Positions 1-64,000 of a stretch of 64,000 nucleotides of DNA are shown here, piece after piece (positions within the stretch are counted from its first letter, which is position 1; every line of letters begins with the position of its first letter). The notes under the pieces are model-generated. The model had not been told where the DNA came from. It worked only from the letters and a program-made list of their open reading frames with translations, and did no database searches. Position numbers and translations under genes: made by a program. Origin of the DNA: an uncultured bacterium (lineage in GTDB: Bacteria > Margulisbacteria > WOR-1 > CAZGTC01). The stretch is from contig CAZGTC010000001.1 in the NCBI GenBank assembly GCA_964528395.1, forward strand, positions 30,046-94,045. The letters run 5' to 3'.

Positions 1-684
<684 letters not shown>

Positions 685-686
685 AT

Positions 687-1805
687 ATGGATTCAGTTGG
701 AATTGTAGAAACTAAATATTTTAATCTGCCGGGCAGGCTGGTTCTAGAAAGCGGCGAAGTTTTAGACCAGGTTGCTTTGGCGTACGAGACTTACGGCAAG
801 TTAAACGCGGATAAGAGCAATGCGATTTTAATTTTCCACGCTCTCTCGGGCGATGCGCATGCAGCAGGCAAGCATTCCGAAAACGATAAAAAAACCGGGT
901 GGTGGGATAATACCGTGGGCCCGGGCAAAGCCTTTGATACGAATAAATATTTTGTTATTTGTGCGAATACGATTGGAGGCTGCAGCGGTTCAACCGGGCC
1001 ATCATCAATCAATCCAAAAACTAACCAGGCTTATGCTTTGAATTTTCCAGCTTTTACCTTAAAAGATATTGTTAACAGCCAAATTCCATTGCTTGACCAC
1101 TTCGGTATTAAGAAAATTTTGGTTGCAACCGGCGGATCCATGGGCGGGATGCTGGCACTGCAATTTGCCATCAGCTATCCAGAGCAAGTAAAAAATATTA
1201 TTGCCATTGCAGCAACGGCCCGGCTGTCGGCCCAGAATATTGCTTTTAATGAAGTAGGCCGGCGCTCGATTATCCATGATTCCAATTGGAAGGATGGAAA
1301 TTATTACCAAGGGAAAGCTCCGGTTGACGGGCTATCCATTGCGCGCATGATCGGGCATATAACTTATTTGAGCGATGAGTCCATGCGCCGCAAGTTTGGC
1401 CGCAAGGTTAAGAATGAAAAACAAATAGAGGCAAATTTTGATGTAAAATTTGAAGTAGAAAGTTATTTGCGCCATCAAGGGATTTCTTTTACCGAGCGCT
1501 TTGATGCCAATAGCTACCTTTATATTACCAAAGCCTTGGATTATTTTGACTTGGAGCGGGATTATGGATCTTTAAAAAAAGCTTTTGAAAAAGTTCAAGC
1601 CCGCTTTTTGCTCATTTCTTTTACTTCGGATTGGCTGTTTCCAGCTTATCAGTCCTTGGAAGTGGTCAAGGCTTTGAAAGACAACCGAAAAAATGTTTCT
1701 TATTGTTCGATTGAGTGCGACTATGGGCATGACGCTTTTTTAGTAGAGGTTGAACAGCAAACCAAAACTATAAAAAGTTTTTTAGCAGCAGAGGAGCAAG
1801 GCTAA
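687..1805 (+). CDS. metX: homoserine O-acetyltransferase
   Basis: 372 aa; alpha/beta-hydrolase MetX pattern (FHALSGDAHAAG, GGSMGGM); followed by metW. Confidence 0.9.
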   Translation: MDSVGIVETKYFNLPGRLVLESGEVLDQVALAYETYGKLNADKSNAILIFHALSGDAHAAGKHSENDKKTGWWDNTVGPGKAFDTNKYFVICANTIGGCSGSTGPSSINPKTNQAYALNFPAFTLKDIVNSQIPLLDHFGIKKILVATGGSMGGMLALQFAISYPEQVKNIIAIAATARLSAQNIAFNEVGRRSIIHDSNWKDGNYYQGKAPVDGLSIARMIGHITYLSDESMRRKFGRKVKNEKQIEANFDVKFEVESYLRHQGISFTERFDANSYLYITKALDYFDLERDYGSLKKAFEKVQARFLLISFTSDWLFPAYQSLEVVKALKDNRKNVSYCSIECDYGHDAFLVEVEQQTKTIKSFLAAEEQG

Positions 1806-2404
1806 TGGCAGATAAAAATTTAAGGCCGGATAAAAAAATTATCGCAAGCCTGATTCCTGCAGGATCTCGGGTTTTGGATCTTGGTTGCGGGGACGGCACG
1901 CTTTTAAAAACTTTGATCGCTGAAAAAAAAGCCTCGGGCATGGGCATAGAAAAAGATCCCGAAGCTTTAAATATCTGCCTATCTAAGGGCTTATCGGTTT
2001 TGCAGGTTGATTTGAATGAAGGCTTGAGCAAATTTGAGGATGGTTTTTTTGATTTTGTAATTTTGAATATGACCCTCCAAGTTATTGATCGTCCGGATAG
2101 ATTGGTGAAAGAAATGGTGCGGGTGGGTAAAAAGGCTATTGTGGGGTTTCCTAATTTTGGGCTTTGGATTTTGAGATTTGGATTTTTATTAAGCGGCCGC
2201 ATGCCAAAATCCCGGACCCTGCCTTATGAATGGTACGATACGCCGAATATCCGGTTAATGACCATCAAGGATTTTCGCGGCCTTTGTAAAGAAGTTAATG
2301 TTAAGATTGAAAAAGAGATTTTTATTGATGACGATGGCAAGCTCATTGCCCCATTTTGGGTTAACTTAAGGGCCGCAGAAGGGGTTTTTCTGCTAGGCCG
2401 GTAG
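1805..2404 (+). CDS. metW: methionine biosynthesis protein MetW
   Basis: 199 aa; methyltransferase-like LDLGCGDGTLL motif; start overlaps metX stop. Confidence 0.85.
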   Translation: MADKNLRPDKKIIASLIPAGSRVLDLGCGDGTLLKTLIAEKKASGMGIEKDPEALNICLSKGLSVLQVDLNEGLSKFEDGFFDFVILNMTLQVIDRPDRLVKEMVRVGKKAIVGFPNFGLWILRFGFLLSGRMPKSRTLPYEWYDTPNIRLMTIKDFRGLCKEVNVKIEKEIFIDDDGKLIAPFWVNLRAAEGVFLLGR

Positions 2405-2458
2405 AGTTATTGTTCTAGTAGCTAATAACATTCTTTTGATTTACATTAAAAAGCGATA

Positions 2459-2863
2459 ATGATAAAATTAGCTGAAATGGATCAACAATTTACCGCAACT
2501 TTACAGTCTATATTTAAGGAAAAAAAATGGGTTAAACTGGCTTTTCTTTTTGGTTCCCAATCAAAAGGGAAAAACAGGTCGGAATCGGATTTTGATATTG
2601 CTATTTGGCCAGAAGAGACCGCCAAAGACAAAGATATCAATAATTTATGGTTGGAATTAGAAGAAACGTTAAAAAAATCCGTTGATCTGGTAAACTTATC
2701 TTCAGCTGCGCCTCTGGTTGCCTGGGAAGCCTTTAAAGGGACTCCTATAGATATAAAAGATCAGCGTTTTTATATTAACAAAATGCTTGAGGTTTCTTCT
2801 GAGGCAGAGGATTTTAGTCGGTTTGTTATTGATGTTTGGAAAGCTAGAGAGGCTAAAAAATGA
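2459..2863 (+). CDS. nucleotidyltransferase-domain protein (MNT-type antitoxin)
   Basis: 134 aa; minimal NTase motif GSQSKGKNRSESDFDIAIW; ATGA overlap with the downstream HEPN gene. Confidence 0.7.
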   Translation: MIKLAEMDQQFTATLQSIFKEKKWVKLAFLFGSQSKGKNRSESDFDIAIWPEETAKDKDINNLWLELEETLKKSVDLVNLSSAAPLVAWEAFKGTPIDIKDQRFYINKMLEVSSEAEDFSRFVIDVWKAREAKK

Positions 2864-3291
2864 TTTTTAGTGAAGCAGAAAAAGGAAGCATTTTTACCAG
2901 AATTAGTTTTCTTGAATCAGAATTAAAGGATTTGAGCGAACAAAAAAATATGGATTGGAAAACTTATTTAGAAAATAAGCTGCTTCGAAAAAATGTTGAA
3001 AGAACCATTGAAAATATTGTTAATGCGCTTATTGATATCAGTAAAATTGTTTTGTCGGATAAAGCAGCAGGAGAAATTCCGCAAACTTATGGGGCTGTCA
3101 TATTAAAGCTTTCAGAGCTTAAGATAATTGAGTTTGAGCTTGCGCAACAATTAGCAGAATATGTAAAATTAAGAAATTTTTTGTCGCATCAATATTTAGA
3201 TCTTCGTTGGGATAAGATTAAGGGGTTTTTAAAGGATGCTCCGGAGTCTTTTTCTCTATTTATCCAGCAAATCAAAAAAAATATTCCATAA
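2860..3291 (+). CDS. HepT-like HEPN-domain protein (DUF86-type toxin)
   Basis: 143 aa; Rx4HxY motif (RNFLSHQY) near the C-terminus; coupled to the upstream NTase. Confidence 0.7.
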   Translation: MIFSEAEKGSIFTRISFLESELKDLSEQKNMDWKTYLENKLLRKNVERTIENIVNALIDISKIVLSDKAAGEIPQTYGAVILKLSELKIIEFELAQQLAEYVKLRNFLSHQYLDLRWDKIKGFLKDAPESFSLFIQQIKKNIP

Positions 3292-3332
3292 TTCCTTCTA
3301 TAGATAATATTTTTATTGGATGGATAAGACTT

Positions 3333-4406
3333 ATGTGGCCTAAATTAATATCGCTTCTTAATAAAATATTTAAGCAATTGCAGCAGGTTGAGCCATTGCC
3401 AAATGAATATGATGTTGTATGGGAAGGGCCGTATTTTATTCCCCAAAAAAAGAAATGGTCCCCTTCGCAATTTTTGTATTATAACGGAATTCTTTATTGT
3501 TCTCTTTTTATTGATTGGGGTACTTATCGTATGGATTGGAAGATAAAAGATAAAAAAATAAATTTTGAAACAGGATCTGGCAGCGGAGGAGATTATTATA
3601 ACAATGAATATCTCTGGGAAAGAGCTTTGACACAGATTTATCAAAGATTAAAAAGCGCTTTGAAGAATCCAGAAAGATATAATCGACACGTAAAACAATA
3701 TTTGCCATTTGCTTGTCAAGAGGGAAAAATTGAGCGCCGTTATACTTGGGATAGAAAAACAAAAAGTATTATTCCTTTTTCAAAAATTCAACACTTAGAA
3801 GATTTGCTAGCTGAAGCAGCTAAGTTGGAATATTTATCTCAAATGACACTTAGAAAATATTTAGAAACTGTTGCTATTACAAAAAATGCAGTGTTTAAAG
3901 GCTTAAAATCTTTATCTCTTGTTGAAAAATACAAGAAGCGAGCAGATACTAGGCATGGAGGCTTGCTTGATCTTCCTATGGATGATGCTGAGGCTTTTAA
4001 AAATTGGTATTGCTCAGGACGTTGGGCAGGATCTCATCCTTGGGAGATTGTTTATGGCCATCCCCATGGGATTATGCTAGCGCCACATCATGATGAAAAA
4101 GGTTGGAAATATATCTTATGGGTGGATTCCCTGGGCTGGTATGATTCGGCTGCTTATATGGCCATTGCTCTTGGAGAGAAGAAAATTTTCTTTGAGTTTC
4201 GCGACTCTCAAGAAATAATATCAGCTTTAAAAGGGGCAGATTTAGTGGAGGTTGGGCCCTTTTTTAGGATGGTTTCGTATGAGGAATTAAAGAGGGAGCG
4301 GCCGGAGGTAATAAAATATATTCAATGGAAACCCCTTTCACAATTTAAACTTATTACTCCAAATCAAAAAGAGCGCTTGCAAAGTATGCTTAAAGGAGTT
4401 TTATGA
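3333..4406 (+). CDS. hypothetical protein
   Basis: 357-aa ORF with ATG start; no family recognised by eye; 4-nt overlap with the next gene. Confidence 0.5.
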   Translation: MWPKLISLLNKIFKQLQQVEPLPNEYDVVWEGPYFIPQKKKWSPSQFLYYNGILYCSLFIDWGTYRMDWKIKDKKINFETGSGSGGDYYNNEYLWERALTQIYQRLKSALKNPERYNRHVKQYLPFACQEGKIERRYTWDRKTKSIIPFSKIQHLEDLLAEAAKLEYLSQMTLRKYLETVAITKNAVFKGLKSLSLVEKYKKRADTRHGGLLDLPMDDAEAFKNWYCSGRWAGSHPWEIVYGHPHGIMLAPHHDEKGWKYILWVDSLGWYDSAAYMAIALGEKKIFFEFRDSQEIISALKGADLVEVGPFFRMVSYEELKRERPEVIKYIQWKPLSQFKLITPNQKERLQSMLKGVL

Positions 4407-4963
4407 ATATTTTAGCTATATTAGGCAGTCCTCGTCGAGGCGGAAATTGTGAAAAGCTGCTGGATCAAGCTATTAAAAGTCAAAAGTCACAAGTTAAAAG
4501 TCACAAGTTAAAAGTCACAAGTTGCAAGAAAATCATTTTAAATGAATTAAATTTTCGGCCGTGCCAAGCGTGTGAAGAGATAAATCAAGACGGCACCTGC
4601 AAGATTCAAGATGATTTCAAGATCATTGAAAAAGCGGTTTTTGAGGCTGACATTATAATTTTGGCTTCACCTATTTATTTTGGTTCAATTTCTGCGCAAA
4701 CAAAAATGATGATTGACCGCTTCCAATGCCTTTGGCGAGCAAAAGAAAAGGGCCAAGTAGTCCCGCCTCTATATCATATAATAATGTTGCGGGATCCCGT
4801 ATGCGGGACAAGGGCCAAGGGCCAAAAAAAAGGATTCTTTATTTGTGTGCAGGCGGGAAATCGGACGGACTTTTTTGATAATGCCAGGGCAATCGTAAAA
4901 AACTTTTTTGCAACTATCGGCGCTTCTTACGAAAAAGAATTATTAGTCCCCAACCGAGAATAA
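4403..4963 (+). CDS. flavodoxin-like NAD(P)H-dependent FMN reductase / iron-sulfur flavoprotein family
   Basis: 186 aa; N-terminal ILGSPRRGGN and ILASPIYFGS flavodoxin-fold signatures; contains an in-frame tandem DNA repeat at ~4483-4530. Confidence 0.65.
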   Translation: MNILAILGSPRRGGNCEKLLDQAIKSQKSQVKSHKLKVTSCKKIILNELNFRPCQACEEINQDGTCKIQDDFKIIEKAVFEADIIILASPIYFGSISAQTKMMIDRFQCLWRAKEKGQVVPPLYHIIMLRDPVCGTRAKGQKKGFFICVQAGNRTDFFDNARAIVKNFFATIGASYEKELLVPNRE

Positions 4964-4977
4964 AGAAACTCTTAAAA

Positions 4978-5150
4978 GCCCTCATCCTAACTTCCCCAAA
5001 CTTGAAAGCTTTCTTTTCTGCAACCTTCTCCCACAGGAGAAGGAATGATTTTTAAACAAAAACTTATTTAGTCCCTCTCCTTTTAGGAGAGGGTTGTTTT
5101 GGAATTAGCTAACACATAAGAGATGTTGGGTGAGGTTTTAGCAGACCCAC
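4978..5150 (+). repeat. MITE-like composite intergenic repeat, copy A
   Basis: Modules ccctcatcct ... ccttctcc-caca-ggagaagg (5024-5043) ... ccctctcc-tttta-ggagaggg (5073-5093) ... gggtgagg (5128-5135); same module order as copies at 20800, 22827 and 61364. Confidence 0.6.
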
Positions 5151-5162
5151 CTAAAAAACTTC

Positions 5163-5190
5163 TTGACAATATTTTTTTGGCAAGTATAAT
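5163..5190 (+). promoter_or_regulatory. sigma70-type promoter upstream of hcp
   Basis: TTGACA (5163-5168), 16-nt spacer, TATAAT (5185-5190); RBS AAGGAGA precedes the ATG at 5234. Confidence 0.55.
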
Positions 5191-5233
5191 AGGTATAGCA
5201 AGTACTTATTATAAATAATTAAAGGAGAAAAAT

Positions 5234-6823
5234 ATGAATATGTTTTGCTTTCAATGCGAACAAGCCGCCAAAGGAAAAGGGTGCGAGATCCAAGGGGTAT
5301 GCGGAAAAAAGCCTGAAGTCGCGGCTCTGCAGGATTTGCTTGTTTATAAATTGCTACGAATTGCTGTCCTTAGCGACAAGTCGCGACTTGTTGCTAGGGA
5401 TAATTTTATAATTGAAGCTCTATTTTCAACTGTAACTAATGTTGATTTTGACCCAAAAAGGCTAAAAAAATATATTGATAAGGCGGATGAAATATTGGAA
5501 ACAAACGCAAGCCTTGAGATTGATGATTTAATCAAACAAGGCCAAGCCATCCAGTCAAAGCTCTTTTTTAATTTAACTGAAAATTCAGACGTTAATAGCT
5601 TAAAAAGCCTGCTTTTATTTGGTTTAAAGGGCATGGCTGCTTATTATGACCATGCTTCAATTTTGGGGCAAAAAGACGAAGCTGTAATATCTTTCTTTTA
5701 TAAAGGGTTAAACGCCTTGGCCGCGGAAAATATTTCAGTAGACGAGCTGATCAGCTTAAATATGGAGTTTGGCCAGGTTAATCTAAAATGCTTGGAGCTT
5801 TTGGACAAGGCAAATACCCAGCATTTTGGGCATCCTGTGCCGACCAAAGTTTCTCTCGGGGTAAAAAAAGGCCTAGCGATTTTGGTTTCTGGCCATGATT
5901 TATTAGATTTAGAAGAACTGTTAAAACAAACCGAAGGCAAAGGCATAAACATTTATACTCACGGAGAAATGCTGCCTGCTCATGGCTACCCAGCCTTAAA
6001 AAAATATAAGCATTTGGCGGGGAATTACGGTGGAGCCTGGCAAGACCAATATAAAGAATTTGCAGCTTTTCCGGGTGCGATTTTAATGACTACTAATTGT
6101 ATCCAAAGGCCCGCGGATTCTTATAAAAATAGGATTTTTACAACTGGGCTGGCGGCTTGGCCGGAAGTTGTACATATTTCAGATCGAGAACCTGGCAAGC
6201 CAAAAGATTTTTCTCCTTTGATTGAGGCAGCCAAAAAAGCTGACGGGTTTGAAAAAGATGAAGAGGGAAAAGAAATAATGGTGGGGTTTGGCCGCAATGC
6301 AGTGATGTCGATAGCAGATGAAATAATAGAGGCAATCGAAGCGGACCAAATCAAACATTTCTTTTTGATCGGCGGATGCGATGGGGCAAAGCCGGGCAGG
6401 AATTATTATACGGAATTTGCGCAATTAGCACCGAAAGATACAGTGGTTTTAACTTTGGCGTGTGGTAAGTACCGCTTTAATAAACTGGATTTTGGCGATA
6501 TTAACGGAATCCCGCGGCTTTTAGATATCGGCCAGTGCAATGATGCTTATTCTGCGATCCAGATTGCCTTGGCCTTAAGCAAAGCTTTTAACATGGGAGT
6601 AAATGAGCTTCCTTTGTCTTTAATTTTATCCTGGTACGAGCAAAAAGCAGTTTGTATTTTACTAACTCTGTTATCTTTGGGAATAAAAAATATAAAGCTT
6701 GGGCCCAGCCTGCCAGCTTTTATCTCTCCCAATGTCTTAAAAGTACTGGTTGAAAAGTTTAATATCGCGCCGGTGAAGACAGCACAGGAGGATTTGAAAG
6801 AGATATTAGAAAAAAAGGGATAA
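5234..6823 (+). CDS. hcp: hydroxylamine reductase / hybrid-cluster protein
   Basis: 529 aa; N-terminal Cys cluster FCFQCEQ...C...GVCGK and conserved GHD, GGCDGA, ACGKYRFN, GQCNDAYS blocks. Confidence 0.9.
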   Translation: MNMFCFQCEQAAKGKGCEIQGVCGKKPEVAALQDLLVYKLLRIAVLSDKSRLVARDNFIIEALFSTVTNVDFDPKRLKKYIDKADEILETNASLEIDDLIKQGQAIQSKLFFNLTENSDVNSLKSLLLFGLKGMAAYYDHASILGQKDEAVISFFYKGLNALAAENISVDELISLNMEFGQVNLKCLELLDKANTQHFGHPVPTKVSLGVKKGLAILVSGHDLLDLEELLKQTEGKGINIYTHGEMLPAHGYPALKKYKHLAGNYGGAWQDQYKEFAAFPGAILMTTNCIQRPADSYKNRIFTTGLAAWPEVVHISDREPGKPKDFSPLIEAAKKADGFEKDEEGKEIMVGFGRNAVMSIADEIIEAIEADQIKHFFLIGGCDGAKPGRNYYTEFAQLAPKDTVVLTLACGKYRFNKLDFGDINGIPRLLDIGQCNDAYSAIQIALALSKAFNMGVNELPLSLILSWYEQKAVCILLTLLSLGIKNIKLGPSLPAFISPNVLKVLVEKFNIAPVKTAQEDLKEILEKKG

Positions 6824-6865
6824 GGTGAGGGAGAAGAATGAGTTTTTTAGAAAGGAGGTGAAAAA

Positions 6866-7159
6866 ATGACAATTGACGAACTTAATATTTTTTTAGAGAA
6901 AAATTTAGAAGTTGAATGGCATCAAGATGATGACGGAACTATTTATTTGCGCCATTCGACATTTGACGATCCAACAGAAAAGCTTAAGATTGCACCTGGT
7001 GCGCTAGAAAAGATCTCGGTTTCACAACTAAAATCTTTGCTAGTGGGTGGCCGCAATATAGAGCATATTACCCGCATAACCGGGTATTTTTCAAAAGTTG
7101 AGGGCTGGAATAAGGGAAAACAAGGAGAATTAAGGGATCGGCAGAGGGTAGCGGTATAG
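6866..7159 (+). CDS. small protein resembling the glycyl-radical C-terminus of class III ribonucleotide reductase NrdD
   Basis: 97 aa; C-terminal TRITGYFSKVEGWNKGKQGELRDR resembles the NrdD motif TRVCGYLG...NAGKQEEVKRR; strong RBS GAAAGGAGGTG. Confidence 0.5.
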   Translation: MTIDELNIFLEKNLEVEWHQDDDGTIYLRHSTFDDPTEKLKIAPGALEKISVSQLKSLLVGGRNIEHITRITGYFSKVEGWNKGKQGELRDRQRVAV

Positions 7160-7171
7160 ATTTTTCTCAAT

Positions 7172-7258
7172 GTCATTGCGAGGAACGGAGTAACGAAGCA
7201 ATCTGTTTCTTATGCGAAACAAGATTGCTTCACTTCGTTCGCAATGACGGTTAAGGGG
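7172..7258. repeat. imperfect ~35-bp-arm inverted repeat (hairpin)
   Basis: gtcattgcgaggaacggagtaacgaagcaatctgtttc ... gaaacaagattgcttcacttcgttcgcaatgac; lies between the nrdD-like ORF and the Rrf2 gene. Confidence 0.5.
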
Positions 7259-7265
7259 AGGTTTT

Positions 7266-7652
7266 ATGCACATAACTAGAGCTGCGGATTTTGCAGTACG
7301 CATACTCTTATTTTTGGCGCGCAATGAAAGAGGAACGAGCAAAGAAATCGCCCAAAAAATGCAGGTTCCTTTTAATCATTTGGCCAAGCTGGTTCAAACG
7401 CTGGCTAAAAAGAAGCTGATTATCAGCCGGAAAGGCAAGGGCGGGGGATTGGCGCTGGCTTTGCCGCCTCAAAAAATTACTTTGCTTAAAGTGATAGAAG
7501 CAATCGAGGGGCCGATCTTGTTGAGCCAGTGTATTTTTTCAAAAAAAGTGTGCTGTTTTGGAAAAAAATGCAAAGTGCGCCTCTGTTTATCGTCAGCTCA
7601 AGAAAAATTAAAAGAAACTCTTTCAAAAGGGACGATTAGTGACCTTCTCTAA
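7266..7652 (+). CDS. Rrf2-family transcriptional regulator
   Basis: 128 aa; N-terminal wHTH (ADFAVRILLFLA), C-terminal cysteines; adjacent to hcp. Confidence 0.8.
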   Translation: MHITRAADFAVRILLFLARNERGTSKEIAQKMQVPFNHLAKLVQTLAKKKLIISRKGKGGGLALALPPQKITLLKVIEAIEGPILLSQCIFSKKVCCFGKKCKVRLCLSSAQEKLKETLSKGTISDLL

Positions 7653-8037
7653 GAAAAATTTATTAAATAAAATGCGGGATTATTTTGGCTCTGACCAAAA
7701 AAGGATTCAGCATGCGGAAAAAGTTTTAGCCGCAGCGGAAAAAGTTTTAAAAACAGAAAAGGGAAATCCCGAGGTAGTTATTGCCAGCGCTATTTTGCAC
7801 GATATTGGAATTAACGAAGCCGAGAGGAAATATCATAGCAATGCTGGAAAATACCAAGAAATTGAAGGCCCGCCCATTGCCCGGAAAATTTTGGAAGAAG
7901 TTGGCATGGATAAAAATATTATTCAAGAAATTTGCGAGATTATTGCCCATCATCATTCTCCCGGCAAAGTGAATACTTTAAATTTTAAAATTTTGTATGA
8001 TGCAGATGGAATAGTGAATAAGTCAGAAGGCGGATAA
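7639..8037 (+). CDS. HD-domain phosphohydrolase
   Basis: 132 aa; ILHDIG ... HHHS ... YDADG metal-binding pattern. Confidence 0.7.
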   Translation: MTFSKKNLLNKMRDYFGSDQKRIQHAEKVLAAAEKVLKTEKGNPEVVIASAILHDIGINEAERKYHSNAGKYQEIEGPPIARKILEEVGMDKNIIQEICEIIAHHHSPGKVNTLNFKILYDADGIVNKSEGG

Positions 8038-8109
8038 TTTTTTATGCTACAATACTTATGCTTTTATTCACACCTCGCTAAATTTAAAACTTATAATTAA
8101 TCTGAGGGG

Positions 8110-9333
8110 TTGAATATGTGGAAACGATTTTTATTGCTGCTTATTGTTTTAAATTTTAGCTCTTTAGCTTTTGCCTTAACTCTGGACCAAGCAATCCATC
8201 TAGCTTATAAAAATAACTATATTTTGCAAAAGCAGCAAGCCCGGCTTCAGGCCGCGAAGTCAAAAACCTGGTATAAAAGCTGGCTGGAGCAGCCTAGTTT
8301 AATTTATAATTTCAAAGAAATCCCGGTTAGCAGCCTTAATCCTTCACGCGCAGCCAAAAATCAATATGGAATTGGCCAAAAAATCCCCTTTCCCTATAAA
8401 TTATGGCTAAAACACGACCTGGCTTTAAACGATGAATCAAAGTCCAATTTCGAACTGCAGCAGATGCGCTATGAAGTGCGCGCCAAAGTTACAGCGGCTT
8501 ATTACAACTTATATCTTTCCCAAAAAGAAGATGAAATAACTAAACAAAGTTTAGATATATTAGCGCAGCTAAAAGAAATTGCCGCCAATAAATATAGGAT
8601 CAATCAAGCGGCATATTCAGATTTGTTATCTGCCCAGACCGAATATGCGGTTTTGAAGGAAAAGAGCCAAACCCTGCAGCAAAAAATTGCCCTGGCGGAA
8701 ACAAAGCTGAATAATTTTCTTAATCAAAAAATAAATTCAACCGTTGAAACCGACCCTAATTTTGAATTCAATCTTTTGCCCAAAAATACGCTGAAAGAAA
8801 AAGCAATGAAAAACAATTATTCCCTGCAAAAAATAAAGGCAGAACAAGAACTGCAAGCCGGGATGCTATTATTGAAAAAATTGGATTATGTCCCCGACCT
8901 TAGCTTAACTTATCTTAAAACAGACCATCCGGCAACCGGGATGAGCGATTGGGATTTTATGCTCATGGCAGAGGTGCCTTTATGGTTTTGGGCAAAGCAA
9001 GGAGAAGTGAACCAAGAATATTATATGCAAAGCGCAATAGATGCTTCTTACCAGGACCAAATAAATGAAATTAATGAAAAAGTAGAAGAATATTATATTG
9101 ATTTGGATGAATCCTTAAGGATGGAAAAAGCTTTTAGGAAAGAAGTCCTGCCCAAAAATAAAGCAGCTTTGAATTCTGCGCAAACTGCTTATATTAATAG
9201 CAAAATGGACTTTATTTCTTTGCTGAATATCCAAAAAATGTACCAGGAAAACCAGATTGAATACCAGCGGCATTTGGCTAATATCCAAGCTTCCAAGGCA
9301 GAATTAGAGGCTTTGTTGGGCCAAGAAATTTAA
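8110..9333 (+). CDS. TolC-family outer-membrane efflux protein
   Basis: 407 aa; signal peptide; coiled-coil-rich OEP-like sequence; first gene of an RND efflux operon. Confidence 0.8.
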   Translation: MNMWKRFLLLLIVLNFSSLAFALTLDQAIHLAYKNNYILQKQQARLQAAKSKTWYKSWLEQPSLIYNFKEIPVSSLNPSRAAKNQYGIGQKIPFPYKLWLKHDLALNDESKSNFELQQMRYEVRAKVTAAYYNLYLSQKEDEITKQSLDILAQLKEIAANKYRINQAAYSDLLSAQTEYAVLKEKSQTLQQKIALAETKLNNFLNQKINSTVETDPNFEFNLLPKNTLKEKAMKNNYSLQKIKAEQELQAGMLLLKKLDYVPDLSLTYLKTDHPATGMSDWDFMLMAEVPLWFWAKQGEVNQEYYMQSAIDASYQDQINEINEKVEEYYIDLDESLRMEKAFRKEVLPKNKAALNSAQTAYINSKMDFISLLNIQKMYQENQIEYQRHLANIQASKAELEALLGQEI

Positions 9334-9350
9334 AAAGAGGAGAAAAAACC

Positions 9351-10226
9351 ATGAAAAACATTTTTATATTAGGGATGCTCTTTAATTTGATATTTTTAGT
9401 TAATTCGGCACTTGGACAAATGGACCATAGCGGACACCATGATCATGACCAGATGAAAAAGGAAGAAATGAAAATAGTAAAACTTTCTCCGCAGCAAATT
9501 AAACTAGCCAATGTCCAGTCAATGCCGCTGCAAAAGCATTTTTTATTTAAAGAAATCCGGGCAACCGGGCAAGTGGCCTATGATCCAGAGATGCAAATTG
9601 CGCAGCAGGAGTATTTTTCCGCGGACGAGCAGAATAAAGTATTAGTTTTGAACCGCTTAAAGCTTTTGGGAATTAGCCCGCAAGAATTAAAAAGAGGACA
9701 GCCAGATGATGCCTTGATTTTACCCGGCGAGCGGGCTTGGGTTTATGCGCATGTTTATGAATATGAAATAAACAGTATAAAAGTTGGACAGCGCGTCAAT
9801 ATTTTTGCCAGCCCAGATATAAATTTACAAGGCATCCTCCGTGCGATTGTCCCGATTTTGGAGAAAAAAACCAGGACTTATAAATTAAGAATAGAAGTAT
9901 TAAGCACGCAGAACAAATTAAATCCCAATATGTATGTTGATGCTTACATAAAAAATGATTTAGGAGTTATGCCTGCTATCCCCAAAACCGCGGTGCTTGT
10001 AACCGGAAACGAGCAGATTATTTATATCGATGAATTAAATGGCAGCTATGAAAAGAGGAATATTAAAGTAGGGCCCTTATCTTATACCATGATAAAGAAA
10101 GAAAAATATCCATATTATCCGGTTTATTCTGGAATTAATTTGGGAGAAAAAGTAGTTGTTAAAGCCAACTTTTTAATTGATTCCCAAAGCGAAATTACCG
10201 GGCCTTCAACTCCGCATGTCCATTGA
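9351..10226 (+). CDS. efflux RND periplasmic adaptor subunit
   Basis: 291 aa; signal peptide followed by His-rich stretch HSGHHDHDQM; lies between the OMP and RND pump genes. Confidence 0.75.
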   Translation: MKNIFILGMLFNLIFLVNSALGQMDHSGHHDHDQMKKEEMKIVKLSPQQIKLANVQSMPLQKHFLFKEIRATGQVAYDPEMQIAQQEYFSADEQNKVLVLNRLKLLGISPQELKRGQPDDALILPGERAWVYAHVYEYEINSIKVGQRVNIFASPDINLQGILRAIVPILEKKTRTYKLRIEVLSTQNKLNPNMYVDAYIKNDLGVMPAIPKTAVLVTGNEQIIYIDELNGSYEKRNIKVGPLSYTMIKKEKYPYYPVYSGINLGEKVVVKANFLIDSQSEITGPSTPHVH

Positions 10227-10247
10227 TTTTTATAGGAGAAAAAAATT

Positions 10248-13200
10248 ATGAATTCATTAATTGAATTAATCCTGCGGCGCAGGATTGTTTCTTTAATTTT
10301 CTTTATTTTTTTGGTCTTGTGGGGGATTTATGCCCTGCAGAATACGGCGATTGATGCTATTCCAGATATTGGCGAAAAGCAGATTATTGTTTTTAGCGAT
10401 TGGCCGGGACGGTCTCCAAAGGATATAGAAGATCAAATTACTTATCCTTTAACCAATGCCCTGCAGGGGGTTCCAGGCGTTAAAGTAATCCGTTCATCTT
10501 CAGCTTTTGGTTTTTCTATGATTTACATGATTTTTAATGACAATGTAGATTTTTATTTTGCGCGCTCGCGGGTTTTAGAGCGGTTAAACGTTGTCCAGAA
10601 AAGCTTGCCCGAAGGGGTGGTCCCAGCGCTCGGGCCAGATGCTACGGGCCTGGGCCAGATATTTTGGTATACCGTGGAGGGGGAGGGCTATGATTTAAGT
10701 AGGCTTCGCTCAATCCAGGATTGGTATGTGCGCTATCAATTAACTGCAGTAGAAGGGGTAGCAGAAGTCGCCTCGATTGGCGGGTTTGTTAAAGAATACC
10801 AAATTGACATTGATCCGAATAGATTGACGGCCCTGGATGTAAAGGCTTCTAATGTTATCATGGCAGTAAAAAATTCCAACCTTGATGTTGGAGCCCAGGT
10901 AATTGAAGATAATGACAGGGAACTTATTGTTAGGGGAAAAGGATTTGTAAAAACTCTAGCAGATATTGAAAACATTGTGGTAGCAGAAAGGCAAGGGATC
11001 CCGATTTATGTAAAAAATCTAGGCCAGGTCCAAGAGGGCCCTGCGTTTCGGCGCGGGACTTTGGATAAAGATGGAAAAGAAGCAGTCGGCGGGGTAGTTT
11101 TGATGCGTTTTTCCGAAAATCCTAGCCGCGTGATTCAAGGGGTAAAAGAAAGAATAAAGGAAATTGAGCCCGGCCTTCCCAATGGTGTAAAAATTGTGCC
11201 ATTTTATGACCGCACCGGATTAATTAATCGGACGATTGATACTTTGTCTTCAGCTTTAAGGCTAGAAATTTTAATTACAGTTTTTGTTATTTATATTTTT
11301 CTTTTAAATATCCCGGCAACTATCATTGTTTCGTTAATCTTGCCGATCGGGGTATTGGTTTCTTTTATTGGAATGTATTATTTTAAAATTGATGCGAATG
11401 TCATGTCCTTGGGCGGGATTGCAATTGCCATTGGCGCAATGGTGGATTACAGTATTATTGTTACAGAAAATGTGTACCGCCATCTAATCAAAAAAACAAA
11501 AGATGCTACGGTCATCCAAGCGGTTTTTGAAGCCGTAAAAGAGATGTCCTCCCCGCTTTTAACCGCGACCCTCACCACGATAGTTGGGTTTGTCCCTATT
11601 TTTGCGCTCAAAGGCGAAGAAGGTAAACTTTTTATTCCCTTGGCTTATACCAAGACTTTTGCCATGGCAGCAGCTGCTATTTTAAGTTTAACCCTGGTTC
11701 CAGTATTGGCTTCGTTTTTCTTAAAAGGGAAATTGCAGGATCCGGAAAAAAACTATGTTTCTTTTCATTTGCAGAATTCGTATAAAAAAATCCTGCTGTG
11801 GTTTTTGCCAAAGAAGAAATTGGTTGTAATAATAACTGTCTTAATTACAATTTTGGGATTTGCTATGGGAAGGTTCATCGGCCGCGAATTTATGCCGCCT
11901 TTGGATGAAGGAACCGTTTTATTCATGCCGGTCATGTCTCCAGCGGTTTCCTTAACTTATGCCAATGAAATTATGCAGGAACAGGATGCCATTATCCGCC
12001 AATTTCCAGAGGTTGAAAGCGTGGCAGGAAAATTAGGACGGGCAGAAACCGCGGTTGATCCAGCCAATATTGAAATGTTTGAAACCATAATAAACCTTAA
12101 ACCATCTTCTGTCTGGCGACGCGGCATGACTAAGGATAAATTAATCGCTGAAATGGATCAGGCGCTTCAAATTCCGGGAGTTTCCAATATTTGGACCCAG
12201 CCGATCATTAACCGCATTTCCATGCTGTCAACCGGGATTAGGACCAATGTCGGGGTAAAAATATTTGGCCCGGATTTGGAAACTTTGGGCCATTTAGCCA
12301 GAGAAGTGGCAGATGTGGTACGCCCGATCCAAGGAGCTAAGGATGTTTATGCAGAAAAAGTTACTGGCAAGCCTTATCTTGAAATTACGATTGATCGAGA
12401 AGCAGCTGCGCGTTATGGGATAAATGTTATGGATATCCAATCAGTTATTGAAATGGCAATTGGCGGAATGCCATTGAGCTACAGTGTCGAAGGAAGAGAG
12501 CGTTATCCGATCCGCGTCCGATATTCAAGGGCTTTGCGGGATAACGTAGAAAGCATAAAACGCTTGCTGGTAGCAGGAGAGGGAGGAATACAGGTTCCTC
12601 TAGCGCAAGTTGCTAATATTGAAACTGTATCTGGCCCTTCCATGATAAACAGTGAAGACGGCTTGCTTAGATCGTTTGTCTTGATGAACGTGCGTGACCG
12701 CGACATGGTGGGATTTGTTGAAGAAGCCTCAAAAGTAGTAGCGCAAAGAGTAAAGGTTCCCACCGGATATTTTATCCAATGGTCCGGCCAGTTTGAAAAC
12801 CAGGTTCGCGCCCGCAAACAATTGATGCTAGTTGTGCCCTTGGCATTTTTTATCATATTCGCAATTCTATATATTTCTTTGAATTCTTTTAAACAATTAT
12901 TTTTAATTTTCTTAGGGATTCCAGTTTCAATTGCCGGGGGATTAATTCTGCAATTTTTGCTTGGATTTAATTTTTCCGTGGCAGTATGGGTTGGTTATAT
13001 TGCGCTGGCGGGCATTGCAACCGATGGCGGGGTTATTATGATTGCGGTTTTAAACCATTTGTTTGAAAATACAGAAATAAAAAACAAAGAAGATTTGGCC
13101 CGGGTTGTTGTCGAAGGGGCAATGCTGCGGGTGCGCCCGATTATGATGACCGTAGCTACTACCATACTTGCTTTAATCCCAGTTATGTTTTCAACTGGGG

Positions 13201-13328
13201 CTGGATCCGAGATTATGCGGCCCATGGCCACCCCGCTGATTGGCGGATTATTCAGCGCTACTTTTCTTAATTTAATTGTGGTTCCGGTTTTGTATAGCTG
13301 GGTTTTACCCAATAGGAGAAAGGAATAA
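10248..13328 (+). CDS. heavy-metal efflux RND transporter permease (CusA/CzcA family)
   Basis: 1026 aa; 12-TM RND architecture with conserved AIGAMVD and GIATDGGVIM-like blocks. Confidence 0.9.
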   Translation: MNSLIELILRRRIVSLIFFIFLVLWGIYALQNTAIDAIPDIGEKQIIVFSDWPGRSPKDIEDQITYPLTNALQGVPGVKVIRSSSAFGFSMIYMIFNDNVDFYFARSRVLERLNVVQKSLPEGVVPALGPDATGLGQIFWYTVEGEGYDLSRLRSIQDWYVRYQLTAVEGVAEVASIGGFVKEYQIDIDPNRLTALDVKASNVIMAVKNSNLDVGAQVIEDNDRELIVRGKGFVKTLADIENIVVAERQGIPIYVKNLGQVQEGPAFRRGTLDKDGKEAVGGVVLMRFSENPSRVIQGVKERIKEIEPGLPNGVKIVPFYDRTGLINRTIDTLSSALRLEILITVFVIYIFLLNIPATIIVSLILPIGVLVSFIGMYYFKIDANVMSLGGIAIAIGAMVDYSIIVTENVYRHLIKKTKDATVIQAVFEAVKEMSSPLLTATLTTIVGFVPIFALKGEEGKLFIPLAYTKTFAMAAAAILSLTLVPVLASFFLKGKLQDPEKNYVSFHLQNSYKKILLWFLPKKKLVVIITVLITILGFAMGRFIGREFMPPLDEGTVLFMPVMSPAVSLTYANEIMQEQDAIIRQFPEVESVAGKLGRAETAVDPANIEMFETIINLKPSSVWRRGMTKDKLIAEMDQALQIPGVSNIWTQPIINRISMLSTGIRTNVGVKIFGPDLETLGHLAREVADVVRPIQGAKDVYAEKVTGKPYLEITIDREAAARYGINVMDIQSVIEMAIGGMPLSYSVEGRERYPIRVRYSRALRDNVESIKRLLVAGEGGIQVPLAQVANIETVSGPSMINSEDGLLRSFVLMNVRDRDMVGFVEEASKVVAQRVKVPTGYFIQWSGQFENQVRARKQLMLVVPLAFFIIFAILYISLNSFKQLFLIFLGIPVSIAGGLILQFLLGFNFSVAVWVGYIALAGIATDGGVIMIAVLNHLFENTEIKNKEDLARVVVEGAMLRVRPIMMTVATTILALIPVMFSTGAGSEIMRPMATPLIGGLFSATFLNLIVVPVLYSWVLPNRRKE

Positions 13329-13332
13329 AATT

Positions 13333-14385
13333 ATGGCAAAAGATCCTTCCCCAGAAACTTGTATGCATTGTAGTTCCAGCCAAACCACCTCTTGGTTTAA
13401 AAACAAGCTTTTTATTCTTTTAATCGCTTACTTGTTAATTTTTGGCTTAAGCCCTTTGGTTTCTTTTTTAGCCCCTTTAAGCCTAGCGCTTTCTATGTAT
13501 TTAAAACAAATCTTTGGAGCAATTATCTTAGGCCTTTTCTTGGGGGGAGTGATTGATTGGCTGATCCCAAGGGAATATGTTTCCAAATTACTGGCTGCTA
13601 AGAAAAAACGAACGATTATTTACGCTGTTGTAGCTGGTTTTCTAATGTCAGCTTGCAGCCATGGAATTTTGGCTTTAGCCATCCAGCTTTATAAAAAAGG
13701 CGCTTCTCCTCCTGCGGTGGTAGCTTTTCTTCTTTCTAGTCCCTGGGCGAATCTGCCGTTAACCATTTTAATGTTTGGTTTTTTTGGCACAAAAGCATTG
13801 CTAATCATTTTTTCTGCAGTGATTATTGCTTTAATCTCCGGATATATTTTCATGTTTTTTGAAAAAAAAGCCTTAATTGAACATAACCCTAATACAATTA
13901 TGGTTGATGATAAGTTTTCTATTTTAAGCGATGCTGGCGTACGGATAAAAAATATTCGTTTTACTTTAGACAGGATAGGATTAGGAGCAAGAGGAATTTG
14001 GAAAGGGAGCGTTTCACTTGCCAATATGGTGCTTTGGTGGATTTTGCTTGGGATTCTTTTGTCTAGCATTGTGGCAGCTTATCTGCCTTCTGGTTTTATG
14101 CAGCAGTATATGGGCCCAACTCTTTTGGGCTTGCTGGTTACTTTATTTTTAGCTATGATTATCGAGGTTTGTTCCGAAGGCAGCGCGCCTTTGTCCTTTG
14201 AGATCTTCCGCCAAACTGGGGCATTAGGAAACAGTTTTGTTTTTTTAATGGCCGGAGTAGTAACAGATTATACAGAAATTGGTTTAATCTGGACAAATAT
14301 AGGGTGGAGGACAGCAGTGCTTATGCCGATTGTAACAGTACCGCAAGTTTTGGTTTTGGGGTGGGTTTTTAATTTGGTGTTTTAA
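13333..14385 (+). CDS. predicted permease (DUF318/YraQ-like), Cys-rich N-terminus
   Basis: Multi-TM protein; start placed at ATG 13333 (RBS AGGAGAAAGG) rather than the track start 13276 inside cusA; N-terminal CMHCSSS. Confidence 0.55.
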   Translation: MAKDPSPETCMHCSSSQTTSWFKNKLFILLIAYLLIFGLSPLVSFLAPLSLALSMYLKQIFGAIILGLFLGGVIDWLIPREYVSKLLAAKKKRTIIYAVVAGFLMSACSHGILALAIQLYKKGASPPAVVAFLLSSPWANLPLTILMFGFFGTKALLIIFSAVIIALISGYIFMFFEKKALIEHNPNTIMVDDKFSILSDAGVRIKNIRFTLDRIGLGARGIWKGSVSLANMVLWWILLGILLSSIVAAYLPSGFMQQYMGPTLLGLLVTLFLAMIIEVCSEGSAPLSFEIFRQTGALGNSFVFLMAGVVTDYTEIGLIWTNIGWRTAVLMPIVTVPQVLVLGWVFNLVF

Positions 14386-14546
14386 AAATAATTAGAAAAG
14401 TAAAATAGGGTTACTGCCACCAGCGGGGTTCAGGGCCGAATTTATATTTTAAATTTAAGCCAAAAGAACCATCTGGGCTGAACCAGATTCCTCCTTCGAG
14501 GAAATCTCCATTTGGCATGACTCTGCCTGACCATAAGTATAAGCCG

Positions 14547-15224
14547 CTAAAAGTTATGGCAGGCTGGTTTTTTCATTGAGCTTGCCCTAGTTCTTAGATC
14601 GATATTGTATTCTGGAGTAAACCGTACTCTGAGGCTGTCCATAATAGGATTGGGAATCGCTGGAGTTTTTATAAAAGGGGCAATCGCAAGGTTTCTGGCC
14701 TCATTTTTTGGATCCCCAATATTTCTTGCTGTATAGTTCGATCTTAAAACAAAGTATTCATTTGGGCCAGCATAAACAAATTCATGGTTAATGTTTTGCT
14801 GCCACTTATTTTGTTCTACATTTTGTGCAAAGTCATATTGCATACGATAAAAAAACTGGTGATCTTGAATATTCACTTGCATTTGCGGTTCTATTTTATA
14901 AATATTACCAGTATGTTTTTGATTAAGAATATCTTTTGCCATGCCTTGCCTTTGGTTCTCATAGCCGCCGAGTATTAATAAACGAGCATGGGAAGTTTTT
15001 CTTTTGCTTTCTATGGCTAAATATCCCATTTCAATGTTGCTGGAGGTTAAAGTAAGGTTATTAACTGCAAATAGCTTTCCTTCCAATGGATTAAAACTTG
15101 TTTTAGAGGGGACTTTTTTAGGAGGAGTAAACGTTGGCTTCGCCTTTTTATTTTTTTCTTTAATTGGTTTACCTTTTACGGTTTTTAATCTAGGTTTTAA
15201 ATCAATTTTTGATAAATCCGTCAT
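14547..15224 (-). CDS. hypothetical protein (possible frameshifted gene extending to 14411)
   Basis: 225-aa ORF; a protein-like 52-codon open frame continues downstream in another frame. Confidence 0.4.
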   Translation of the reverse strand: MTDLSKIDLKPRLKTVKGKPIKEKNKKAKPTFTPPKKVPSKTSFNPLEGKLFAVNNLTLTSSNIEMGYLAIESKRKTSHARLLILGGYENQRQGMAKDILNQKHTGNIYKIEPQMQVNIQDHQFFYRMQYDFAQNVEQNKWQQNINHEFVYAGPNEYFVLRSNYTARNIGDPKNEARNLAIAPFIKTPAIPNPIMDSLRVRFTPEYNIDLRTRASSMKKPACHNF

Positions 15225-15557
15225 AAAAATTATTTCTTTTTATTCTATTTTGTATCCAACATATGAAACCTATAGAGCCCAGTCACCAGAATAAATTACC
15301 CTAGCCTCTACTTTTATTTTTTCTCCTTTCTCTTTGTTATCGTATCTCTCATAGCAAAATTTCACCTTTTCCAAGTTATTTTTCGATAATATGAGCGAAT
15401 TTTTGCAGATTAAAACAAACTAAATTGAGAGCCTTTTACTTCTATTTGCTATTATAAAAAATAAGGGGCTGATGAAAATGTCTGAAATTAAAGATTTAAT
15501 GATTATACTAAACTATAGTTGACTATAATTTAGTATTATGATAAAGTATGCTTTAAT

Positions 15558-16844
15558 ATGAATAAAGAAGCCCTAATTAATATTATCAATTTTTGGCAAA
15601 AAGCCGCGGATAAGGAACATCTTTTTCCCCGTTTGCTGCTTAATGCCATCAATTTAAAAGGCGATGAAATTATTGATTTAGTGGGGCCGCGCCGCAGCGG
15701 GAAATCTTCTTTGCTATATTTGATTATTAACCAGATAAAGTCTAAAGGAAATTATTTGTTTATTAATTTTGAAGACCCCTTTTTTATTGAGAATAATGGC
15801 CCGCAAGTGATAGAAGAATTAATTGATGTTTATAAGGAATATTATAATCCTAAGCTCAAATATTTATTTTTTGATGAGATGCAAAATATCAAAGACTGGG
15901 AAAAGGCCATACGGAAATTAGGCGACGGAACAAATTATAAGATCTTTATAACTGGTTCTTCGTCTAAATTATTGAGCCGGGAACTTTCTTCCCTTATTAC
16001 TGGACGGCACCTATCTTTTGAATTGTGGCCGCTTAAATTTAAGGAATATCTTTTATTTAAAGGATTATCTATAGATTCATATCGTGATTTTGCGCAGCAG
16101 AAGACTAAAATCTCCCGTTATTTTAATAAATATATGAAGCTGGGGGGATTTCCAAAAATTGTGCTTAAAGAAAACGAGGAATTGTTGAAACAATATTATT
16201 TGGATATCCTAGAAAAAGATATTATCAAGCATTATGACATTCGGCATAAGCAAATTATAGAAAAATTAGGGGTGTATCTTTTAAGCCAAGCGGGAAAGCT
16301 CTTATCGATTGCCTCTATTCAAAAAACATTTTGGATTTCTTTTGAGATTGCTTCAAATTATATTGATTATTTTAAAGAAGCTTTCCTCGTATTTGAGTTG
16401 CCGCAATTTTCTTATTCTTTAAAAACCCAACAAAAAGCGCAAAAAAAGATATTCGCAGTGGATACTGGGTTGGCCAATGCGGTTTCTTTTCGTTTCTCGG
16501 AAGATAAAGGAAGAATTTTTGAAAACACCGTTTTTATCCATTTAAAGCAAATGTATTCAGAGCTTTATTATTATAAAACAAAAAACAATTTGGAAGTTGA
16601 TTTTCTCTGTAAACAGAGTAAAAAAGTAGAACTTATCCAAGCATGTTTCGATCTTTATGATGAAAAAACAAAGGCTCGTGAAATAAGCGCGCTCGTAGAA
16701 GCAATGAAAGAATTAAAGCTTTCTTCCGGGATTATCCTAACTAATTCCACAAAAGATACGATTAAAATTAAAGGCGCCACGATTCATGTTTTTCCAGCTT
16801 TTGAATGGTTCCTTTTTAATTCTGAAAAACAATTAAAGGATTGA
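15558..16844 (+). CDS. AAA+ superfamily ATPase (COG1373/DUF4143 type)
   Basis: 428 aa; Walker A GPRRSGKSSL, Walker B-like LFFDEMQ; C-terminal DUF4143-like region. Confidence 0.75.
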   Translation: MNKEALINIINFWQKAADKEHLFPRLLLNAINLKGDEIIDLVGPRRSGKSSLLYLIINQIKSKGNYLFINFEDPFFIENNGPQVIEELIDVYKEYYNPKLKYLFFDEMQNIKDWEKAIRKLGDGTNYKIFITGSSSKLLSRELSSLITGRHLSFELWPLKFKEYLLFKGLSIDSYRDFAQQKTKISRYFNKYMKLGGFPKIVLKENEELLKQYYLDILEKDIIKHYDIRHKQIIEKLGVYLLSQAGKLLSIASIQKTFWISFEIASNYIDYFKEAFLVFELPQFSYSLKTQQKAQKKIFAVDTGLANAVSFRFSEDKGRIFENTVFIHLKQMYSELYYYKTKNNLEVDFLCKQSKKVELIQACFDLYDEKTKAREISALVEAMKELKLSSGIILTNSTKDTIKIKGATIHVFPAFEWFLFNSEKQLKD

Positions 16845-16885
16845 ATTTATGAATGGAATTAAAGATCTAAGCAGCCCTCAAGCAC

Positions 16886-16914
16886 TTGACATCAAATTTA
16901 TATTATGGTAATAA
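16886..16914 (+). promoter_or_regulatory. putative sigma70 promoter with overlapping palindrome
   Basis: TTGACA (16886-16891), 17-nt spacer, TAATAA; overlaps inverted repeat ttatggta...accataa and a repeated attatggtaataa. Confidence 0.4.
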
Positions 16915-16939
16915 TATACCATAATTATGGTAATAAATT

Positions 16940-17485
16940 ATGATATCTTTTAAATCTAAAATAGCGGTTAAAATATTGAATTACTTCTTCTTAAATCCGC
17001 AAGAAGAACGTTATATTAACGAACTGTCAAAAATTTTAAATGTAGACGTGAAAAATCTTCATTCTAAGCTTAAGGAGCTGGAAAAAGAAGGCCTTTTAAA
17101 AAGCGAATTTCGCGGAAACCAAAGATATTTTTATCTTAATAAAGATTTTCCATTATTGGAACACTACCGCCAGATTTTCTTAAAAACATCGGGAATTGAA
17201 TATAGGTTAAAGAATATAATTAAAAAGATAAAAGGAATGAAAAATGCTTATCTCTTTGGTTCCTATGCACAAAATACGATGGAAACCGAAAGTGATATAG
17301 ACTTGTTGGCAATTGGAGACCATTCTGTTTTAGAATTACAAAAAAAAATAGCTAAACTTCAGCATGAAATTAGTCGGGAGATAAATGTTGTTAATATGAG
17401 CGAAAAAGAGTATTTAGAAAAAAAGAAAAAGAAAGATCAGTTTGTTTTAAATATTTTTAAAGATAAAGTAATTAATTTATTATGA
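16940..17485 (+). CDS. HTH plus nucleotidyltransferase-domain protein
   Basis: 181 aa; NTase motif LFGSYAQNTMETESDIDLLAI; ATGA overlap with downstream HEPN gene. Confidence 0.7.
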   Translation: MISFKSKIAVKILNYFFLNPQEERYINELSKILNVDVKNLHSKLKELEKEGLLKSEFRGNQRYFYLNKDFPLLEHYRQIFLKTSGIEYRLKNIIKKIKGMKNAYLFGSYAQNTMETESDIDLLAIGDHSVLELQKKIAKLQHEISREINVVNMSEKEYLEKKKKKDQFVLNIFKDKVINLL

Positions 17486-17889
17486 TAAAGTTTGATAAAG
17501 ATTATTTTCAAAAAATAGAATTTTCACAAAAGCAGCTAGAACAGTTTTTAGATTCAGCTAAAAGAGATTTAATTATTGCTAAGCAATCTGATGTTCCGGA
17601 GGTAGTTTTTAAGTTTGCTTATGATGCTCTCTTGAAATTAGGCATATATGTGATTGCTAAACGCGGCTACAAAGTTAAGGCCCGTAGCGGACATCATGTA
17701 AAAATACTAGAAAAATTAGCTCAAATATTAAAGAATGACGACGTTTTTGTTTTAGGAAATAAAATGAGGCAGGATCGTAACTTAGGACTTTATTCTGGCG
17801 GAAGTCCTGCAACAGAAAAAGAATCTGATGAGTATTTAACATTTGTTGAAAAAGTTTTTTCTGATATTTTGGACAAAGGAGTTTTATGA
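17482..17889 (+). CDS. HEPN-domain protein
   Basis: 135 aa, helical; classic NTase-HEPN gene pairing with translational coupling. Confidence 0.6.
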   Translation: MIKFDKDYFQKIEFSQKQLEQFLDSAKRDLIIAKQSDVPEVVFKFAYDALLKLGIYVIAKRGYKVKARSGHHVKILEKLAQILKNDDVFVLGNKMRQDRNLGLYSGGSPATEKESDEYLTFVEKVFSDILDKGVL

Positions 17890-18800
17890 GTTTAATAAAA
17901 GACTTAATTATTATTGGGGGAGGGCCGGCGGGAATCACGGCGGCAATCTATGCAGCCCGCAAGCGCTTGAATTTTTGCCTGCTGACGCGGGAAGTGGGGG
18001 GGCAGACTGCTTGGACCAGCAATGTAGAAAATTACACCGGCTACCAAATTATTTCCGGGCCGGATCTGGTGAAAAAATTCTACGACCAGCTAAAAACTTA
18101 TAAAATTGATCTGCGAGAAGGGCAAGAGGTTAAGTCCGTTGGAAAGAATGCTGGTATTTTTACAGTAAAAACTGCAAAAGACGAGGAGCTTCAAACTAAG
18201 ACGATTGTACTGGCTTCGGGCAAATATCCTCGGCGCTTGGGAGTTCCAGGAGAAGCCAAATTTAGCAATAAAGGGGTAGCCATCTGCGCAACTTGCGATG
18301 GCCCGATGTTTGCGGATAAAAATGTGGCGATTATCGGCGGCGGCAATTCCGCCCTGGATGCAGCTTTACAAATGATAAAGATTGCTGCAAAAGTCTATTT
18401 GATTACAGTAAATGATGATTTGAAGGGCGATCCAGTAATGATAGAAAAAGTAAAAACTGCAGAAAATATGGAAATTTTAACCAAAACGAAAACATTGGAA
18501 ATCTTAGGAGATAAGTTTGTTAAAGCCATAAAAATTGAAGAAAAAGGCGGAATTAGAGACTTAGTGGTTGAGGGAATTTTTGTGGAAATTGGCCTTGTGC
18601 CTAATGCGAAATTTATTGATTTTTTGGAAAAAAATGATCAGGGTGAAATTATCGTAAATTGTTTTATGGAAACTTCGGAACCTGGGATTTTTGCAGCTGG
18701 AGATGTTACACAAGTACCGGATAAGCAGATTATTATTGCAGCTGGGGACGGAGCCAAGGCGTGTTTGAGAGCCTTTCGTTACTTGTCAACGCATAGATAA
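17886..18800 (+). CDS. trxB: thioredoxin-disulfide reductase-like FAD/NAD(P) oxidoreductase
   Basis: 304 aa; GGGPAG FAD motif, redox CATCDG, second GGGNSA NAD(P) motif. Confidence 0.75.
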   Translation: MSLIKDLIIIGGGPAGITAAIYAARKRLNFCLLTREVGGQTAWTSNVENYTGYQIISGPDLVKKFYDQLKTYKIDLREGQEVKSVGKNAGIFTVKTAKDEELQTKTIVLASGKYPRRLGVPGEAKFSNKGVAICATCDGPMFADKNVAIIGGGNSALDAALQMIKIAAKVYLITVNDDLKGDPVMIEKVKTAENMEILTKTKTLEILGDKFVKAIKIEEKGGIRDLVVEGIFVEIGLVPNAKFIDFLEKNDQGEIIVNCFMETSEPGIFAAGDVTQVPDKQIIIAAGDGAKACLRAFRYLSTHR

Positions 18801-18837
18801 AGTAATAAGAAATAAGTAGTAAGGAATAAGAATAAAA

Positions 18838-19584
18838 ATGATACTCTGGCTTTATACTCTGGTTGCAGTTTTGATTGTCAGCTTATTTTCTTTAATTGGA
18901 ATTTTCACCGTAGTTTTTCGGATCAAAGACCTAAAAAATATCCTGCTTTTTCTGGTGAGCTTATCTGCAGGGACTCTTTTGGGCGGGGCTTTTTTACATC
19001 TCATTCCAGAAGCTGCGGAAAACGGTTTTTCTCTGGGAGTAAGTTTAAACATTTTATCCGGGATTATGGTTTTTTTCATCTTAGAAAAAATTATTTGCTG
19101 GCGGCATTGCCATATCCCCACCTCCAAAACCCATCCCCATCCTTTGGCTGCCATGAATTTGGTGGGGGATGCTTTTCATAATTTTTTAGATGGCACCATT
19201 ATTGCCGGGAGTTTTCTAGTCAGTATTCCTTTGGGTATAAGTACGACTTTGGCCGTGGTTTTGCACGAGATTCCTCAAGAAATCGGGGATTTCGGGGTGT
19301 TGGTGCATAGCGGCTATAGCCGATTAAAGGCTTTGATGATGAATTTTATGGTAGCCTTAACTTCTGTGGCCGGAGCAGTTGGGGTTTTGCTTTTGAGTTC
19401 TCAATTCCAAAAAATTTCTTCTTTTTTGGTGCCTTTTACAGCTGGGGCGTTTATTTATATCGCGGCTTCGGATCTAATTCCAGAATTAAAGCTTAATACC
19501 CAGGCAAAGCATTCGCTAGTCCAGCTTATAGTGTTGGTGTTTGGCATGGGGCTGATGGGCCTGCTTTTGCTGTTAGGGCACTAG
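18838..19584 (+). CDS. ZIP-family metal cation transporter
   Basis: 248 aa; multi-TM; HEIPQEIGDFGVL signature. Confidence 0.8.
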   Translation: MILWLYTLVAVLIVSLFSLIGIFTVVFRIKDLKNILLFLVSLSAGTLLGGAFLHLIPEAAENGFSLGVSLNILSGIMVFFILEKIICWRHCHIPTSKTHPHPLAAMNLVGDAFHNFLDGTIIAGSFLVSIPLGISTTLAVVLHEIPQEIGDFGVLVHSGYSRLKALMMNFMVALTSVAGAVGVLLLSSQFQKISSFLVPFTAGAFIYIAASDLIPELKLNTQAKHSLVQLIVLVFGMGLMGLLLLLGH

Positions 19585-19600
19585 TTAGTCATATGACTAA
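19585..19600. promoter_or_regulatory. perfect 16-bp palindrome, candidate operator
   Basis: TTAGTCATATGACTAA immediately after the ZIP stop and ~50 nt upstream of a wHTH gene. Confidence 0.4.
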
Positions 19601-19651
19601 CAATATTAGTCGTTGTTTTTTCTGCTATTTATTGCTATACTTTTCTTTAAT

Positions 19652-19981
19652 ATGTTAAAAGCAATCTTAGATAATCCAATCAAAGAATGTATTCTTCTTA
19701 TTATTTTAGAGGAAAAAGAGGCTTATGCTCGTGAGATAGCTTTGAGGCTTAATAAGTATTTGCTCTCTATCCAAAAACAATTAAAAAAGTTGGAATACGG
19801 GGGCGTCTTATGCAGCAAATTGATGGGGAGAACAAGAATATATTCATTTAATCCAAGGTATCCTTTTTTAGCAGAATTGAAGGCTTTACTAAAAAGATCA
19901 ATTGATTTTATGAATACACAGGAAAAAGAAGCGCTTTTTGTTGGAAGAACCAGGCCGCGTCGATCAGGAAAGCCAATATGA
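19652..19981 (+). CDS. small winged-helix DNA-binding protein (putative antitoxin/regulator)
   Basis: Start moved to the first ATG (the track start at 19613 is TTG); ATGA overlap with the downstream NTase-like gene. Confidence 0.4.
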   Translation: MLKAILDNPIKECILLIILEEKEAYAREIALRLNKYLLSIQKQLKKLEYGGVLCSKLMGRTRIYSFNPRYPFLAELKALLKRSIDFMNTQEKEALFVGRTRPRRSGKPI

Positions 19982-20541
19982 TTAAATCTTATAAGAATAT
20001 TTCAATAAAAGATTTAGCAGCAATTGTTTGCCAACAGCTTAAGCAATATTCAATTGATGCAGTGCTTACCGGAGGTGCTTGTGTATCTATTTATACTAAA
20101 AACAAGTATTTATCACATGATCTTGATTTTGTTTCAGGCGCAGTTGAATTGCTAGGTAAAAAGATTAAAGCTGCGATGGAAGAGATTGGATTTTATTTAA
20201 ATCCCCAAAATTATTTTGCCAATCCGCAATGTAAATTTTTTATTGAATTTATACCTTCTCCTTTGGCGATTGGAAAAGAGCTGGTAAAAAAAGTAAAGAG
20301 ATTGCCTACTAGAAGAGGGACTATAAAAATGCTTACCCCAACAGACAGTGTAAAAGACCGGTTAGCAGCTTATTTTTATTGGAATGATAAACAATCTTTT
20401 GAGCAGGCGCTTATGATTGCAGAAAAAAACAGAATAAATTTGGCAAATATTAAAAAATGGGCACAAAAAGAAAAACAAACTAAGAAACTTAAAGATTTTA
20501 CTTATACCTTATCTTCGCGCAGATCAAATAAAAGTCTATAA
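19978..20541 (+). CDS. minimal nucleotidyltransferase-fold protein (putative toxin partner)
   Basis: 187 aa; LTGGACVSIYTKNKYLSHDLDFV matches the GG...DhD NTase motif. Confidence 0.45.
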   Translation: MIKSYKNISIKDLAAIVCQQLKQYSIDAVLTGGACVSIYTKNKYLSHDLDFVSGAVELLGKKIKAAMEEIGFYLNPQNYFANPQCKFFIEFIPSPLAIGKELVKKVKRLPTRRGTIKMLTPTDSVKDRLAAYFYWNDKQSFEQALMIAEKNRINLANIKKWAQKEKQTKKLKDFTYTLSSRRSNKSL

Positions 20542-20752
20542 ACAGGGTAATGGAATTAGCGGCGATAATCGGCAGAGATTTTAAGATCAAGCCGTAGGTG
20601 GTCCACAAAATTAAGCCTGCAAAAAGCATAATCAGCATGGCCAAAGACAGGTCTTTTGTGTGCTTAGTTTGATAAACTTTAATTGCTTGCGGCAGAAAAG
20701 CAGCGGTGGTCAAAATAGCAGCCAGAGATCCGATATAAAATGTAATTTCCAT
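20498..20752 (-). CDS. SemiSWEET / PQ-loop family transporter
   Basis: ~84 aa from internal ATG (MEITFYIGS...); three TM helices with LPQAIKVYQTK motif. Confidence 0.6.
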   Translation of the reverse strand: MEITFYIGSLAAILTTAAFLPQAIKVYQTKHTKDLSLAMLIMLFAGLILWTTYGLILKSLPIIAANSITLFIDFYLICAKIRYK

Positions 20753-20799
20753 AGATTGAGATTCTATCTTTTTTGATGTGAAAAGTCTATTTTTTATGT

Positions 20800-20987
20800 C
20801 CTCACCCAAACCTCACCCTAATCTTTCTTATATGTTAGCGAATTCTAAAACTACCCTCTCCTAAAAGGAGAGGGATTATCTATTTTTCGCTCAAAATTAA
20901 ATCCTTCTCCTGTGGGAGAAGCCTGCCTGCCGGTAGGCAGGGTTGCATGCGAAAAGATTGCTAATAACGAGTAATCAGGATGAGGGT
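20800..20987 (-). repeat. MITE-like composite intergenic repeat, copy B (inverted relative to copy A)
   Basis: cctcaccc ... ccctctcc-taaaa-ggagaggg (20854-20874) ... ccttctcc-tgtggg-agaag (20903-20921) + inserted cctgcctgccggtaggcagg (20922-20941) ... aggatgagg. Confidence 0.6.
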
Positions 20988-21062
20988 TTTTCTATTTTTC
21001 CCTTGAGATTTCTTCGCGTTCTTGTTAAGCTAAGGAAGTTTAAGAAATAAAGGAGATTCTTT

Positions 21063-22094
21063 ATGCTTTTTCGATTGTTTCTCTGTTTGCTCTTGATTAT
21101 TTCTCTTTCTACATCAGTTCTGGCTTGCTGGGGTTTTAGGCCCATGGGCATGGGCGGGGTTTTTGTGGCAGTGGCAGATGATGCAAATATTGCATATTGG
21201 AATCGGGCTGGGGCAGGGCAAATGGATAATTGGAAAGATGGGGAAAAGCAATTTATTTGGACCAGTACGGTTTTGGATAATGTAGGATTTTTTAATCGCA
21301 AAGCTAGGGTAGGAAATACTTATTATGATAGTTTCAATTTTGCCCAAAAGCTTAATCATGATTGGGGATGGACTTTGGCTGGTACTTGGAACGGGGGGGG
21401 ATCTTTTGTTTTGAGCCCAGGATTTGGTTTTCGTTTGCCGGGAGGCGGGGTCATGGATCAAATGTCTTTGGGAATGGGGCTCAATTTTTGGACATTGGAA
21501 GGATATTGGAACAACCTTAAACTTAATCAATTTTATACTCAAATGCATTTAGATTATTTATATAAGATAACCAGTGAATTTAATTTTGGCGTGCATATTG
21601 AAAGGTTTTGGCAAATTTCTACTACGCAATCTTTTCCAGATGATAATGTTGCTGGTTTTCCAAAAACCTTTAGTGGGCAGATTGCTGAAAGCATGAATTT
21701 CCGTCCAGCAATTGCCTGGATGCCGCAAGGGAATTTAAAAGGTTTAATTGTTAATGCAGGTATTTATGATCTGTTTGCACAAGGGGGAGGCCCGCATTAT
21801 TCTTTTGGATTTGAATTTACGCCGCAAGCAGAATTCAAAAAAATTGTAACTGGAAAAGGAAAAGACAAAAAAGTAAAATATGTGGAAGATGATAAAGCTT
21901 GGCTGCAAAATAGCCATTTTAGGGCAGGTATCTATAATATGTTAGGGGCACCGGGGCAACAACATTCAGCTGTTATGCTTGGATATGGGTATGATTTGAA
22001 TAAAGATTTAGAAATTGGAGGCAACGGATACTTTGGTTTTGCAGATTCTTCAGGTGGTTGGAGTATTTCTGGTGGAGTGGCTTGGAAAAATTAA
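21063..22094 (+). CDS. outer-membrane beta-barrel protein (FadL/PorV-like N-terminal motif)
   Basis: 343 aa; signal peptide; GMGGVFVAVADDANIAYWNRAG resembles the FadL-type N-terminal motif; Gly/aromatic-rich; RBS AAGGAG. Confidence 0.5.
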   Translation: MLFRLFLCLLLIISLSTSVLACWGFRPMGMGGVFVAVADDANIAYWNRAGAGQMDNWKDGEKQFIWTSTVLDNVGFFNRKARVGNTYYDSFNFAQKLNHDWGWTLAGTWNGGGSFVLSPGFGFRLPGGGVMDQMSLGMGLNFWTLEGYWNNLKLNQFYTQMHLDYLYKITSEFNFGVHIERFWQISTTQSFPDDNVAGFPKTFSGQIAESMNFRPAIAWMPQGNLKGLIVNAGIYDLFAQGGGPHYSFGFEFTPQAEFKKIVTGKGKDKKVKYVEDDKAWLQNSHFRAGIYNMLGAPGQQHSAVMLGYGYDLNKDLEIGGNGYFGFADSSGGWSISGGVAWKN

Positions 22095-22190
22095 ATAAGA
22101 AAGGGATCTAGGTTTCTAGGTATCTAGGTATCCAGATAAACTTGATCTCTTGATACCTTGATACCTTTTTTTGAGAGGAGGTGAAATAAA

Positions 22191-22769
22191 ATGAAAAAAA
22201 TAGCAATTTTATTGTCTCTTTTGTTAATTGTAGCTTCTGTAGCTATGGCAGCGCCAAAAGCAACTGCTCCTGCAGCTGCTCCGGCTTATGCTGCATCGGA
22301 TAGGTCAGATATACAAATGGCAGTAACTGCGCGCGGGAATTCCTTTTTGAATAATACGACAGGTGGTTTTACTGGTAGCCCTACGCTAAGAATTGGCCTA
22401 AATAAGGATCAGGCTATGGAATTTGGGTTGAACTATTCTAGCTTGGGTGCTGGAGCATCAACCATGGGATTTATGGGTCGTTTTGAGATGGTTATGGCAA
22501 AAATTGGGGAAGTAAAAGCTTATTGGGCAGCGCAAGCTAGTTATTATACGGATACGAATATTACGGCTGCTAATGCTACTACTTCTACTTTAAGCCTTAT
22601 GGGATTTCTTGGAGCAGAATATATGTTTGCAAGAAACCTATCTATCATAGTAGAACTTATGCCCGCTGCATTTTCTTCTGTTAGCCAAGGCAATGCTAAT
22701 GCTACTCGATTTTATATTCTTAGTAATACGAGTGCCAACTTATACAGTGGCTTGAGATTGTACTTCTAG
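22191..22769 (+). CDS. small outer-membrane beta-barrel protein
   Basis: 192 aa; signal peptide LLIVASVAMAAP; ends in aromatic motif LRLYF; RBS GAGAGGAGGTG. Confidence 0.55.
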   Translation: MKKIAILLSLLLIVASVAMAAPKATAPAAAPAYAASDRSDIQMAVTARGNSFLNNTTGGFTGSPTLRIGLNKDQAMEFGLNYSSLGAGASTMGFMGRFEMVMAKIGEVKAYWAAQASYYTDTNITAANATTSTLSLMGFLGAEYMFARNLSIIVELMPAAFSSVSQGNANATRFYILSNTSANLYSGLRLYF

Positions 22770-22826
22770 TTTTTATATCAAAGGGAGCTTTGTTTGAAAA
22801 AGGCAAAGCTCTCTTTGTTTTATGAC

Positions 22827-22988
22827 CCTCACCCCTACCCCTCTCCCTCGCTACGCTGGGAGAGGGACATTTTGTTATTCGTTGGGTTATAATATGAAAA
22901 TACAAATTTTAGGAGATCCTTCTCCTGAGGGAGAAGGCGGCATAAGATAAATCTTCAAGTTTGAAGGAGTTAGGATGAGGGCAAATCA
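22827..22988 (-). repeat. MITE-like composite intergenic repeat, copy C; terminus overlaps priA RBS and start codon
   Basis: cctcaccc, ccctctcc-ctcgctacgctg-ggagaggg, ccttctcc-tgag-ggagaagg, then gaaggagttaggATGagggcaaatca; the rc of copy D ends in the same taggatgagggcaaatca. Confidence 0.6.
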
Positions 22989-24972
22989 AAAATTTGCAAA
23001 AGTAATTTTATCCAGGGTTTCCGCGGGATTGGATAAGGCTTATGATTACTCGATCCCGCTGGAATTAAAAGAAAAAATTGGGGTGGGGTCTTGGGTAAAA
23101 GTACCTTTTGGCAGTCGTGAATTGGAAGGTTTTGTTATTGATCTGGCAGATGAATCGCAGTTCGCAAAAATTAAACCTATTTCCGCGGTTTTGAGCGATG
23201 TCTTTTATTTTTCTAAAAGAGAAGTTGATCTAGCAAACTGGATAGCAGAATATTATTTTTCTTCTTTTTTTAAAGCCTTGGATCTATTTTTGCCCCCAGC
23301 CCTAGTAAAAAAAAATAAAATCCCAGCCGAAAAATCAGATTTTCTCCTCGCGGCCCAGCCAGCTTTTACCTTAACTTCATCCCAGGAAAAAGCTATTGGT
23401 AAAATTAAAGCAGCTTTACAGGATAAAAAGAGCCAGGTTTTTCTCCTGTGGGGAGTGGCAGGGTCGGGAAAAACCGAAGTTTACCTGCGCCTAGTGGAAG
23501 AAGTATTAAAGCAGGGTAAATCCGTGATTGTTTTGGTGCCGGAAATTATTTTAACTTCGCCAATCGCGGAAAAATTCCAGGCGCGCTTTGGAAATTTGCT
23601 GGCAATTTTGCATTCCAATATGAAAGATACCGAGCGCCGCACAGAGTGGCTGCGTTTAAAACAAGGCGAAGCGCGAATTGCCCTGGGCACGCGCCTGGCG
23701 CTTTTTGCCCCAATTTCTAACCTGGGCATTATCATTATGGATGAAGAATCTGACGGATCCTATAAACAAGACCAAAGCCCGCGCTACCATGGCCGCACAG
23801 TGGCAGAATATATGGCCCAAAGAGAAAAAATTCCTCTAGTTTTAGGTTCTGCTACCCCATCGGTTGAAACTTTTTATCGCGCGAAAAAAAATGAAATCCA
23901 GCTTCTGGCTTTGCCGGAAAAGGTGCAAGATACGCCCCTGCCTAAGATCGAAGTTGTAGATATGCACGAAGAAATAAAAAAAGGCAACCGCACGATTTTT
24001 AGCCGGCAGCTCCGAAAAGCCATGTACCAGGCCTTAGAAAAGAAAAAAAGAATCATTTTATTTACCAGCCGGCGGGGGCATTATACTTTTATCCTTTGCC
24101 GGACCTGCGGAAAACCTTTGAAATGCCCGCATTGCGAGGCTCTTCTAACTTTTCATTCTTTGCGGAAAACTTTGAATTGCCCGCGCTGTTCTTTTAAAAA
24201 ATCCCAAGCCCTGATGTGCCCAAATTGCCAGGGTACGGATATCCGTTATTTGGGTTTGGGCACGCAGAGGATTGAAGACGAGTTAAAAATCTTATTTCCC
24301 AAAGCCAAAAGCGTGCGCTTTGACCGCGAGAGCTTTGAAGTGCGGGATGCGCGCGAAAAATTATACCAAAGTTTTGCCAGCGGCCAGGCAGATATTCTCA
24401 TTGGTACACAGATGGTAGCCAAGGGTTTTGATTTTGAAAAAATTGCCTTGGTGGGGATTCTTTCCGCGGATTTTGCCTTAAACTCCCCGGATTTTCGCTC
24501 CAGCGAGCATACTTTCCAGATTTTAACCCAGGCCGTTGGCCGCTCTGGCCGGCACAAAGATGCAGGGACAGTTATCTTGCAGACTTTTAATCCCGAGCAC
24601 TTTGTGATTAAGTCGCTTCTGGAACATAATTATGAGGTTTTTTGGCAGGAAGAAATTAAGCAGCGCCAAATGCTTAATTTCCCGCCTTTTTCCCATATGG
24701 TCCGCGTGGTTTTTTCCGGGGAAAATGAAGAGAAATTAGAAAAGAACAGCTCGGATTTTGCGCGGCTTTTGGGACAGGGAGAAAAAATTTGCATCCTAGG
24801 TCCTTCGCCAGCCCCAATTCACCGCCTAAAAAATCTTTTCCGCTGGCAAGTAGTTATAACCAGCCAGGATTTACCTTTATTGCACTCAATAATTGCGGCA
24901 ACAATGCAAAAAATGGTAAAATTAAACGGAATTCGAATTATGATTGATGTTGATCCCAGGAGTTTATTATGA
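22975..24972 (+). CDS. priA: primosomal protein N' (replication-restart helicase)
   Basis: 665 aa; Walker A GVAGSGKTEV, DEES box, Cys-rich zinc-binding region. Confidence 0.9.
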   Translation: MRANQKFAKVILSRVSAGLDKAYDYSIPLELKEKIGVGSWVKVPFGSRELEGFVIDLADESQFAKIKPISAVLSDVFYFSKREVDLANWIAEYYFSSFFKALDLFLPPALVKKNKIPAEKSDFLLAAQPAFTLTSSQEKAIGKIKAALQDKKSQVFLLWGVAGSGKTEVYLRLVEEVLKQGKSVIVLVPEIILTSPIAEKFQARFGNLLAILHSNMKDTERRTEWLRLKQGEARIALGTRLALFAPISNLGIIIMDEESDGSYKQDQSPRYHGRTVAEYMAQREKIPLVLGSATPSVETFYRAKKNEIQLLALPEKVQDTPLPKIEVVDMHEEIKKGNRTIFSRQLRKAMYQALEKKKRIILFTSRRGHYTFILCRTCGKPLKCPHCEALLTFHSLRKTLNCPRCSFKKSQALMCPNCQGTDIRYLGLGTQRIEDELKILFPKAKSVRFDRESFEVRDAREKLYQSFASGQADILIGTQMVAKGFDFEKIALVGILSADFALNSPDFRSSEHTFQILTQAVGRSGRHKDAGTVILQTFNPEHFVIKSLLEHNYEVFWQEEIKQRQMLNFPPFSHMVRVVFSGENEEKLEKNSSDFARLLGQGEKICILGPSPAPIHRLKNLFRWQVVITSQDLPLLHSIIAATMQKMVKLNGIRIMIDVDPRSLL

Positions 24973-25466
24973 GCCAATTGGAAGTATTGCATTATCCTAA
25001 TCCGCTGCTGCGCAAAAAAAGCAAGTCCGTGCGCCGCGTTACCCCGGAAATAAAAAAACTAGCGGAAGATATGTTGGATACCATGTATAAGGCGCCGGGC
25101 GTGGGACTAGCTGCTCCGCAGGCGGGCAAGCTTATAAGACTTATTGTGGTAGATATTGGCGATAATCCGATTGTTTTTATCAATCCAAAAATCCTGAAAA
25201 AAAGCGGCAAGCAAACTTTTAACGAAGGGTGCTTATGCCTGCCCGGAGTTGAGGCTCCGGTTGAAAGGTCGGCGCATGTTTTGGTGGAGGGGTGGGATAA
25301 GAACGGCGCAAAGCAAGAAATCGAAGCCCAAGGGCTTTTAGCAACGGTTTTGCAGCATGAAATTGACCATTTGGAAGGCGTTCTTTTTATCGATCGGGTG
25401 AAAAACCAAGAAGATATCAAATATCCCCATTTAAAAAATCAGGAAAATTTCAGAGAGATCCAATGA
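24969..25466 (+). CDS. def: peptide deformylase
   Basis: 165 aa; GVGLAAPQ, EGCLCLPG, QHEIDHLEG motifs. Confidence 0.9.
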   Translation: MSQLEVLHYPNPLLRKKSKSVRRVTPEIKKLAEDMLDTMYKAPGVGLAAPQAGKLIRLIVVDIGDNPIVFINPKILKKSGKQTFNEGCLCLPGVEAPVERSAHVLVEGWDKNGAKQEIEAQGLLATVLQHEIDHLEGVLFIDRVKNQEDIKYPHLKNQENFREIQ

Positions 25467-26395
25467 AGCTTATTTTTTTTGGGACCCCGGCATGCGCAGC
25501 CCTAGTTTTGGAAAAAATTTTACAAGCTCCGCATCAAGTTTTGGCGGTGATTACCCAGCCGGATAAGCCCTCGGGCCGCGGACTGAAAAAGAATCCTTCC
25601 CCAGTCAAAGAATCAGCCCTTAAAAATAATTTGCCGTGCTTTGAGCCGGAAAAATTAAAAGATCCGGTTTTTTATTCTTTAATAAAGAGCCTTAACCCTG
25701 ATCTTATGGTGGTGGTGGCTTATGGAAGAATCTTGCCCAAGGAATTATTGGAAATCCCCAAATACGGGGCAATTAATTTGCATACCTCGCTTTTGCCTAA
25801 ATACCGCGGTGCTGCGCCGATTGAATGGGCAATTTTCCATGGAGAAAAAAAATTGGGCGCTACTATTATGAAAATAGCTGAAACCTTGGATACCGGGGAT
25901 ATACTTTTGCAGGATGCCATTAAATTAGGAGAAGAGGATTTAGTGGAAGAAGCTTCAGATAAACTTTTTGGCTTAGGGGCTAAGCTGATGCTAAAAGCTT
26001 TGGACGAAATTGAAAAAGGCCGGGCAGTTTTTACTCCCCAGGATGAAAAAAAAGCCACTTATGCCCCGCTTATCCGAAAAGAAATGGGCATTATTGACTG
26101 GAAAAAAAGCGCGCTGGAAATAAAAAACCAAATCCGAGCTTTTTCACGCTGGCCAGGAAGCTTTACTTATCATAATCAAAAAGTTTTAAAGGTTTTAAAA
26201 GTTAAATTATTGCCAGATAAAGGCGCTATTGCGGGACAGGTTTTAGAAGTGAAAAAAGGGGAGGGGTTTTTGGTGGCGTGCGGACAGGGAAGTTTAATGG
26301 TTGAAGAAGTCCAGCCGGAAAACCGCAAAAAAATGCGTGCTGCGGATTTTATCTTGGGTTATAATATACAGCCCGGTACGATTTTCCCGAATTAA
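25463..26395 (+). CDS. fmt: methionyl-tRNA formyltransferase
   Basis: 310 aa; formyltransferase fold (INLHTSLLPKYRGAAPI); def-fmt arrangement. Confidence 0.9.
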   Translation: MKLIFFGTPACAALVLEKILQAPHQVLAVITQPDKPSGRGLKKNPSPVKESALKNNLPCFEPEKLKDPVFYSLIKSLNPDLMVVVAYGRILPKELLEIPKYGAINLHTSLLPKYRGAAPIEWAIFHGEKKLGATIMKIAETLDTGDILLQDAIKLGEEDLVEEASDKLFGLGAKLMLKALDEIEKGRAVFTPQDEKKATYAPLIRKEMGIIDWKKSALEIKNQIRAFSRWPGSFTYHNQKVLKVLKVKLLPDKGAIAGQVLEVKKGEGFLVACGQGSLMVEEVQPENRKKMRAADFILGYNIQPGTIFPN

Positions 26396-26418
26396 AATTT
26401 TGGAAGGGAGTGAAAGAA

Positions 26419-26589
26419 ATGGCGCATAAGATTACGGATGATTGCTTAGCTTGCGGGGTTTGCAAGCCCGAATGCCCGGTGGATGCGATCAGCGAAGGGG
26501 ATCCAAAATATATTATTAGTGCGGATCTTTGCACAGATTGTGGAAATTGCGTAAATGTTTGCCCAGCCAGCGCAATTATAAAAGAGTAG
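26419..26589 (+). CDS. 2x[4Fe-4S] ferredoxin (56 aa, absent from the ORF track)
   Basis: MAHKITDDCLACGVCKPECP...CTDCGNCVNVCP: two CxxCxxCxxxCP motifs; RBS GGAAGGGAG. Confidence 0.8.
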   Translation: MAHKITDDCLACGVCKPECPVDAISEGDPKYIISADLCTDCGNCVNVCPASAIIKE

Positions 26590-26590
26590 C

Positions 26591-27403
26591 TTACTTATTT
26601 TCTTCTTTAGCGGGGAGGTTAATGTTGATGCGTTTGATCTGATTAGCTTTCCCGCTTTTTGCATCTATATCAACAACTACGGCATTGAAAATCCGGCGGC
26701 CTTTTTTCATGACCGTGAATTTAACCGGGATTTGCGATAAAAAGCGCTCAATAATTTCTTCTTTTTGCATGCCAATAACTGAATCTTTTGATCCAACCAT
26801 GCCTACATCCGTGATAAATGCGGTCCCTTGGGGAAAAATCTGCTCATCTGCAGTTTGCACGTGCGTGTGAGTCCCAATAATGGCAGAGACCCGGCCGTCC
26901 AAGAACCAGGCCAGCGCGGATTTTTCCGAAGAGGCTTCGGCATGGACATCAATTAAAATATTTTTTGTAATGGAGGAAACCTCGTCCAAAATTTTTTCCG
27001 CGGTTTGGAAAGGGCAATCCATGGGCGGCATAAAAGTGCGGCCTAAAAGATTTAATACCGCAATTTTTCCTGCGCGGGTTTCAACAATTAATCGATCCTG
27101 GCCCGGGGCGCGGGAAGGGTAATTGGCTGGCCGGATCAGGCGGGGGGTTTTGTCCTTATCTTTTAAAAGATTTATAAATTCTTTTTTGTCCCAGATATGG
27201 TTGCCCGAGGTCAATACATCGATCTGGCATTCGTCGAGCAGTTCATGGTAGACCTTTTCAGTTAATCCATAGCCGCTGGCAGCATTTTCTGCATTGGCAA
27301 TGGCAAGGTCAATTTGCTCTTCTTTTTTTATCTCCGGCAAAAGCTCTTTAACGATTTGCCGGCCCAAATGCCCGATGATGTCCCCGATAAAAAGTACTTT
27401 CAT
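26591..27403 (-). CDS. YmdB-family metallophosphoesterase (TIGR00282-like)
   Basis: 270 aa; [11 protein letters not shown] ... GNHIWD ... GTHTHVQTAD motifs; directly downstream of rny. Confidence 0.8.
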   Translation of the reverse strand: MKVLFIGDIIGHLGRQIVKELLPEIKKEEQIDLAIANAENAASGYGLTEKVYHELLDECQIDVLTSGNHIWDKKEFINLLKDKDKTPRLIRPANYPSRAPGQDRLIVETRAGKIAVLNLLGRTFMPPMDCPFQTAEKILDEVSSITKNILIDVHAEASSEKSALAWFLDGRVSAIIGTHTHVQTADEQIFPQGTAFITDVGMVGSKDSVIGMQKEEIIERFLSQIPVKFTVMKKGRRIFNAVVVDIDAKSGKANQIKRININLPAKEENK

Positions 27404-28950
27404 TATTTTGCAACCTCGGTAGACCGGGTTTCGCGGATAACCGTAACCTTTACTTCTCCCGGATACTCCAGTTCTGATTCAATTTTTCGGGCAATGTCGT
27501 GCGCAAGCTTGATTGCAGCATCGTCATTTATTTTTTCTGGCTGGACAATTACGCGCACTTCCCGGCCCGCTTGGATGGCAAAGCATTTTTCTACGCCTTC
27601 AAAGCCTTTGGCCACGTTTTCCAGCTTTTCTAAGCGTTTTACATAAGCTTCCAAGGTATCTCTCCTGGCGCCGGGGCGGGAGGCAGAAATTGCATCCGCA
27701 ACTGCAACTAAAACTGCTTCAATGGTGCGGGGCTGCTCGTCAAAATGGTGGGCTAAAATCGCATGCACAACCTCTGGAGATTCTCCCACTTTCTGGGCAA
27801 AAGTTGCGCCGAGTTTGGGGTGGGTGCCTTCGGTTTCTTGGTCAATGGCTTTTCCGATATCATGCAAAAGACCGGCTCTTCTTGCCAGCCGCACATTGAC
27901 ATTTAATTCATCGGCCAGCATGCCGGAAAGATGGGCGACTTCAATCGAGTGCTGGAGGACGTTTTGCCCGTAGCTGGTGCGGAAGCGCAGGCGCCCCAAG
28001 AGCTGGATAATGGCGGGCGGAAGATTGTGCACTCCAGCATCTAGAGCAGCTTGTTCGCCAAGTTCCCAGATGCGGTTTTTCATTTCCTGCTCGGCTTTTT
28101 TGTACATTTCTTCAACGCGCGATGGATGGATGCGGCCGTCCACGATTAATTTTTGCAGGGTCATGCGCGCCAATTCCCGGCGTAAAGGGCTGAACCCGGA
28201 TACGGTTACAATTTCCGGCGAATCATCTACCACAAGGTCGCAGCCGGTTAAGGTTTCAAATACCCGGATATTGCGTCCTTCCCGGCCGATAATGCGGCCT
28301 TTCATGTCATCCGAAGGAATTTCAACAGTGGAAGTAGTTGTTTCTACCACGTGGTCAGTAACGCAGCGCTGGATAGCGCTCGAGAGGATTTCTTTGGCTT
28401 TTTTTTCAGATTCCTGCTTGATTTTTTCTTCATTGCGCTTAATGGCAACTGCAGCTTCGGCATCCAATTCTTTCTCTATATTATCCAAAAGAATTTTTTT
28501 GGCGTCCTCGCGCGACAATTCTGAAATTTTTTCCAGCTTTTGGATATGCTCCCCCCGAATTTTTTCCAGCTGGCTTTGCATTTGGTCGACCTGTAAAAGC
28601 TTGTCTTTTATGGCATTGGCTTTTTCCAGCAGGGCTTTTTCCCTTTCTTCCATTTTTTCTTCTTTAATAAGGAGCCTTTTTTCCATGTTCATTAATTCGG
28701 ATTTTCTTTCTTTAGATTCCCGCTCTATTTCCTGGCGCATTCTAAGCGACTGGTCCTTGGCCTCAATCAGGGCTTCTTTTTTCTTAGCCTCGGCTTCTCT
28801 TTCCGCTTCTTTTACCAGCCTTTTGGCAGTTTCTTCTGCTACTTTTACTTTTTGGTCAAGGGTACTGCGCTTGAGATATATGAATGCGATCCCTAAAATA
28901 AAAACAACCGCGACCAATAAAAACAAAACTACTGCGATGCTGATATTCAT
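27403..28950 (-). CDS. rny: ribonuclease Y
   Basis: 515 aa; N-terminal TM, coiled coil, KH region, HD motif (GLLHDIGK). Confidence 0.9.
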
Positions 28951-28952
28951 GT

Positions 28953-30059
28953 TTAATTTTCCTTTCTATTGCTTTTTTTTGGTTCTTCTTTTTTGCTTTT
29001 TTCCTTTTCATCATCATCATTTTTTTCTTTTTCTTCTTCTTCTGAAACATCGTTTATTTTTTTAGGCTTTTGCTCTTTGATGTGTTTTTTGACCTTGTCC
29101 AAAATTTCGCTGAATAGGGTTGGATTTTCTTCTAAATATTTTTGCGCGTTTTCCAGTCCCTGCCCGATCTTTTTTCCTTCGTAGGAGTACCAGGCCCCGA
29201 CTTTTTCAATGAAGTTCAAATTTGATGCAACCTCTACCAAGTCAACATATTTGGAAATGCCTTCCCCGTATTTAAGGAGGAATTCCGCGCTTTTAAAGGG
29301 CGGGGCAACCTTGTTTTTTACCACTTTTACATTTACCCGCGCCCCAATAATCAGGGTGCCTTCGCGGATTTTTTCAATCGGCCTAACTTCCAACCTGACA
29401 GAAGAATAAAATTTTAGCGCCCGGCCTCCAGGGGTGATTTCGGGGTTGCCGAACATGATCCCGACTTTTTCCCTTAATTGGTTGACGAATACTACGATGC
29501 TTTTGGATTTATTAACTACAGCAGTTAATTTCCTCAAGGCTTGTGACATGAGCCGGGCTTGCAAACCGATCCTGGCTTCGCCCATTTCGCCTTCAATTTC
29601 AGCCTTGGGAACCAGTGCTGCCACAGAGTCAATAACAATAATATCAATGGCTCCAGAGCGCACCAGGGTCTCGGTAATTTCCAATGCTTGTTCCCCGTAA
29701 TCTGGCTGGGAAATCAAGAGGTCATCAATATTTACTCCCAATTTGCTGGCATAAACCGGGTCCATTGAATGTTCCGCATCAATAAAAGCAGCTGTGCCCC
29801 CGCTTCTTTGCACTTCAGCAATAGCGAGCAGCGTGACCGTTGTTTTTCCTCCAGCCTCGGGTCCAAAAATCTCAACGATTCTTCCGCGCGGCAGCCCGCC
29901 TACTCCCAATGCTAAATCCAGGGACAAGCAGCCAGTTGAAACAGCTTCGACCTTCATTTTTGAAGCTTCGCCCATTTTCATGATCGAACCTTTACCCCAA
30001 TTTTTTTCAATTTGCGATATAGCCAAGCCCAAAGCTTTATTTTTTTGATCAGTTACCAT
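28953..30059 (-). CDS. recA: recombinase RecA with extended charged C-terminal tail
   Basis: 368 aa; Walker [10 protein letters not shown] and canonical RecA core; long Lys/Glu-rich tail. Confidence 0.95.
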
Positions 30060-30121
30060 GATTCATTTTCCTCCTTTAATAATTAACAAGTCATAAGTTA
30101 TGAGTTATAAGTTATAGGTTA

Positions 30122-30673
30122 TTAGTTAATTTTCCCTCCTAAATTGAGCCAGAGAAAACCGAGAGCTGTTTGTGCGGCATTTTCTCTTATTTCGCTGCGG
30201 CTGCCGTTCAGGTGCAGTTCTTTAGCCTGCGTGCCTTTTTCGTTTGAAAAAGCTATAAATACTGTTCCTGGCTGCGCCCTTAAGAGCGGGTCAGGACCAG
30301 CCGCGCCGGTAGCAGACAAGCCAAGATTGGTTTTGAACCTTTGGCGGATGCCTTCAGCCATGGCAACCGCGGTTTCGCGGCTGACCGGGCCGAATTTCGA
30401 GATCACAGCTGGGGGAACATTGGCTTCCATAATTTTTATGCGGTTGTGATAGCAGACCGCACTGCCGATAAAATATTCCGAGGCCCCGGGAGGCGAAGAT
30501 AAGCGGCTAGAAATCATCCCGCCGGTCAAAGATTCAGCCACAGCAATGGTTAAATTATCATGGATTAAAATATCTGCAATTTGCTGGTCGGTAATTTTTC
30601 CGATAATTGACAGCATTTGGTCAAAAAAGGTTTCTAATTTTATTTCCGTTGTTTTTATTTTTTCTTCAGCCAT
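30122..30673 (-). CDS. pncC: CinA-family nicotinamide-nucleotide amidohydrolase domain protein
   Basis: 183 aa; AVAESLTGGMISSRL and SATGAAGPD motifs. Confidence 0.8.
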   Translation of the reverse strand: MAEEKIKTTEIKLETFFDQMLSIIGKITDQQIADILIHDNLTIAVAESLTGGMISSRLSSPPGASEYFIGSAVCYHNRIKIMEANVPPAVISKFGPVSRETAVAMAEGIRQRFKTNLGLSATGAAGPDPLLRAQPGTVFIAFSNEKGTQAKELHLNGSRSEIRENAAQTALGFLWLNLGGKIN

Positions 30674-31163
30674 TTTTTTCTACTTTTATTATAATTTCCG
30701 CGCCCGAAACCAAAGTCAAGATGCAAGCCATCCAGAGCAGGGTTGCTGCAAAAACTAAATTCAAAATATATGCGCTAATTGCCAAGACTTGGGAAAAAGT
30801 TTTTAATTTTCCCCAGCTGTCTGCAGCAATTACCCGGTTTTTTCTGCCTTTAGCCATGCGGTATCCGGTTATTAAGATTTCCCGGCCGATAATTAAAAGA
30901 ACCGCGGCGATTGGCGCCTGGCTTTTAAGAATTAAAGCCACAAGGCAGCTAATCACCAGCAATTTATCGGCCAAAGGGTCCAAAAATTTTCCCAAGGAGC
31001 TTTCGCATTTCAGATAGCGGGCTAAAAACCCGTCGAGGATGTCCGAAAGCGCAATGGCCAAAAAAATGGCCAAAGATATGCCAGGATCAAATTTAAATAA
31101 AGAGACGATTAAGAGGGGGATAAAAACAATTCTTAGAATCGTTATGAGATTGGGCAGGTTCAA
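30666..31163 (-). CDS. pgsA: CDP-diacylglycerol--glycerol-3-phosphate 3-phosphatidyltransferase
   Basis: 165 aa; CDP-alcohol phosphatidyltransferase motif DILDGFLAR...DPLADK. Confidence 0.85.
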   Translation of the reverse strand: MNLPNLITILRIVFIPLLIVSLFKFDPGISLAIFLAIALSDILDGFLARYLKCESSLGKFLDPLADKLLVISCLVALILKSQAPIAAVLLIIGREILITGYRMAKGRKNRVIAADSWGKLKTFSQVLAISAYILNLVFAATLLWMACILTLVSGAEIIIKVEKNG

Positions 31164-32473
31164 GTAACCGGTCGGGCGAGAAGGTCATAAGGCAAGGCAG
31201 CTAGAACCTTGGCTTTTATGATTTCTCCTGGGTTTATTTTTTTGCCAGTTATTATAACCGAACCATCGATTTCTGGAGCATCCATATATGACCGGCCCAC
31301 GCTGCCTTTAGGAGTGACTTTATCTATTAAAACTTCGATTATTTTCCCGATCATTTTCTTGTTTTTCTCTTCTGAAACCGATTTTTGTAAACTCATTAAG
31401 GTTCTTAATCTTTTTCTCTTTAATGGAGCTGGAACCTGTCCCCTCATCTTATTTGCCAGCGTGCCAGCTTCTCGAGAATATTCAAAAACACCCAATCTTT
31501 CAAACTTCGTCTCTTTAACAAAATTAAAAAGTTCTTCAAAATCTTTTTGCGTTTCCCCTGGGAACCCGACAATTAAAGAAGTCCGAAGAACTATGCCTGG
31601 TATTTCCCTCCTAATTTTTTGAATGAGCCGGATGAGCTTATTTTTGGGCGTTTTACGGCCCATTTTCGATAAAATGTTATCACATATATGCTGGATTGGC
31701 AAGTCAAGATACTTAACGATTTTCTTCTCTTTTGCCATGATTTTTATCAATTCCGGGGTAATATGTTTGGGGTGGGTGTACATGATGCGGATCCATTTTA
31801 TGGCTGGGATTTGGCAAGTTTTTCGCAGTAATTCAACAAATTTTGGATGCTGGGTCGTGTCTTGGGCAACAAAAATGATTTCTTTTACCCCTTGTTTAGC
31901 TAATTGTTTTACTTCAGCGATGACATCGACTAATGGCCGGCTATGATAATTCCCGCGGATTGAGGGAATTAAACAATAAGAACAGCGGTTATTGCACCCA
32001 TCCGCGATTTTGACATAGGCAGTGTGGGGTGGGGTAAGTTTTAAACGCGGAATATTATGAGAAAATAGTATGGCTCCGGACTTAGCTTGGGATTTAGTAA
32101 TTGGGATTTTATTTGGATTTTGGATTTTGACATTGGGATTTTTTAGGAGGTCTAATATCTGTTCTAATTGATTACACCCTAGCCAAACATCAATTTCTTT
32201 TAGAGGAGGTTTTTTTTCACGCTTGGGCAGGCAGCCGATAACTGCCAAAATTTTACAACAGCCGGTTTTTTTGTATTGGCTGTATTTTTTTATGGTTTGA
32301 ATGGATTCTGCAACCGAAGATTTTAAAAATGCGCAAGTATTGATGAGAATAATTTCTGCGAGCTTAGGATTTGTGGTTAAACTAAAACCATTGGTCAATA
32401 ATATTCCCAAAACTGCTTCAGAATCAGTTAGGTTTTTTGGGCAACCCAGGCTTAAAAGATAGATTAAGTTCAC
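31160..32473 (-). CDS. rimO: ribosomal protein S12 methylthiotransferase
   Basis: 437 aa; SLGCPKNLTDSE, radical-SAM CNNRCSYC, C-terminal TRAM; GTG start overlapping doc stop (GTGA); in-frame repeat-derived segment at ~32095-32160. Confidence 0.8.
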   Translation of the reverse strand: MNLIYLLSLGCPKNLTDSEAVLGILLTNGFSLTTNPKLAEIILINTCAFLKSSVAESIQTIKKYSQYKKTGCCKILAVIGCLPKREKKPPLKEIDVWLGCNQLEQILDLLKNPNVKIQNPNKIPITKSQAKSGAILFSHNIPRLKLTPPHTAYVKIADGCNNRCSYCLIPSIRGNYHSRPLVDVIAEVKQLAKQGVKEIIFVAQDTTQHPKFVELLRKTCQIPAIKWIRIMYTHPKHITPELIKIMAKEKKIVKYLDLPIQHICDNILSKMGRKTPKNKLIRLIQKIRREIPGIVLRTSLIVGFPGETQKDFEELFNFVKETKFERLGVFEYSREAGTLANKMRGQVPAPLKRKRLRTLMSLQKSVSEEKNKKMIGKIIEVLIDKVTPKGSVGRSYMDAPEIDGSVIITGKKINPGEIIKAKVLAALPYDLLARPVT

Positions 32474-32862
32474 GCAAGTATAATTCTTTCAATTATCCAT
32501 TGTTTTATTTTTTGGAAGGCTAGTTTGTTTTGGGCGATATTAATTACAAAATCTACAATTTCTCTGTCTTTAAATTCCCAAATATACCAGTTTTCTACTA
32601 AAAATAATTTTGTCAATATTGCTGCGGTTCTTTTATTACCATCGACGAAAGGATGTAGCCTAATAATACCTTCTAATAGAGCAGCTGCTTTATCAAATAA
32701 ATCCGGAAAGAATTCTATCCCATTGGATAGGCCTGTAAATGGTTTATTGAGGGCAGCATCTAGAGATTCTACGCTTATTAATCCTTTTAATCCTCCAAAT
32801 TCTTCGATGATTTTATCGTGTAAATCAATTACTTTTTCTAGCTTCAGAAATTCCTTTTTCAT
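32470..32862 (-). CDS. doc: Doc-family (Fic/Doc) toxin
   Basis: 130 aa; HPFVDGNKRTA matches the Doc motif HxFx(D/N)GNKR. Confidence 0.75.
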   Translation of the reverse strand: MKKEFLKLEKVIDLHDKIIEEFGGLKGLISVESLDAALNKPFTGLSNGIEFFPDLFDKAAALLEGIIRLHPFVDGNKRTAAILTKLFLVENWYIWEFKDREIVDFVINIAQNKLAFQKIKQWIIERIILA

Positions 32863-33011
32863 TTATTAGCAAGTTCTTTCCAAGCTCCAGCGTGTTTTTT
32901 TATGATAGTTTTATACTCTTTTGAGTTTTTTTTGAAGACTTTTTCTGTTGCTATGATAAGCCTTGATAATTGTTTTTTCCCTTCTTTAGTTAAATTTTCT
33001 TTTTTAGTCAT
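32859..33011 (-). CDS. small ORF, putative Doc-partner antitoxin
   Basis: 50 aa (MTKKENLTKEGKKQLSRLIIATEKVFKK...); ATGA overlap with doc start; RBS-like GAGGTG 5 nt upstream; not in ORF track. Confidence 0.35.
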   Translation of the reverse strand: MTKKENLTKEGKKQLSRLIIATEKVFKKNSKEYKTIIKKHAGAWKELANK

Positions 33012-33032
33012 TTAAACACCTCTTTTATTATT

Positions 33033-33185
33033 TTAATCTTTGGAGGGCCATTTATCTGGGTCAGGGCCGTATTTTTTTACGTTGTCTTGGATTTTCTGCT
33101 TAAAAAGAGCAACATTATTTTGCAGTTTGGCAATCGTGGCTTCGAAAGTTTCAATTTGTTTCATGAGATCATCAAGTTTTGACAT
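33033..33185 (-). CDS. small predicted coiled-coil protein
   Basis: 50 aa (MSKLDDLMKQIETFEATIAKLQNN...); strong RBS AAGGAG 5 nt upstream; not in ORF track. Confidence 0.35.
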   Translation of the reverse strand: MSKLDDLMKQIETFEATIAKLQNNVALFKQKIQDNVKKYGPDPDKWPSKD

Positions 33186-33233
33186 GTTTTCTCCTTAACT
33201 TTATTTTACCATGAATCTAAGCGAAAAGTTCTT

Positions 33234-33893
33234 TTAAGTTTTTTGGTGCTCAACCAGGTGCATAGCAAGATCGGCAAAAGTTTTTAACCCCATAAAAATT
33301 AGGATTGCCAAGCTTTTATGCAAAAGTCCGGCCGCCCCTCCGAAGATAATCGTTAAATGCATGGGAATAATGCGAAAATATGGAAAAAACATCATTTTTC
33401 CCAGATTTTGTTTTGTTTCCCTTTCTTTGGGCCAATGGCTGATTAAAGATATGAAGTGATTTATAAAAAACAAGCCCCAAATGCTAAAAATGCTTAAAAA
33501 ATTGATCGATGAGCTTGATCCTGCGGCTGAAAAAGATATTAAGAACATACCATAAACTAAGTGAAAGATGCCGTAATGTATCAGAAAGAAAAAAGCCGCA
33601 GTATTTTTGGCCGCGGAGCTAACATCAATTATTTTGCCGTTCATGGTCATGCCGCTGGAGTCAAAATTTTTTAGGGTTAGTATTTTTATGAAACTTGCCA
33701 GCCCGATAATTACGCTTTGTCCCCAATAAGCCAGCATTAGGTCATTGACATTCCAGTGCTGGAAAATCGCAGCAGCCATAGTTATCAGGTTTGAAAGAAT
33801 AAGAAAAATAAGGGAAGGTTCGGTAAAGAGGTTTTTGGATATTTTCACCTGGTCAAAGCCTATTTTCCCCAATCCCATACTCATTTGCGGCAT
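33234..33893 (-). CDS. hypothetical integral membrane protein
   Basis: 219 aa; several hydrophobic helices; no family recognised. Confidence 0.45.
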   Translation of the reverse strand: MPQMSMGLGKIGFDQVKISKNLFTEPSLIFLILSNLITMAAAIFQHWNVNDLMLAYWGQSVIIGLASFIKILTLKNFDSSGMTMNGKIIDVSSAAKNTAAFFFLIHYGIFHLVYGMFLISFSAAGSSSSINFLSIFSIWGLFFINHFISLISHWPKERETKQNLGKMMFFPYFRIIPMHLTIIFGGAAGLLHKSLAILIFMGLKTFADLAMHLVEHQKT

Positions 33894-33942
33894 AAATTTA
33901 TTATAGCAGTTTTTTGGTTTTTCCGTGTTAAAATTACCTCCT

Positions 33943-34695
33943 ATGCAGCATAGGCATACTAATTGGAATAAAGTGGCAAAATGGTACGATGGCTTAGTGG
34001 GAGAAAAAGGTTCGAACTTTCACCAGTCAATAATTTTCCCGCGGGTTTTGGATATTCTGAAAAATAAAAAAGCCAAAAAAGTCCTGGATATTGCCTGTGG
34101 CCAAGGGGCTTTTTGCCGCCAATTATTTAAGGAGGGGTTTTCTGCAACGGGCGTAGATGCTGCGGAAAACCTCATTCGCTTAGCTCGGCAAAGAACTCCT
34201 AAAGCAGACTATTTTGTGGCAGCTGCGGATAAAATGATAAATTTAAAATCCCAATCTTTTGATGCTGCGGTTTGCATCTTGGCGATCCAAAATATGGATC
34301 CGATTGAGCCGGTTTTTCAAGAGATAAAGAGAGTTTTAAAACCCGGAGGATCTTTTCTTCTGGTCATGAATCACCCCTGCTTCCGCATTCCCCGGCAGAG
34401 CGGGTGGGGGATTGACGAAAAAAGGAAGCTGCAGTACCGCCGCATCGACAGTTACCTTTCTCCCCAGAAAATTCCCATAAGGATGCATCCCGGGGCGGAT
34501 CCAAAAACCATGACGATCAGCTTTCACCGGCCGCTAGAAAATTATTTTAAGGCTTTGGCTGGGGCGGGGTTTTGCGTGGAGAATTTGGAAGAATGGAGTT
34601 CGCACCGCCAGAGTTTGGCTGGCAAAACCAAAAAAATGGAAGATCGCGCTCGAGATGAAATCCCGCTGTTTTTAATGATTAGTGCAAGACTATAA
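33943..34695 (+). CDS. class I SAM-dependent methyltransferase
   Basis: Motif I VLDIACGQGAF; start set at the first ATG (the track start at 33925 is GTG). Confidence 0.75.
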   Translation: MQHRHTNWNKVAKWYDGLVGEKGSNFHQSIIFPRVLDILKNKKAKKVLDIACGQGAFCRQLFKEGFSATGVDAAENLIRLARQRTPKADYFVAAADKMINLKSQSFDAAVCILAIQNMDPIEPVFQEIKRVLKPGGSFLLVMNHPCFRIPRQSGWGIDEKRKLQYRRIDSYLSPQKIPIRMHPGADPKTMTISFHRPLENYFKALAGAGFCVENLEEWSSHRQSLAGKTKKMEDRARDEIPLFLMISARL

Positions 34696-34781
34696 TGAAG
34701 TAATAAGCAATAAGAAATAAGTAATAAGAAAAAGATTATTTTACATCGATTTTTGGGCTGACGAAGAGAAGAATAAATATA

Positions 34782-36068
34782 TTGGAAGATCAAAAACAAA
34801 ACCATATTTTTTTTGTTATTGATGAGCTGTTGTTTGAAAATAATGTAAATAATGGGCCAATAGATTTATTAATTTATTTAACTAATATACTAAACAAGAT
34901 AAATATTAAATCTGTTAGTAATAAAATATTGGAGATAGGCAGCATCAATTATGTAATTAAAGATGAAGAGATATTTTTTTATAATATTAAAGGAATTAAA
35001 AGCTCTCTTCCTTCTTATCGTATTGAAGAACCGGTCTGGGGAAAAATTGATAAAATACCTGAAAAAGAATTTGTATTACAATATAAAATTGCTAAGAATT
35101 TATCAGCGGATTATTATGTTTCCGCTGATAAACATTTTAAATCGCTTCTTAAAGAACAAAAAAGAGGCCAACATAGGAATACACAGATAATCCCGCCTTT
35201 GAAAGCGCTAAGATTAGTGCGGGCTTTGCTTCATGCTAACGATGTTAGGTTTGGTGCAGCTCAATTTGCTTCTGTTAAGGAGTCTGTTATGAGCAGGGCG
35301 CCCTTCCATTTTTCCAAAAATCTCAACCTTATTTTTGATAAGAATAGATCAACTTATAAAAAATTACCGGTAGAAATTGGATGGGGCATTAGAAATATTT
35401 TATCGTTTCTTATTGAGACAAGGGATAAGATTGAAATCTTATTTTATGAGAAACAGAATGAATATAATGCTATAGTTGATAGCGTTTATTATTTGAACTA
35501 TTTTTTTATTTTAATGTGTTCGCTTTTTGATAATCTAGCTTGGTTTCTTGTTAAATATTATGATATCAAATATGATGATCCCAAAAGAGTAAAGTTAAAT
35601 GAATATAGGATTAAAAATAGCGTTCTTTGTAAATTTTTTTCAGAAACTAATGAGCATAACGATCTCCATGAATTTATTCAAGAAAAGCACAATTTTATTG
35701 AAATATTTTTCCCTTTGAGAAATTTAATCGCTCATCGACCTAGAATTCCTTCTCTGCTTACTAGTGTTGATAAGAGCAGGTATATTACCTATGATATAGG
35801 CTTGGAAAATGGCTTATTTGACTACTTAAAATCAAAAGACGGAAAAAAATATAATGTAAAATATTGGTATGATAAAGATGAAGACGAGAATAAAATATCT
35901 ATATCTCCTTTGAAATTTATATATGCTGTATTTGATGACTTGAAGATTTTTTTAGATTTACTATTCCAAAACATTTATAAATACAAGAGCGAGGTAGACT
36001 CCCCATTAATATTTAAAGCAAAGTCGGATCCTGTTTGCGATAGTTTGGCAAAATTAGAATCAGTATAA
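34782..36068 (+). CDS. hypothetical protein, possible Abi-like HEPN abortive-infection protein
   Basis: 428 aa; markedly AT-rich; FPLRNLIAHRP contains an RNxxAH (Rx4H) HEPN-type motif; next to a tRNA and flanked by direct repeats. Confidence 0.4.
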   Translation: MEDQKQNHIFFVIDELLFENNVNNGPIDLLIYLTNILNKINIKSVSNKILEIGSINYVIKDEEIFFYNIKGIKSSLPSYRIEEPVWGKIDKIPEKEFVLQYKIAKNLSADYYVSADKHFKSLLKEQKRGQHRNTQIIPPLKALRLVRALLHANDVRFGAAQFASVKESVMSRAPFHFSKNLNLIFDKNRSTYKKLPVEIGWGIRNILSFLIETRDKIEILFYEKQNEYNAIVDSVYYLNYFFILMCSLFDNLAWFLVKYYDIKYDDPKRVKLNEYRIKNSVLCKFFSETNEHNDLHEFIQEKHNFIEIFFPLRNLIAHRPRIPSLLTSVDKSRYITYDIGLENGLFDYLKSKDGKKYNVKYWYDKDEDENKISISPLKFIYAVFDDLKIFLDLLFQNIYKYKSEVDSPLIFKAKSDPVCDSLAKLESV

Positions 36069-36168
36069 ATACTAAAAAACTCCCAGATTTTTTAACTGTA
36101 TTAGAACAAAAAGACAACATGTATTAGAACATTTGTCTTATGCTAAAAAATAATGGAAGTAAAAATAA

Positions 36169-36513
36169 TTACTTCTGTGAATTTATCAAGCCGGAGAACA
36201 TTTTTGATAATTCTTCTACTATGCTATTGAATTTTTCTATTGTTTCTTCTCCAGGATTTGAATGCAATAAAATAAGATCAAAACAAGTTGCCGTTTCATT
36301 TAAAGAAGCCCTTGCTGTAATATAGAAATGCTTTTTATCGTTTTTTGTAAATCTGCCATAACCTTCAGAAAAATTTAAGATAATCGAGATGACTGCCCTT
36401 AATATTTGGTCTTTTAATGGTCGGGGAACATTGGTATTAAGGCAATTGTTTACTAAAGAATATAACTCTTTTGCCTTTTTGTAGATTTCTTTATCTTTAA
36501 AATCAGTAAACAA
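36169..36513 (-). CDS. four-helix-bundle protein (TIGR02436 / 23S rRNA IVS protein family)
   Basis: 114 aa; characteristic ILNFSEGYGRF ... ITARASLNET pattern. Confidence 0.8.
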   Translation of the reverse strand: MFTDFKDKEIYKKAKELYSLVNNCLNTNVPRPLKDQILRAVISIILNFSEGYGRFTKNDKKHFYITARASLNETATCFDLILLHSNPGEETIEKFNSIVEELSKMFSGLINSQK

Positions 36514-36644
36514 AGCTTTTTTCCTTCTTTTTTCTTATTTCTTGTTACTTATTTCTTAAATATTGCGAAAGACAAGGGGGACTTATTAAGAAACAAGTAA
36601 TAAGCAATAAGTAGCAAGAAAAATATTGCTTTCGCAATATTTTA

Positions 36645-36716
36645 TGGGCCTTGTAGGATTCGAACCTACAACCAATCGGTTATGAGCCGAGTGCTCTACC
36701 CTTGAGCTAAAGGCCC
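36645..36716 (-). tRNA. tRNA with CAT anticodon, elongator type; probably tRNA-Ile2 (lysidine)
   Basis: GGGCCTTTAGCTCAAGGGTAGAGCACTCGGCTCATAACCGATTGGTTGTAGGTTCGAATCCTACAAGGCCCA folds as a cloverleaf; G1:C72 paired so not initiator; tilS is 2 kb away. Confidence 0.8.
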
Positions 36717-36760
36717 GCAATCCGAGTATTATAACAAAAATTGTGTTAAAATTTCCTTTT

Positions 36761-37687
36761 ATGCTTAATCTAAAAGATAAAATTATTGAACTAAAGAAGA
36801 AAAAAAACGCTGTAATTTTGGCGCATAACTACCAGAATCCAGAGATCCAAGATATTGCGGATTTTACCGGGGATTCTCTCGGTCTTTCGATCAAAGCTTC
36901 TAAAACTAAGGCTGATATTATTTTGTTTTGCGGCGTGCATTTTATGGCAGAAACCGCGGTGCTTGCTTCCCCTTCTAAAAAAGTCATTCTCCCAGATATA
37001 ACTGCCGGATGCCCTATGGCAGATATGATCACCGCAGATGATCTGCGCAAGCTCAAAATCCAAAACCTGCCTGCCGACAGGCACGGTCCAAAATCCAAAG
37101 TAGTTTGCTATGTAAATAGTTCGGCCGAAGTTAAAGCAGAATCTGATATTTGCTGCACCTCGGCCAATTCAGTTGATGTAGTTAATTCGATCAAAGATAC
37201 TGATGAAATAATTTTTGTGCCGGATAAATATTTGGGGATGTATACGCAGAGCAAATGTCCGGATAAAAAATTTATTTTATGGAATGGTTATTGTCCCACC
37301 CACGCTAGAATTTTGCCGGAATATTTAGAAGTAGCAAAGGCCAATCATCCCAAGGCTAAGGTTTTGGTTCATCCGGAATGCCGGCCGGAAGTTATTGCGC
37401 AAGCAGACGAAGTTTTATCCACTGGAGGTATGATAAAATTTGTCCAAAAAGCAGAAGCAAAAGAATTTATTATTGCGACAGAGATCAATATGCTTTATGC
37501 TTTGAAAAAAATTGCCCCGGATAAAATTTTCTATCCAGCCACAGAACTTGCCACTTGTCCGAATATGCGAAAAATTACCCTGGAAAAAGTCATCTGGTCG
37601 CTGGAAGAAGAAAAAACAATTGTTACTGTCCCGCAGGAAATAGCTGTCAGGGCTAAAAGAGCAGTTGACGCAATGCTGAGCATATAA
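36761..37687 (+). CDS. nadA: quinolinate synthase
   Basis: ILAHNYQ, DIADFTGDSL, CPMA, YVNS, CTSAN, HPEC blocks; start set at ATG 36761 (track start is GTG). Confidence 0.85.
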   Translation: MLNLKDKIIELKKKKNAVILAHNYQNPEIQDIADFTGDSLGLSIKASKTKADIILFCGVHFMAETAVLASPSKKVILPDITAGCPMADMITADDLRKLKIQNLPADRHGPKSKVVCYVNSSAEVKAESDICCTSANSVDVVNSIKDTDEIIFVPDKYLGMYTQSKCPDKKFILWNGYCPTHARILPEYLEVAKANHPKAKVLVHPECRPEVIAQADEVLSTGGMIKFVQKAEAKEFIIATEINMLYALKKIAPDKIFYPATELATCPNMRKITLEKVIWSLEEEKTIVTVPQEIAVRAKRAVDAMLSI

Positions 37688-37803
37688 ATCCCAATTAACC
37701 AAATCCAAATATCAAATAAAATCCCAATGACCAATAATCCAATTAGAAATTTGTGAATTGGATGATTTATTTGTCATTTGCTAATTGGGATTTTGGATTT
37801 TTC
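37686..37803. repeat. inverted-repeat element (ggatttt family) filling the nadA / response-regulator convergent spacer; possible bidirectional terminator
   Basis: Left arm aaatcccaattaaccaaatccaaat, right arm attgggattttggattttt; internal hairpin tccaatt-N11-aattgga followed by a T-rich run. Confidence 0.45.
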
Positions 37804-37804
37804 C

Positions 37805-38230
37805 CTAATGTATGTTGCCCGGTCCTTCAGAGGGGGTGCCTTTGGTGGTTTTGCTGCGGCGGCGGCGCAGGGCTCTTTCAACTAATTCGTAAATTTCTTC
37901 CATTAAAAAGGGTTTTCTCAAATATTCCAAAGCACCAAGGGTAATGGCATTGGAGTGGGAAGATTCGGTGGCATAAGCTGTAACAATAACGCATTCAAGG
38001 GAAGGGTCTTTTTGCTTTAAGTTCTTTAAGATTTCGATCCCGTCCATGCCCGGCAATTTAAGGTCAATAAACGCCAGGTCAAATTTGCCGGATTCCAGGG
38101 AGTTTATGGCCGAAGGCCCGTCAGCAAAGGTTTCTACTTCGTAATCTTTTATTTGCAGGATCATTTTAAAGGATTCTAGAACCGAGGGTTCATCATCTAC
38201 TACCATGATTTTGACTTTGTCTTGCGGCAC
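37805..38230 (-). CDS. single-domain response regulator (CheY-like receiver)
   Basis: 141 aa; MVVDDE ... FDLAFIDLKLPGMDG ... receiver signature; GTG start with RBS AGGGAGGG. Confidence 0.8.
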   Translation of the reverse strand: MPQDKVKIMVVDDEPSVLESFKMILQIKDYEVETFADGPSAINSLESGKFDLAFIDLKLPGMDGIEILKNLKQKDPSLECVIVTAYATESSHSNAITLGALEYLRKPFLMEEIYELVERALRRRRSKTTKGTPSEGPGNIH

Positions 38231-38390
38231 GATTTTCCCTCCCTGTGAAGAATTATTCAGCGTTTAAAGTGTAACAGAAAGGCTTTTGCATTGCAATATT
38301 TTTTTGGGTATGATAGTATCTGTTTTCGAGGAAAATAGAGCTATTTTTCCCCCAATTCCTTGTTTTTCAAGCGTTTGCGGGGAAAGTTAT

Positions 38391-38464
38391 GGCTGGGTAG
38401 CTCAGCTGGTTAGAGCAAACGGCTCATACCCGTTGTGTCGGCAGTTCGAATCTGCCCCCAGCCA
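38391..38464 (+). tRNA. tRNA-Met (CAT), elongator type
   Basis: GGCTGGGTAGCTCAGCTGGTTAGAGCAAACGGCTCATACCCGTTGTGTCGGCAGTTCGAATCTGCCCCCAGCCA; canonical arms; G1:C72 paired. Confidence 0.8.
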
Positions 38465-38477
38465 AAAATGAAAAATT

Positions 38478-38804
38478 ATGAAACAAGTAAATAAGTCTTT
38501 AGCAGCATTATCTTATCTTTTGTTTTTTCCGTGCTTTTTGGTGGTTTTGACCAATTGGCGCATGAGTAATTTTGAGGCGCGCCATGCAGCTCAGGCTTTT
38601 TTTTATTGGATGGAGTTTTTGCTGGCCTTGGTTTTGTTGCGGTCGGCGATGTTTTTTTTGGGCTGGTTTGGAGTGGCGGGGATTTTTTCTTTTATCCTCT
38701 TTCTGTTTTTCTGGTTTAGGAGCTTCAAATATACTTATTTGGCTTTAAAGGGTCGGACCTTTAAGCTATTTTTAATTGGGGACTGGGCGCAAAAGCTGGT
38801 TTAG
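38478..38804 (+). CDS. small hypothetical membrane protein
   Basis: 108 aa; hydrophobic helices; no family recognised. Confidence 0.4.
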   Translation: MKQVNKSLAALSYLLFFPCFLVVLTNWRMSNFEARHAAQAFFYWMEFLLALVLLRSAMFFLGWFGVAGIFSFILFLFFWFRSFKYTYLALKGRTFKLFLIGDWAQKLV

Positions 38805-38807
38805 TTT

Positions 38808-48143: not shown

Positions 48144-51100
48144 TTAATTTTCTCCTCTAGCCTCGAGTAATCGGTTTATCTCGGCGGATATGTTTAATAT
48201 TGTCTTGATTTCCGATTTTATTTGAGAAGGGATTTTTTCTTCTTTATCATAGGAATAAAGAATGTTTTTAATGGTTAATTCTACATAAAGTTGAGTATCG
48301 ATAACATATGCTGTTAATTTAGGATTTGCTGCAATGTTTCTCACGGCTTCTATTTGAGAATATAAAGCAGAAAGTAAATTTAATATTTTTTCCAGAGTTA
48401 AATTTTGCGGATCTGCCAGATAGGTTAGAGCTTTATTAAGAGATATTTCTGGGTTATCGTTGATTAAATCATTGGTTGTAGTTGGCGGCAGGGGTGGTGG
48501 AGCAAGGGGTTGTGGAGCTGGTTTTGATGCTTCTTCTGCTTGTTTTCTTTCTAATTCTTCTAGTTTTTGTTCTACGCTTGGTAAATTTTTTGATACACCC
48601 CTGTGTGTTTTAAGTATTTTCTGTAGATATTCTAGGGCAATTCGGCAGTTTTTTACCTCATTTGTTTGCGGCAATGTTTCAAGCTGCGTTAAAAAATCTA
48701 TTCGTTTCATCCAAAACGCTGCAGCGGAGAATATAAGGTCGTGCGGAAGATTGGATTCTGCTTCTATGGCTCTCAAGTGTCCGCTCAAAGTTGCCATAGG
48801 GCTGTTTATTAAATCATTTGCTTGTAGCGCTTGAATTCTAATTTTAATTTCTTCAATAGAAGTCGAAGGCAACCTCAAAGATGCTGCTGGAGGTGCTGGA
48901 GTAGGTGCTGGAGGTGGGGTTTTTTCTTGACCCTTGACCCTTGCTACTTGTTTCTCTTGTTTTGCGGATGGAGTTTGTGGTGAGGTGAAGGGTTTTTCTT
49001 TAGGAGGCAGAAAATTGGCGGGTTCTACAAGAGCTGGCGCTGGTGCAGGGGGGGGAGGTGTGTGTAACAAGGAATCAGCAGCAGCATTGATACCTTCTTG
49101 AGAATAGGCTCGACCTGTTTCTCTTGATGAACCAATGAGTTCTTGTAATTTGGCATTAATTCTAGATAAATTATCCATAACGTTTTGTTTATTTTCTTGT
49201 AAATCTGCTTGCTCGGGAGCAATAGAGATAGCTGCTGTTTTGCGATAAATTTTTTCATAAATAGCAGCATATTGATTAGCTGCGTTAATATCGTTGGGAT
49301 TATTGGAATCAAGTGGAGAAATTATAGGCAATAGAAGATTAACTAGCTCTTCTAGTATTTTTATTGAAAGAATATCTTTTCTTTTTTCTCTTGATTCAAA
49401 GAAAGATATGAAGGCTTGGCATATATGGAAAGGAGTTTGGGCTTTTGTTAAATTAATAGTTAATAAAGAAATATCTCTTTTATCTGTTTTTGTTCTTATT
49501 TTATCATCAAAAATGCCAATAACTTCTTGAAGATTTTTAGGGAAATTTGCTCCCAAATGTTCAGTTTTCTTTTCTAATAAAGTATAAATATTTATAAAAA
49601 TTTCTAATGTTTCAAAAGGAGCCGAAGATATTTTTTGGATGGCGATTTTGTATAAGGAAATCGCAAGATTTACTTTTAAATTTTCCGCCAAATCCTCACG
49701 AATAATCCTCTCAATTTCTTCTGGTGCAGCCGCGGCCATGGCCTGCAAATGATGTTTTTCTAAAGTCGCGAGTTTGATTTCACTTCTTTGTCTTAATCCT
49801 TCATATTGATTTTTTATTGATTCTGGAGCGCGGTCAAATTTCCCCCATACAAAAACTGCGGCTTCGGTTATTTGTCCTGCGGCGCGGGCTTGTTCATGGG
49901 GGAAGGCGCGGTCAAAAGCCTTCGAATACTCCCCGACAATAGCCTCGATCCAGGCGGGGTTATAGGATAAGAGCTGGTAAGAAATATTTTGGAGGTCTTC
50001 AAGAGTTTTTGCTAAATCAATGGAATGAGGATTGCTAAATATGTTTTGATTGAATTGGGCAGAAAAATTTTGTAATTGCTCTCTTTCTTTTTTTCTTGTT
50101 TCTTCAACAAAAGCGTCTAATTCCTCTATATTTTGTGGAATCTGTAGATTGCTTTCCTCTTGATTTGATTGTTTTAAATCTAATAGTCTTTTAACCCCAG
50201 TATTACTTTGATTGGCATGTTGCCGGGCATATTGCAAGGTGCCTTTTTTTGGGCTGATAAGTCCGGGAAAAGCTGCTTCCAGCGCTTGTACGTCTTCTCT
50301 TGAAGGGACATATTGAGAGGCACATAAAAAATCAAGCAAGGCAGGAGTTCCCAAGCGAAAGATCCCTTCGCAATCGAGGAACATCAATTGTAAAGCGCGG
50401 GTTTTTAATGCTATCGCAGTTTCTCCTTGTAAATCTAATGCTGCCAATATGAGGCCGAACAATTCGATGTTTTTGCATTTAATAATAGCTAAAGTGGCAT
50501 TATAAATTAAGTCTTTTTGCGCAGGACTTAGGTTTTCTTCTTGCGCCAGGATAGAAACCGCACGAGGGAATTCAATGGCAACATCGGTTACGTCAATGCC
50601 GTTTTTTAGGGGCTGTAAATTATTTTTTATTTCTTTTTCATTTTTTCCATCTGCCTCAAGCCCTTCAATGATCTGCAACTGGCGCAGGGCTATATATAGA
50701 GGTTTTTTAGCTAAGTCTTGATAAACTATTTTTACTATGGCATTTAAAGAGTTTAATTTTTGGTCGTTAAATAGGTTGAATAGTAAGTGGTGTAATCCTG
50801 CGTAAGACTGGTCAACATCCTCTTCTATTTTAGTTTCTTTGGCATTAGCTAAGCGCAATAAAAAAAATAGTTCAAAAAGCTCGTTCATCTGCTGAAAACA
50901 TGTATTTTGGTCTAAAGGATTTAGCGAGTTTTGGATTTTAAAAGCCTCTCTTAAGGCAATATGTTTTAGCGTGATTACCTGGTTGTCTGCAGTATCCATG
51001 ATTATTTCTTTATGTTCAAAAATTTGCGTAACATATAAGCAGTTCATGGCAGTTTTGTAGAAGAGCAATGAAATATCCCTTAATTCTTTTTTGGATGGGA

Positions 51101-51518
51101 CATCATATAAAGTTGAGATGCCATGGAAAATTTCCATAAAAGCCCGACAGCTGACATAAAAAACGGCATTACTAATATCTTTTGGGATTGTTTCTCCAGA
51201 GGCTGTTTCATAAGCCTGAATAAAAGCTTCAATTTTTCTTTCTGAATTCTCTTCATTCAGAGCTGCATTATTTATGTCTTCGATAATTGTCAAAAAGTCT
51301 TTGGCTTCTTGAATAGATGCAATGCGAGTAAACCGATCTTTCTGCTCCAGAACTTTTTGATGAACAGTGTCTGGGGATATTCCAAAGATATTCTTTGGAG
51401 GAAGAAGCCCCCTCAAAAATTCTTTTTGCTTGCTGGTTGCTTGTATAGGAAGCCTAAGAGCAGGAGAATTGGCTCCAGGGTTTGGTTGAAATCTTCTTAT
51501 TTCTATTCCATTGGTCAT
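48144..51518 (-). CDS. giant hypothetical protein (operon member)
   Basis: 1124 aa; mostly helical; Pro-rich linkers (HTPPPPAPAPA, KTPPPAPTPAPP, APPPLPP); no recognisable domain. Confidence 0.5.
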   Translation of the reverse strand: MTNGIEIRRFQPNPGANSPALRLPIQATSKQKEFLRGLLPPKNIFGISPDTVHQKVLEQKDRFTRIASIQEAKDFLTIIEDINNAALNEENSERKIEAFIQAYETASGETIPKDISNAVFYVSCRAFMEIFHGISTLYDVPSKKELRDISLLFYKTAMNCLYVTQIFEHKEIIMDTADNQVITLKHIALREAFKIQNSLNPLDQNTCFQQMNELFELFFLLRLANAKETKIEEDVDQSYAGLHHLLFNLFNDQKLNSLNAIVKIVYQDLAKKPLYIALRQLQIIEGLEADGKNEKEIKNNLQPLKNGIDVTDVAIEFPRAVSILAQEENLSPAQKDLIYNATLAIIKCKNIELFGLILAALDLQGETAIALKTRALQLMFLDCEGIFRLGTPALLDFLCASQYVPSREDVQALEAAFPGLISPKKGTLQYARQHANQSNTGVKRLLDLKQSNQEESNLQIPQNIEELDAFVEETRKKEREQLQNFSAQFNQNIFSNPHSIDLAKTLEDLQNISYQLLSYNPAWIEAIVGEYSKAFDRAFPHEQARAAGQITEAAVFVWGKFDRAPESIKNQYEGLRQRSEIKLATLEKHHLQAMAAAAPEEIERIIREDLAENLKVNLAISLYKIAIQKISSAPFETLEIFINIYTLLEKKTEHLGANFPKNLQEVIGIFDDKIRTKTDKRDISLLTINLTKAQTPFHICQAFISFFESREKRKDILSIKILEELVNLLLPIISPLDSNNPNDINAANQYAAIYEKIYRKTAAISIAPEQADLQENKQNVMDNLSRINAKLQELIGSSRETGRAYSQEGINAAADSLLHTPPPPAPAPALVEPANFLPPKEKPFTSPQTPSAKQEKQVARVKGQEKTPPPAPTPAPPAASLRLPSTSIEEIKIRIQALQANDLINSPMATLSGHLRAIEAESNLPHDLIFSAAAFWMKRIDFLTQLETLPQTNEVKNCRIALEYLQKILKTHRGVSKNLPSVEQKLEELERKQAEEASKPAPQPLAPPPLPPTTTNDLINDNPEISLNKALTYLADPQNLTLEKILNLLSALYSQIEAVRNIAANPKLTAYVIDTQLYVELTIKNILYSYDKEEKIPSQIKSEIKTILNISAEINRLLEARGEN

Positions 51519-51539
51519 AAAATTGACTCTCGCTTTTTA

Positions 51540-52796
51540 TTATTTCTTTTTGTTTCTTAACCAGCCAATAGCTTCTCTTGAGCTATATATAATTAGAGAT
51601 AGAATTAGAGATGCGGCTATTGTGATAAGAATGTTTTCACCCACGATATCTAAGTAATTGTCAGACCACAGATGTTCTGTTAGTTCTGGAGTCATACTTC
51701 CAGCATCAAAATAACTCAAAACTGATCCAGCAATTCCTCCACCAATTATTCCACCCCCTGCAAATTTCAATGCTGTCCGTATTTTGCTTGATTGTTTTTC
51801 TACACGGTCTTTTACTTTTTTTGTTGGGGGCTTTGCTGGTTTATTAGCTGGAGGAGGAGGGGTTTCTGGTGCTGAAGGAGGAGTTGGTACTGGTGTTGGA
51901 GCAGGAGATGTTGCTGATGCTGGAGAAGGAGTTACTGGTGGGGTTGGTGGCTGTTCTGAAACAGATGATGGTTTTTCTTGAGAGATAGTTTCTCTTCCGG
52001 TTCTTGGTTTTTCTCGATCAGAAATAAGTGTCTTTTTTTGTCCTTCAGTTGTTTGGCGCGATAAATCTGATAAATTTATAGGTTTGCGACCAGGAGCTGA
52101 TTCCGTCTCTGAATCTAACTCCTCAAAAATAAGATCAAGGTCATCTAACCCTTTTATTTCATTGCTAGAAGCAGGGGCAGGTGGGGTATTTATTACTCTT
52201 GGTTTTGGGGTAGACCTTCTTTTTTGTTTTTCAATTAGTATTAAATCTATCCCTCTATCGGTTGGTGCTTCTGGAGGAAGGGGTGGGAGGGAGACTGGGG
52301 GGGTGGGGTCGGCTTTATTAGGGTCTGGGGCGGCGGTTACTTCTGGCATTGAAACCCAAGGAGTTCCAACAGCATGTTGTCCGTTTGCAGTTTTGGAAGG
52401 ATCTAGTCTCTCAACTAATGCTTCTATTTCATTCCCTGTTTCTCCTTTTCCTCTTGGGACACCGGGTAATTTTGGACTAGTAACACCAGGAAGACTGGCT
52501 GGTTGTCCAATTTTTTCATCTTGAGTATCATTAGGTTTTTCAGCCATTTTAACTATTTGTATTTCATTTAAAGTTAAATCTTTTACTAATTTTCTTGTTG
52601 GGATTTCTTGCGAGCCGGTGGCAAGGGCGAAATTTTGATTAGAAATAGACAAGAAAGATTGCACAGCTGTTTTCCAACTGTCTAGCGCAATCCTAACTTG
52701 TGCTTCCCTTCCCTGAAAACACCGAAAGGTTTCGTGTGTTCTTCTCCAATTTGTTGCCGGGACATGATTTGCTATTCTTCCAAAAAAAGATGCCAT
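51540..52796 (-). CDS. proline-rich hypothetical protein with C-terminal hydrophobic anchor (first gene of operon)
   Basis: 418 aa; long low-complexity Pro/Thr/Ser region; C-terminus has two hydrophobic segments; RBS AGGAGG. Confidence 0.5.
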   Translation of the reverse strand: MASFFGRIANHVPATNWRRTHETFRCFQGREAQVRIALDSWKTAVQSFLSISNQNFALATGSQEIPTRKLVKDLTLNEIQIVKMAEKPNDTQDEKIGQPASLPGVTSPKLPGVPRGKGETGNEIEALVERLDPSKTANGQHAVGTPWVSMPEVTAAPDPNKADPTPPVSLPPLPPEAPTDRGIDLILIEKQKRRSTPKPRVINTPPAPASSNEIKGLDDLDLIFEELDSETESAPGRKPINLSDLSRQTTEGQKKTLISDREKPRTGRETISQEKPSSVSEQPPTPPVTPSPASATSPAPTPVPTPPSAPETPPPPANKPAKPPTKKVKDRVEKQSSKIRTALKFAGGGIIGGGIAGSVLSYFDAGSMTPELTEHLWSDNYLDIVGENILITIAASLILSLIIYSSREAIGWLRNKKK

Positions 52797-53006
52797 AAAA
52801 CAATTTCCTCCTATAAAAATTAATTAAAAATTTCCAATTTCAAATGACAAACAAGGAAGAATAATTAATATTAATACATTGTTTGACATTTTTAATTGCC
52901 TGCCTGCCGGCAAGGCAGGGTCATTTGTCATTATACTTGTATCGGCAAAACAATGGCAAGATTTCAGTTTGGGGAAAATATTTTATGAGGGTTGGGCGTT
53001 TTTATG

Positions 53007-53034
53007 TTGACTCTTATATTGTAAATGATATAAT
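53007..53034 (+). promoter_or_regulatory. sigma70-type promoter upstream of the AbiEi-like/Fic pair
   Basis: TTGACT (53007-53012), 16-nt spacer, TATAAT (53029-53034); gene start at 53085. Confidence 0.5.
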
Positions 53035-53084
53035 CTATCCATAATGTTTACGAATAAACTATCTAAAATATTTACGGATAAAAT

Positions 53085-53759
53085 ATGACAACAATTAATG
53101 AAAAAGCCCATATTTTTTGGCAAAAACATGCAGACGAAGGGAAAATAGTTTTAACTAAAGAAGATTTTCCAAATGAATACATCCGGCGATTTTTAATTAA
53201 AAAAAGCTTTTTGTACCGGTTGCGCAGGAATTTGTATATCCTTAAAAACCCTTTAGATAGCCTAGAAGACATCATATATAAGAATTACTGGCAAATTGCT
53301 GCAACTGTTTTAAAAAGATATTATCCTTGGTCGATTGAGAAAGAAAATGCCCTAAGTTTATGGGCCGGCAGCCAAAGCATCCCAAATTTGCTAAAAGTAA
53401 GGACTGCCAAAATAATTAAAAATAAGATTAAGCTCCCTTTTCATATTAATATATCTGTTCGCCCAGATAAAATGTTTAAAAAAGAAACATCGGGCGAAAT
53501 AAAAATTAATAATTCCCGCATATTCTTGGATCTCCCAGAAAAAATAATCTTTGAAGCAAAAAATTTAGAAGACCCTAATTTAAAAGCTTTAATCAAAGGG
53601 CATAAATTTAATAAATTGCTTTTGGAGGCCCTTTATTCAAAAAAACCCAAGCCTATTGTGGCTAAAAGGCTTATTAAATTAGCAAAAGAACTAGGACAAA
53701 ATGATCTGCAGGAAGCATTAGAAAAAATAGCAAAAGAATATACTTACTATCGATTTTAG
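53085..53759 (+). CDS. hypothetical protein, possibly AbiEi-like antitoxin-domain protein
   Basis: 224 aa; N-terminal GKIVLTKEDF...YRLRRNLYIL resembles AbiEi-type wHTH; directly upstream of Fic gene. Confidence 0.4.
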   Translation: MTTINEKAHIFWQKHADEGKIVLTKEDFPNEYIRRFLIKKSFLYRLRRNLYILKNPLDSLEDIIYKNYWQIAATVLKRYYPWSIEKENALSLWAGSQSIPNLLKVRTAKIIKNKIKLPFHINISVRPDKMFKKETSGEIKINNSRIFLDLPEKIIFEAKNLEDPNLKALIKGHKFNKLLLEALYSKKPKPIVAKRLIKLAKELGQNDLQEALEKIAKEYTYYRF

Positions 53760-53774
53760 AAGAAGGATAATCAT

Positions 53775-54554
53775 ATGGAAAAAATATGGATTAAGCGTCT
53801 TGAGGAAGATTTTTCTTTTTATGAAAAAGAAATAACCGGTAAATATTTTGACCTTATAAAAAATAAAAAAAGGATGCCCGTTGAAAGGATTTTAGCATCC
53901 GCAGAAAAAAATAAAAGCTATGACATATACCATTCTACAACAATTGAAGGGTATCAAATAACAGAAAAGGAAGTCGAAAATGTCTTATTGGGTAAAATAC
54001 CCCTCAAAGGCAAAGAAAGTGATAGCTTAAGGAATAAGCTGGCGATTTTGGGGCATTCTTTAGCTTTTGATTTTGTTATAAAAATGGTAAAAAAGCACTT
54101 TGATAAAATTAGAATAAGCGAAGAATTAATTTTGGATATTTATTTTCAGCTTTTTAAGCCATCCGCAGATGCTGAAATACTGGATAAATTTTCTTTAACC
54201 GGATATCGTAAAGTCCCGGTTTATATACGCGGAAGCCGTTTTGTCCCCCCAGCCTATGAAAAACTGGCGGATTTAATGAAGTCTTTTATACAACAAAGCA
54301 ATCTTATTAAGCAGCCTATTATAAAAGCCATTCTTTGCCATTACTTTTTGGTTACAATCCATCCTTTTATTGATGGCAATGGCAGATCTGCGAGGCTTTT
54401 GATGAATTGTATTTTAGCTGGAAATGGATATAAATGGATAACTATCAGTGCAAATGAGAGGGAAAAATATTTTGAAAGCTTAAAAATTGGCCAATTAGAA
54501 AACAATATATTGCCTTTTGCAGATTTTATTCTTTCTTTTTATGCCCCGCGCTAA
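53775..54554 (+). CDS. Fic-family protein (class II, with N-terminal inhibitory motif)
   Basis: 259 aa; Fic motif HPFIDGNGRSAR; upstream STTIEG matches the (S/T)xxxE(G/N) inhibitory helix. Confidence 0.8.
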   Translation: MEKIWIKRLEEDFSFYEKEITGKYFDLIKNKKRMPVERILASAEKNKSYDIYHSTTIEGYQITEKEVENVLLGKIPLKGKESDSLRNKLAILGHSLAFDFVIKMVKKHFDKIRISEELILDIYFQLFKPSADAEILDKFSLTGYRKVPVYIRGSRFVPPAYEKLADLMKSFIQQSNLIKQPIIKAILCHYFLVTIHPFIDGNGRSARLLMNCILAGNGYKWITISANEREKYFESLKIGQLENNILPFADFILSFYAPR

Positions 54555-54637
54555 ACTCTATCTAAATCCTTAATATTAGATTAAATTGGGGTGGGGTTGT
54601 GCTAAAATGCTTGAAATGATTTTTTAGGAGGCGAAAT

Positions 54638-55666
54638 ATGCTAGCAGTTTGGATCAAATTTATCGTGTGCACCCTCATTATTCTATGGTCAGGAGTGAAG
54701 CTGGCAAAGTACGGGGATGTGATCGCAGAAAAAACCGGGATTTCCAAGCTTTTTATTGGGACTATTGTGCTGGCTATGATCACTTCCCTGCCTGAACTTT
54801 CTTCCGGCATTTCTGCGGTTACTAGCCTTAAGATCCCGGATCTGGCTGTGGCGAATGTGGTGGGGTCTTGTTTGATCAATTTACTGGCTATCGCGTTTTT
54901 GGACTTTGTCTATAATAAAAAAGGCAAGGGCCCGATTTTGGGAGAAGCTGGTTTTGGCCATGTTTTGGCTGCGGGCTTAAGCATTTTACTTTTATCCTTG
55001 TGCTTGGCCGGCATCTTGAGCAGCCTTCTTTTAGTTCCCATTTCCCTATGGGTGGTCAGCTTTTATTCAGTGGCGATCTTTTTAGTTTATATTTTGTGCG
55101 AGCGCTTGATCTGCCGCTTTGAAGGCCGCGAATGCGACCGGTTCCTGGAAAAAAAGATCCAAAAAACCGAAAAACAAGAATTCGAAAAAAATACCGCAGC
55201 TTCAGCCTACACAAAATTTTTGCTACTCGCAATTTTGGTGGCTGCGGCCAGCTCATATTTGCCTGCAATTGCCCGTGAAATGGCGATTGCCTATAATTTA
55301 TCCTATACTTTTTCCGGCAGTGTTTTTATGTCTCTGGCTTGCAGCTTGCCGGAAATTGCCGTGGCTTTTTCCGCGATGATGATCGGCAGTATTGATATGG
55401 CGATTGCCAGCCTGATCGGCAGTAATATTTTTAATATCGCGGCCATTTTCTTTTTTGACTTTTTTTATGGCGAAGCCCCGATCTTTTCCCAGCTTTCCCT
55501 AAGCAATGCTTTTATCTGCGCCATGGCGATTTTTATGACTGCAATTGCCATTATGGGCTTGATTTATCGCTCGCATAAAGGCGTAGAAAGAAAGATCCGC
55601 TGGGACGCTATCGGATTAGTGGTGGCGTATCTTTTTGCCATGCTCATACTCTATAAAATCAATTAA
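54638..55666 (+). CDS. Ca2+/cation antiporter (CaCA family) membrane protein
   Basis: 342 aa; two alpha-repeat signatures (ITSLPELSSG and CSLPEIAVAF); RBS TAGGAGG. Confidence 0.75.
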   Translation: MLAVWIKFIVCTLIILWSGVKLAKYGDVIAEKTGISKLFIGTIVLAMITSLPELSSGISAVTSLKIPDLAVANVVGSCLINLLAIAFLDFVYNKKGKGPILGEAGFGHVLAAGLSILLLSLCLAGILSSLLLVPISLWVVSFYSVAIFLVYILCERLICRFEGRECDRFLEKKIQKTEKQEFEKNTAASAYTKFLLLAILVAAASSYLPAIAREMAIAYNLSYTFSGSVFMSLACSLPEIAVAFSAMMIGSIDMAIASLIGSNIFNIAAIFFFDFFYGEAPIFSQLSLSNAFICAMAIFMTAIAIMGLIYRSHKGVERKIRWDAIGLVVAYLFAMLILYKIN

Positions 55667-55765
55667 AAAAATGTCCGAATTTCCTAAATCCAAACAAGGA
55701 TTTTTATTTATAATAATTTTACATTGTTCGGATTTTAGGATTTTAGGACTTTAGGACTTTATTTT

Positions 55766-57235
55766 ATGAGGACGATTCAAGAAAAGTTCAGCGATTATAA
55801 GTTTATCGTGGTTTCCAACCGCGAACCGTACATGCATACTTACAGTCCTGAAGGCGACATTGTCTGGTACCGGCCGGCTTCGGGCCTGGTTTCTGCGCTT
55901 GACCCGATCCTGCGCAGCTTAAAAGGCACGTGGATTGCCTGGGGCGATGGGGAGGCGGATAAAGAGGCTGCCAACAGCCGCGGCGAAATTATGGTCCCTC
56001 CAGATGCCCCGGCTTACAAGCTCAAGCTTTTATTCCTGGATAAAAATGAGATCAAAGGATATTACGACGGGATTTCAAACCAGATGTTTTGGCCGCTTTG
56101 CCATATTGTGCACTACCGCCCGCAGTTCAGCCAGGAAAACTGGGAGATCTTTAAAAAAGTAAACCGCAAATTCGCCCGCGCGATTTTGGACGAAGTAGGA
56201 GACAATAAAAAAGCTTTTGTCTGGCTGAATGACTACCATCTGGCGCTCTGCTCTAAATATATAAAAGAAGAAAATCCCTTGATCAATGTCGTGCAATTTT
56301 GGCATATTCCCTGGCCCAACCCCGAGGCCTTCCGCATTTGCCCGTGGAAAGAAGAAATCTTGCAGGGCCTTTTGGCAAATGATCTTTTGGCCTTTCACCT
56401 GCGCTACCACTGCGACAATTTTTTGCAGACCGTAGATGCTTTTTTGGAATCCCGCATTGACCGCGAATCATCCGCAGTTATTTACAACCGCCAAATTACC
56501 AAAGTTAAGCCTTTTCCCATCAGCATTGATTTCAAAAATACTTTTGAAGAAGCAGCCAGCGCCCAGGTTAAGCGCGTGGAAAAAAGTATTGAGCGCAGCA
56601 TAAAAATTCCGCACAAAATTTTGGCCGTGGGCGTGGACCGCTTGGATTATATCAAAGGCATCCGCGAGCGCTTGATTGCGATTGACCGGTTTTTGGAAAA
56701 ATATCCGGAATTTATCGGACAGTTCCTTTATTTGGGATTGGCTTACCCCAGCCGCACCCGCTTAAAAGAATTCAACCGTTTGGCAGATGATATTTCCGAC
56801 ATGGTAGAGGAAATAAATTGGAAATACCGCACGCAAAACTGGTACCCGATTATCTACCGGGAAGAAACTGTCAAATACCCGGATGTTTTGGCCTATTACC
56901 GCCTGGCGGATTTGTGCCTGGTTTCCTCCCTGCACGATGGCATGAACCTGGTTTCCAAGGAATTTATTGCCAGCTGGGACGGACAAAAGCCTGCGGCCCT
57001 GATTTTGTCCCAATTTACCGGCGCAGCGCGGGAATTGGCAGATGCAATTTTGATCAACCCCTATGATATCGAAGCTTTTGCGGATGCTATTTACCATGCT
57101 ATCCAAATGCCCAAAGAAGAAAAAATAGCGCGCATGCAAAGGATGCAAAATGAAATCAAAGAAAATGATATTTTCCGCTGGGCTGAAAACTTCCTTTTGG
57201 AATCATCTAAAATCGGCGCTGGCGCAGCCGCATAA
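55766..57235 (+). CDS. otsA: alpha,alpha-trehalose-phosphate synthase (GT20)
   Basis: 489 aa; FWPLCH, HDYHL-like and FWHIPWP blocks typical of OtsA. Confidence 0.9.
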   Translation: MRTIQEKFSDYKFIVVSNREPYMHTYSPEGDIVWYRPASGLVSALDPILRSLKGTWIAWGDGEADKEAANSRGEIMVPPDAPAYKLKLLFLDKNEIKGYYDGISNQMFWPLCHIVHYRPQFSQENWEIFKKVNRKFARAILDEVGDNKKAFVWLNDYHLALCSKYIKEENPLINVVQFWHIPWPNPEAFRICPWKEEILQGLLANDLLAFHLRYHCDNFLQTVDAFLESRIDRESSAVIYNRQITKVKPFPISIDFKNTFEEAASAQVKRVEKSIERSIKIPHKILAVGVDRLDYIKGIRERLIAIDRFLEKYPEFIGQFLYLGLAYPSRTRLKEFNRLADDISDMVEEINWKYRTQNWYPIIYREETVKYPDVLAYYRLADLCLVSSLHDGMNLVSKEFIASWDGQKPAALILSQFTGAARELADAILINPYDIEAFADAIYHAIQMPKEEKIARMQRMQNEIKENDIFRWAENFLLESSKIGAGAAA

Positions 57236-57965
57236 CCGAATCGGCTTGTTTTTGGATTTTGACGGGACATTGTCAAAAATTGCCGCGCATCCGGATAAAG
57301 CGGTTTTTTCCAAAAGCATGAAGCAGGCGGTCACGGATTTGATCCGCACTAAGAGGTTCCAAGTTTCTATTGTCAGCGGCCGCAGCTTAAAAAGCCTCAA
57401 GAAAAAAATTGGGATCAAAAATATTTTTTATGCCGGCAACCACGGGTTCGAAGTCTCCGGACCTAATTTTTCCTGGAAATTAGCCTGTGTTGAGGCCGTT
57501 GAAAAAGAAATGCCGCAAATTGCCCGGGCGCTGGAAAAAGCTGGAGCAATCCCCGGAGTTTACCTGGAAGAGAAAAAAATTGCCTTATCGATCCATTTTC
57601 GCCGCATGCCTTTGCGTTTTTTCCCCCGGCTAAAAAAAGAAATAAAAAAAGCAGCCAAGCCGTTTATGGATAAGCGCTTGGTAAAAATCAATCGGGGAAA
57701 GAAGATTTTCGAGGTGCGGCCGAATTTATCCTGGGACAAGGGCCGGGTGGTGCAGTTTCTCATAAAGAAGTTGCAATTGGAGCAATCTTTAAATATATTT
57801 GTAGGCGATGATACGACCGATGAAGATGCTTTTGCGGTGCTTGCCGGCAAGAATTTCGGCATAAAGGTCGGCCTGCTTAAAAAAAGCAAGGCGCGCTACG
57901 GGCTAAGAAACATAGAGGAAGTGAGAAAATTCCTTGTCCAAGCCTTTTCGCTTTGTCACATCTAA
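57150..57965 (+). CDS. otsB: trehalose-phosphatase (HAD IIB)
   Basis: HAD motif LFLDFDGTLS and GDDTTDEDAF; start uncertain because the ORF overlaps the otsA 3' end by 86 nt. Confidence 0.8.
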   Translation: MKSKKMIFSAGLKTSFWNHLKSALAQPHNRIGLFLDFDGTLSKIAAHPDKAVFSKSMKQAVTDLIRTKRFQVSIVSGRSLKSLKKKIGIKNIFYAGNHGFEVSGPNFSWKLACVEAVEKEMPQIARALEKAGAIPGVYLEEKKIALSIHFRRMPLRFFPRLKKEIKKAAKPFMDKRLVKINRGKKIFEVRPNLSWDKGRVVQFLIKKLQLEQSLNIFVGDDTTDEDAFAVLAGKNFGIKVGLLKKSKARYGLRNIEEVRKFLVQAFSLCHI

Positions 57966-58722
57966 TATTTTGGCGGAATTAACCGGCCGCTCGGCTGCCA
58001 ACCTCAAGGAATTTGTCGAGGGGATAAAAGCCGCGGATGAATCCACGATTTTTACCCACACGCACATGGCTTTTAAGGAATTCCATTTTGCCCGCGGAAT
58101 TTATACCAATGATTTTTCGCGCTGGGTGGCAGAATCCGTGCAGGACGATGTTCTGGCCGAAAAACTGGCGGCCATTGATATTACAGATTTTACGGATTTG
58201 CTGGAGCTCAAGAAAAATTTTATTAAGACGATTGAAGATTATTTAGGCAGCATTCCGATGATCCGCTCTGCTCCCAAGGGAGAGGAGTTTCACTTTTACC
58301 GCAATATCGGCATTATTTCTTTGACAGCTTTTGAGGTTTGGGACCTGGAAGAATTCAAAAAAGCGCTGAAGCTGGTTGGCCCGCGCTCTATTTTTTACCA
58401 TTTTTTTGAATCGCGCCTTCGGCTCAAGAAAAAAACCAATGATTTTTCCGCATGGATTGAAGATGCCTTGGGTAAAAAGGATTTAGCCCAGGCTATTGAA
58501 CAGATTGATCCTTATGTTGTTTCCCTGGATGAGCTGGCAGATAAAATGATCGCGATTATTGACCGTCACCAGCGCCAGGCCTCGCTGGAAGAAATTATCG
58601 AAGACAAGACTTTCTCTTTGTTTGCGCGCATCCGCTTGGGTTTTGTCCGCAGCCGGGGATTGCCCATCCGCGACCGCACCAAGCTGTTCTTTAAAATTTT
58701 AAGGAGCAAGCGGCCCAAATGA
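57934..58722 (+). CDS. hypothetical protein inside the trehalose cluster (start uncertain)
   Basis: Track start is TTG; first in-frame ATG is at 58066; no family recognised; stop overlaps treT start. Confidence 0.4.
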   Translation: MSKPFRFVTSNILAELTGRSAANLKEFVEGIKAADESTIFTHTHMAFKEFHFARGIYTNDFSRWVAESVQDDVLAEKLAAIDITDFTDLLELKKNFIKTIEDYLGSIPMIRSAPKGEEFHFYRNIGIISLTAFEVWDLEEFKKALKLVGPRSIFYHFFESRLRLKKKTNDFSAWIEDALGKKDLAQAIEQIDPYVVSLDELADKMIAIIDRHQRQASLEEIIEDKTFSLFARIRLGFVRSRGLPIRDRTKLFFKILRSKRPK

Positions 58723-59948
58723 ACAAAAGAACCTTGAACGATTATATCCCGATTGTCGGCCAGAGCGTTATTGACGAAATCCGCATGCTGGCAGAAAAGC
58801 TGCGGGGCAAAAAAATAAAAATGATAAATTCAACAGCCGTGGGCGGGGGGGTGGCAGAGATTTTGCACCGCTTGGTTCCTTTGTTTGTCGAGGCTGGGGT
58901 GGATATGAAATGGGAAGTGATCAAAGGCTCGGAAGCTTTTTTTGCCATTACCAAGACCATGCACAATGCCCTGCACGGCAAGACCGTAGAATTTACCAAT
59001 GAAATGATGGAAATTTTTCTTGCGGCAAACCGCGAAAATGCCGAAAGCATGCGTTTTGACGAAGATATTATTATTATCCACGACCCCCAGCCCGCAGCGC
59101 TAATTGAGAAAAAAATAAAAAGCGAGGCCCGCTGGCTCTGGCGCTGCCATATAGATTTATCTTCTCCCTATGCGCCGGTATGGAAGTTCCTCCACCATTA
59201 TGTAAAAATGTATGACGGTGCTTATTTTTCTTCTCCTAAATTTTCGCAAAAACTGGCGATTCCGCAGTATCTTTTGTACCCGTCGATTGATCCTTTGAGC
59301 GATAAGAACCGCGAGATTCCCCAAAGCTTTATTGATAAGACTTTAAGAAAATACCATCTTGATCCGCACCGGCCCATTATTACCCAAATTTCACGCTTTG
59401 ATTATTTAAAAGACCCGGTCGGGGTTATCGAAGCCTATAAAATGGTTAAGAAAAAAACCGATTGCCAGCTGGTCTTGGCTGGGGGCGGGGCAGATGATGA
59501 CCCTGAAGCAGTGCAAGTTTTAAACGAAGTAAAAACCCATGCTGCAGGAGAAAAAGATATCCATATTTTAGAGCTGCCGCCTTTTTCAGACCTGGAAATT
59601 AATGCTTTGCAGCGCGCCTCGCGCATTATCCTGCAAAAATCATTAAAAGAAGGCTTTGCGTTAACTGTTGCTGAGGGCTTGTGGAAAGGCGTGCCTGTTA
59701 TTGGATCAGCTGTGGGAGGGATTCCCTTGCAGATTATCCATAATTTTACCGGGGTTTTGGTGCATTCAATTGAGGGAGCAGCTTACCAGATCCGCTATCT
59801 TTTGAGCAACCCGGATTTTGCCAAGCGCTTGGGCCAATTCGGCAAGGAATTGGTGCGGGAAAAATATGTTACTACCAGCCATTTGCGCAATTACCTTTTA
59901 TCTTTTATTGCCCAGCAGTATCCGGAAAAGAGTATAATAGAAATCTAA
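58719..59948 (+). CDS. treT: trehalose glycosyltransferring synthase TreT-like glycosyltransferase (GT4)
   Basis: 409 aa; NSTAVGGGVAEILH, HDPQPAALIE, WLWRCHIDLSSP, IITQISRFD blocks match my recollection of archaeal/bacterial TreT. Confidence 0.75.
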   Translation: MNKRTLNDYIPIVGQSVIDEIRMLAEKLRGKKIKMINSTAVGGGVAEILHRLVPLFVEAGVDMKWEVIKGSEAFFAITKTMHNALHGKTVEFTNEMMEIFLAANRENAESMRFDEDIIIIHDPQPAALIEKKIKSEARWLWRCHIDLSSPYAPVWKFLHHYVKMYDGAYFSSPKFSQKLAIPQYLLYPSIDPLSDKNREIPQSFIDKTLRKYHLDPHRPIITQISRFDYLKDPVGVIEAYKMVKKKTDCQLVLAGGGADDDPEAVQVLNEVKTHAAGEKDIHILELPPFSDLEINALQRASRIILQKSLKEGFALTVAEGLWKGVPVIGSAVGGIPLQIIHNFTGVLVHSIEGAAYQIRYLLSNPDFAKRLGQFGKELVREKYVTTSHLRNYLLSFIAQQYPEKSIIEI

Positions 59949-59952
59949 AAAT

Positions 59953-61362
59953 ATGCTGCATCATTTGAAAAAAACTGTTTCGCATGACCGCATTTTTGTG
60001 CCGGTTTTGGTTTTGCTCTGTGGTTTTCTCTTCTTTTTTAATTTAGGCGGGCTTTCTTTAATTGAGACCGATGAATTTATTTACACCCACATTGCCCGCG
60101 AAATACTTTCAACTGGTGATTTTCTCACCCTGCATTTAAAAGGCCAAAATTGGTTCATGCATCCGCCGCTTTTCATGTGGATTTCCGCATTTTTTATTTA
60201 TTTTTTGGGGTTGAGCGAATTTAGCGCGCGCATAGCCAGTGCTTTTTTTGGCTTAGGCGGGGTTTTGGCAGTTTATTATTTGGGCAAGAACATGTTTTCC
60301 AAGCGCGATGGGTTTATTGCTGCCATTGTTTTAGCCAGCAGCCTGCAATATATAGTCCAGTCCCGTATTGCACTTTTTGACGGAGCCTTGGTTTGTTTTA
60401 TGACGCTTTCAATTTTATTTTTCTGGCTGGGGTACAAAAGGCAGCAGAGTAATTTTTACCTTTTATCTTCTCTTTGCATGGGTCTTGGCACCTTGACTAA
60501 GGGCCCAGTGGCTGCGCTTTTGCCGCTTTTGATCATTGTTCCTTTTATATTATTGCAGGGGACCTGGCGCCAGGTTTTAAAAGATGCCCAACTGCGATTA
60601 TCTATTCCTATATATATAGCAGTGGGGTGGTGGTGGTATTTATTGAGCTTTCTCCTGCATGGACAAGTATTTTTTAACGAAGTCATCATCCATTACCATG
60701 TTTTTCGCTATTTTGGGGTAATTGACCATACCGGGCCATGGTATTATTATTTTGTGGTAGTGGCAGCAGGATTTTTGCCCTGGATAATTTTTCTTATCCC
60801 AGCGCTTTTCTTTTTATTCCAAAAAAAATTCCGGGCAGAAGAGCAATTTCTTTTGCTAGGCATTGTTATAACTTTTGTTTTCTTTTCTCTGGCGCAGACC
60901 AAGCTGCCGGGATATATTTTAGGGCTTTATCCTTTTCTTGCCTTGGGGGTGGGGAAATTTATCAATGACCGCATAAATAACTTATGGATGCGCTACTTTT
61001 TTGTTTCTCTAGTGCTTTTTATGTGCTTGCTGATTGCTTTTCTCATGATTTATGTTGCTCCCCAAGTAGATGACGCCCGGCCCTACAAAAGCCTTTCTTT
61101 AAGGGCCAATGAACTGGTCCATTCGGATGATTTTGTGGGGGGCTACCAGCTTTACCAATTGGGATTTGATTATTATGTGATCCATCCGATTGTCTGGTTT
61201 GAAACACCTGCCAAAGCAGCTGAATCTTTGGCAAATACGAACCAGAGAATTTTTATTCTTGTACCCAAGTCAGAATTTGAAAATTTCGCCAGCCATTTTT
61301 CTTATCTTTTTTATGTCCTAGATGAAAAAGCCGGAGTTTTGATCATCAGCAACCAGCTTTAG
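59953..61362 (+). CDS. membrane GT-C glycosyltransferase (ArnT / PMT family, GT39/GT83-like)
   Basis: 469 aa; multi-TM; N-terminal DE-containing loop (IETDEFIYTHIA) typical of GT-C enzymes. Confidence 0.6.
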   Translation: MLHHLKKTVSHDRIFVPVLVLLCGFLFFFNLGGLSLIETDEFIYTHIAREILSTGDFLTLHLKGQNWFMHPPLFMWISAFFIYFLGLSEFSARIASAFFGLGGVLAVYYLGKNMFSKRDGFIAAIVLASSLQYIVQSRIALFDGALVCFMTLSILFFWLGYKRQQSNFYLLSSLCMGLGTLTKGPVAALLPLLIIVPFILLQGTWRQVLKDAQLRLSIPIYIAVGWWWYLLSFLLHGQVFFNEVIIHYHVFRYFGVIDHTGPWYYYFVVVAAGFLPWIIFLIPALFFLFQKKFRAEEQFLLLGIVITFVFFSLAQTKLPGYILGLYPFLALGVGKFINDRINNLWMRYFFVSLVLFMCLLIAFLMIYVAPQVDDARPYKSLSLRANELVHSDDFVGGYQLYQLGFDYYVIHPIVWFETPAKAAESLANTNQRIFILVPKSEFENFASHFSYLFYVLDEKAGVLIISNQL

Positions 61363-61363
61363 C

Positions 61364-61538
61364 TGATTTGCCCTCATCCTAGCTACTTTAAATTTGAGAA
61401 TTATTCTTATGCAACCTTCTCCCTCAGGAGAAGGATATAATTTTATGCGAAGATCAATTAACCCCTCTCCCAGTGTAACGCGGGAGAGGGTAGCATGAGA
61501 ACAGTAGGCATCTTAGAAAAATTTGGGTGAGGGTGAGG
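61364..61538 (+). repeat. MITE-like composite intergenic repeat, copy D
   Basis: tgatttgccctcatcct ... ccttctcc-ctca-ggagaagg ... ccctctcc-cagtgtaacgcg-ggagaggg ... gggtgagggtgagg. Confidence 0.6.
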
Positions 61539-61642
61539 TTTTTTCCAACACCCATGTTGAAAATTCCCTCATAAATTTATATATCGCCTAAGAGGCGATA
61601 CTACGCGAAGAGGCTGCCGGCGAAATTGCAGTAAGCTTGAGC

Positions 61643-62041
61643 ATGTTGAGATTATTAAGTTTGATTCTAATTTTATACTGCTTAGTTTTAGGCTGTGCGC
61701 CCACGATAGAAAAAATCGAAGAAGCTCCGCCAAAAACCACCCCGCCTTCTTCCCTTGAAGCAGCTTCTTCAGGAAAGAGCCAAAATCTTTTGGTGGAAGA
61801 TTTATTCCCAGAAACTAAAGAAGTCGTGCTTTCTTTTAACGATGACCCCAAGCTGATTGCCCCGCGCACCTATGCCAGCTTGACCGGCATTCTGCGGGAC
61901 AAAGGAATTTGCGTAATTATTGAAATTAATGGCAAAGCCTTTATTTTACAAAAGGGCCAATCGATTAAAGATTTTATGGTAGAAGAAATCAGCAACAGTT
62001 GGGTTTTGCTGGTAAAAGCTTCTTCCGGGGAGGCCAGATAA
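61643..62041 (+). CDS. lipoprotein, possibly pilus-assembly PilP-like
   Basis: Lipobox LVLGC; start set at ATG 61643 (track start is TTG); immediately upstream of the secretin gene. Confidence 0.45.
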   Translation: MLRLLSLILILYCLVLGCAPTIEKIEEAPPKTTPPSSLEAASSGKSQNLLVEDLFPETKEVVLSFNDDPKLIAPRTYASLTGILRDKGICVIIEINGKAFILQKGQSIKDFMVEEISNSWVLLVKASSGEAR

Positions 62042-62043
62042 CC

Positions 62044-63198
62044 ATGTCCCGATTTTTTGTCCTGTTTTTTTTAATTATTTTCCTCTGCGGCTCGGTTTTG
62101 GCAGAGGCAGAATTTCGCGAAGCAGCTTTGGGAGATGTCCTTAATCTTTTAGCCCAGAGGTCGGGCTATGATCTGATCGCTCCGCTTGAAGTTAAAGAAA
62201 CCCTGCAGAAAAGAATCAGCCTTAAAATCAATGACGCAGAATATCTAGCCATTTTAAAGCAGCTTTTATTGAGCCACAACTTGGCTTATGAATTTTCCGG
62301 CCAGCAATTGGTGCTTTCATCTTTTCCCAGCGATATTTCAGGCAGTGCTTTTGAAAAAAAGTCCGAAGTGGTGGACCTGGATTATATTTTAGCGTCAGAG
62401 GCCCTAGAAACTCTCACCAAGCTGCTTCCCGGGCTTTTGGCGGTTCATGGGTCCGGGGGCGCGCAGATTTGTTTGCGGGGCACCTCTCGCCAAATTGCCG
62501 AGGCCAAAAAAATCCTCTCTGGAATTGACCAAGCCCCCAAGCAGATTTTGATTGAAGCCCAAGTAATGGAGGTTTCTTCTTCGGATTTGCGCCAGCTCGG
62601 CTTGGATTATAAGAATTCCCTGGGGGATTTTAATTTTTCTTTTAAAGATTCCGGGTTTACCATGGATGGAAATCTTTTAATTAATTTGAAAAAATTAGTC
62701 AGCGAAGGCAAGGCGCGGATCTTGGCCAGCCCGAGCATTTTAGCGCAAGCGCACAAGGAAGCCGTAGTAAATATCGGCAGCCGCTTGCCTTATGCGGTTC
62801 CAGCTTCTTCGGGCAACAGCAATTTATGGAACGTTTCGTATATTGAAGCTGGGATCAACCTCAAGATTACTCCGCGCATTGGAGAAAAAAATCTCATTTG
62901 CGCAAAGATCAAGCCCGAAGTCAGTGCGATTTCTGAATGGCGGCCAACGATTGTAGGGGAATTCCCTGTGATTGCCAGCCGCAATGTGGAGACTGAAGTC
63001 GCGGTTGAAGACGGACAAACGATTGTGGTGGGGGGATTAAAGAGCGAGATGGAGAGGGAAACAACGGTTCGCGTCCCGTGGTTTTCGCATTTGCCGATAT
63101 TGGGAAATCTCTTCCAGTGGAAAAACCGCGAAAAAGAAAAAACCGAAATAATTTTTCTTATTACCCCGCATTTGGCCCAATACAAAGGCCCCCAATAG
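62044..63198 (+). CDS. secretin (PilQ/GspD family, short form)
   Basis: Start at ATG 62044 with RBS GGGGAGG; signal peptide; C-terminal secretin signature VPWFSHLPILGNLF ... EIIFLITPHL. Confidence 0.8.
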   Translation: MSRFFVLFFLIIFLCGSVLAEAEFREAALGDVLNLLAQRSGYDLIAPLEVKETLQKRISLKINDAEYLAILKQLLLSHNLAYEFSGQQLVLSSFPSDISGSAFEKKSEVVDLDYILASEALETLTKLLPGLLAVHGSGGAQICLRGTSRQIAEAKKILSGIDQAPKQILIEAQVMEVSSSDLRQLGLDYKNSLGDFNFSFKDSGFTMDGNLLINLKKLVSEGKARILASPSILAQAHKEAVVNIGSRLPYAVPASSGNSNLWNVSYIEAGINLKITPRIGEKNLICAKIKPEVSAISEWRPTIVGEFPVIASRNVETEVAVEDGQTIVVGGLKSEMERETTVRVPWFSHLPILGNLFQWKNREKEKTEIIFLITPHLAQYKGPQ

Positions 63199-63751
63199 CA
63201 TTTATTTCCTGATCCTTTAGGATAAGGGTCCCGATAATTTCTCCCGCGTGCTTTTTTACCAGGCTTTTTATTTCAACCAAATCAATTTCATCTGTTTTTA
63301 AATACGGCAAAATAATTTGGCTGCCAGCCGCAGCCAGCAAAGGAGTTTTTGCAGTAACAGCCAGGATAGTTTTCTCATCCAAGGAGCAAATATACGCCCC
63401 GCAGGGAGAGTCAACTTCGAGTGCCAAGTTTGAAGAAACCTTTATTTTTTGGTGCGTGCGGCTTTGGATGAATAATGAACCGTGGTTTTCTATCATGATC
63501 TCATTTAACAGCAGTCCAAACTCCTTGCCCAAGAATTCGGTCAGGGCTGGGGAAATAAGCAGCTGGGGTGAGATTTTGTATTTTTTGGCCACCTGCATGA
63601 TGCGCTGTACGATTTCCGGTGATTTTTTCGGGGGCTTGGGCCATTTGTCGGTTTTTGAATATTCCGGATTGCCCTGGAAAAAAAGATCTGCTTCAGCGCG
63701 GTATTTATAGGTTAAGCCCAGGGCTTTTTCCTTGAGGTTCTCTTCAGCCAA
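63161..63751 (-). CDS. hypothetical protein
   Basis: 196-aa ORF; 3' end overlaps the secretin gene convergently by 38 nt; no family recognised. Confidence 0.4.
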   Translation of the reverse strand: MAEENLKEKALGLTYKYRAEADLFFQGNPEYSKTDKWPKPPKKSPEIVQRIMQVAKKYKISPQLLISPALTEFLGKEFGLLLNEIMIENHGSLFIQSRTHQKIKVSSNLALEVDSPCGAYICSLDEKTILAVTAKTPLLAAAGSQIILPYLKTDEIDLVEIKSLVKKHAGEIIGTLILKDQEINAIGGLCIGPNAG

Positions 63752-63838
63752 GAAAAAAATCTGGCCTTCTTTTTCTTTGATGCAAAAAGAAGTTAAATCT
63801 TTGGCCTTAATATAAGCTGGTAGGGTATCGATGGTTTT

Positions 63839-64000
63839 TTACTTTCTTTTTTTAGGGGCTTTTGCTGCGCTAAAAACAACTTTACCATCTTCCGCTTTTA
63901 CCAGCACACTATCCCCATCCTTCCACTTATTTTCCAAGATTTCATTGGAAAGGGGATTTTCGATCAGCTGCTGGATGGCGCGGCGGATCGGCCGGGCCCC
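63839..64000 (-). CDS. Clp/Hsp100-family AAA+ chaperone, C-terminal fragment (5' end outside window)
   Basis: Minus-strand translation GARPIRRAIQQLIENPLSNEILENKWKDGDSVLV... matches the ClpB/ClpC C-terminal motif; stop at 63839-63841. Confidence 0.7.
   Translation of the reverse strand, partial: GARPIRRAIQQLIENPLSNEILENKWKDGDSVLVKAEDGKVVFSAAKAPKKRK

Follow-up and report, generated by a model that had tools for sequence, protein, structure and literature searches.

A 50-Residue Partner of a Doc Toxin Upstream of rimO Is Probably an Antitoxin Reduced to Its Neutralising Module

Introduction

Toxins of the Doc family are Fic-fold kinases that phosphorylate EF-Tu and stop translation. In the 64,000-nucleotide stretch of bacterial DNA analysed here (the window), a gene of this family overlaps the start of rimO and is itself overlapped at its own start by a reading frame of only 50 amino acids, the small ORF. 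Two questions are raised by this locus, namely, what kind of partner so short a protein could be for a Doc toxin, and whether the placement of the pair before a ribosome-modification gene has a functional meaning. The features considered are the following.

32859–33011, minus strand: small ORF, 50-aa Doc partner (ORF list)
32470–32862, minus strand: Doc (death-on-curing) toxin gene, 130 aa, Fic fold (Pfam and NCBIfam matches)
32629–32655, minus strand: Doc catalytic motif HPFVDGNKR, residues 70–78 (read from the sequence)
32859–32862, minus strand: ATGA overlap of the small ORF TGA stop and the Doc ATG start (sequence)
32470–32473, minus strand: GTGA overlap of the Doc TGA stop and the rimO GTG start (sequence)
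33017–33024, minus strand: Shine-Dalgarno-like AAGAGGTG, 5 nt 5' of the small ORF ATG and kept in the relative L090
33033–33185, minus strand: ORF A, encoding a helical protein of 50 aa and in frame with the small ORF
33234–33893, minus strand: DUF6498 gene, upstream of ORF A
31160–32473, minus strand: rimO (TIGR01125, 436.8 bits), given as context and outside the toxin-antitoxin system

Layout of the Locus

Both overlaps named in the original prediction are present on the minus strand, and so is the sequence resembling a ribosome-binding site that it had pointed to in front of the small ORF. The pair had also been placed at the head of the operon, which is not demonstrable, given that ORF A and the DUF6498 gene precede it in the same orientation, the first separated from the small ORF by 21 nt and the second from ORF A by 48 nt. 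Promoter and terminator scans of the locus gave scores no better than those of shuffled sequence, and Rfam found two tRNAs only, with no RNA element near the pair formed by the small ORF and doc. The G+C content of the doc, small ORF, and ORF A region is 0.31–0.33 vs. 0.38–0.50 in the flanks, which is the pattern expected of acquired DNA.

A Doc Toxin with an Intact Motif

The reading of gene 32470–32862 as a Doc gene, put forward originally on the motif HPFVDGNKRTA, is borne out by family models well above their cut-offs, with 59.7 bits against the Pfam Fic model (PF02661, cut-off 24) and 65.8 bits against the NCBIfam model TIGR01550, DOC_P1 (cut-off 38.65). In the PDB, its relatives are the Doc of Enterococcus faecalis (9VZC_A, E 6e-10) and that of phage P1 (3K33_A, E 1.3e-8), covering residues 8–123, and 794 homologues were recovered in all. 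The Doc active site has been defined as HxFx(D/N)(A/G)NKR (PMC13034048); HPFVDGNKR of the window Doc fits this definition, with Lys replacing the second Gly of the Fic motif, and in an alignment of 30 relatives, H70, F72, D74, G75, N76, K77, and R78 are all invariant. The protein is a small single-domain one, its 130 aa comparing with about 125 aa for the Doc family. PADLOC assigned it to generic Fic-domain candidate models only and matched nothing to the small ORF or ORF A, and an exact-sequence look-up of the window Doc returned no record. Judged from its family matches, this is a genuine toxin gene of the Doc family, and its motif is intact.

The Small ORF Is a Conserved Gene

A reading frame this short, rich in Lys (14 residues, making the protein very basic), of low complexity, lying in an AT-rich stretch, and without a match in Pfam and NCBIfam at E ≤ 1, Phd/YefM, AbrB, and RHH families included, could be taken for a chance ORF or for a decaying remnant without function. 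Against this stands the comparison with L090, a relative in which the gene order around the small ORF is identical: the two copies differ by 10 synonymous and 3 non-synonymous changes (dN/dS 0.054), with all three amino-acid changes falling in residues 2–6, and the Shine-Dalgarno sequence and ATGA overlap are conserved. The same 4-nt overlap between partner and doc is found in L090, L091, L094, and L096, and the small ORF has, as described below, significant homology to partners encoded upstream of homologous Docs. The small ORF, by its pattern of substitutions, is under purifying selection, and these comparisons effectively refute the chance-ORF reading, to which we give almost no credence.

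The original prediction had called the small ORF unannotated; this needs correction, since the exact protein is already present in public protein sets (NCBI, ENA, and Logan), where it is nameless. A word-index protein search with the small ORF alone returned only the self-match, and its link to Doc partners came from inspecting the neighbours of Doc homologues. An AlphaFold2 model of the protein has two helices, at residues 9–25 and 31–49, with modest confidence (pLDDT 70).

Homology of the Small ORF to the C-Termini of Longer Doc Partners

In BLASTP, the small ORF matches the C-termini of Doc partners of 168–172 aa with E-values from 3e-8 to 5e-8, the entire small ORF aligning to a C-terminal module of approximately 48 aa, and the partners so matched sit directly upstream of the closest relatives of the window Doc (52–57% identical). 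A hidden Markov model of this module, for which 24 long Doc partners (150–175 aa) supplied their C-terminal parts and the window ORF was left out, found the small ORF at E 9.6e-9 among the 1101 ORFs of the window, the next ORF having E 0.14. An exhaustive search of 1.84e9 proteins gave the small ORF 56.5 bits (E 4e-10), with a query profile (A6) that contained the window ORF itself.

The module is related in turn to the tails of better-known antitoxins. In hhalign, the module family and 32 canonical Doc partner tails were aligned end to end with a probability of 93.9% and E 1.6e-7, the match spanning the last 19 columns of both profiles; in the small ORF, these last ~19 residues are EYKTIIKKHAGAWKELANK. 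The canonical partners with the matching tail have N-termini that are MazE/AbrB, RHH, or Phd/YefM domains (matches to PF02604, PF04014, and PF01402), and across 80 genomes, the partner encoded upstream of Doc terminates in ...LxxLA[KQE] at nearly every Doc locus. With a model of the canonical tails alone, the small ORF ranks first of the 1101 window ORFs, yet with 8.5 bits only (E 0.18). Phd of phage P1 itself is not picked up by the tail profile, and PDB sequence searches with the partner profiles returned no Phd and no credible relative.

The small ORF is not the only free form of the module. Further stand-alone forms of 47–67 aa were found (P0152, P0161, P0170, P0174, P0187, and P0200), as well as a stand-alone partner of 53 aa in L091 with the same ATGA overlap and a 78-aa form (P0168) with an additional hydrophobic N-terminal segment. 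Other relatives carry the module fused to two unrelated N-terminal domains, neither of which has a family match, and the longer of the two, an alpha/beta domain, gave no convincing fold match; N-domains of ~106 aa also occur as stand-alone proteins. Where the module was modelled as part of a long partner, its first half came out as a beta hairpin instead of a helix. The whole module family amounts to 61 clusters among 1.84 billion representatives, all named "hypothetical protein" and without a Pfam model, and no member occurs in 2.9 million viral contigs; this family of Doc partners is rare and unannotated.

Because of its conservation, its match to the long-partner profile, and the shared C-terminal tail, we read the small ORF, on homology, as a stand-alone Doc-neutralising module of the Phd-C-like kind, with no room for a DNA-binding domain. 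The earlier suggestion of a short partner of a possibly distinct antitoxin type thus survives in one half: the partner is conserved and matches no Phd/YefM, AbrB, or RHH model, but a distinct way of neutralising Doc finds no support, since the protein aligns with the C-terminal module and tail of known Doc partners. The pair as a whole is probably a type II toxin-antitoxin system of the Doc family in which the antitoxin has been reduced to the neutralising module alone.

ORF A and a Possible Split of the Partner

ORF A and the small ORF share one reading frame, are 21 nt apart, and are separated by two TAA codons in the window and by one in L090. Doc partners of ~120 aa that are helical occur in WOR-3 and related contigs. 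It is therefore conceivable that ORF A and the small ORF are the two halves of an ancestral helical partner of this size, split by a nonsense mutation and both kept, with ORF A now a separate accessory, stabilising, or sensing subunit. In the model of the helical partners, positions 90–123 match the small ORF (E 2.6e-7) and positions 5–41 match ORF A next (E 0.29), the concatenated alignment of ORF A plus the small ORF is collinear with a single 11-residue gap, and a model of the N-terminal part only puts ORF A first of the 1101 ORFs with a score reached by 3 of 3000 shuffles. ORF A also differs from its L090 counterpart by 8 synonymous and 0 non-synonymous changes, pointing to purifying selection. 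However, the ORF A match is weak (7.5–7.8 bits) and comes from a 4-sequence profile of helical K/E-rich sequence, frame sharing is expected by chance in 1 case of 3, and no ORF A homologue was found beside other short-form partners such as L091–L093 or in any other fetched locus. Neither does ORF A have a Pfam or NCBIfam match, a DNA-binding family or fold signal, or a match to a defence system. We regard such a split as possible though rather less than even in probability; it would refine, and not exclude, the reading of the small ORF as a free neutralising module. Alternatively, ORF A may be a third component of the system.

A single-stop read-through joining ORF A and the small ORF into one protein was also considered and is disfavoured by the two in-frame TAA codons in the window. 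Given these two stops and the small ORF's own Shine-Dalgarno sequence and ATG, the two proteins are more likely translated separately.

The Position Before rimO

The GTG of rimO is the first start codon of its ORF, and the TIGR01125 match begins at residue 4. In L090, the GTG start of rimO lies within doc, with an overlap of 25 nt. The start of rimO is thus kept within doc in two forms (GTGA in the window and the 25-nt overlap in L090), there is no good Shine-Dalgarno sequence before rimO, and the doc-rimO junction lies within a divergent tract that resembles the product of recombination, which makes it probable that a third lineage shares the arrangement. All this would suit a functional coupling in which a toxin that targets translation is deliberately co-translated with the enzyme that modifies ribosomal protein S12. 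However, Doc is absent from 80 of 80 more distant rimO loci, many of which have the order rimO-pgsA-cinA; the RimO proteins of these loci are 35–53% identical, and the metagenome scan with RimO returned distant relatives only (≤53% identity), which makes it a source of information on empty sites. The closest Doc relatives lie between glyA and tatC, their coupling being to tatC or to a PCC-domain gene, and a literature search found no paper naming Doc together with rimO. Deliberate Doc-RimO coupling is in our view very improbable. The placement of doc before rimO seems to be incidental, the outcome of an insertion specific to this lineage, and not to reflect a functional link to ribosome modification, and the unusual tie to a ribosome-modification gene that had been proposed for this locus finds no support; the conservation of the pair upstream of rimO holds for L090 and fails in the 80 more distant loci.

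A different significance could be sought in the stability of these loci. A Doc subfamily whose partners have no recognisable DNA-binding domain might have become a domesticated module, having given up addiction or defence to serve as a fixed regulator of translation that is encoded on the chromosome and expressed together with core genes. The order glyA, partner, doc, tatC, polyprenyl synthase persists in contigs of the Ignavibacteria/Bacteroidota type even where TatC identity has fallen to 51%, the divergence of Doc (47–88%) and of its partner parallels that of the genes on either side, and doc adjoins or overlaps tatC with a gap of −8 to +9 nt. The persistence of the doc-rimO overlap in two diverged forms in the window lineage and the empty result in the viral contigs fit the same idea. 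It is weakened by the 80 distant rimO loci that lack the pair, by the acquired-DNA-like composition of the doc, small ORF, and ORF A region, and by a Doc motif that is fully intact, as in toxic Docs; besides, stable chromosomal toxin-antitoxin loci are not unheard of. We consider domestication unlikely.

Still more speculative is the fuller version, in which a rare Doc subfamily, with partners devoid of a DNA-binding domain, would be fixed and vertically inherited in core-gene operons, as glyA-partner-doc-tatC among lineages resembling Ignavibacteria and as ORF A-small ORF-doc-rimO in the window. Its role there would be that of an integral brake on EF-Tu, coupled through translation, rather than one in selfish addiction or in defence. 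The partner would then have been split in the window lineage, leaving a system of three parts in which the kinase is joined by a neutralising peptide on its own and by a helical accessory protein. The preferred reading remains that of a Doc toxin-antitoxin pair with a pared-down antitoxin.

Proposed Mechanism

If this reading is right, the 130-aa Doc would phosphorylate EF-Tu and arrest translation, as expected from its family, and the last ~19 residues of the small ORF would be the tail by which Doc antitoxins occupy the toxin groove as a helix, a binding mode carried over from homologous partners. Having no DNA-binding domain, the pair is unlikely to act as a repressor at its own promoter, and its expression would come from read-through transcription of the surrounding same-strand genes. 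Translation would govern how much of each protein is made relative to the other: the small ORF has a strong Shine-Dalgarno sequence, and doc, lacking a good one, would start within the ATGA overlap, coupled to translation of the small ORF. The start of rimO in turn falls within doc or at its end, so that partial coupling of rimO translation to that of doc is probable as well.

Significance

The locus offers a natural case of an antitoxin cut down to its toxin-binding module and bears on the idea that type II antitoxins combine a linear neutralising element, itself portable, with carrier or DNA-binding domains that can be exchanged, and the module family exposes Doc partners whose N-terminal domains are not recognisable DNA binders. 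It also raises the question of how a Doc kinase is controlled without autoregulation, inside housekeeping genes and translationally coupled to them. Should the pair prove to be a regulator stably embedded in an operon, the locus would usefully illustrate how a toxin-antitoxin system is domesticated; should it be a plain toxin-antitoxin insertion, its value is mainly one of annotation, in that small upstream ORFs ending in ...AWK(E/K)LA(N/D/Q/E)(K/R/L) become callable as Doc antitoxins.

Comparison with Known Systems

Class I Fic antitoxins carry the inhibitory motif (S/T)xxxE(G/N). On inspection, the 50-aa sequence contains no S or T with E-G or E-N four residues on, and inhibition of the FicA/VbhA type was rejected on this ground. 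There is an outward likeness in that in FicA (YhfG)/FicT and VbhA/VbhT, a helical partner of ~55–60 aa without a DNA-binding domain is also encoded upstream of a Fic-fold toxin (for YhfG, see PMC2701414). Unlike these enzymes, the window toxin is of the Doc type, a kinase with the NKR motif and not an AMP-transferase.

Antitoxins without a DNA-binding domain are known from the omega-epsilon-zeta and paaR-paaA-parE systems (PMC5086665), which the window locus resembles in this respect and in that ORF A, an additional small gene of the same orientation, immediately precedes the pair. It differs from them in its toxin family and in that ORF A has no DNA-binding family or fold signal and may be an antitoxin fragment and not a repressor.

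With the Phd-Doc systems of phage P1 and E. faecalis (3K33, 3DD7, and 9VZC), the window pair shares the toxin family with its HxFx(D/N)(A/G)NKR motif and an antitoxin gene placed before the toxin gene and overlapping it. The two Phd-Doc complexes of solved structure have only the C-terminal bent helix of the antitoxin in contact with Doc (PMC13034048), and neutralisation through a C-terminal helix would likewise be expected for the window pair. In contrast to Phd, the window partner lacks the N-terminal Phd/YefM fold for DNA binding and dimerisation (no Pfam match at E ≤ 1), and P1 Phd escapes the tail profile of the window family. Autoregulation by conditional cooperativity is therefore not expected of the 50-aa partner.

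The closest parallel is the Phd-C element of PanA-Doc (Ernits et al. 2023, PMC10440598), a portable two-helix element that neutralises Doc when fused to non-DNA-binding carriers; single-domain antitoxins are known from the same work (PMC10440598). There, as would be the case here, a short two-helix element carries Doc neutralisation alone, the window protein being predicted to form two helices, and portability across N-terminal carriers that need not bind DNA is matched by the fusion of the window module's relatives to two unrelated N-terminal domains, a likeness in architecture to the Corynebacterium doosanense element. The window element differs in being a free-standing gene product with no Panacea domain. 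Given that the isolated Phd-C element did not neutralise unless tag-stabilised by SUMO fusion (PMC10440598), a free 50-aa module might need a helper. Set beside these systems, the locus is an uncommon variant of the well-known Doc system and not a new kind.

The doc locus and its neighbors

A doc toxin gene and a 50-aa ORF, here called the small ORF, adjoin rimO in the window, with a second 50-aa ORF (ORF A) and a membrane protein gene on the same strand:

31160–32473, minus strand: rimO (TIGR01125, 436.8 bits)
32470–32862, minus strand: doc, a 130-aa ORF read from the sequence
32629–32655, minus strand: HPFVDGNKR motif, Doc residues 70–78
32859–33011, minus strand: small ORF, 50 aa
33033–33185, minus strand: ORF A, 50 aa, 21 nt from the small ORF
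33234–33893, minus strand: DUF6498 membrane protein gene, directly upstream of ORF A with a 48-nt gap

The toxin gene encodes a member of the Doc family with an intact motif, as originally predicted: at 59.7 bits for Pfam Fic/DOC (curated cut-off 24) and 65.8 bits for TIGR01550 DOC_P1 (curated cut-off 38.65), it clears both thresholds, and among solved structures it comes closest to the Doc of E. faecalis (9VZC, E 6e-10) and that of P1 (3K33, E 1.3e-8). Its HPFVDGNKR fits the Doc motif HxFx(D/N)(A/G)NKR (PMC13034048), and the catalytic motif holds on proper alignment with 29 relatives, where H70, F72, D74, G75, N76, K77, and R78 are all invariant. By analogy with the family, this Doc would phosphorylate EF-Tu.

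Both junctions were confirmed by reading the sequence: the doc ATG shares an ATGA with the small-ORF TGA (a 4-nt overlap), and the rimO GTG shares a GTGA with the doc TGA at 32470–32473 (minus strand). The RBS-like motif is likewise present, as the Shine-Dalgarno AAGAGGTG located 5 nt 5' of the small-ORF ATG. The doc–rimO overlap is not an annotation artefact, given that this GTG is the earliest start codon of the rimO ORF and the TIGR01125 alignment begins at residue 4. The pair had also been placed at the head of the operon, but it does not demonstrably head a transcription unit, because ORF A and the DUF6498 gene lie upstream on the same strand; a scan for promoter and terminator consensus sequences did no better than on shuffled sequence. 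On contig L089, the DUF6498 gene occurs together with the small ORF and ORF A; it is missing from every other rimO or Doc locus examined. Within rimO itself, GGATTTT-like direct repeats at 32100–32150 encode ...KNPNVKIQNPNKIP... on the minus strand, a segment that looks like a lineage-specific RimO insertion.

The small ORF encodes a conserved Doc partner module

The related contig L090 keeps the same order of small ORF, doc, rimO, pgsA, cinA, and recA, and the small ORF is conserved there with 13 nucleotide differences, 10 synonymous and 3 non-synonymous (dN/dS 0.054), with all three amino-acid changes falling within residues 2–6; its Shine-Dalgarno and ATGA overlap are both conserved as well. 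Although it had been described as unannotated, the exact protein already exists, unnamed, in the NCBI, ENA, and Logan protein sets. The HMM search proposed for it (Phd/YefM, AbrB, RHH) gave no match in Pfam or NCBIfam, and a sequence search with the small ORF alone found only itself.

Its identity came from the neighbors of the nearest Doc homologues, which are 52–57% identical. In Ignavibacteria/Bacteroidota-type contigs, an unannotated protein of 153–176 aa is encoded upstream of doc, its gene abutting or overlapping the doc start (by 1 or 4 nt in 4 of 6 loci), and the C-terminus of these long partners, ...NSxEYKEI(I/V)EKNREAWKKLADL, matches the small ORF by BLASTP at E 3e-8 to 5e-8 and 38–40% identity. 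In the multiple alignment, the small protein, starting near residue 3 and running to its C-terminus, corresponds to the entire C-terminal module of about 48 aa, and an HMM of this module built from 24 long partners found the small ORF among the 1101 window ORFs at E 9.6e-9, the runner-up being at E 0.14. Partners of 118–124 aa (L009, from a WOR-3 MAG, L098, L100, and P0201) carry this module behind another N-terminal region, which is helical, and the module stands alone in the 53-aa partner of locus L091, with an ATGA overlap with doc as in the window.

An exhaustive HMMER search of 1.84 billion representative proteins (E<=1e-3), with a partner profile that included the window protein, returned only 61 matches, in which the window protein scored 56.5 bits (E 4e-10) against this profile containing it. 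About 15 are long forms and about 11 are short (47–78 aa), namely ten stand-alone modules of 47–67 aa and the 78-aa P0168, which has a hydrophobic segment added at its N-terminus. About 30 more are proteins of about 106 aa (P0169, P0171–P0199) that align only to the N-terminal domain of the long partners. All source names read “hypothetical protein”, with no Pfam domain on record, and the family was not found among 2.9 million viral contigs. The stand-alone N-domain proteins form about 30 clusters with the motif MK(I/L)KV...F(T/S)(D/E)EE...; they belong to no Pfam family and do not clearly match any fold.

Relation to the tails of canonical Doc antitoxins

Among the matches listed, nearly all of 80 genome loci that contain a Doc relative have an ORF upstream on the same strand, abutting doc and ending in ...(F/Y)xxxhxxLxxLA(K/Q/E), and representatives of these canonical partners carry MazE/AbrB (PF04014), RHH (PF01402), or Phd/YefM (PF02604) N-termini. 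Profile–profile comparison of the window-type module (18 sequences) with 32 canonical tails gave a probability of 93.9% and E 1.6e-7, the alignment running end to end over the last 19 columns of both profiles; a plain HMM of the canonical tails ranked the small ORF first of 1101, at only 8.5 bits. The tail profile did not detect P1 Phd, in agreement with the reported lack of detectable sequence similarity between E. faecalis and P1 Phd, which yet both bind Doc via a C-terminal bent helix (PMC13034048). Sequence comparison and conservation together identify the small-ORF product as a translationally coupled homologue of the C-terminal module and tail of Doc partners, with no DNA-binding domain.

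The AF2 model of the 50-aa protein has two helices, residues 9–25 and 31–49 (pLDDT 70). In the model of the long partner P0129, the first half of the module (residues 123–146) packs against the N-domain as a beta hairpin, whereas residues 9–25 of the stand-alone protein, the same half, are modeled as a helix, with modest confidence in both models; this segment may fold upon binding.

ORF A and a possible gene fission

ORF A lies in the same reading frame as the small ORF, separated in the window by TAA, six codons, and TAA before the ATG, and in L090 by a single TAA and seven sense codons. It encodes a 50-aa helical protein, MSKLDDLMKQIETFEATIAKLQ...PDPDKWPSKD, and is under strong purifying selection, with 8 synonymous and 0 non-synonymous differences over the 22 codons visible in L090. 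A search with an HMM made from the four helical-type partners recovered the small ORF through C-terminal positions 90–123 (E 2.6e-7) and ORF A second, through N-terminal positions 5–41 (E 0.29); with an HMM of the N-terminal region only, ORF A was the top hit among the 1101 ORFs, at a score that 3 of 3000 shuffles attained. Concatenated, the two ORFs are collinear with the helical-type partners; a homologue of ORF A was not found in any other fetched locus. These data hint, weakly but coherently, that the gene of an ancestral helical partner underwent fission and that both resulting genes were kept.

Genomic context of the pair

In 80 metagenomic rimO loci with RimO 35–53% identical, many of them rimO-pgsA-cinA, Doc, the small ORF, ORF A, and the DUF6498 gene were nearby in none, and the G+C of doc, the small ORF, and ORF A is 0.31–0.33 vs. 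0.38–0.50 for rimO–recA. Therefore, the pair is a lineage-specific insertion. Its position upstream of rimO is kept in L090 but not at these more distant loci, and the association with rimO, originally taken to tie a toxin–antitoxin pair to a ribosome-modification gene, looks incidental.

The doc–rimO junction persists inside the window lineage (window and L090); in L090, the rimO start codon is a GTG lying 25 nt within doc. Between window and L090, a block of some 950 bp (~31880–32840) that opens at the doc start and extends about 600 nt into rimO is only 57–85% identical in nucleotides, vs. 88–100% for the remainder of 5 kb. Because this block spans doc and the 5' part of rimO, Doc is only 66% identical where the flanking proteins are 88–97% identical, and its dS is about 2.2 vs. 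0.34–0.47 for neighboring genes; the two Docs are nonetheless each other's closest relatives. Such mosaic divergence points either to recombination or to chimeric assembly of the metagenome; the block looks like a recombination tract, imported from a more distant relative also having doc joined to rimO.

In Ignavibacteria/Bacteroidota-type contigs, the pair sits in another core-gene string:

~1100–5200 in each of L001, L002, L003, L006, L094, and L096: glyA-partner-doc-tatC, partner 153–173 aa

There, doc abuts or overlaps tatC, and the glyA-partner-doc-tatC-polyprenyl synthase order is kept while TatC drops to 51% identity, with Doc (47–88%) and the partner module (42–81%) diverging in step with the housekeeping flanks, an unusual stability for a toxin–antitoxin pair. 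Therefore, this Doc subfamily tends to reside stably in core-gene strings, whatever the downstream gene.

Elsewhere in the window, a low-G+C island (0.26–0.31) at 34600–36720 contains an ORF of 428 aa that matches HEPN (Cthe_2314-like) below threshold, and encodes a 23S-rRNA-intervening-sequence protein (four-helix bundle) of 114 aa. The island directly adjoins a tRNA gene (minus strand, 36645–36716) and could represent a small integrated element.

Proposed mechanism and comparison with known systems

We propose that the tail helix of the small protein would bind the Doc groove, blocking or sequestering the kinase, and that this antitoxin would exert no transcriptional autoregulation. The ratio of small protein to Doc would be fixed by the strong Shine-Dalgarno of the small ORF and by reinitiation at ATGA for doc, and rimO translation may depend partly on that of doc. 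The free module may be stable by itself or may require ORF A, and the pair may serve as a classical addiction or defense module or as a domesticated regulator. The system is notable because its partner family is rare, unannotated, and stably embedded in housekeeping operons, and because a gene fission may have taken place.

In the PanA-Doc systems, the Phd-C element consists of two helices, is neutralizing, portable among carriers, and sufficient once stabilized, and single-domain antitoxins made of the neutralization domain alone exist (PMC10440598). The predicted two-helix fold of the window protein fits Phd-C. Of the original proposal of a Doc toxin with a distinct antitoxin, the conserved tiny partner stands and the distinct type does not: the small-ORF product is probably a known kind of neutralizing element minus its usual N-terminal domain and, therefore, not a new antitoxin principle.

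Follow-up and report, generated by a model that had tools for sequence, protein, structure and literature searches.

Short repeat DNA of two kinds in frame within rimO and nadA of an uncultured bacterium

The stretch of DNA analysed here, 64 kb in length and referred to below as the window, carries genes for ribosomal protein S12 methylthiotransferase (rimO) and quinolinate synthase (nadA), each of which contains repeat-like DNA in its reading frame (Table 1). RimO consists of the Pfam domains UPF0004 (residues 4-93), Radical_SAM (155-319) and TRAM_2 (375-436), and a heptamer-periodic segment lies in the linker between the first two. The original prediction had placed a repeat in the rimO coding region, within a linker, and this is borne out: taattgggattttatttggattttggattttgacattgggatttttt occupies 32098-32145 of the full-length minus-strand RimO ORF (TIGR01125) and encodes KNPNVKIQNPNKIPITKS, residues 111-128. 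Similarity to related elements spans about 32086-32145. TRF reports period 7 at 32112-32129 (2.6 copies, 100%), and the segment as a whole is degenerate, falling under the 75% period-7 threshold of our period scan. Its units run in the order GGGATTT-AGTAATT-GGGATTTT-ATTTGGA-TTTTGGA-TTTTGAC-ATTGGGATTT, which is an ordered mix and no simple array. In the AlphaFold model the segment is the sole disordered, low-pLDDT part of RimO, with pLDDT of 59 for the block 111-120 and below 50 at residues 119-132. RNA folding gave no predicted structure for the sense RNA of the segment (0 kcal/mol).

Table 1. Positions of the two genes, their in-frame repeat segments and further repeat features of the window
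Feature	Position	Strand	Remarks
rimO (ribosomal protein S12 methylthiotransferase), 437 aa, intact	31160..32473	minus	TIGR01125 equivalog, 436.8 bits, residues 4-432
Heptamer-periodic in-frame repeat in the RimO UPF0004/radical-SAM linker, 51 nt	32090..32140	minus (= sense)	encodes NPNVKIQNPNKIPITKS
nadA (quinolinate synthase)	36743..37687	plus	PF02445 E = 6e-120; NF006878 405.9 bits
Left flank in nadA, AAAATCCAAAAC (KIQN), half of split (AAAATCC)n array	37055..37066	plus	ancestral codons; homolog consensus K-x-x-[HN]
GC-rich 21-nt palindromic mini-element CTGCCTGCCGACAGGCACGGT, in frame in nadA (LPADRHG)	37067..37087	plus	gap in 15/15 homologs
Right flank in nadA, CCAAAATCCAAA (PKSK), other half of split array	37088..37099	plus	ancestral codon positions
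Spacer element between convergent nadA and response-regulator gene, long imperfect palindrome	37686..37803	.	units AAATCC(C)/GGGATTT, TGACCA, TTTGTCA
Solo arm ATTTATTTGTCATT..TTAATTGGGATTTGG, immediately upstream of a gene start	42053..42115	plus	kin to right arm of 37686-37803
Separate palindromic spacer element, 8-nt-period GGATTTTA/GGACTTTA arrays	55667..55765	plus	fold -22.1 kcal/mol, z = -3.1
Intergenic copy of 21-nt palindrome, CCTGCCTGCCGGTAGGCAGGG	20922..20942	plus	
Intergenic 22-nt palindrome variant CCTGCCTGCCGGCAAGGCAGGG	52899..52920	plus	between TTGACAT and TTTGTCATT repeat units
In-frame array (AAAAGTCACAAGTT)x3.4 inside flavoprotein-like ORF (KSQKSQVKSHKLKVTS)	4471..4528	plus	
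In-frame heptamer array in Pro/Ala-rich linker of 1124-aa ORF (KQEKQVARVKGQEK)	48925..48956	minus	

Alignment with orthologs indicates that the RimO segment is lineage-specific and in frame, as had been anticipated, although just three close relatives are available to polarise the changes. In the closest of the RimO relatives described here (P0002, locus L001; 86% identical), the segment is absent and the linker is 10 residues shorter and of unrelated sequence; comparison of the sequences revealed no proto-repeat at this site. The next relative (P0003, L002; 83% identical) carries at the same site another heptamer array, (CAAGATA)n(ATTACAA)n, so that the window, L001 and L002 have three different sequences there, two of which are heptamer arrays. 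Distant orthologs have short linkers or none, and with homolog lengths ranging from 391 to 479 aa the linker is hypervariable. Additionally, a distant Margulisbacterial RimO (P0047, L123) contains two more in-frame arrays: (AAATCCC)n, giving FQIPNPNFQTNHKSQIPN, lies in a different loop, whereas (CCCCAGT/CCCCGTT)n occupies the linker that holds the window segment.

In nadA, the stretch aaaatccaaaa-cctgcctgccgacaggcacgg-tccaaaatccaaa (37055-37099) had been described as a mini-hairpin flanked by the same repeat as in rimO. The hairpin is present and its flanks are indeed GGATTTT-like; the hairpin itself belongs to another repeat family, that of a dispersed 21-mer from whose consensus it departs at a single position. 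Its predicted folding energy is -12.5 kcal/mol (z = -3.7), and it encodes LPADRHG, which alignment of NadA orthologs shows to be lineage-specific and in frame; against an 82%-identical relative (P0122, L003) it appears as a clean 21-nt indel. The public call of this gene (P0121, 308 aa) starts at codon 7 and is 100% identical to the window NadA. In the AlphaFold model the palindrome corresponds to the sole low-confidence loop of NadA (block 101-110, pLDDT 69), which links helix 92-101 to strand 113-117. Once the hairpin is taken out, the flanks agree with (AAAATCC)3.4 at 23 of 24 positions, compared with 17 of 24 in L003, and the best contiguous 24-mer elsewhere in the window, on either strand, matches (AAAATCC)n at no more than 21, a value of 22 never being reached. 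The idea that these GGATTTT-type flanks are inserted DNA fails: they add no length, and the positions K-x-x-[HN]-P-K-[AS]-K are ancestral, now heptamer-periodic.

The original prediction further linked the rimO repeat to three spacer elements, a link that holds for the one following nadA and is at best loose for the other two. Specifically, the 52 nt at 32094-32145 are 75% complementary to 37683-37734, the left arm of the post-nadA element and the best match of the segment inside the window. Since the local-alignment score of 29 exceeds anything obtained from 60 dinucleotide shuffles (16.6 +/- 1.4, maximum 20.5), this similarity is not due to chance. The pattern ATTGGGATTT-N15-30-ATTGGGATTT occurs at these two sites only, with 0 occurrences expected. 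By comparison, the direct similarity of the segment to 42055-42115 and 55677-55750 (score 16.5 for the latter) is inside the shuffle range, and we count both as other elements; the latter is related yet distinct, with a period of 8 nt, and the former is tied to the family solely by 83% identity over 36 nt between 37765-37800 and 42077-42112. The post-nadA element has inverted arms and folds as RNA at -27 and -31.5 kcal/mol (z = -2.6 and -3.0). It is missing in L003, where nadA and the neighbouring gene overlap, leaving an empty site; the TAA present on each side is too short to count as a target-site duplication. The rimO and nadA segments have no inverted termini of their own. A copy of the 55667-type element lies in L002 (5162-5280) at a non-orthologous site, the cinA-recA spacer, which has three different sequences among the relatives.

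Enrichment in the window, to which our repeat statistics apply, is specific to periods 7 and 14. Seven arrays at each of these two periods came out of the period scan, and 0 out of shuffles; the scan gave no array at periods 4-6, 9, 11 and 13 and only one or two at each of periods 10, 12, 15 and 16. Five of the seven strong arrays fall in the non-coding 7.2% of the window, and TRF lists further period-7 sites at 18800, 30088, 34693 and 36525. The units include GGATTTT, GGGATTT, AAGTTAT, AATAAGN and others, with TGGTCAT-like units confined to the spacer arm at 37730. Composite hairpin spacers occur at 4964-5233, 20810-21062, 22770-22974 and 61363-61636. A covariance-model search against Rfam at the gathering score returned two tRNAs in the window, no match to any of the elements, and none in nine arm-bearing loci of other phyla.

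Two further ORFs contain in-frame arrays (Table 1). The array in the 1124-aa ORF is 74% complementary to a spacer array at 36589-36623. For the flavoprotein-like ORF, a PDB sequence search gave no alignment over the N-terminal region that holds the array. The MetW segment at 2154-2186 was considered as another insertion and rejected, its length being conserved and the site lying on a conserved motif. It is nevertheless array-like at 20 of 24 positions and shifts from its homologs towards the array translation (for example, WIL compared with W[KR][LIV]), which is suggestive of a 'heptamerisation' of existing codons.

The palindrome in nadA represents a family separate from the heptamer repeats. 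Its consensus, CCTGCCTGCCG-NN-AGGCAGG, is GC-rich and 21 nt long, and it occurs in more than 120 environmental contigs (a lower bound), a perfect 20-mer being common to many unrelated contigs. We also considered a general link between palindrome and heptamer array, which was rejected: only 1 of 129 environmental copies (L203) has array flanks, so the palindrome-in-array of nadA is no standard composite element. One environmental copy (L198) adjoins an ORF with a ...FVVMPNHVHGIV... motif. We take this motif to be typical of Y1 transposases.

Arms resembling the rimO segment are found far beyond this lineage. Near-identical G/T-rich heptamer arms are present in Omnitrophota, Patescibacteria, ANME-1 and Thermoplasmata, and the segment is 73-74% identical to arms from other phyla over 66 nt. 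A heptamer-arm scan of genome contigs yielded at least 119 loci, counts that are lower bounds and not frequencies. Among the Bacteria the arm was seen in Omnitrophota, Patescibacteria, Planctomycetota, Margulisbacteria and others, and among the Archaea in ANME-1/Methanophagales, Thermoplasmata and Woesearchaeota. The arm and its A/C-rich complement form spacer palindromes beside ordinary housekeeping genes. The rimO segment may be one copy of a specific, ordered G/T-rich arm of about 65 nt, TTGGGATTTGGAAATTGGGATTTAYTTGG(GTAGTATT)GGTAGTATTTGANATTGGGATTT. If the resemblance stems from shared ancestry or horizontal transfer and not from convergence, the arm would represent a class of mobile or templated repeat elements, present in both domains, that has yet to be described, a proposal that we consider possible but less likely than not.

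The segments are comparable to Rickettsia palindromic elements (RPEs) and to the STRR and SDR elements of cyanobacteria, and are a variant on these. As in STRRs, short tandemly repeated heptanucleotide sequences with units such as CCCCAGT, TTGGTCA and CAACAGT, the arrays have a 7-nt head-to-tail unit, are predominantly intergenic, often abut start or stop codons, sometimes form inverted arrays, turn over rapidly among relatives and occasionally occur in ORFs at tolerant positions. TTGGTCA-type units are among the contig-scan matches listed, and CCCCAGT-type units occur in the rimO of L123. In contrast to the canonical units of heterocystous cyanobacteria, however, CCCCAGT-like repeats appear only in that distant relative; the host is no cyanobacterium and groups with Margulisbacteria/Saganbacteria, the former being the sister group of Cyanobacteria. 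Furthermore, several units (GGGATTT, GGATTTT, TTGACAT, TTGGTAG and others) are combined here in a set order instead of a single perfect unit, the arrays sit in internal linkers of conserved enzymes, and the same ordered arm is seen in Archaea and Bacteria. Other heptanucleotide repeats known from bacteria include TAACTGA (MacGregor 2015, PMC4679880), whose in-ORF copies lie mainly at protein termini or in hypothetical ORFs, and the G-rich GGGAATC/GGGGAYT repeats (Rehm 2015, PMC4692102). A full-text literature search found no prokaryotic repeat paper on the units GGGATTT, AAATCCC, TTGGTCA and TTGGGAT.

RPEs enter unrelated housekeeping genes without shifting the frame, at sites that the fold tolerates, and thereby add a peptide (PMC10969869), and the segments described here share the in-frame insertion into such genes. 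They differ from RPEs, which occur in Rickettsia alone, are about 100-150 bp long and encode a conserved peptide: the segments measure 21 nt and about 51 nt, consist of simple units or a bare palindrome, and have no sequence kinship to RPEs, the rimO segment being a single arm that does not fold. SDRs (small dispersed repeats) are tiny, hairpin-capable and mobile-looking elements of 21-27 nt, which reportedly comprise the families SDR1-8 of Elhai et al. 2008 (Genome Res 18:1484) in Nostocaceae. The 21-nt palindrome is like them in size, in its presence or absence among close relatives and in its capacity to land in other repeats and in genes. It appears to differ in sequence, and it is set apart by its wide occurrence on environmental contigs, SDRs being described in PMC5861425 as not found outside Nostocaceae. 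REP/BIME elements, which are associated with RAYT (IS200/IS605-like Y1) enzymes, are likewise short, GC-rich, imperfect palindromes that are intergenic and often near other hairpins, as in the composite hairpin spacers of the window, but the palindrome has no GTAG-type head, a casual look through the 64-kb window noticed no RAYT gene, and a perfect 20-mer is shared by unrelated contigs rather than forming a species-specific consensus. MITEs were considered for the post-nadA element: it has inverted arms and an empty site in L003, the TAA on its two sides is too short to be called a duplication, and no parent IS is known. Borg in-gene repeats are said to have perfect units in multiples of three, and the unit here differs in being 7 nt and degenerate, so that the frame is kept only at particular copy numbers or lengths. 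The likeness to Borgs lies in rapidly evolving, independently arising tandem repeats that add disordered protein segments, intrinsically disordered regions having been ascribed to Borg tandem repeats (PMC9879509).

Together, these observations are best explained if repeat copying or slippage, combined with insertion of a mini-palindrome, put two kinds of repeat in frame in RimO and NadA, a reading to which we assign a probability of roughly 0.7. The first kind is STRR-like arrays of 7-nt units (GGATTTT, GGGATTT, TTGACAT, TTGGTCA and others), which usually fill spacers and often consist of two inverted arms forming a long imperfect hairpin; the second is the 21-nt palindrome. The rimO linker now has, where about 15 nt of ancestral sequence stood, a stretch of about 51-60 nt that corresponds to a single array-element arm and probably arrived by non-homologous copying. 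In nadA, an 8-codon loop that was already repeat-like probably became a near-perfect (AAAATCC)3.4 array by slippage or conversion-like homogenisation of the proto-array, after which one palindrome copy would have landed in its middle and added 7 codons. Selection would then keep only events in loops that are in frame, stop-free and polar-coding. Both enzymes probably survive because the sites are disordered or surface loops, because any net change in length is divisible by three, and because the sense strand is the A/C-rich one, which is stop-free in all frames and encodes polar K/N/P/Q/I/S/T peptides. We assume that the segments are carried along neutrally and are not adaptive. Repeat-derived sequence had been called tolerated in essential genes, a term that is too strong: E. 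coli can do without rimO, and nadA is essential only under certain conditions, so that 'conserved housekeeping genes' is accurate. Against this explanation, no near-identical donor-recipient pair was found and neither a target-site duplication nor a mobilising enzyme was identified; because the rimO segment has no match in the window better than 75% over 52 nt, copying is not proven over growth in place.

Growth in place is the likeliest alternative, although we consider it rather unlikely. Here the rimO segment would have arisen from a chance 7-nt proto-repeat by slippage and homogenisation, and its resemblance to spacer elements would come only from mutation favouring the same units in both, with no copying. 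The nadA flanks changed at constant length from a relative state already at 17 of 24, MetW approaches an array in the same manner, each locus or relative tends to have its own unit type, and heptamer over-representation has been ascribed to polymerase slippage (Mrazek 2007, as relayed in PMC4679880 and PMC4692102). The rimO segment fits this origin poorly: it is an ordered series of different units, its order is common to the 37683-37734 arm and to arms of other phyla, and the L001 site offers no proto-repeat from which to start. We find it improbable that the segments are functional adaptations kept by selection, whether at the protein level (tuning of the RimO linker or NadA loop) or as cis elements in DNA or RNA that, for example, terminate antisense transcription, bind a protein along the array or pause translation. 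The independent striking of the RimO linker in at least three genomes would be consistent with such a role, as would the proposal that heptamer arrays just upstream of starts in Beggiatoaceae are regulator binding sites (PMC4679880). In addition, the nadA hairpin followed by TTTTGGATTTT scored as terminator-like in a terminator scan of the minus strand, antisense to nadA and facing the convergent gene; this site, however, lies about 720 nt inside nadA, distant from the end of that gene. At the rimO segment a promoter scan found no promoter-like signal over background (36 sites in the region, 25 +/- 5 expected), and since the sequences at the RimO site are unrelated in close relatives and many orthologs carry no insert, tolerance rather than need is indicated.

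Chance resemblance, in which a Lys/Asn/Pro-rich linker in an AT-rich genome and a coincidental nadA hairpin merely imitate repeats, is very improbable and largely refuted. GGATTTT is indeed common in the window (44 + 18 occurrences), and a conserved hydrophobic motif of MetW scores 24 against the rimO segment, so coding DNA can mimic the repeat. Yet the shuffle comparison, the double ATTGGGATTT pattern seen twice, the single mismatch of the nadA 21-mer from its dispersed family and the flank match of 23 of 24, unique in the window, all speak against coincidence, and the segments are exactly the parts absent from close orthologs. An assembly or binning artefact, with low-complexity repeats spliced into genes, is hardly credible, even though the DNA comes from a metagenome-assembled genome and mis-joins classically arise at repeats. 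The identical 437-aa RimO occurs on four contigs from different NCBI, ENA and Logan assemblies, among them one of 1.6 kb from ENA and others measuring 0.2-1 Mb, an identical NadA occurs on two contigs, and both ORFs are in frame with all catalytic motifs aligned.

Under the preferred reading of copying or slippage with palindrome insertion, repeat DNA that is selfish or prone to slippage can give rise to new stretches of protein, here in floppy surface loops of RimO and NadA. A 7-nt unit, which is no multiple of three, can still enter conserved enzymes and add disordered polar linkers, and the RimO linker, repeatedly struck in related genomes, offers a concrete and datable route by which uncultured bacteria with streamlined genomes can gain peptide segments. 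For annotation, odd K/N/P/Q-rich loops or inserts of the 'LPADRHG / PAGRQA' type in metagenome-assembled proteins can be repeat DNA instead of reflecting enzyme biology, and call for caution. If the cross-domain arm is real, cyanobacterial STRRs would be only the known tip of a wider class, and the arm would repeatedly supply proteins with new disordered segments. Should the near-identity of heptamer vocabulary, and even the shared unit order, hold across Archaea and many bacterial phyla, the origin of STRR-like repeats, unexplained since 1990, would become open to comparative analysis, including which protein families co-occur with them and whether the repeats are mobile, templated or convergent.

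Two repeat families are present in the window, a heptamer array family and a 21-nt palindrome family, and both have in-frame copies in RimO and NadA, where they are lineage-specific and lie in disordered or surface loops. Specifically, repeat sequence inside the rimO coding region was confirmed as written within the minus-strand ORF, with core repeat codons at 32090-32140 and the peptide KNPNVKIQNPNKIPITKS at residues 111–128. Positions 32094-32145 are 75% complementary over 52 nt to the spacer site 37683-37734 (repeat-finder pair I5), and local alignment of the segment with this site scored 29, whereas dinucleotide-shuffled queries averaged 16.6 ± 1.4 and reached at most 20.5. Additionally, the pattern ATTGGGATTT-N15-30-ATTGGGATTT occurs in the window solely at these two sites (expected 0). 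The rimO segment is the counterpart of one arm, not both, of the palindromic spacer elements; its sense RNA, being G-poor, has no predicted structure. In the AlphaFold model of RimO (overall pLDDT 90.8), block 111–120 has a pLDDT of 59 and residues 119–132 fall below 50, so that the predicted low-confidence stretch coincides with the repeat peptide and the residues next to it.

The ortholog comparison agrees with a lineage-specific segment, since close relatives carry unrelated sequence at this linker. RimO homologs are 391 to 479 aa long, nearly all of this variation concerns the linker that joins the N-terminal domain to the radical-SAM core, and among the three closest genomes the difference falls exactly there: the DNA flanks align well while the linkers are unalignable. 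The linker of the close relative L002 is another heptamer array, (CAAGATA)n(ATTACAA)n, and an 8-nt-period array lies a few codons upstream. The distant Margulisbacterial RimO P0047 (locus L123) contains an in-frame (AAATCCC)n at a different loop (about 1753-1809, encoding FQIPNPNFQTNHKSQIPN) and (CCCCGTT/CCCCAGT)n at the same linker as the window (about 1881-1919, encoding SPRSSVPVPQSPSQ). Its CCCCAGT-type heptamers are cyanobacterial STRR1-like, and a palindrome-family copy, cgcctgcctgccggcaggcaggcacg, is located upstream of rimO at 1328-1353 in this GC-richer genome. In a further Margulisbacterial RimO, P0107, this interdomain linker holds an insert of ~40 aa, VEPATESRHKVGTGCRGSKSPASGTAKFIRRFP (alignment A1 columns 180-215).

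Features of rimO, in-frame arrays and palindrome copies in the window and in related loci
Feature	Location	Strand	Description
rimO, 437 aa	31160-32473	minus	complete RimO, TIGR01125 436.8 bits
RimO UPF0004 domain	residues 4-93		profile match
RimO Radical_SAM domain	residues 155-319		profile match
RimO TRAM domain	residues 375-436		profile match
Linker between LEQIL/LKEIL and G-A	window		DLLKNPNVKIQNPNKIPITKSQAKS
Linker between LEQIL/LKEIL and G-A	P0002/L001, close relative		ETLNKDHRIQAIGKS; 86% identical to window
Linker between LEQIL/LKEIL and G-A	P0003/L002, close relative		SVLTRYKKQDTRNKQITNYKLQITHP; 83% identical to window
In-frame 7/14-nt-period array KSQKSQVKSHKLKVTS	4471-4528		flavoprotein-like ORF
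In-frame 7/14-nt-period array KQEKQVARVKGQEK	48925-48956		Pro/Ala-rich linker, 1124-aa ORF
Palindrome copy	window 20922
Palindrome copy	window 52899		22-nt variant
Palindrome copy	L003 6366		CGACA loop as in nadA
Palindrome copy	L003 1979

The original prediction had also described in nadA a mini-hairpin flanked by the same repeat. All 15 aligned NadA homologs, including the 82%-identical P0122 of a close relative, lack the LPADRHG insert and read K-x-x-[HN]-P-K-[AS]-K, compared with K-I-Q-N-LPADRHG-P-K-S-K in the window. Alignment with the DNA of this relative (L003) delimits a clean insertion of 21 nt in nadA (37067-37087), CTGCCTGCCGACAGGCACGGT, which is a member of the dispersed palindrome family and folds at -12.5 kcal/mol (z = -3.7). 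The flanks themselves are not inserted DNA; joined after removal of the palindrome, they read AAAATCC AAAACCC AAAATCC AAA and match (AAAATCC)n at 23/24 positions. Because the relative reaches 17/24 and contiguous window 24-mers at most 21, the repeat flanks are statistically real, but what was inserted is the palindrome rather than the GGATTTT repeat. In the NadA model (overall pLDDT 94.7; block 101–110, 69), the insert site is predicted as the only low-confidence loop, between helix 92–101 and strand 113–117. The loop is best read as an ancestral stretch, already rich in Lys codons, that turned into an almost perfect array, which the palindrome subsequently interrupted. On the minus strand at 37065-37099, the palindrome followed by TTTTGGATTTT has an intrinsic-terminator-like score, antisense to nadA.

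A milder nadA-like case is metW (2154-2186), where length and motif are conserved and several residues are shifted towards the array translation. GGATTTT-like DNA (20/24 array positions) underlies the conserved motif FPNFGLWILRFGFLL, and the I of 'WIL' differs from all 14 aligned homologs in that same direction, which hints that near-periodic coding DNA may be pulled towards the repeat. For RimO, NadA and MetW alike, the top-ranking homologs with a named source come from Candidatus Margulisbacteria, Saganbacteria or WOR-1. NCBI, ENA and Logan assemblies include several contigs that encode identical RimO or NadA proteins, and therefore the segments are not one assembler's artefact.

The window (G+C 39.7%) holds seven arrays of period 7 and seven of period 14 (none in local shuffles), three of period 8 and one or two each of periods 10, 12, 15 and 16; periods 4–6, 9, 11 and 13 gave none. 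Five of the seven period-7 arrays fall within the non-coding 7% of the window, and both coding ones are in frame. Spacers 37683-37806, 36514-36640 and 55667-55765 contain paired inverted arrays forming long imperfect hairpins (z -2.6 to -3.6). The signature said to be common to rimO and three spacer elements held for 37683-37734; 55677-55750, of period 8 nt, scored 16.5 against the rimO segment, inside the shuffle range, and 42077-42112 is a weaker link, through the right arm 37765-37800 (83% over 36 nt, D17). The repeat family is thus looser than claimed.

Spacer repeats turn over fast between relatives. The 118-nt element after nadA is absent in L003, where the convergent genes overlap, and the cinA-recA spacer has a 55667-type element in L002, (AAGTTAT)n in the window and a plain hairpin in the close relative L001. 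This palindromic element of ~100 nt, aaaaatgtccgaat.tcctaaatccaaacaagga...ttttacattgtt.gga.tttagga, occupies non-orthologous sites in the window (55667-55765) and L002 (5162-5280), which implies mobility; the window copy abuts an ATG with no obvious Shine-Dalgarno there. Four spacers (4964-5233, 20810-21062, 22770-22974 and 61363-61636) share a composite repeat with arms of 43-73 nt and 77-90% identity, built of GC-rich mini-hairpins (ccttctcc-loop-ggagaagg, ccctctcc-loop-ggagaggg, gggtgaggg and others); it is a REP/BIME-like cluster family, and one of the four also has the palindrome CCTGCCTGCC. A 24-nt tandem repeat, ATAAACTATCCAAAATATTTACGA (53030-53086, 2.4 copies), which has no relation to the heptamer family, immediately precedes the gene whose start is at 53085. 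In L003 1552-2380, orthologous to window 38390-38465, a tRNA-Met that is intact in the window is apparently broken up: the D-loop is followed by a ~150-nt insert, bounded by cctgcccgcc...ggcaggcgggg, within which lies an entire second tRNA-Met (1846-1921; ARAGORN and Rfam, 70.9 bits). The apparently broken gene has the 21-nt palindrome cctgcctgccggtaggcaggg at the variable-loop position and the hairpin tccgccataggcgga in the T-loop, and this outer tRNA-Met is no longer detected.

The sense strand of the in-frame copies is the A/C-rich strand, stop-free in any frame: (AAAATCC)n translates as K-I-Q-N-P-K-S, while its complement would give G-F-W-I-L-D-F. The rimO segment would be a copy of one array-element arm, as its ordered and mixed units speak against plain slippage; the main rival for rimO is a purely in-place origin. 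The nadA and MetW arrays may have formed where they stand, through slippage on proto-repeats or their conversion-like homogenisation, and the palindrome may have been inserted via a REP- or SDR-like route. Selection would act as a mere filter for in-frame, polar, loop-located events. Adaptive roles for the segments, among them that of a terminator-like module antisense to nadA at its hairpin, may exist but are disfavoured because close relatives have unrelated sequence or nothing at the same sites.

The palindrome has structural analogues in Nostocaceae SDRs and REP elements. The SDRs are said to measure 21-27 nt in Elhai's 2008 account, and Borg tandem-repeat units are reportedly multiples of three. 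In a comparison with MITE and REP elements, no target-site duplication was found and no transposase noticed within the 64-kb window. Borg tandem repeats have the same outcome as the window segments, new disordered regions (PMC9879509). Rickettsia palindromic elements, inserted in frame into housekeeping genes, are the closest functional analogue (PMC10969869), but the RimO and NadA segments differ from them in size and conserved peptide. Cyanobacterial STRR and other heptanucleotide repeats are structural analogues of the heptamer arrays (PMC4679880, PMC4692102), but host and unit sequences differ from strict STRRs. The RimO/NadA case varies a known phenomenon, one not known to have been described before in this lineage. 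The original observation is real and its interpretation is supported with three corrections; repeat-derived sequence does stand in frame and is lineage-specific, but 'conserved housekeeping' describes the genes better than 'strictly essential'.

Beyond this genome, the palindrome CCTGCCTGCCG-NN-AGGCAGG occurs on >120 environmental contigs in at least 129 copies. Among the 129 listed, only one has array flanks and 30 fall within putative coding stretches that run for 600 nt or more with no stop. On one environmental contig (L198, about 3553-3650), a copy immediately precedes sequence encoding ...FVVMPNHVHGIV..., a motif we take to be typical of IS200/IS605-type Y1 (RAYT-like) transposases, and a possible clue to the palindrome's mobiliser.

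The double ATTGGGATTT pattern, searched in one genome for each GTDB species, gave at least 119 loci. Among the 124 matches listed, at least 45 are clearly array-type (units TTGGGAT, TTGGTCA, TTGGTAG, TTGACAT, TTGGAAA and similar), spread over no fewer than 15 phylum-level groups, among them Omnitrophota (14), ANME-1/Methanophagales (6), Patescibacteria (5) and Planctomycetota (4); 21 of these array-type matches have inverted units upstream. The arms share unit order, with 82% identity over 68 nt between ANME-1 and Omnitrophota and 73-74% over 66 nt between the rimO segment and either, in alignments of low-complexity sequences from MAG contigs with 20 positions preset by the search pattern. The rimO likeness includes the left flank TTGGGATTTAGTA/GGAA, not forced by that pattern. 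The adjoining genes are typical of each lineage and mutually unrelated (HdrA2-like, VhuD-like and MfnE genes in Archaea; rpoD, dnaJ, purD, a ferritin gene and a Sua5/YrdC-domain gene in bacteria), and nine arm-bearing loci from other phyla matched no Rfam family. The same ordered heptamer arm would recur across bacterial phyla and Archaea, an unexpected lead from this analysis rather than a census.

Follow-up and report, generated by a model that had tools for sequence, protein, structure and literature searches.

A tRNA-linked four-helix-bundle cassette beside a gene for a probable HEPN protein in a Margulisbacteria genome: two apparently unrelated accessory modules

The four-helix-bundle (4HB) 'IVS protein' family is among the most widespread families of small hypothetical proteins. 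The described elements closest to the smaller of the two modules considered here are the 23S rRNA intervening sequences (IVSs) with an S23p/23S_rRNA_IVP open reading frame (ORF), known from Coxiella, Leptospira and others and also as insertions in CPR rRNA genes. The terminal inverted repeats of an ORF-carrying IVS form an RNase III stem (PMC4990558), which is cleaved by that enzyme, and the IVS is regarded as an AT-rich selfish element of unknown mobility (PMC4990558; 10.1101/2024.02.27.582315). Also comparable are the integrative islands that target tRNA genes by means of a tyrosine integrase, with crossover in the T-loop/acceptor region, and Avd of the diversity-generating retroelements, a small basic 4HB protein of the same Pfam family and fold class. 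For the larger module, the nearest counterparts are HEPN proteins, many clades of which have been proposed to sit in restriction-modification neighbourhoods (PMC3710099). They include the single-gene HEPN defence RNases (AbiD/AbiF, PrrC/RloC, ApeA, DARNA/PD-T7-3), for which RNA cleavage upon activation is predicted (10.64898/2026.02.22.705581), the Cthe_2314 family (PF18730, HEPN_Cthe2314), for which no operon or architecture associations were detected (Table 1 of PMC3710099), and the eukaryotic Swt1-type proteins, in which an N-terminal PIN-type domain precedes a HEPN domain that is largely inactive and forms a dyad.

The window, i.e. the whole 64-kb stretch of DNA that was analysed, contains at 34697-36640, between a methyltransferase gene and a tRNA, a segment that a sequence-only reading had described as an AT-rich mini-island bounded by direct repeats, with horizontally acquired defence cargo as the suggested content. 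The segment is the lowest-GC 1944-nt stretch in the 64 kb, at 0.283 compared with a mean of 0.397 (sd 0.04 over 1944-nt windows, 0.08% of which are equally low), and the GC3 of both of its genes is 0.25-0.27 compared with a gene mean of 0.38. The segment is accessory as well as deviant in composition. There does not appear to be an integrase, as had been noted, with no integrase or recombinase domain found in the 428-aa ORF, the 4HB gene or the scanned neighbouring ORFs. Rather than a single island, however, the segment is best read, with a probability of roughly 0.6, as two unrelated and independently mobile accessory modules that lie side by side by chance. The features concerned are as follows.

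18800..18837, plus strand: solo sense heptad array that follows the stop codon of a thioredoxin-reductase-like gene and precedes the ATG of a ZIP transporter gene
34695..34758, minus strand: probable relic of a second cassette leader, as its alignment to the 5' half of the intact one is colinear
34782..36068, plus strand: gene for the 428-aa protein, containing FPLRNLIAHRP
36069..36168, no strand: spacer separating the stop codons of the 428-aa gene and the 4HB gene, which converge
36169..36513, minus strand: 4HB protein gene (23S_rRNA_IVP/TIGR02436 family), 114 aa, with a TTG start preceded by GAAGGA
36525..36620, minus strand: long imperfect leader hairpin with arms of 35 nt, 83% complementary
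36558..36571, minus strand: loop segment of the long hairpin, a copy of one arm of the small hairpin (inverted repeat)
36621..36642, minus strand: small AT-rich hairpin, which folds with a GAAA loop and is followed by a U-run
36645..36716, minus strand: tRNA with CAT anticodon (ARAGORN; Rfam 72.3 bits)

The 4HB protein belongs to the family that had been proposed for it, scoring 71.2 bits against TIGR02436 (cutoff 24) and 67 bits against PF05635 (cutoff 33.8). The tRNA(CAT) is immediately upstream of its cassette in the same orientation, and this adjacency, to which the sequence-only reading had drawn attention, proved to be meaningful. In three other Saganbacteria/Margulisbacteria genomes (loci L274, L277 and L280), leader and 4HB gene recur immediately 3' of tRNA-Val(GAC), tRNA-Ile(GAT) and tRNA-Ser(GCT) and in the orientation of the tRNA, with 4HB homologues that are 89%, 85% and 67% identical, respectively, and wider gene contexts that are unrelated. 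Among these four sampled tRNA-linked cassettes, nucleotide homology begins at the tRNA end and stops shortly past the 4HB stop codon, and in L274 and L280 the cassette is followed by a perfect 16-nt repeat of the tRNA 3' end (a score reached in 0 of 2000 shuffles), the cassettes bounded by these true tRNA repeats being ~590 bp long. The presence of homologous cassettes after different tRNAs, with 16-nt duplications at two of them, suggests insertion at the tRNA end. In the window itself there is no tRNA 3'-end copy with three or fewer mismatches in 20 nt and no significant local alignment, including in the convergent-gene spacer (36069-36168; p = 0.66), where the 12-nt sequence TGTATTAGAACA occurs twice in direct orientation (36097-36108 and 36120-36131). 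A tRNA-derived att repeat is thus not in evidence here, and insertion at tRNA(CAT) is argued by homology only. No recombinase was found in association with the cassettes, and an IMG/VR scan with the 4HB protein returned no relatives.

A conserved structured leader, whose arms are the heptad repeats, separates the 3' end of the tRNA from the start codon of the 4HB gene. On the RNA strand, the antisense array at 36620-36586 pairs with the sense array at 36559-36525, the latter ending 12 nt from the start codon, and the fold of 36514-36646 has z = -5.3. The long hairpin is also present in L274, L277 and L280, with 23 consensus pairs, 5 of them showing compensatory changes, and the structure is kept by such changes even in the GC-richer L280 version. 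The small hairpin, which may be a weak terminator or a processing signal, begins 2 nt past the tRNA 3' end and has a counterpart at the same place in all three other loci. The loop segment at 36558-36571 has its perfect 14-nt inverted copy at 36629-36642, with 14-15-nt counterparts in L277 (perfect) and L280 (93%), and could engage in alternative pairing or a pseudoknot. Searches of Rfam with the leader gave no family at threshold, only sub-threshold matches to generic miRNA-precursor hairpins.

The first module would be a cassette of roughly 0.5-0.6 kb on the minus strand (~36150-36644), extending from the tRNA 3' end onward and consisting of the small hairpin, the long hairpin with heptad-array arms and a promoterless 4HB gene of the 23S-rRNA-intervening-sequence/Avd family. 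The target of such cassettes would be the T-loop/acceptor end of a tRNA gene, with a recombinase acting in trans as the probable agent; transcription that starts at the tRNA promoter and reads through would provide expression of the 4HB gene, and the long hairpin may serve in translation control or in processing of the RNase III type, like its counterpart in rRNA IVSs. The likeness to the 23S rRNA IVS extends to the PF05635/TIGR02436 protein family, a size of ~0.4-0.6 kb, an AT content above that of the host, long imperfect inverted repeats as a stem, and a position inside what would be a stable-RNA transcription unit. The cassette differs from the IVS in following a tRNA rather than lying inside an rRNA helix (no rRNA was found in the window with Rfam), in having both hairpin arms upstream of the ORF, whereas the IVS arms flank it, and in the 16-nt tRNA 3'-end direct repeats around two of the homologous cassettes, which are undescribed for IVSs. 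With the tRNA-targeting islands it shares a deviating composition and, in L274 and L280, an insertion placed exactly at the 3' end of the tRNA, whose final ~16 nt, running from T-loop to acceptor end, are duplicated; unlike these islands, it has no integrase, is ~0.6 kb long with one small gene and uses at least four tRNA species, and its copy in the window has no detectable tRNA repeat. The setting also differs from that of Avd, with no reverse transcriptase, template or variable repeats nearby.

The repeats themselves are located as first described, with AGTAATAAGCAATAAG occurring exactly at 34699-34714 and 36596-36611 as part of a direct repeat that widens to 48 nt at 79% identity (34695-34742 and 36585-36632), an inverted heptad copy at 36525-36563, and the related array at 18.8 kb. 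Compared with an expectation of 1.6, there are 12 matches in the window to AATAAGNAATAAG with one mismatch or fewer, and 0.03 period-7 AAG arrays are expected per window. Their role as att-like island boundaries is not upheld, since the repeats near the tRNA are internal to a hairpin leader that belongs to the 4HB gene alone and recurs without the HEPN gene, and since a solo array is also found between two genes of normal GC. The best explanation of the 'flanking direct repeats' is the intact cassette leader on the one side and, on the methyltransferase side, the relic of a second leader. Directly 3' of the methyltransferase stop codon, the plus strand has an (AATAAGN)5 array (34698-34733), and the minus-strand order within 34695..34758 is 'GCCCA', a degenerate small hairpin, a T-run and an antisense heptad array, (CTTATTN)n. 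The alignment of this stretch to the intact leader, over the 5' half of the latter, scores 47, compared with 32 for the best of 1000 shuffles, and besides its 48-nt direct repeat with 36585-36632 it forms a 39-nt inverted repeat with 36525-36563. It has 25/25 nt in common with the antisense array of L277 and is closer to that leader than to the window's own, suggesting that it comes from another cassette and is not a duplicate generated on insertion. In addition, a Scalindua locus has a decayed 4HB gene between inverted heptad arrays of another sequence type, with no adjoining tRNA, indicating that heptad-array inverted repeats accompany this gene family.

The same left-hand stretch could alternatively, in line with the sequence-only reading, be the end of one integrase-less islet at the tRNA 3' end, with both genes as cargo and the repeats at 34.7 kb and 36.6 kb as attL/attR-like boundaries. 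In a variant of this model, it could reflect a tandem pair of cassettes at this one tRNA, the newer of which would carry the HEPN gene as distal cargo. The colinearity of 34695-34758 with the series at the right boundary would then be a ~65-nt imperfect direct repeat that starts with the last 5 nt of the tRNA, the extreme AT content is common to both genes, and tRNA-targeting elements are well known to insert serially at a tRNA site that has been regenerated. However, the repeated sequence is cassette leader and not tRNA, the tRNA-end match at the left boundary is 5 nt only and not significant (p = 0.99), the homologous cassettes with true tRNA repeats are too short for a second gene, the relic is nearer the L277 leader, and an integrase is absent. 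The islet, with its tandem variant included, is for these reasons considered unlikely.

The two-module reading leaves the solo arrays at 18.8 kb and 34.7 kb partly unexplained. The 18.8-kb array is in normal-GC surroundings and matches the L274 sense array exactly over 18 nt, and a further alternative would make the arrays a native expression signal of the lineage, such as an A-rich 5' leader or translation enhancer, with the tRNA-4HB linkage reflecting co-expression and not mobility, and the AT-rich genes being fast-evolving residents. Sense arrays do lie directly upstream of start codons in gene orientation in three cases, one of the genes being the normal-GC ZIP transporter, and the sense array has a Shine-Dalgarno-like AAGGA. 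Such a general signal is hard to reconcile with the occurrence of arrays only four times among the ~60 genes of the window and, in L274 and L277, at the 4HB cassette only; moreover, the tRNA-end duplications in L274 and L280 point to insertion, and highly similar 4HB genes are found at different loci in related genomes, leaving a native signal quite improbable. A search of viral contigs with the heptad pattern gave uninformative low-complexity matches only.

Comparison of the flanks was limited to distant genomes. The nearest from a genome scan with NadA are only ~64% identical (at most 65%), with synteny stopping exactly at the segment, and the WOR-1 relatives have neither tRNA nor islet upstream of NadA (no tRNA there in the three nearest available relatives, of candidate division WOR-1), these relatives being distant and synteny being broken there. 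A metagenome scan with the methyltransferase reached a best identity of 57%, with no synteny and no close relative, and neither the 428-aa protein nor two start variants of the methyltransferase gave a match in exact look-ups.

The second module would occupy ~34760-36090 on the plus strand and consist of a single gene, for a protein with an N-terminal PIN-like domain and a C-terminal HEPN RNase domain (Rx4H). The FPLRNLIAHRP motif that had been recognised in the 428-aa ORF lies within a HEPN-type four-helix region (residues ~197-399, R313-x4-H318), following a tentative PIN-like alpha/beta domain at residues ~8-150. Across 39 sequences, the R and H of R313-N-L-I-A-H318 never vary, R is followed by N, D, H or E, and the acidic D250 (FDNLA motif, helix 2) is conserved in at least 90%. 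The AF2 predicted structure, with a pLDDT of 80-95 in the HEPN domain (an earlier model from 4 sequences, at 46.7, was too poor for use), comprises H1 (197-223), H2 (228-259), an insert (260-302), H3 (303-318, ending at H318) and H4 (376-399), a topology that fits the HEPN definition (PMC3710099). The protein thus very probably has a HEPN fold, from both motif and topology, while the Abi-like part of the original suggestion found no confirmation: there was no Pfam match to Abi_2 at E <= 1 and no match to a PADLOC Abi model. Its sole HEPN profile match is PF18730, at 19.8 bits compared with a threshold of 27.1; this is the only curated profile to match repeatedly, doing so weakly in the helix 2-to-motif region of 5/39 members and always under the gathering threshold (best 22.3 bits). 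A family consensus gave no gain over single sequences against Pfam, a PDB sequence profile search gave 0 matches, Foldseek against PDB gave nothing significant, and hhalign against the window's own HepT protein aligned the Rx4H motifs with a probability of 0.1%. No nucleotidyltransferase gene adjoins 34782-36068, so that this is not a HEPN-MNT pair. Genuine MNT/HepT-type pairs are present elsewhere in the window. A promoter reading of TTTTTGG(G/T)C upstream of the HEPN gene was dropped, as the candidate -10 in the window overlaps the start codon, and a second 428-aa ORF, at 15558-16844, is unrelated, being an AAA_14/DUF4143 ATPase.

As in the single-gene HEPN RNases, the protein has an Rx4H motif with a polar residue after R and is encoded by a stand-alone gene; it differs from them in matching no Pfam or PADLOC profile for any of them, in the C-terminal placement of the HEPN domain after a PIN-like domain, and in a ~55-residue beta insert between the motif and helix 4. 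The domain order is that of Swt1, the PIN domain being tentative here and no sequence relationship being detectable. The family is rare. A profile search of a large protein collection with the 39-sequence alignment yielded 5 proteins only. One relative (P0004) is flanked by two type III-like restriction-modification systems and by a serine recombinase, the start of another (P0002) overlaps the stop of a TaqI_C methyltransferase, a third (P0036) adjoins a serine recombinase, a PLD/SNF2 helicase and an MmeI-type methylase, and relatives on haloarchaeal plasmids are oriented divergently to an AbiEi gene. A tblastn search of plasmids and phages with the 428-aa protein gave no match, and an IMG/VR scan with the close-family alignment gave no relatives. 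With restriction-modification systems repeatedly found beside it, the family can reasonably be put forward as a candidate abortive-infection RNase of a new single-gene kind. The protein would be a stand-alone abortive-infection or toxin-type endoRNase that remains silent until the cell is infected or a neighbouring defence system fails, and then cleaves cellular RNA. One unit formed by this gene together with the 4HB gene is not supported.

Another reading would be a functional HEPN-4HB pair, a toxin-antitoxin or sensor-effector system in which the 4HB protein binds RNA or neutralises the RNase. The two genes are adjacent and alike in composition, L088, an independent contig of 1.8 kb obtained from a different sample, carries both, 4HB relatives (Avd) bind nucleic acids and partner enzymes, and 23S_rRNA_IVP genes have been noted next to nucleases in cas loci (PMC3936711). 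The gene orientation is nevertheless convergent, with no operon, and L088, at 99-100% identity to the window, is probably the same population. That contig apart, the two genes do not co-occur in any other examined locus of either family: the HEPN gene is absent from L274, L277 and L280, and no HEPN-family locus with readable flanks has a 4HB gene. Such a pair is accordingly regarded as very improbable, and the same distribution argues for two separate modules.

For the analysis of similar islands, a caution follows from the two-module reading, in that low-complexity repeats at island edges can be internal to one small cassette and need not be att sites. The 428-aa protein defines a rare HEPN family, with no assignment in the Pfam, NCBIfam or PADLOC v2 defence catalogues. 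For the 4HB family, what is new is the finding of 67-89% identical genes with a conserved hairpin leader after four tRNAs, twice with tRNA-end duplications. It is possible, if short of probable, that genes of this family are the cargo of autonomous or trans-mobilised mini-cassettes of ~0.6 kb, each a heptad-array hairpin leader with one ORF, that home to the 3' ends of many different tRNA genes and to rRNA helices, and that the 4HB protein aids the spread or maintenance of the element. The tRNA-linked cassettes provide a testable handle on how such elements move and on the purpose of the 4HB protein, and thereby tie the rRNA intervening sequences to a wider habit of occupying stable-RNA genes.

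The segment 34697-36640 has a GC content of 0.283, compared with a window mean of 0.397 (s.d. 0.04 across 1944-nt windows), and is the most AT-rich of all 1944-nt windows in the 64 kb. It contains two convergent genes and adjoins a tRNA gene:

34782-36068, plus strand: ORF-A, the candidate HEPN gene, 428 aa, containing FPLRNLIAHRP
36169-36513, minus strand: four-helix-bundle (4HB) gene, 114 aa, matching TIGR02436 and PF05635
36645-36716, minus strand: tRNA gene, anticodon CAT

The AT-richness, the 428-aa frame with its motif, the TIGR02436-type gene and the adjacency to tRNA(CAT) had all been described in the sequence-only reading and were recovered here, with the 114-aa protein scoring 71.2 bits against TIGR02436 (cutoff 24) and 67 bits against PF05635 (cutoff 33.8). 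The repeats of that reading are also present: exact copies of AGTAATAAGCAATAAG occur at 34699 and 36596, where direct-repeat similarity reaches 48 nt at 79% identity, together with an inverted copy at 36525-36563 and a related array at 18800-18837. The chance expectation for such period-7 (heptad) arrays, of AATAAGN type, is approximately 0.03 per window. The best available match to the source organism is in candidate division WOR-1 (63-65% NadA identity); gene order is shared rightward of NadA, and this synteny ends exactly at the segment.

Homologues of the 114-aa protein were found in other Saganbacteria assemblies (89% and 85% identical) and in a Margulisiibacteriota assembly (67% identical), in wider neighbourhoods unrelated to that of the window and to one another. 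Across the four tRNA-linked cassettes sampled (the window and loci L274, L277 and L280), the 4HB gene lies directly downstream of, and co-oriented with, a tRNA gene at 4/4 loci, and the tRNA differs each time: tRNA(CAT) in the window, tRNA-Val(GAC) at L274, tRNA-Ile(GAT) at L277 and tRNA-Ser(GCT) at L280. The window, L274 and L277 are homologous at the nucleotide level from the tRNA 3' end onwards, through a leader of ~130-170 nt and the ORF; the homology tapers off within a few tens of nucleotides past the 4HB stop codon. At L274 and L280 the tRNA 3' end, from T-loop to acceptor end, recurs after the cassette as a perfect 16-nt copy (590 bp between the two copies at L274), with scores matched by 0/2000 shuffles; by the same shuffle test, no significant copy follows the cassette in the window or at L277. 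The perfect repeat at L274 is preceded by a degenerate copy of the anticodon arm of tRNA-Val (10364-10377, 86% over 14 nt), so the sequence after that cassette looks like a decayed tRNA 3' half. A second tRNA(CAT) in the window (38390-38465, plus strand) lies directly upstream of a small ORF and tilS; three WOR-1 relatives keep this order but not the minus-strand tRNA(CAT) beside the cassette.

The leader has the same four parts at all four loci: a small AT-rich hairpin directly after the tRNA, an antisense heptad array, a short spacer repeating one arm of the small hairpin, and a sense heptad array ending at the ribosome-binding site. The two arrays pair into a long imperfect hairpin, with fold z-scores of -3.6 to -9.5, and 5/23 pairs of the consensus structure show compensatory changes. 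The L280 leader is GC-richer (CCTTACT / AAGGAGT) with the same structure, and a second, interleaved inverted repeat of 14-15 nt is also conserved.

Of the repeats at the segment edges, those on the right (36525-36559 and 36586-36620) form the arms of the leader hairpin of the intact cassette. Read on the cassette strand, the left-hand copy (34695-34758) is colinear with the 'GCCCA, small hairpin, T-run, antisense array' portion of the leader, with an alignment score of 47 against a best of 32 from 1000 shuffles, and has 25/25 nt in common with the L277 array; it is best read as the relic of a second leader. The att-like boundaries proposed earlier are not borne out: neither these repeats nor the array at 18.8 kb are tRNA-derived att sites, and the 5 nt of the tRNA end that recur at the left edge are not significant. 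The suggestion of a horizontally acquired islet holds insofar as the segment is real and accessory, and fails insofar as the segment is no single att-bounded island. ORF-A has the intact cassette on one side and the leader relic on the other, a position that may stem from tandem cassette insertion with ORF-A as cargo. ORF-A is absent from the other three cassettes and the 4HB gene from the examined loci of ORF-A relatives, and the only other co-occurrence of the two is on a 1.8-kb contig 99-100% identical to the window.

Two further arrays lie elsewhere in the window. The one at 18800-18837 (plus strand), a solo array in sense orientation, falls exactly between two genes of normal GC, after the stop codon of one (thioredoxin-reductase-like) and before the ATG of the other (a ZIP transporter), and has 18 nt in common with the L274 leader. 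An array of different type, (AAGTCAC/AAGTTAA)n, occupies 4477-4528 (plus strand), within ORF 4403-4963 or at its start.

An HMM of the 4HB clade, run across 2.86 Mb of unrelated fetched loci, found one further clear member, a decayed gene in Candidatus Scalindua (L018 3823-4276) that directly follows NadA and does not adjoin a tRNA; the tRNA-3' position is a property of the Saganbacteria/Margulisbacteria clade. As this gene too is flanked by inverted heptad arrays (31-32 nt, of another sequence type, (TTCGGAG)n), such repeats go with the gene family. Intervening-sequence-like in layout, it lies outside any rRNA or tRNA. The rRNA intervening sequences that carry a 4HB-family ORF are described as AT-rich selfish elements of unexplained mobility, with terminal inverted repeats that pair into an RNase III stem (PMC4990558). 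By inference, a recombinase provided in trans would insert the cassette into tRNA genes at their T-loop/acceptor end, and the cassette would be transcribed from the tRNA promoter, with its long hairpin possibly serving as an RNase III-type processing or translation-control element.

ORF-A belongs to a rare family, with four close members among 5.8 billion proteins and 36 distant representatives among 1.84 billion (about 30% identical across residues ~200-325). No residues but L244, R313 and H318 are invariant in the alignment of 39 sequences, with D250 close to it, and the motif consensus is FYPxR[DN]xxxHR. The profile check was negative, with no model in Pfam, NCBIfam or PADLOC above threshold for ORF-A or its family; the sole recurrent match was PF18730 (HEPN_Cthe2314), in 5/39 members and at best 22.3 bits, below its cutoff of 27.1. 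The AlphaFold model from this alignment (pLDDT 73.4 overall and 80-95 in the C-terminal domain; pTM 0.74) predicts two long C-terminal helices with the conserved Asp in helix 2, then an insert, helix 3 with R313x4H318 at its end, and finally helix 4 beyond a beta insert, a topology agreeing with the published HEPN definition (PMC3710099). The invariant R313 and H318 and the modelled topology make the earlier HEPN-type reading probable for the C-terminal domain; the assignment of a PIN-like N-terminal domain is tentative.

Relatives of ORF-A occur in defence-type neighbourhoods: P0004 between two type III-like restriction-modification systems and a large serine recombinase, P0002 with its start overlapping the stop of a gene for a TaqI_C-domain methyltransferase, P0036 adjoining a serine recombinase, a PLD/SNF2 helicase and an MmeI-type methylase, and haloarchaeal megaplasmid members divergent from an AbiEi gene. 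The last arrangement is seen on two haloarchaeal plasmids (L271, NZ_CP082287.1; L272, NZ_CP040331.1), each with a 479-aa superfamily member divergent from an AbiEi-family antitoxin gene and with no annotated AbiEii toxin beside it. The P0003 and P0004 genes are AT-rich and have GC-rich flanks, and two distant members match phrog_33637, a phage protein family whose function is unknown. An upstream element, TTTTTGGTCGCAAAT, is common to the ORF-A homologues of two unrelated GC-rich hosts (L001 9925-9945; L006 325-345); it follows a host-specific GC-rich hairpin and may be the edge of a mobile unit carrying the homologue. The restriction-modification association fits the proposal that many HEPN clades are a second line of defence beside such systems (PMC3710099). 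The nearest functional analogues are DARNA and ApeA, recent single-protein HEPN defence RNases. ORF-A may be a dormant endoRNase that, activated by infection, would cleave cellular RNA.

Other AT-rich features occur in the window. The pair at 2459-3291 (plus strand), in which a HepT-like HEPN RNase accompanies a minimal nucleotidyltransferase (Polbeta/NTP_transf_2), is a classical MNT-HEPN toxin-antitoxin module. A second AT-rich stretch, 14600-17900 (GC ~0.31), contains an AAA_14/DUF4143 ATPase (15558-16844), an HTH-nucleotidyltransferase (16940-17485) and, overlapping the latter, a 135-aa ORF without a Pfam match (17482-17889) that may be its HEPN-type partner. Two Fic/Doc-family genes lie at 32470-33011 (minus strand) and 53775-54554 (plus strand), the first with an upstream small ORF (32859-33011) and a 4-nt overlap between this ORF and its start, as is typical of a Phd/Doc-like pair. 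Four successive large ORFs (1164, 637, 1124 and 418 aa) at 42739-52796 (minus strand) have low GC3 (0.22-0.28) and no Pfam match at E up to 1e-4.

The literature search returned no description of a tRNA-linked 4HB cassette and no paper connecting the 4HB/intervening-sequence family with tRNA genes. Two things meet in the segment: a candidate new HEPN defence family, ordinary in kind, and an intervening-sequence 4HB cassette in tRNA-linked form, which is the more interesting part.

Follow-up and report, generated by a model that had tools for sequence, protein, structure and literature searches.

Two adjacent plus-strand genes in the window, i.e. the whole stretch of 64,000 nucleotides analysed here, encode a basic 224-aa protein with the predicted fold of AbiEi (ORF1, 53085-53759) and a 259-aa class II Fic (Fido) enzyme (ORF2, 53775-54554), and together they resemble a toxin-antitoxin-like or defence module that regulates itself and has no earlier description. 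With a probability of about 0.55, the pair is considered here as a self-contained, horizontally acquired two-gene module that would be toxin-antitoxin-like or abortive-infection-like and control its own expression. Fic and AbiE have both been studied as toxin-antitoxin or anti-phage modules, but apart from each other; in the prevailing view, AbiEi antitoxins are defined by their DUF1814 nucleotidyltransferase (NTase) partners and class II Fic enzymes are self-contained and self-inhibited. A literature search for a described AbiEi-Fic pair found none, and in mycoplasma as well as in the ICEs of H. pylori, AbiEi and Fic correspond to separate systems or alternative cargo genes.

Promoter, leader and genomic setting

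ORF1 is preceded by a sigma-70-type promoter on the plus strand (53007-53034), with a -35 box TTGACT (53007-53012), a 16-nt spacer and a -10 box TATAAT (53029-53034), which a TG at 53026-53027 makes an extended one (TGaTATAAT, 53026-53034, following TGnTATAAT). This is the near-consensus promoter (11/12 match) that the preliminary description had reported ahead of the 224-aa ORF and, as for all the other sequence features named therein, it was found where it had been located. In such an AT-rich region, promoter-like matches are not unusual by themselves (13 vs. 9.2 +/- 3.1 in shuffles); the promoter upstream of ORF1 is credible because 8 of the 12 orthologous leaders have the same geometry, namely a -35-like TTGxxx, 17-18 nt, a -10 box adjoining a conserved repeat and a constant distance to the ATG.

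The leader contains two operator-like repeats of 24 nt on the plus strand, the first of which (53030-53053, core TATCCATAATGTTTACG at 53036-53052) overlaps the -10 box as well as the probable start of transcription, and the second of which (53054-53077, core TATCTAAAATATTTACG at 53060-53076) ends 7 nt before the ATG. These repeats are direct, with a period of 24 nt and 79% identity; none of 300 shuffles reached the observed leader repeat, and exact matches to the motif within the 64 kb are confined to these two copies. Across 12 loci, the repeats exhibit 0.50-0.53 pairwise identity vs. 0.25 in a control block, the loci with conserved repeats encoding proteins at ~40% identity, and for 10 out of 15 leaders, a period of 23-24 nt is the best one. 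Besides, genes for fused ORF1-like/Fic proteins have repeats of a different sequence with the same 23-24 nt period. As the leader has no match in Rfam and its RNA is unstructured (z 0.23, i.e. a fold no better than shuffles), an RNA leader or riboswitch was rejected as the basis of this conservation and the conserved leader is read as a DNA operator. AbiEi is known to bind as a monomer at 23-bp sites over the -35, the -10, the +1 and downstream (PMC3985639). The 24-nt repeats, together with the lineage-specific variants in the fused genes, provide a candidate operator-repressor pair that is directly testable.

Regarding the surroundings, the divergent operon of giant proteins announced in the preliminary description is present as four minus-strand ORFs of 418, 1124, 637 and 1164 aa (42739-52796), none with a Pfam match and separated from ORF1 by 288 nt; the encoded proteins are large (1164 aa at most) rather than giant. 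The GC content of the module is 30-32%, vs. ~45% in the downstream housekeeping genes, and gene neighbours vary from locus to locus. Searches of plasmids, isolate phages and IMG/VR viral contigs gave no match to the split family, i.e. the form with two separate genes, by which carriage on such mobile elements was rejected, and no defence-island context is consistently present across loci.

The Fic enzyme and its AbiEi-like neighbour

ORF2 matches the Pfam Fic family PF02661 with an E-value of 1e-17 (65 bits vs. a cut-off of 24). It follows ORF1 after a 15-nt gap containing a ribosome-binding site AAGGA (53763-53767, plus strand); both ORFs are in the same frame, with no more than the TAG and five codons between them. 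An inhibitory-helix motif STTIEG, corresponding to (S/T)xxxE(G/N), lies at residues 54-59 (53934-53951); across 20 orthologs, S54, T55, T56, E58 and G59 are invariant and I57 is conserved in at least 90%. The catalytic motif HPFIDGNGRSAR (residues 196-207, 54360-54395) corresponds to HxFx(D/E)GNGRxxR, the H, D, G, N, G, R and R of which do not vary among the same 20 orthologs. Among solved structures, the nearest is that of human FICD (E 2e-22, residues 18-253 of ORF2 aligned), the TVAIEGN of which aligns with STTIEG. The preliminary description had proposed ORF2 as a class II Fic, and this assignment is supported, the catalytic and the inhibitory motif both being intact.

Among defence models, those of PADLOC for SoFic (4e-26) and PDC-S04 (6e-19) match ORF2, which covers only positions 62-258 of the 361 in the SoFic model and scores 31 bits against the SoFic equivalog of NCBIfam, the cut-off of which is 550. 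Indeed, ORF2 departs from the SoFic architecture, where a Fic core and a C-terminal winged helix form a single polypeptide of ~360-370 aa. It likewise departs from class I, where the inhibitory helix comes from a separate antitoxin, as the motif sits in ORF2 itself.

ORF1 (pI 9.8) consists of a winged helix-turn-helix (wHTH, residues ~1-55) followed by an alpha/beta plus helical C-terminal domain. Its confident structure model is best matched in fold by AbiEi from S. agalactiae (6Y8Q) and Rv2827c from M. tuberculosis (1ZEL), both matches spanning the wHTH and the C-terminal domain, in line with the two-domain AbiEi fold. Next come the NTase-like protein 5UVD and some antibiotic adenylyltransferases, matches of the same kinds as those given for AbiEi itself in the literature. 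At the level of sequence families, six members of the ORF1 family retrieved nothing from Pfam at E <= 10, including AbiEi_4 (PF13338) and AbiEi_1 (PF09407), and ORF1 had no match in Pfam, NCBIfam, PADLOC or PHROGs save Hha at the level of noise (E 0.058), by which HMM membership in the AbiEi families was discarded. A sequence-profile search of the PDB gave nothing meaningful for ORF1. A sequence bridge through remote relatives was discarded as well, since none of the 76 found by exhaustive search carries an AbiEi Pfam domain (E <= 0.01). The preliminary description had claimed an AbiEi-like N-terminus and had let this claim depend on HMM similarity to AbiEi_4; taken literally, the claim falls because this match is absent, but at the fold level it holds, and for the whole protein rather than the N-terminus only.

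When the ORF1-family alignment was compared using hhalign with five plasmid-encoded antitoxins, each encoded directly upstream of an AbiEii gene, 194 columns were colinear with an E-value of 0.0036 and a non-significant probability of 9%; in this weak alignment, the rGLY wing, the SAL helix, an ISQIP-type loop and the PE[KR]xL motif coincide. As references, proteins annotated as AbiEi on plasmids of Sphingomonas and Campylobacter took the place of a Runella plasmid protein encoded upstream of an AbiEii gene, which is itself devoid of a Pfam domain and was uninformative in hhalign; comparison with these references, pairwise as well as between profiles, was colinear but weak. Altogether, the model supports ORF1 as an AbiEi-like protein, the similarity being one of fold and the profile-profile backing only suggestive.

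About 170 of the 224 residues of ORF1 belong to the conserved non-wHTH domain, which has invariant surface-loop residues. The loop G95-P100 (53367-53384, plus strand), between the helix 86-93 and the strand 102-107, has the family consensus GDESIP, with G95 and P100 invariant and E97, S98 and I99 conserved in at least 90%; in ORF1 itself it reads GSQSIP and is devoid of the acidic residues of the consensus. It falls in the same block of the weak alignment as the G(W/L)ISQIP of the AbiEii-upstream antitoxins and, by analogy, may be the equivalent of the AbiEi loop with D85, E86 and I87, which reaches into the toxin active site (preprint). The sole (S/T)xxxE(G/N)-like match in ORF1 is SIEKEN (residues 83-88); the family consensus is SIEKES, in which E(G/N) is not kept.

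Gene linkage and comparison with known systems

The preliminary description had also regarded the pairing of an AbiEi-type protein with a Fic as non-canonical, pending an analysis of co-occurrence, and this is borne out. In each of the 12 split loci, the gene directly after the ORF1 homolog encodes a Fic, an ORF1 homolog is found upstream of every examined Fic ortholog, and the pair occurs again in other uncultivated bacteria. The pairing is non-canonical because the partner is a Fic (PF02661) and not a DUF1814/AbiEii NTase, in the window as well as in all 12 split loci. The intergenic gap is 15 nt in the window; of the 11 other split loci, 10 have gaps between -4 and +14 nt and the last one (L015) has a gap of 88 nt with an uncertain start; the start-stop overlaps (-4 and -1) suggest from the sequence that the two genes may be translationally coupled. 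Besides, 30 of the 76 remote matches to the ORF1 profile carry a Fic domain, and about 26 clusters of fused proteins of 490-560 aa, with the ORF1-like part at residues 1-225, retain both Fic motifs; the structure model of a natural fusion has a pTM of 0.89, with disorder confined to the linker. Some upstream ORFs were rejected as additional partners, namely a second 224-aa ORF in L008 (3562-4236), considered as a paralog but unrelated with 19% identity, and short ORFs in L010 and L011, considered as C-terminal-only partners, the former being cut by the contig end and the latter consisting of pieces in three frames.

The closest known system is AbiE, composed of a COG5340 antitoxin and a DUF1814 NTase toxin and assigned to type IV or, as lately proposed, type VII. 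As in AbiE, the locus is bicistronic and begins with the regulator; ORF1, which is basic and of the monomer type, has the two-domain fold of wHTH plus C-terminal domain; repeated sites of ~23-24 bp lie over the -10, the +1 and downstream; a conserved helix-to-strand loop corresponds in position to the AbiEi loop entering the toxin active site; and the downstream partner is a nucleotide-transferring enzyme. Unlike AbiE, this partner is a Fic-fold AMP-transferase rather than a DUF1814 pol-beta-fold NTase and has a built-in inhibitory helix, ORF1 lacks an AbiEi Pfam match, the repeats are direct with a 24-nt period instead of a 23-3-23 inverted pair, and the two proteins also occur fused.

With the single-gene defence protein SoFic from Shewanella oneidensis and CbFic2 from Coxiella, the module shares a class II Fic, the inhibitory helix of which is N-terminal, and a winged-helix/HTH module; in those proteins, however, a small C-terminal DNA-binding domain belongs to the same polypeptide, whereas here a separate AbiEi-fold protein is encoded upstream and is N-terminal in the fused relatives. 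Class I Fic toxin-antitoxin systems (FicT/FicA, VbhT/VbhA) likewise have two genes, an upstream partner and a Fic AMP-transferase, and the control of the enzyme and the growth arrest may be shared as well. Yet FicA and VbhA are small antitoxins supplying the (S/T)xxxE(G/N) helix in trans, which here is part of the Fic, and ORF1 is a two-domain predicted DNA-binding protein of 224 aa without a conserved inhibitory motif. Regarding FICD/HYPE, the Fic of the metazoan ER, ORF2 aligns with it in the inhibitory helix, the flap and the catalytic loop, but FICD has a transmembrane segment and TPR domains, acts on BiP and has no DNA-binding partner.

Proposed mechanism and alternative explanations

In the toxin-antitoxin-like module proposed here, ORF1 would be a monomer-type AbiEi-fold protein, the wHTH of which most likely recognises both head-to-tail 24-nt sites; bound there, over the -10 box, the start of transcription and the leader, the protein would repress the ORF1-ORF2 operon. 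Its C-terminal domain most likely docks on and controls the Fic, with the G(D/S)(E/Q)SIP loop perhaps reaching towards the Fic active site as in AbiEi/AbiEii. The Fic, judging from its motifs, would be a catalytically competent, self-inhibited class II AMP-transferase which, when the control by ORF1 is lost or altered, e.g. under stress, upon phage infection or once the cassette is lost, would be toxic by modifying an essential protein and thereby stopping growth. Several points argue against such a module: no HMM joins ORF1 to AbiEi and the colinear profile-profile alignment is not significant; the repeats are direct while the AbiEi sites are inverted; stable covalent fusions are unlike the classical labile antitoxin and stable toxin; searches of plasmids, isolate phages and viral contigs gave no match to the split family, which has no consistent defence island; and the loop of ORF1 lacks the consensus acidic residues. 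Moreover, the inhibitory glutamate is built into the class II Fic, so that an antitoxin is not obviously needed and ORF1 could be an activator or a switch.

Possible, though rather unlikely, is the view that the pair is not a toxin-antitoxin system but a DNA-tethered bifunctional Fic switch, regulating without growth arrest. ORF1 would then give in trans the DNA-binding and oligomerising module that SoFic and CbFic2 have in cis, and ORF1-Fic units, two of which the tandem sites would bring next to each other, would shift the oligomeric state and toggle AMPylation and deAMPylation of a physiological target. Such behaviour has precedents in the nearest solved relative FICD, a bifunctional AMPylase/deAMPylase under oligomeric control (PMC6826200), in SoFic, which binds its own promoter and AMPylates only upon dimerisation (preprint 10.64898/2026.07.09.737422), and in CbFic2, the activity of which switches on DNA-induced dimerisation via its HTH domain (PMC10628234); the invariant inhibitory glutamate of the ORF2 orthologs and the frequency of fusions between the DNA-binding module and Fic are also in agreement with it. 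Nevertheless, the partner has the AbiEi antitoxin fold including its C-terminal domain and is no simple wHTH, the sole conserved DNA sites found are those of the module's own promoter, and the low GC, patchy distribution and variable neighbours are more suggestive of a mobile cassette, selfish or for defence, than of a housekeeping regulator. It is improbable that ORF1 is just the repressor of the operon without contacting the Fic, the linkage reflecting co-regulation and the fusions being ordinary one-component regulator-enzymes. While the wHTH, the basic pI and the operator-like repeats would account for the linkage without protein-protein contact, and AbiEi was at first reported to have no interaction with its toxin (PMC3985639), AbiEi is now reported to bind AbiEii via a loop of its C-terminal domain (preprint), and the large conserved non-wHTH domain with its invariant surface-loop residues, the pTM of 0.89 over both modules in the fusion model and the translational coupling suggested by the start-stop overlaps speak against a mere repressor. 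Very improbable is a two-enzyme or enzyme-substrate system, where the C-terminal domain of ORF1 would be a nucleotidyltransferase or ORF1 would be AMPylated by the Fic, e.g. at Ser98 of the loop or in the conserved YTxYR tail at its C-terminus: hG[GS]...DxD is missing, with no acidic pair 9-13 residues past G95, AbiEi as the nearest fold binds no nucleotides in thermal-shift assays (preprint), and the YTxYR tail is mostly not kept in the fusions.

Beyond the toxin-antitoxin-like reading of this locus, the conserved AbiEi-fold partner of a class II Fic, both split and fused, suggests that the AbiEi scaffold may serve as a portable controller for a nucleotide-transferring enzyme of another mechanism and that some class II Fic may carry a control layer in addition to their own inhibitory helix. 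Tentatively, and by analogy, the AbiEi fold could be a general loop-in-the-active-site controller of nucleotide-transferring toxins beyond DUF1814 NTases, which would dock on the Fic in trans or fused, drive its self-modification (auto-AMPylation) or keep it off its target, and repress the operon from tandem 24-bp monomer sites; if so, these proteins would form a new type VII-like family of Fic toxin-antitoxin or defence systems, split and fused, with a sensor-effector logic. Since none of Pfam, NCBIfam, PADLOC and PHROGs contains a model for the ORF1 family, such cassettes are annotated as a hypothetical protein plus a Fic family protein and are invisible to toxin-antitoxin and defence finders. 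Of note, the preliminary description had overlooked both the 24-nt tandem repeats and the fused homologs, which constitute the strongest functional evidence.

Layout of the cassette and its Fic enzyme

The cassette is preceded by a plus-strand promoter-like element, namely a TTGACT -35 box (53007-53012) and, after a 16-nt spacer, a TATAAT -10 box (53029-53034) extended by TG at 53026-53027, for a total match of 11/12. Such hexamer pairs are common in this AT-rich stretch (13 observed vs. 9.2 ± 3.1 expected) and the promoter is credible mainly because orthologous loci repeat its layout. Downstream come ORF1 (53085-53759, plus strand, 224 aa) and ORF2 (53775-54554, plus strand, 259 aa), the latter with an AAGGA ribosome-binding site 5' of its start; the promoter, both ORFs, the Fic motifs and the divergent genes listed in the preliminary description could all be located in the window. 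The two ORFs share one reading frame, with only a TAG stop and five codons (KKDNH) between them, and readthrough or a single stop-codon change in ORF1 would yield the fused ORF1::Fic architecture of about 26 other clusters. Regarding base composition, the module has a GC content of 30-32% vs. about 45% in the adjoining Na/Ca exchanger and trehalose genes. The exchanger gene, also of about 45% GC, starts at 54638 right after Fic, and scanning 54555-54637, from the Fic stop codon to this gene, revealed no intrinsic terminator, so that transcription from the module promoter might run on into housekeeping genes.

Judging by its motifs, ORF2 is a standard and apparently active class II Fic protein. 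It scores 65 bits against Pfam Fic (cut-off 24) and carries both the inhibitory motif STTIEG (residues 54-59), as initially read, and the catalytic motif HPFIDGNGRSAR (residues 196-207), both encoded on the plus strand. Among solved structures, human FICD is nearest (E 2e-22), in an alignment spanning from before the inhibitory helix to the catalytic loop and setting STTIEG opposite FICD TVAIEGN. None of the catalytic H, D, G, N, G, R and R varies across 20 ORF2 orthologs, and neither do the S, T, T, E and G of the inhibitory motif, while the catalytic-motif Phe is frequently Tyr (HP[FY]xDGNGRxxR). In PADLOC, ORF2 matched the SoFic model (E 4e-26) and PDC-S04 candidates; assignment as SoFic was rejected, the protein being too short, devoid of the C-terminal winged helix and far under the NCBIfam SoFic cut-off. 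With its inhibitory helix in cis, the module is not a class I Fic toxin-antitoxin (TA) pair.

AbiEi likeness of ORF1 by predicted fold

The claim that ORF1 is AbiEi-like is supported by the predicted fold, which carries it, and not by sequence profiles. The HMM search proposed at the outset turned out negative for the AbiEi families, as Pfam returned no match to ORF1 and five relatives even at E ≤ 10; NCBIfam, PADLOC and PHROGs likewise yielded no match to ORF1, and a sequence-profile search of the PDB came back empty. The family is thus without a model in any of these four libraries. It is small, with about 24 clusters at 90% identity, every one annotated 'hypothetical' and sharing 36-46% identity with ORF1, in addition to a single relative at 75%. 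A confident AlphaFold2 model built from the family alignment (pLDDT 92, pTM 0.84) predicts a winged helix at residues ~1-55 and, after it, an alpha/beta domain plus a helical bundle. With Foldseek against the PDB, the top matches of this model were AbiEi from Streptococcus agalactiae (6Y8Q, E 1.3e-5) and Rv2827c from Mycobacterium tuberculosis (1ZEL, E 1.4e-3), at probability 1.0, and next the NTase-fold proteins 5UVD, JHP933, LnuA and MenT1. This is the order published for AbiEi itself, the structure of which matched Rv2827c first, then adenylyltransferases and 5UVD; AbiEi and Rv2827c are structural homologs of low sequence similarity (PMC7319586).

At the sequence level, the tie between ORF1 and AbiEi is suggestive only. 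The reference set comprised five plasmid proteins encoded immediately upstream of AbiEii genes, one of which, from Sphingomonas, has matches to Pfam AbiEi_4 and AbiEi_1. Profile-profile comparison with the ORF1 family was colinear over 194 columns, i.e. full length, and weak (E 0.0036, probability 9%); it set the RGLY wing, the S-A-L helix and D-x-PE-(K/R)-x-L of ORF1 opposite their AbiEi counterparts, and the AbiEi loop G-x-(I)SQIP opposite GSQSIP of the window protein. ORF1 is basic (pI 9.8). Within its loop, G95 and P100 do not vary and conservation is at least 90% at E97, S98 and I99, giving the family consensus GDESIP, and GDxSxP is kept at this position in fused proteins. Besides, the alignment of the split family, in which ORF1 and Fic are separate genes, contains a conserved C-terminal tail (E/K)YTxYR(x) (53739-53756, plus strand, residues 219-224; low confidence), with invariant Y222 and R223 and near-invariant Y219 and T220; mostly gone from the fusions, this tail could act as a docking peptide or be modified by Fic.

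Conserved linkage, fusions and tandem leader repeats

In every Fic ortholog context opened, including Saganbacteria, Margulisbacteria, WOR-1 and unclassified MAGs, a Pfam-less gene of 224-228 aa, 39-46% identical to ORF1, lies directly upstream of Fic. The co-occurrence for which the preliminary description proposed a check was thus found in 12 distinct split loci, plus fusions, with -4 to +15 nt from ORF1 stop to Fic start except in L015 (88 nt, start uncertain), and with unrelated neighbour genes at every pair locus. Two candidate exceptions were discarded, namely L010, truncated by the contig end, and L011, where ORF1-like pieces are present in three frames. In this latter metagenome contig (~1550-2253), the three-frame homolog is a gene in decay or else results from an assembly error; the Fic that it adjoins is more distant (44% identity).

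Searching 1.84 billion representatives exhaustively with the family profile retrieved 79 ORF1 relatives, many of them 490-560 aa long with the ORF1-like part at residues 1-225. All ten scanned relatives of that size have a C-terminal Fic domain (30/76 matches overall), and the inhibitory and catalytic motifs are both kept in about 26 fused clusters, with the spacing of a simple end-to-end fusion. The model of one natural fusion (pTM 0.89, disorder confined to linker 230-240) suggests that the two predicted modules pack in a defined way. The strict linkage of the two genes, their overlapping start and stop codons in some loci and their fusion in others together suggest that ORF1 and Fic cooperate physically. 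Of note, fused genes also occur on two viral-classified IMG/VR contigs (L023, 3932-5473; L024, 1014-2507); no split-family member turned up on viral contigs, isolate phages or plasmids.

Overlooked in the initial list of features, two 24-nt direct repeats (53030-53053 and 53054-53077, plus strand, 79% identical) occupy the stretch that separates the -10 box from the ATG. The 64-kb window contains only two exact copies of their core TATCYAWAATRTNTRCG, both at the module promoter/leader, with a chance expectation of only 0.61 matches when two mismatches are allowed. Anchored on the ATG, the 12 split loci share a common order, i.e. -35, 17-18 nt, -10, repeat 1, repeat 2, 7 nt and ATG, and mean pairwise identity reaches 0.50-0.53 in the repeat blocks vs. 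0.25 in a more upstream control block, the proteins of the same loci being just ~40% identical. Copy number varies, with three 24-nt copies in L016 (~2905-2985) and one in L017 (~500-535); the first copy in L016, GCATATAAAATATATGC, is nearly palindromic. Leaders of fused genes contain TATATTGMATACAA twice (L022, period 24 nt), AACAAAGTA three times (L023, 23 nt) and ATATTCGTG three times (L024, 24 nt), hence differing in sequence from the split-locus repeats with the period unchanged. Of 18 periods tried, 23-24 nt was the best in 10/15 leaders, and in five loci few or no shuffles score as high as the repeat. An RNA element was discarded, the transcribed leader, devoid of Rfam matches, showing no notable RNA structure (z 0.23). 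Fixed spacing with changing sequence is the pattern expected of a protein that would cover ~24 bp per monomer and co-evolve with its site. In AbiE, one AbiEi monomer sits on each of two 23-bp sites over -35, -10, +1 and downstream (PMC3985639); these sites are inverted, whereas the candidate sites here are head-to-tail.

Possible modes of action, novelty and genomic surroundings

Fold and gene linkage support the interpretation of the pair; the function of the module is so far entirely inferred. ORF1 would repress its own operon through the two candidate 24-nt sites, and its C-terminal domain would bind and control Fic, holding it harmless until a trigger comes. According to a 2026 preprint, AbiEi and AbiEii form a stable complex, in which a flexible conserved AbiEi loop (D85/E86/I87), running from a helix to the first strand of the C-terminal domain, enters the toxin active site, and AbiEi binding leads to inactivating self-phosphorylation of AbiEii (10.64898/2026.01.19.700257). 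The conserved ORF1 loop occupies the same fold position and, by this analogy, the best guess is a TA-like or abortive-infection-like module. The main rival is a DNA-dependent switch of a bifunctional AMPylase/deAMPylase, since this Fic has an inhibitory glutamate of its own and the stable fusions misfit a labile-antitoxin scheme; precedents of switch-type Fic are described for CbFic2 (PMC10628234), SoFic (10.64898/2026.07.09.737422) and FICD (PMC6826200).

Among known systems, AbiE is most alike in working, with the regulator gene first, the AbiEi fold, sites of ~23-24 bp and a nucleotide-transferring partner, but its defining DUF1814 toxin and AbiEi profile match are missing here; a Fic partner in place of DUF1814 bears out the non-canonical pairing initially suspected. 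SoFic and CbFic2 likewise combine class II Fic with a DNA-binding module, which here differs in kind, position and polypeptide. Full-text search, a limited basis for novelty, retrieved no published AbiEi-like/Fic pair or fusion, and texts naming both treat them as separate systems or alternative cargo genes; the folds are known and their combination is apparently undescribed. Made of familiar parts, in a small family from uncultivated lineages, the module nonetheless offers a ready-made putative operator-repressor pair and a natural split/fused series, which make it testable.

In some genomes, the surroundings hint that the module sits in a mobile or defence-island setting. In L008, a Peptidase_M15 gene and a phage-type integrase follow the pair (5800-7127); on the upstream side, two Pfam-less ORFs and a gene for S-adenosylmethionine synthetase separate it from ORF6N and NERD/UPF0102 genes. 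L003 (1-4128) has, <5 kb upstream of the pair, both an AbiEii gene and a peptide-maturation cluster of radical-SAM/SPASM/PqqD type. In the window, four consecutive large Pfam-less ORFs (1164, 637, 1124 and 418 aa; 42739-52796, minus strand) are divergent from and upstream of ORF1. The two translations read, of 1124 and 418 aa, contain proline-rich low-complexity stretches, the C-terminal end of the latter being hydrophobic and probably membrane-spanning. Very large Pfam-less proteins adjoin the pair elsewhere, in L005 (3100 aa, >1299 aa) and L009 (991 aa). The otherwise AT-rich divergent intergenic region includes a GC-rich hairpin CCTGCCTGCCGGCAAGGCAGG with a 7-bp stem (52899-52919), near a 20-nt inverted repeat (52835-52854/52879-52898, 85% complementary). 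Read on the minus strand, this hairpin is just downstream of a second 11/12 promoter match (TTGCCA-18-TATAAT, 52930-52959, minus strand), and the divergent 418-aa gene would thus carry it in its 5' leader. The only Rfam gathering-threshold matches of the window are tRNA genes at 36645-36716 (minus strand) and 38391-38464 (plus strand).
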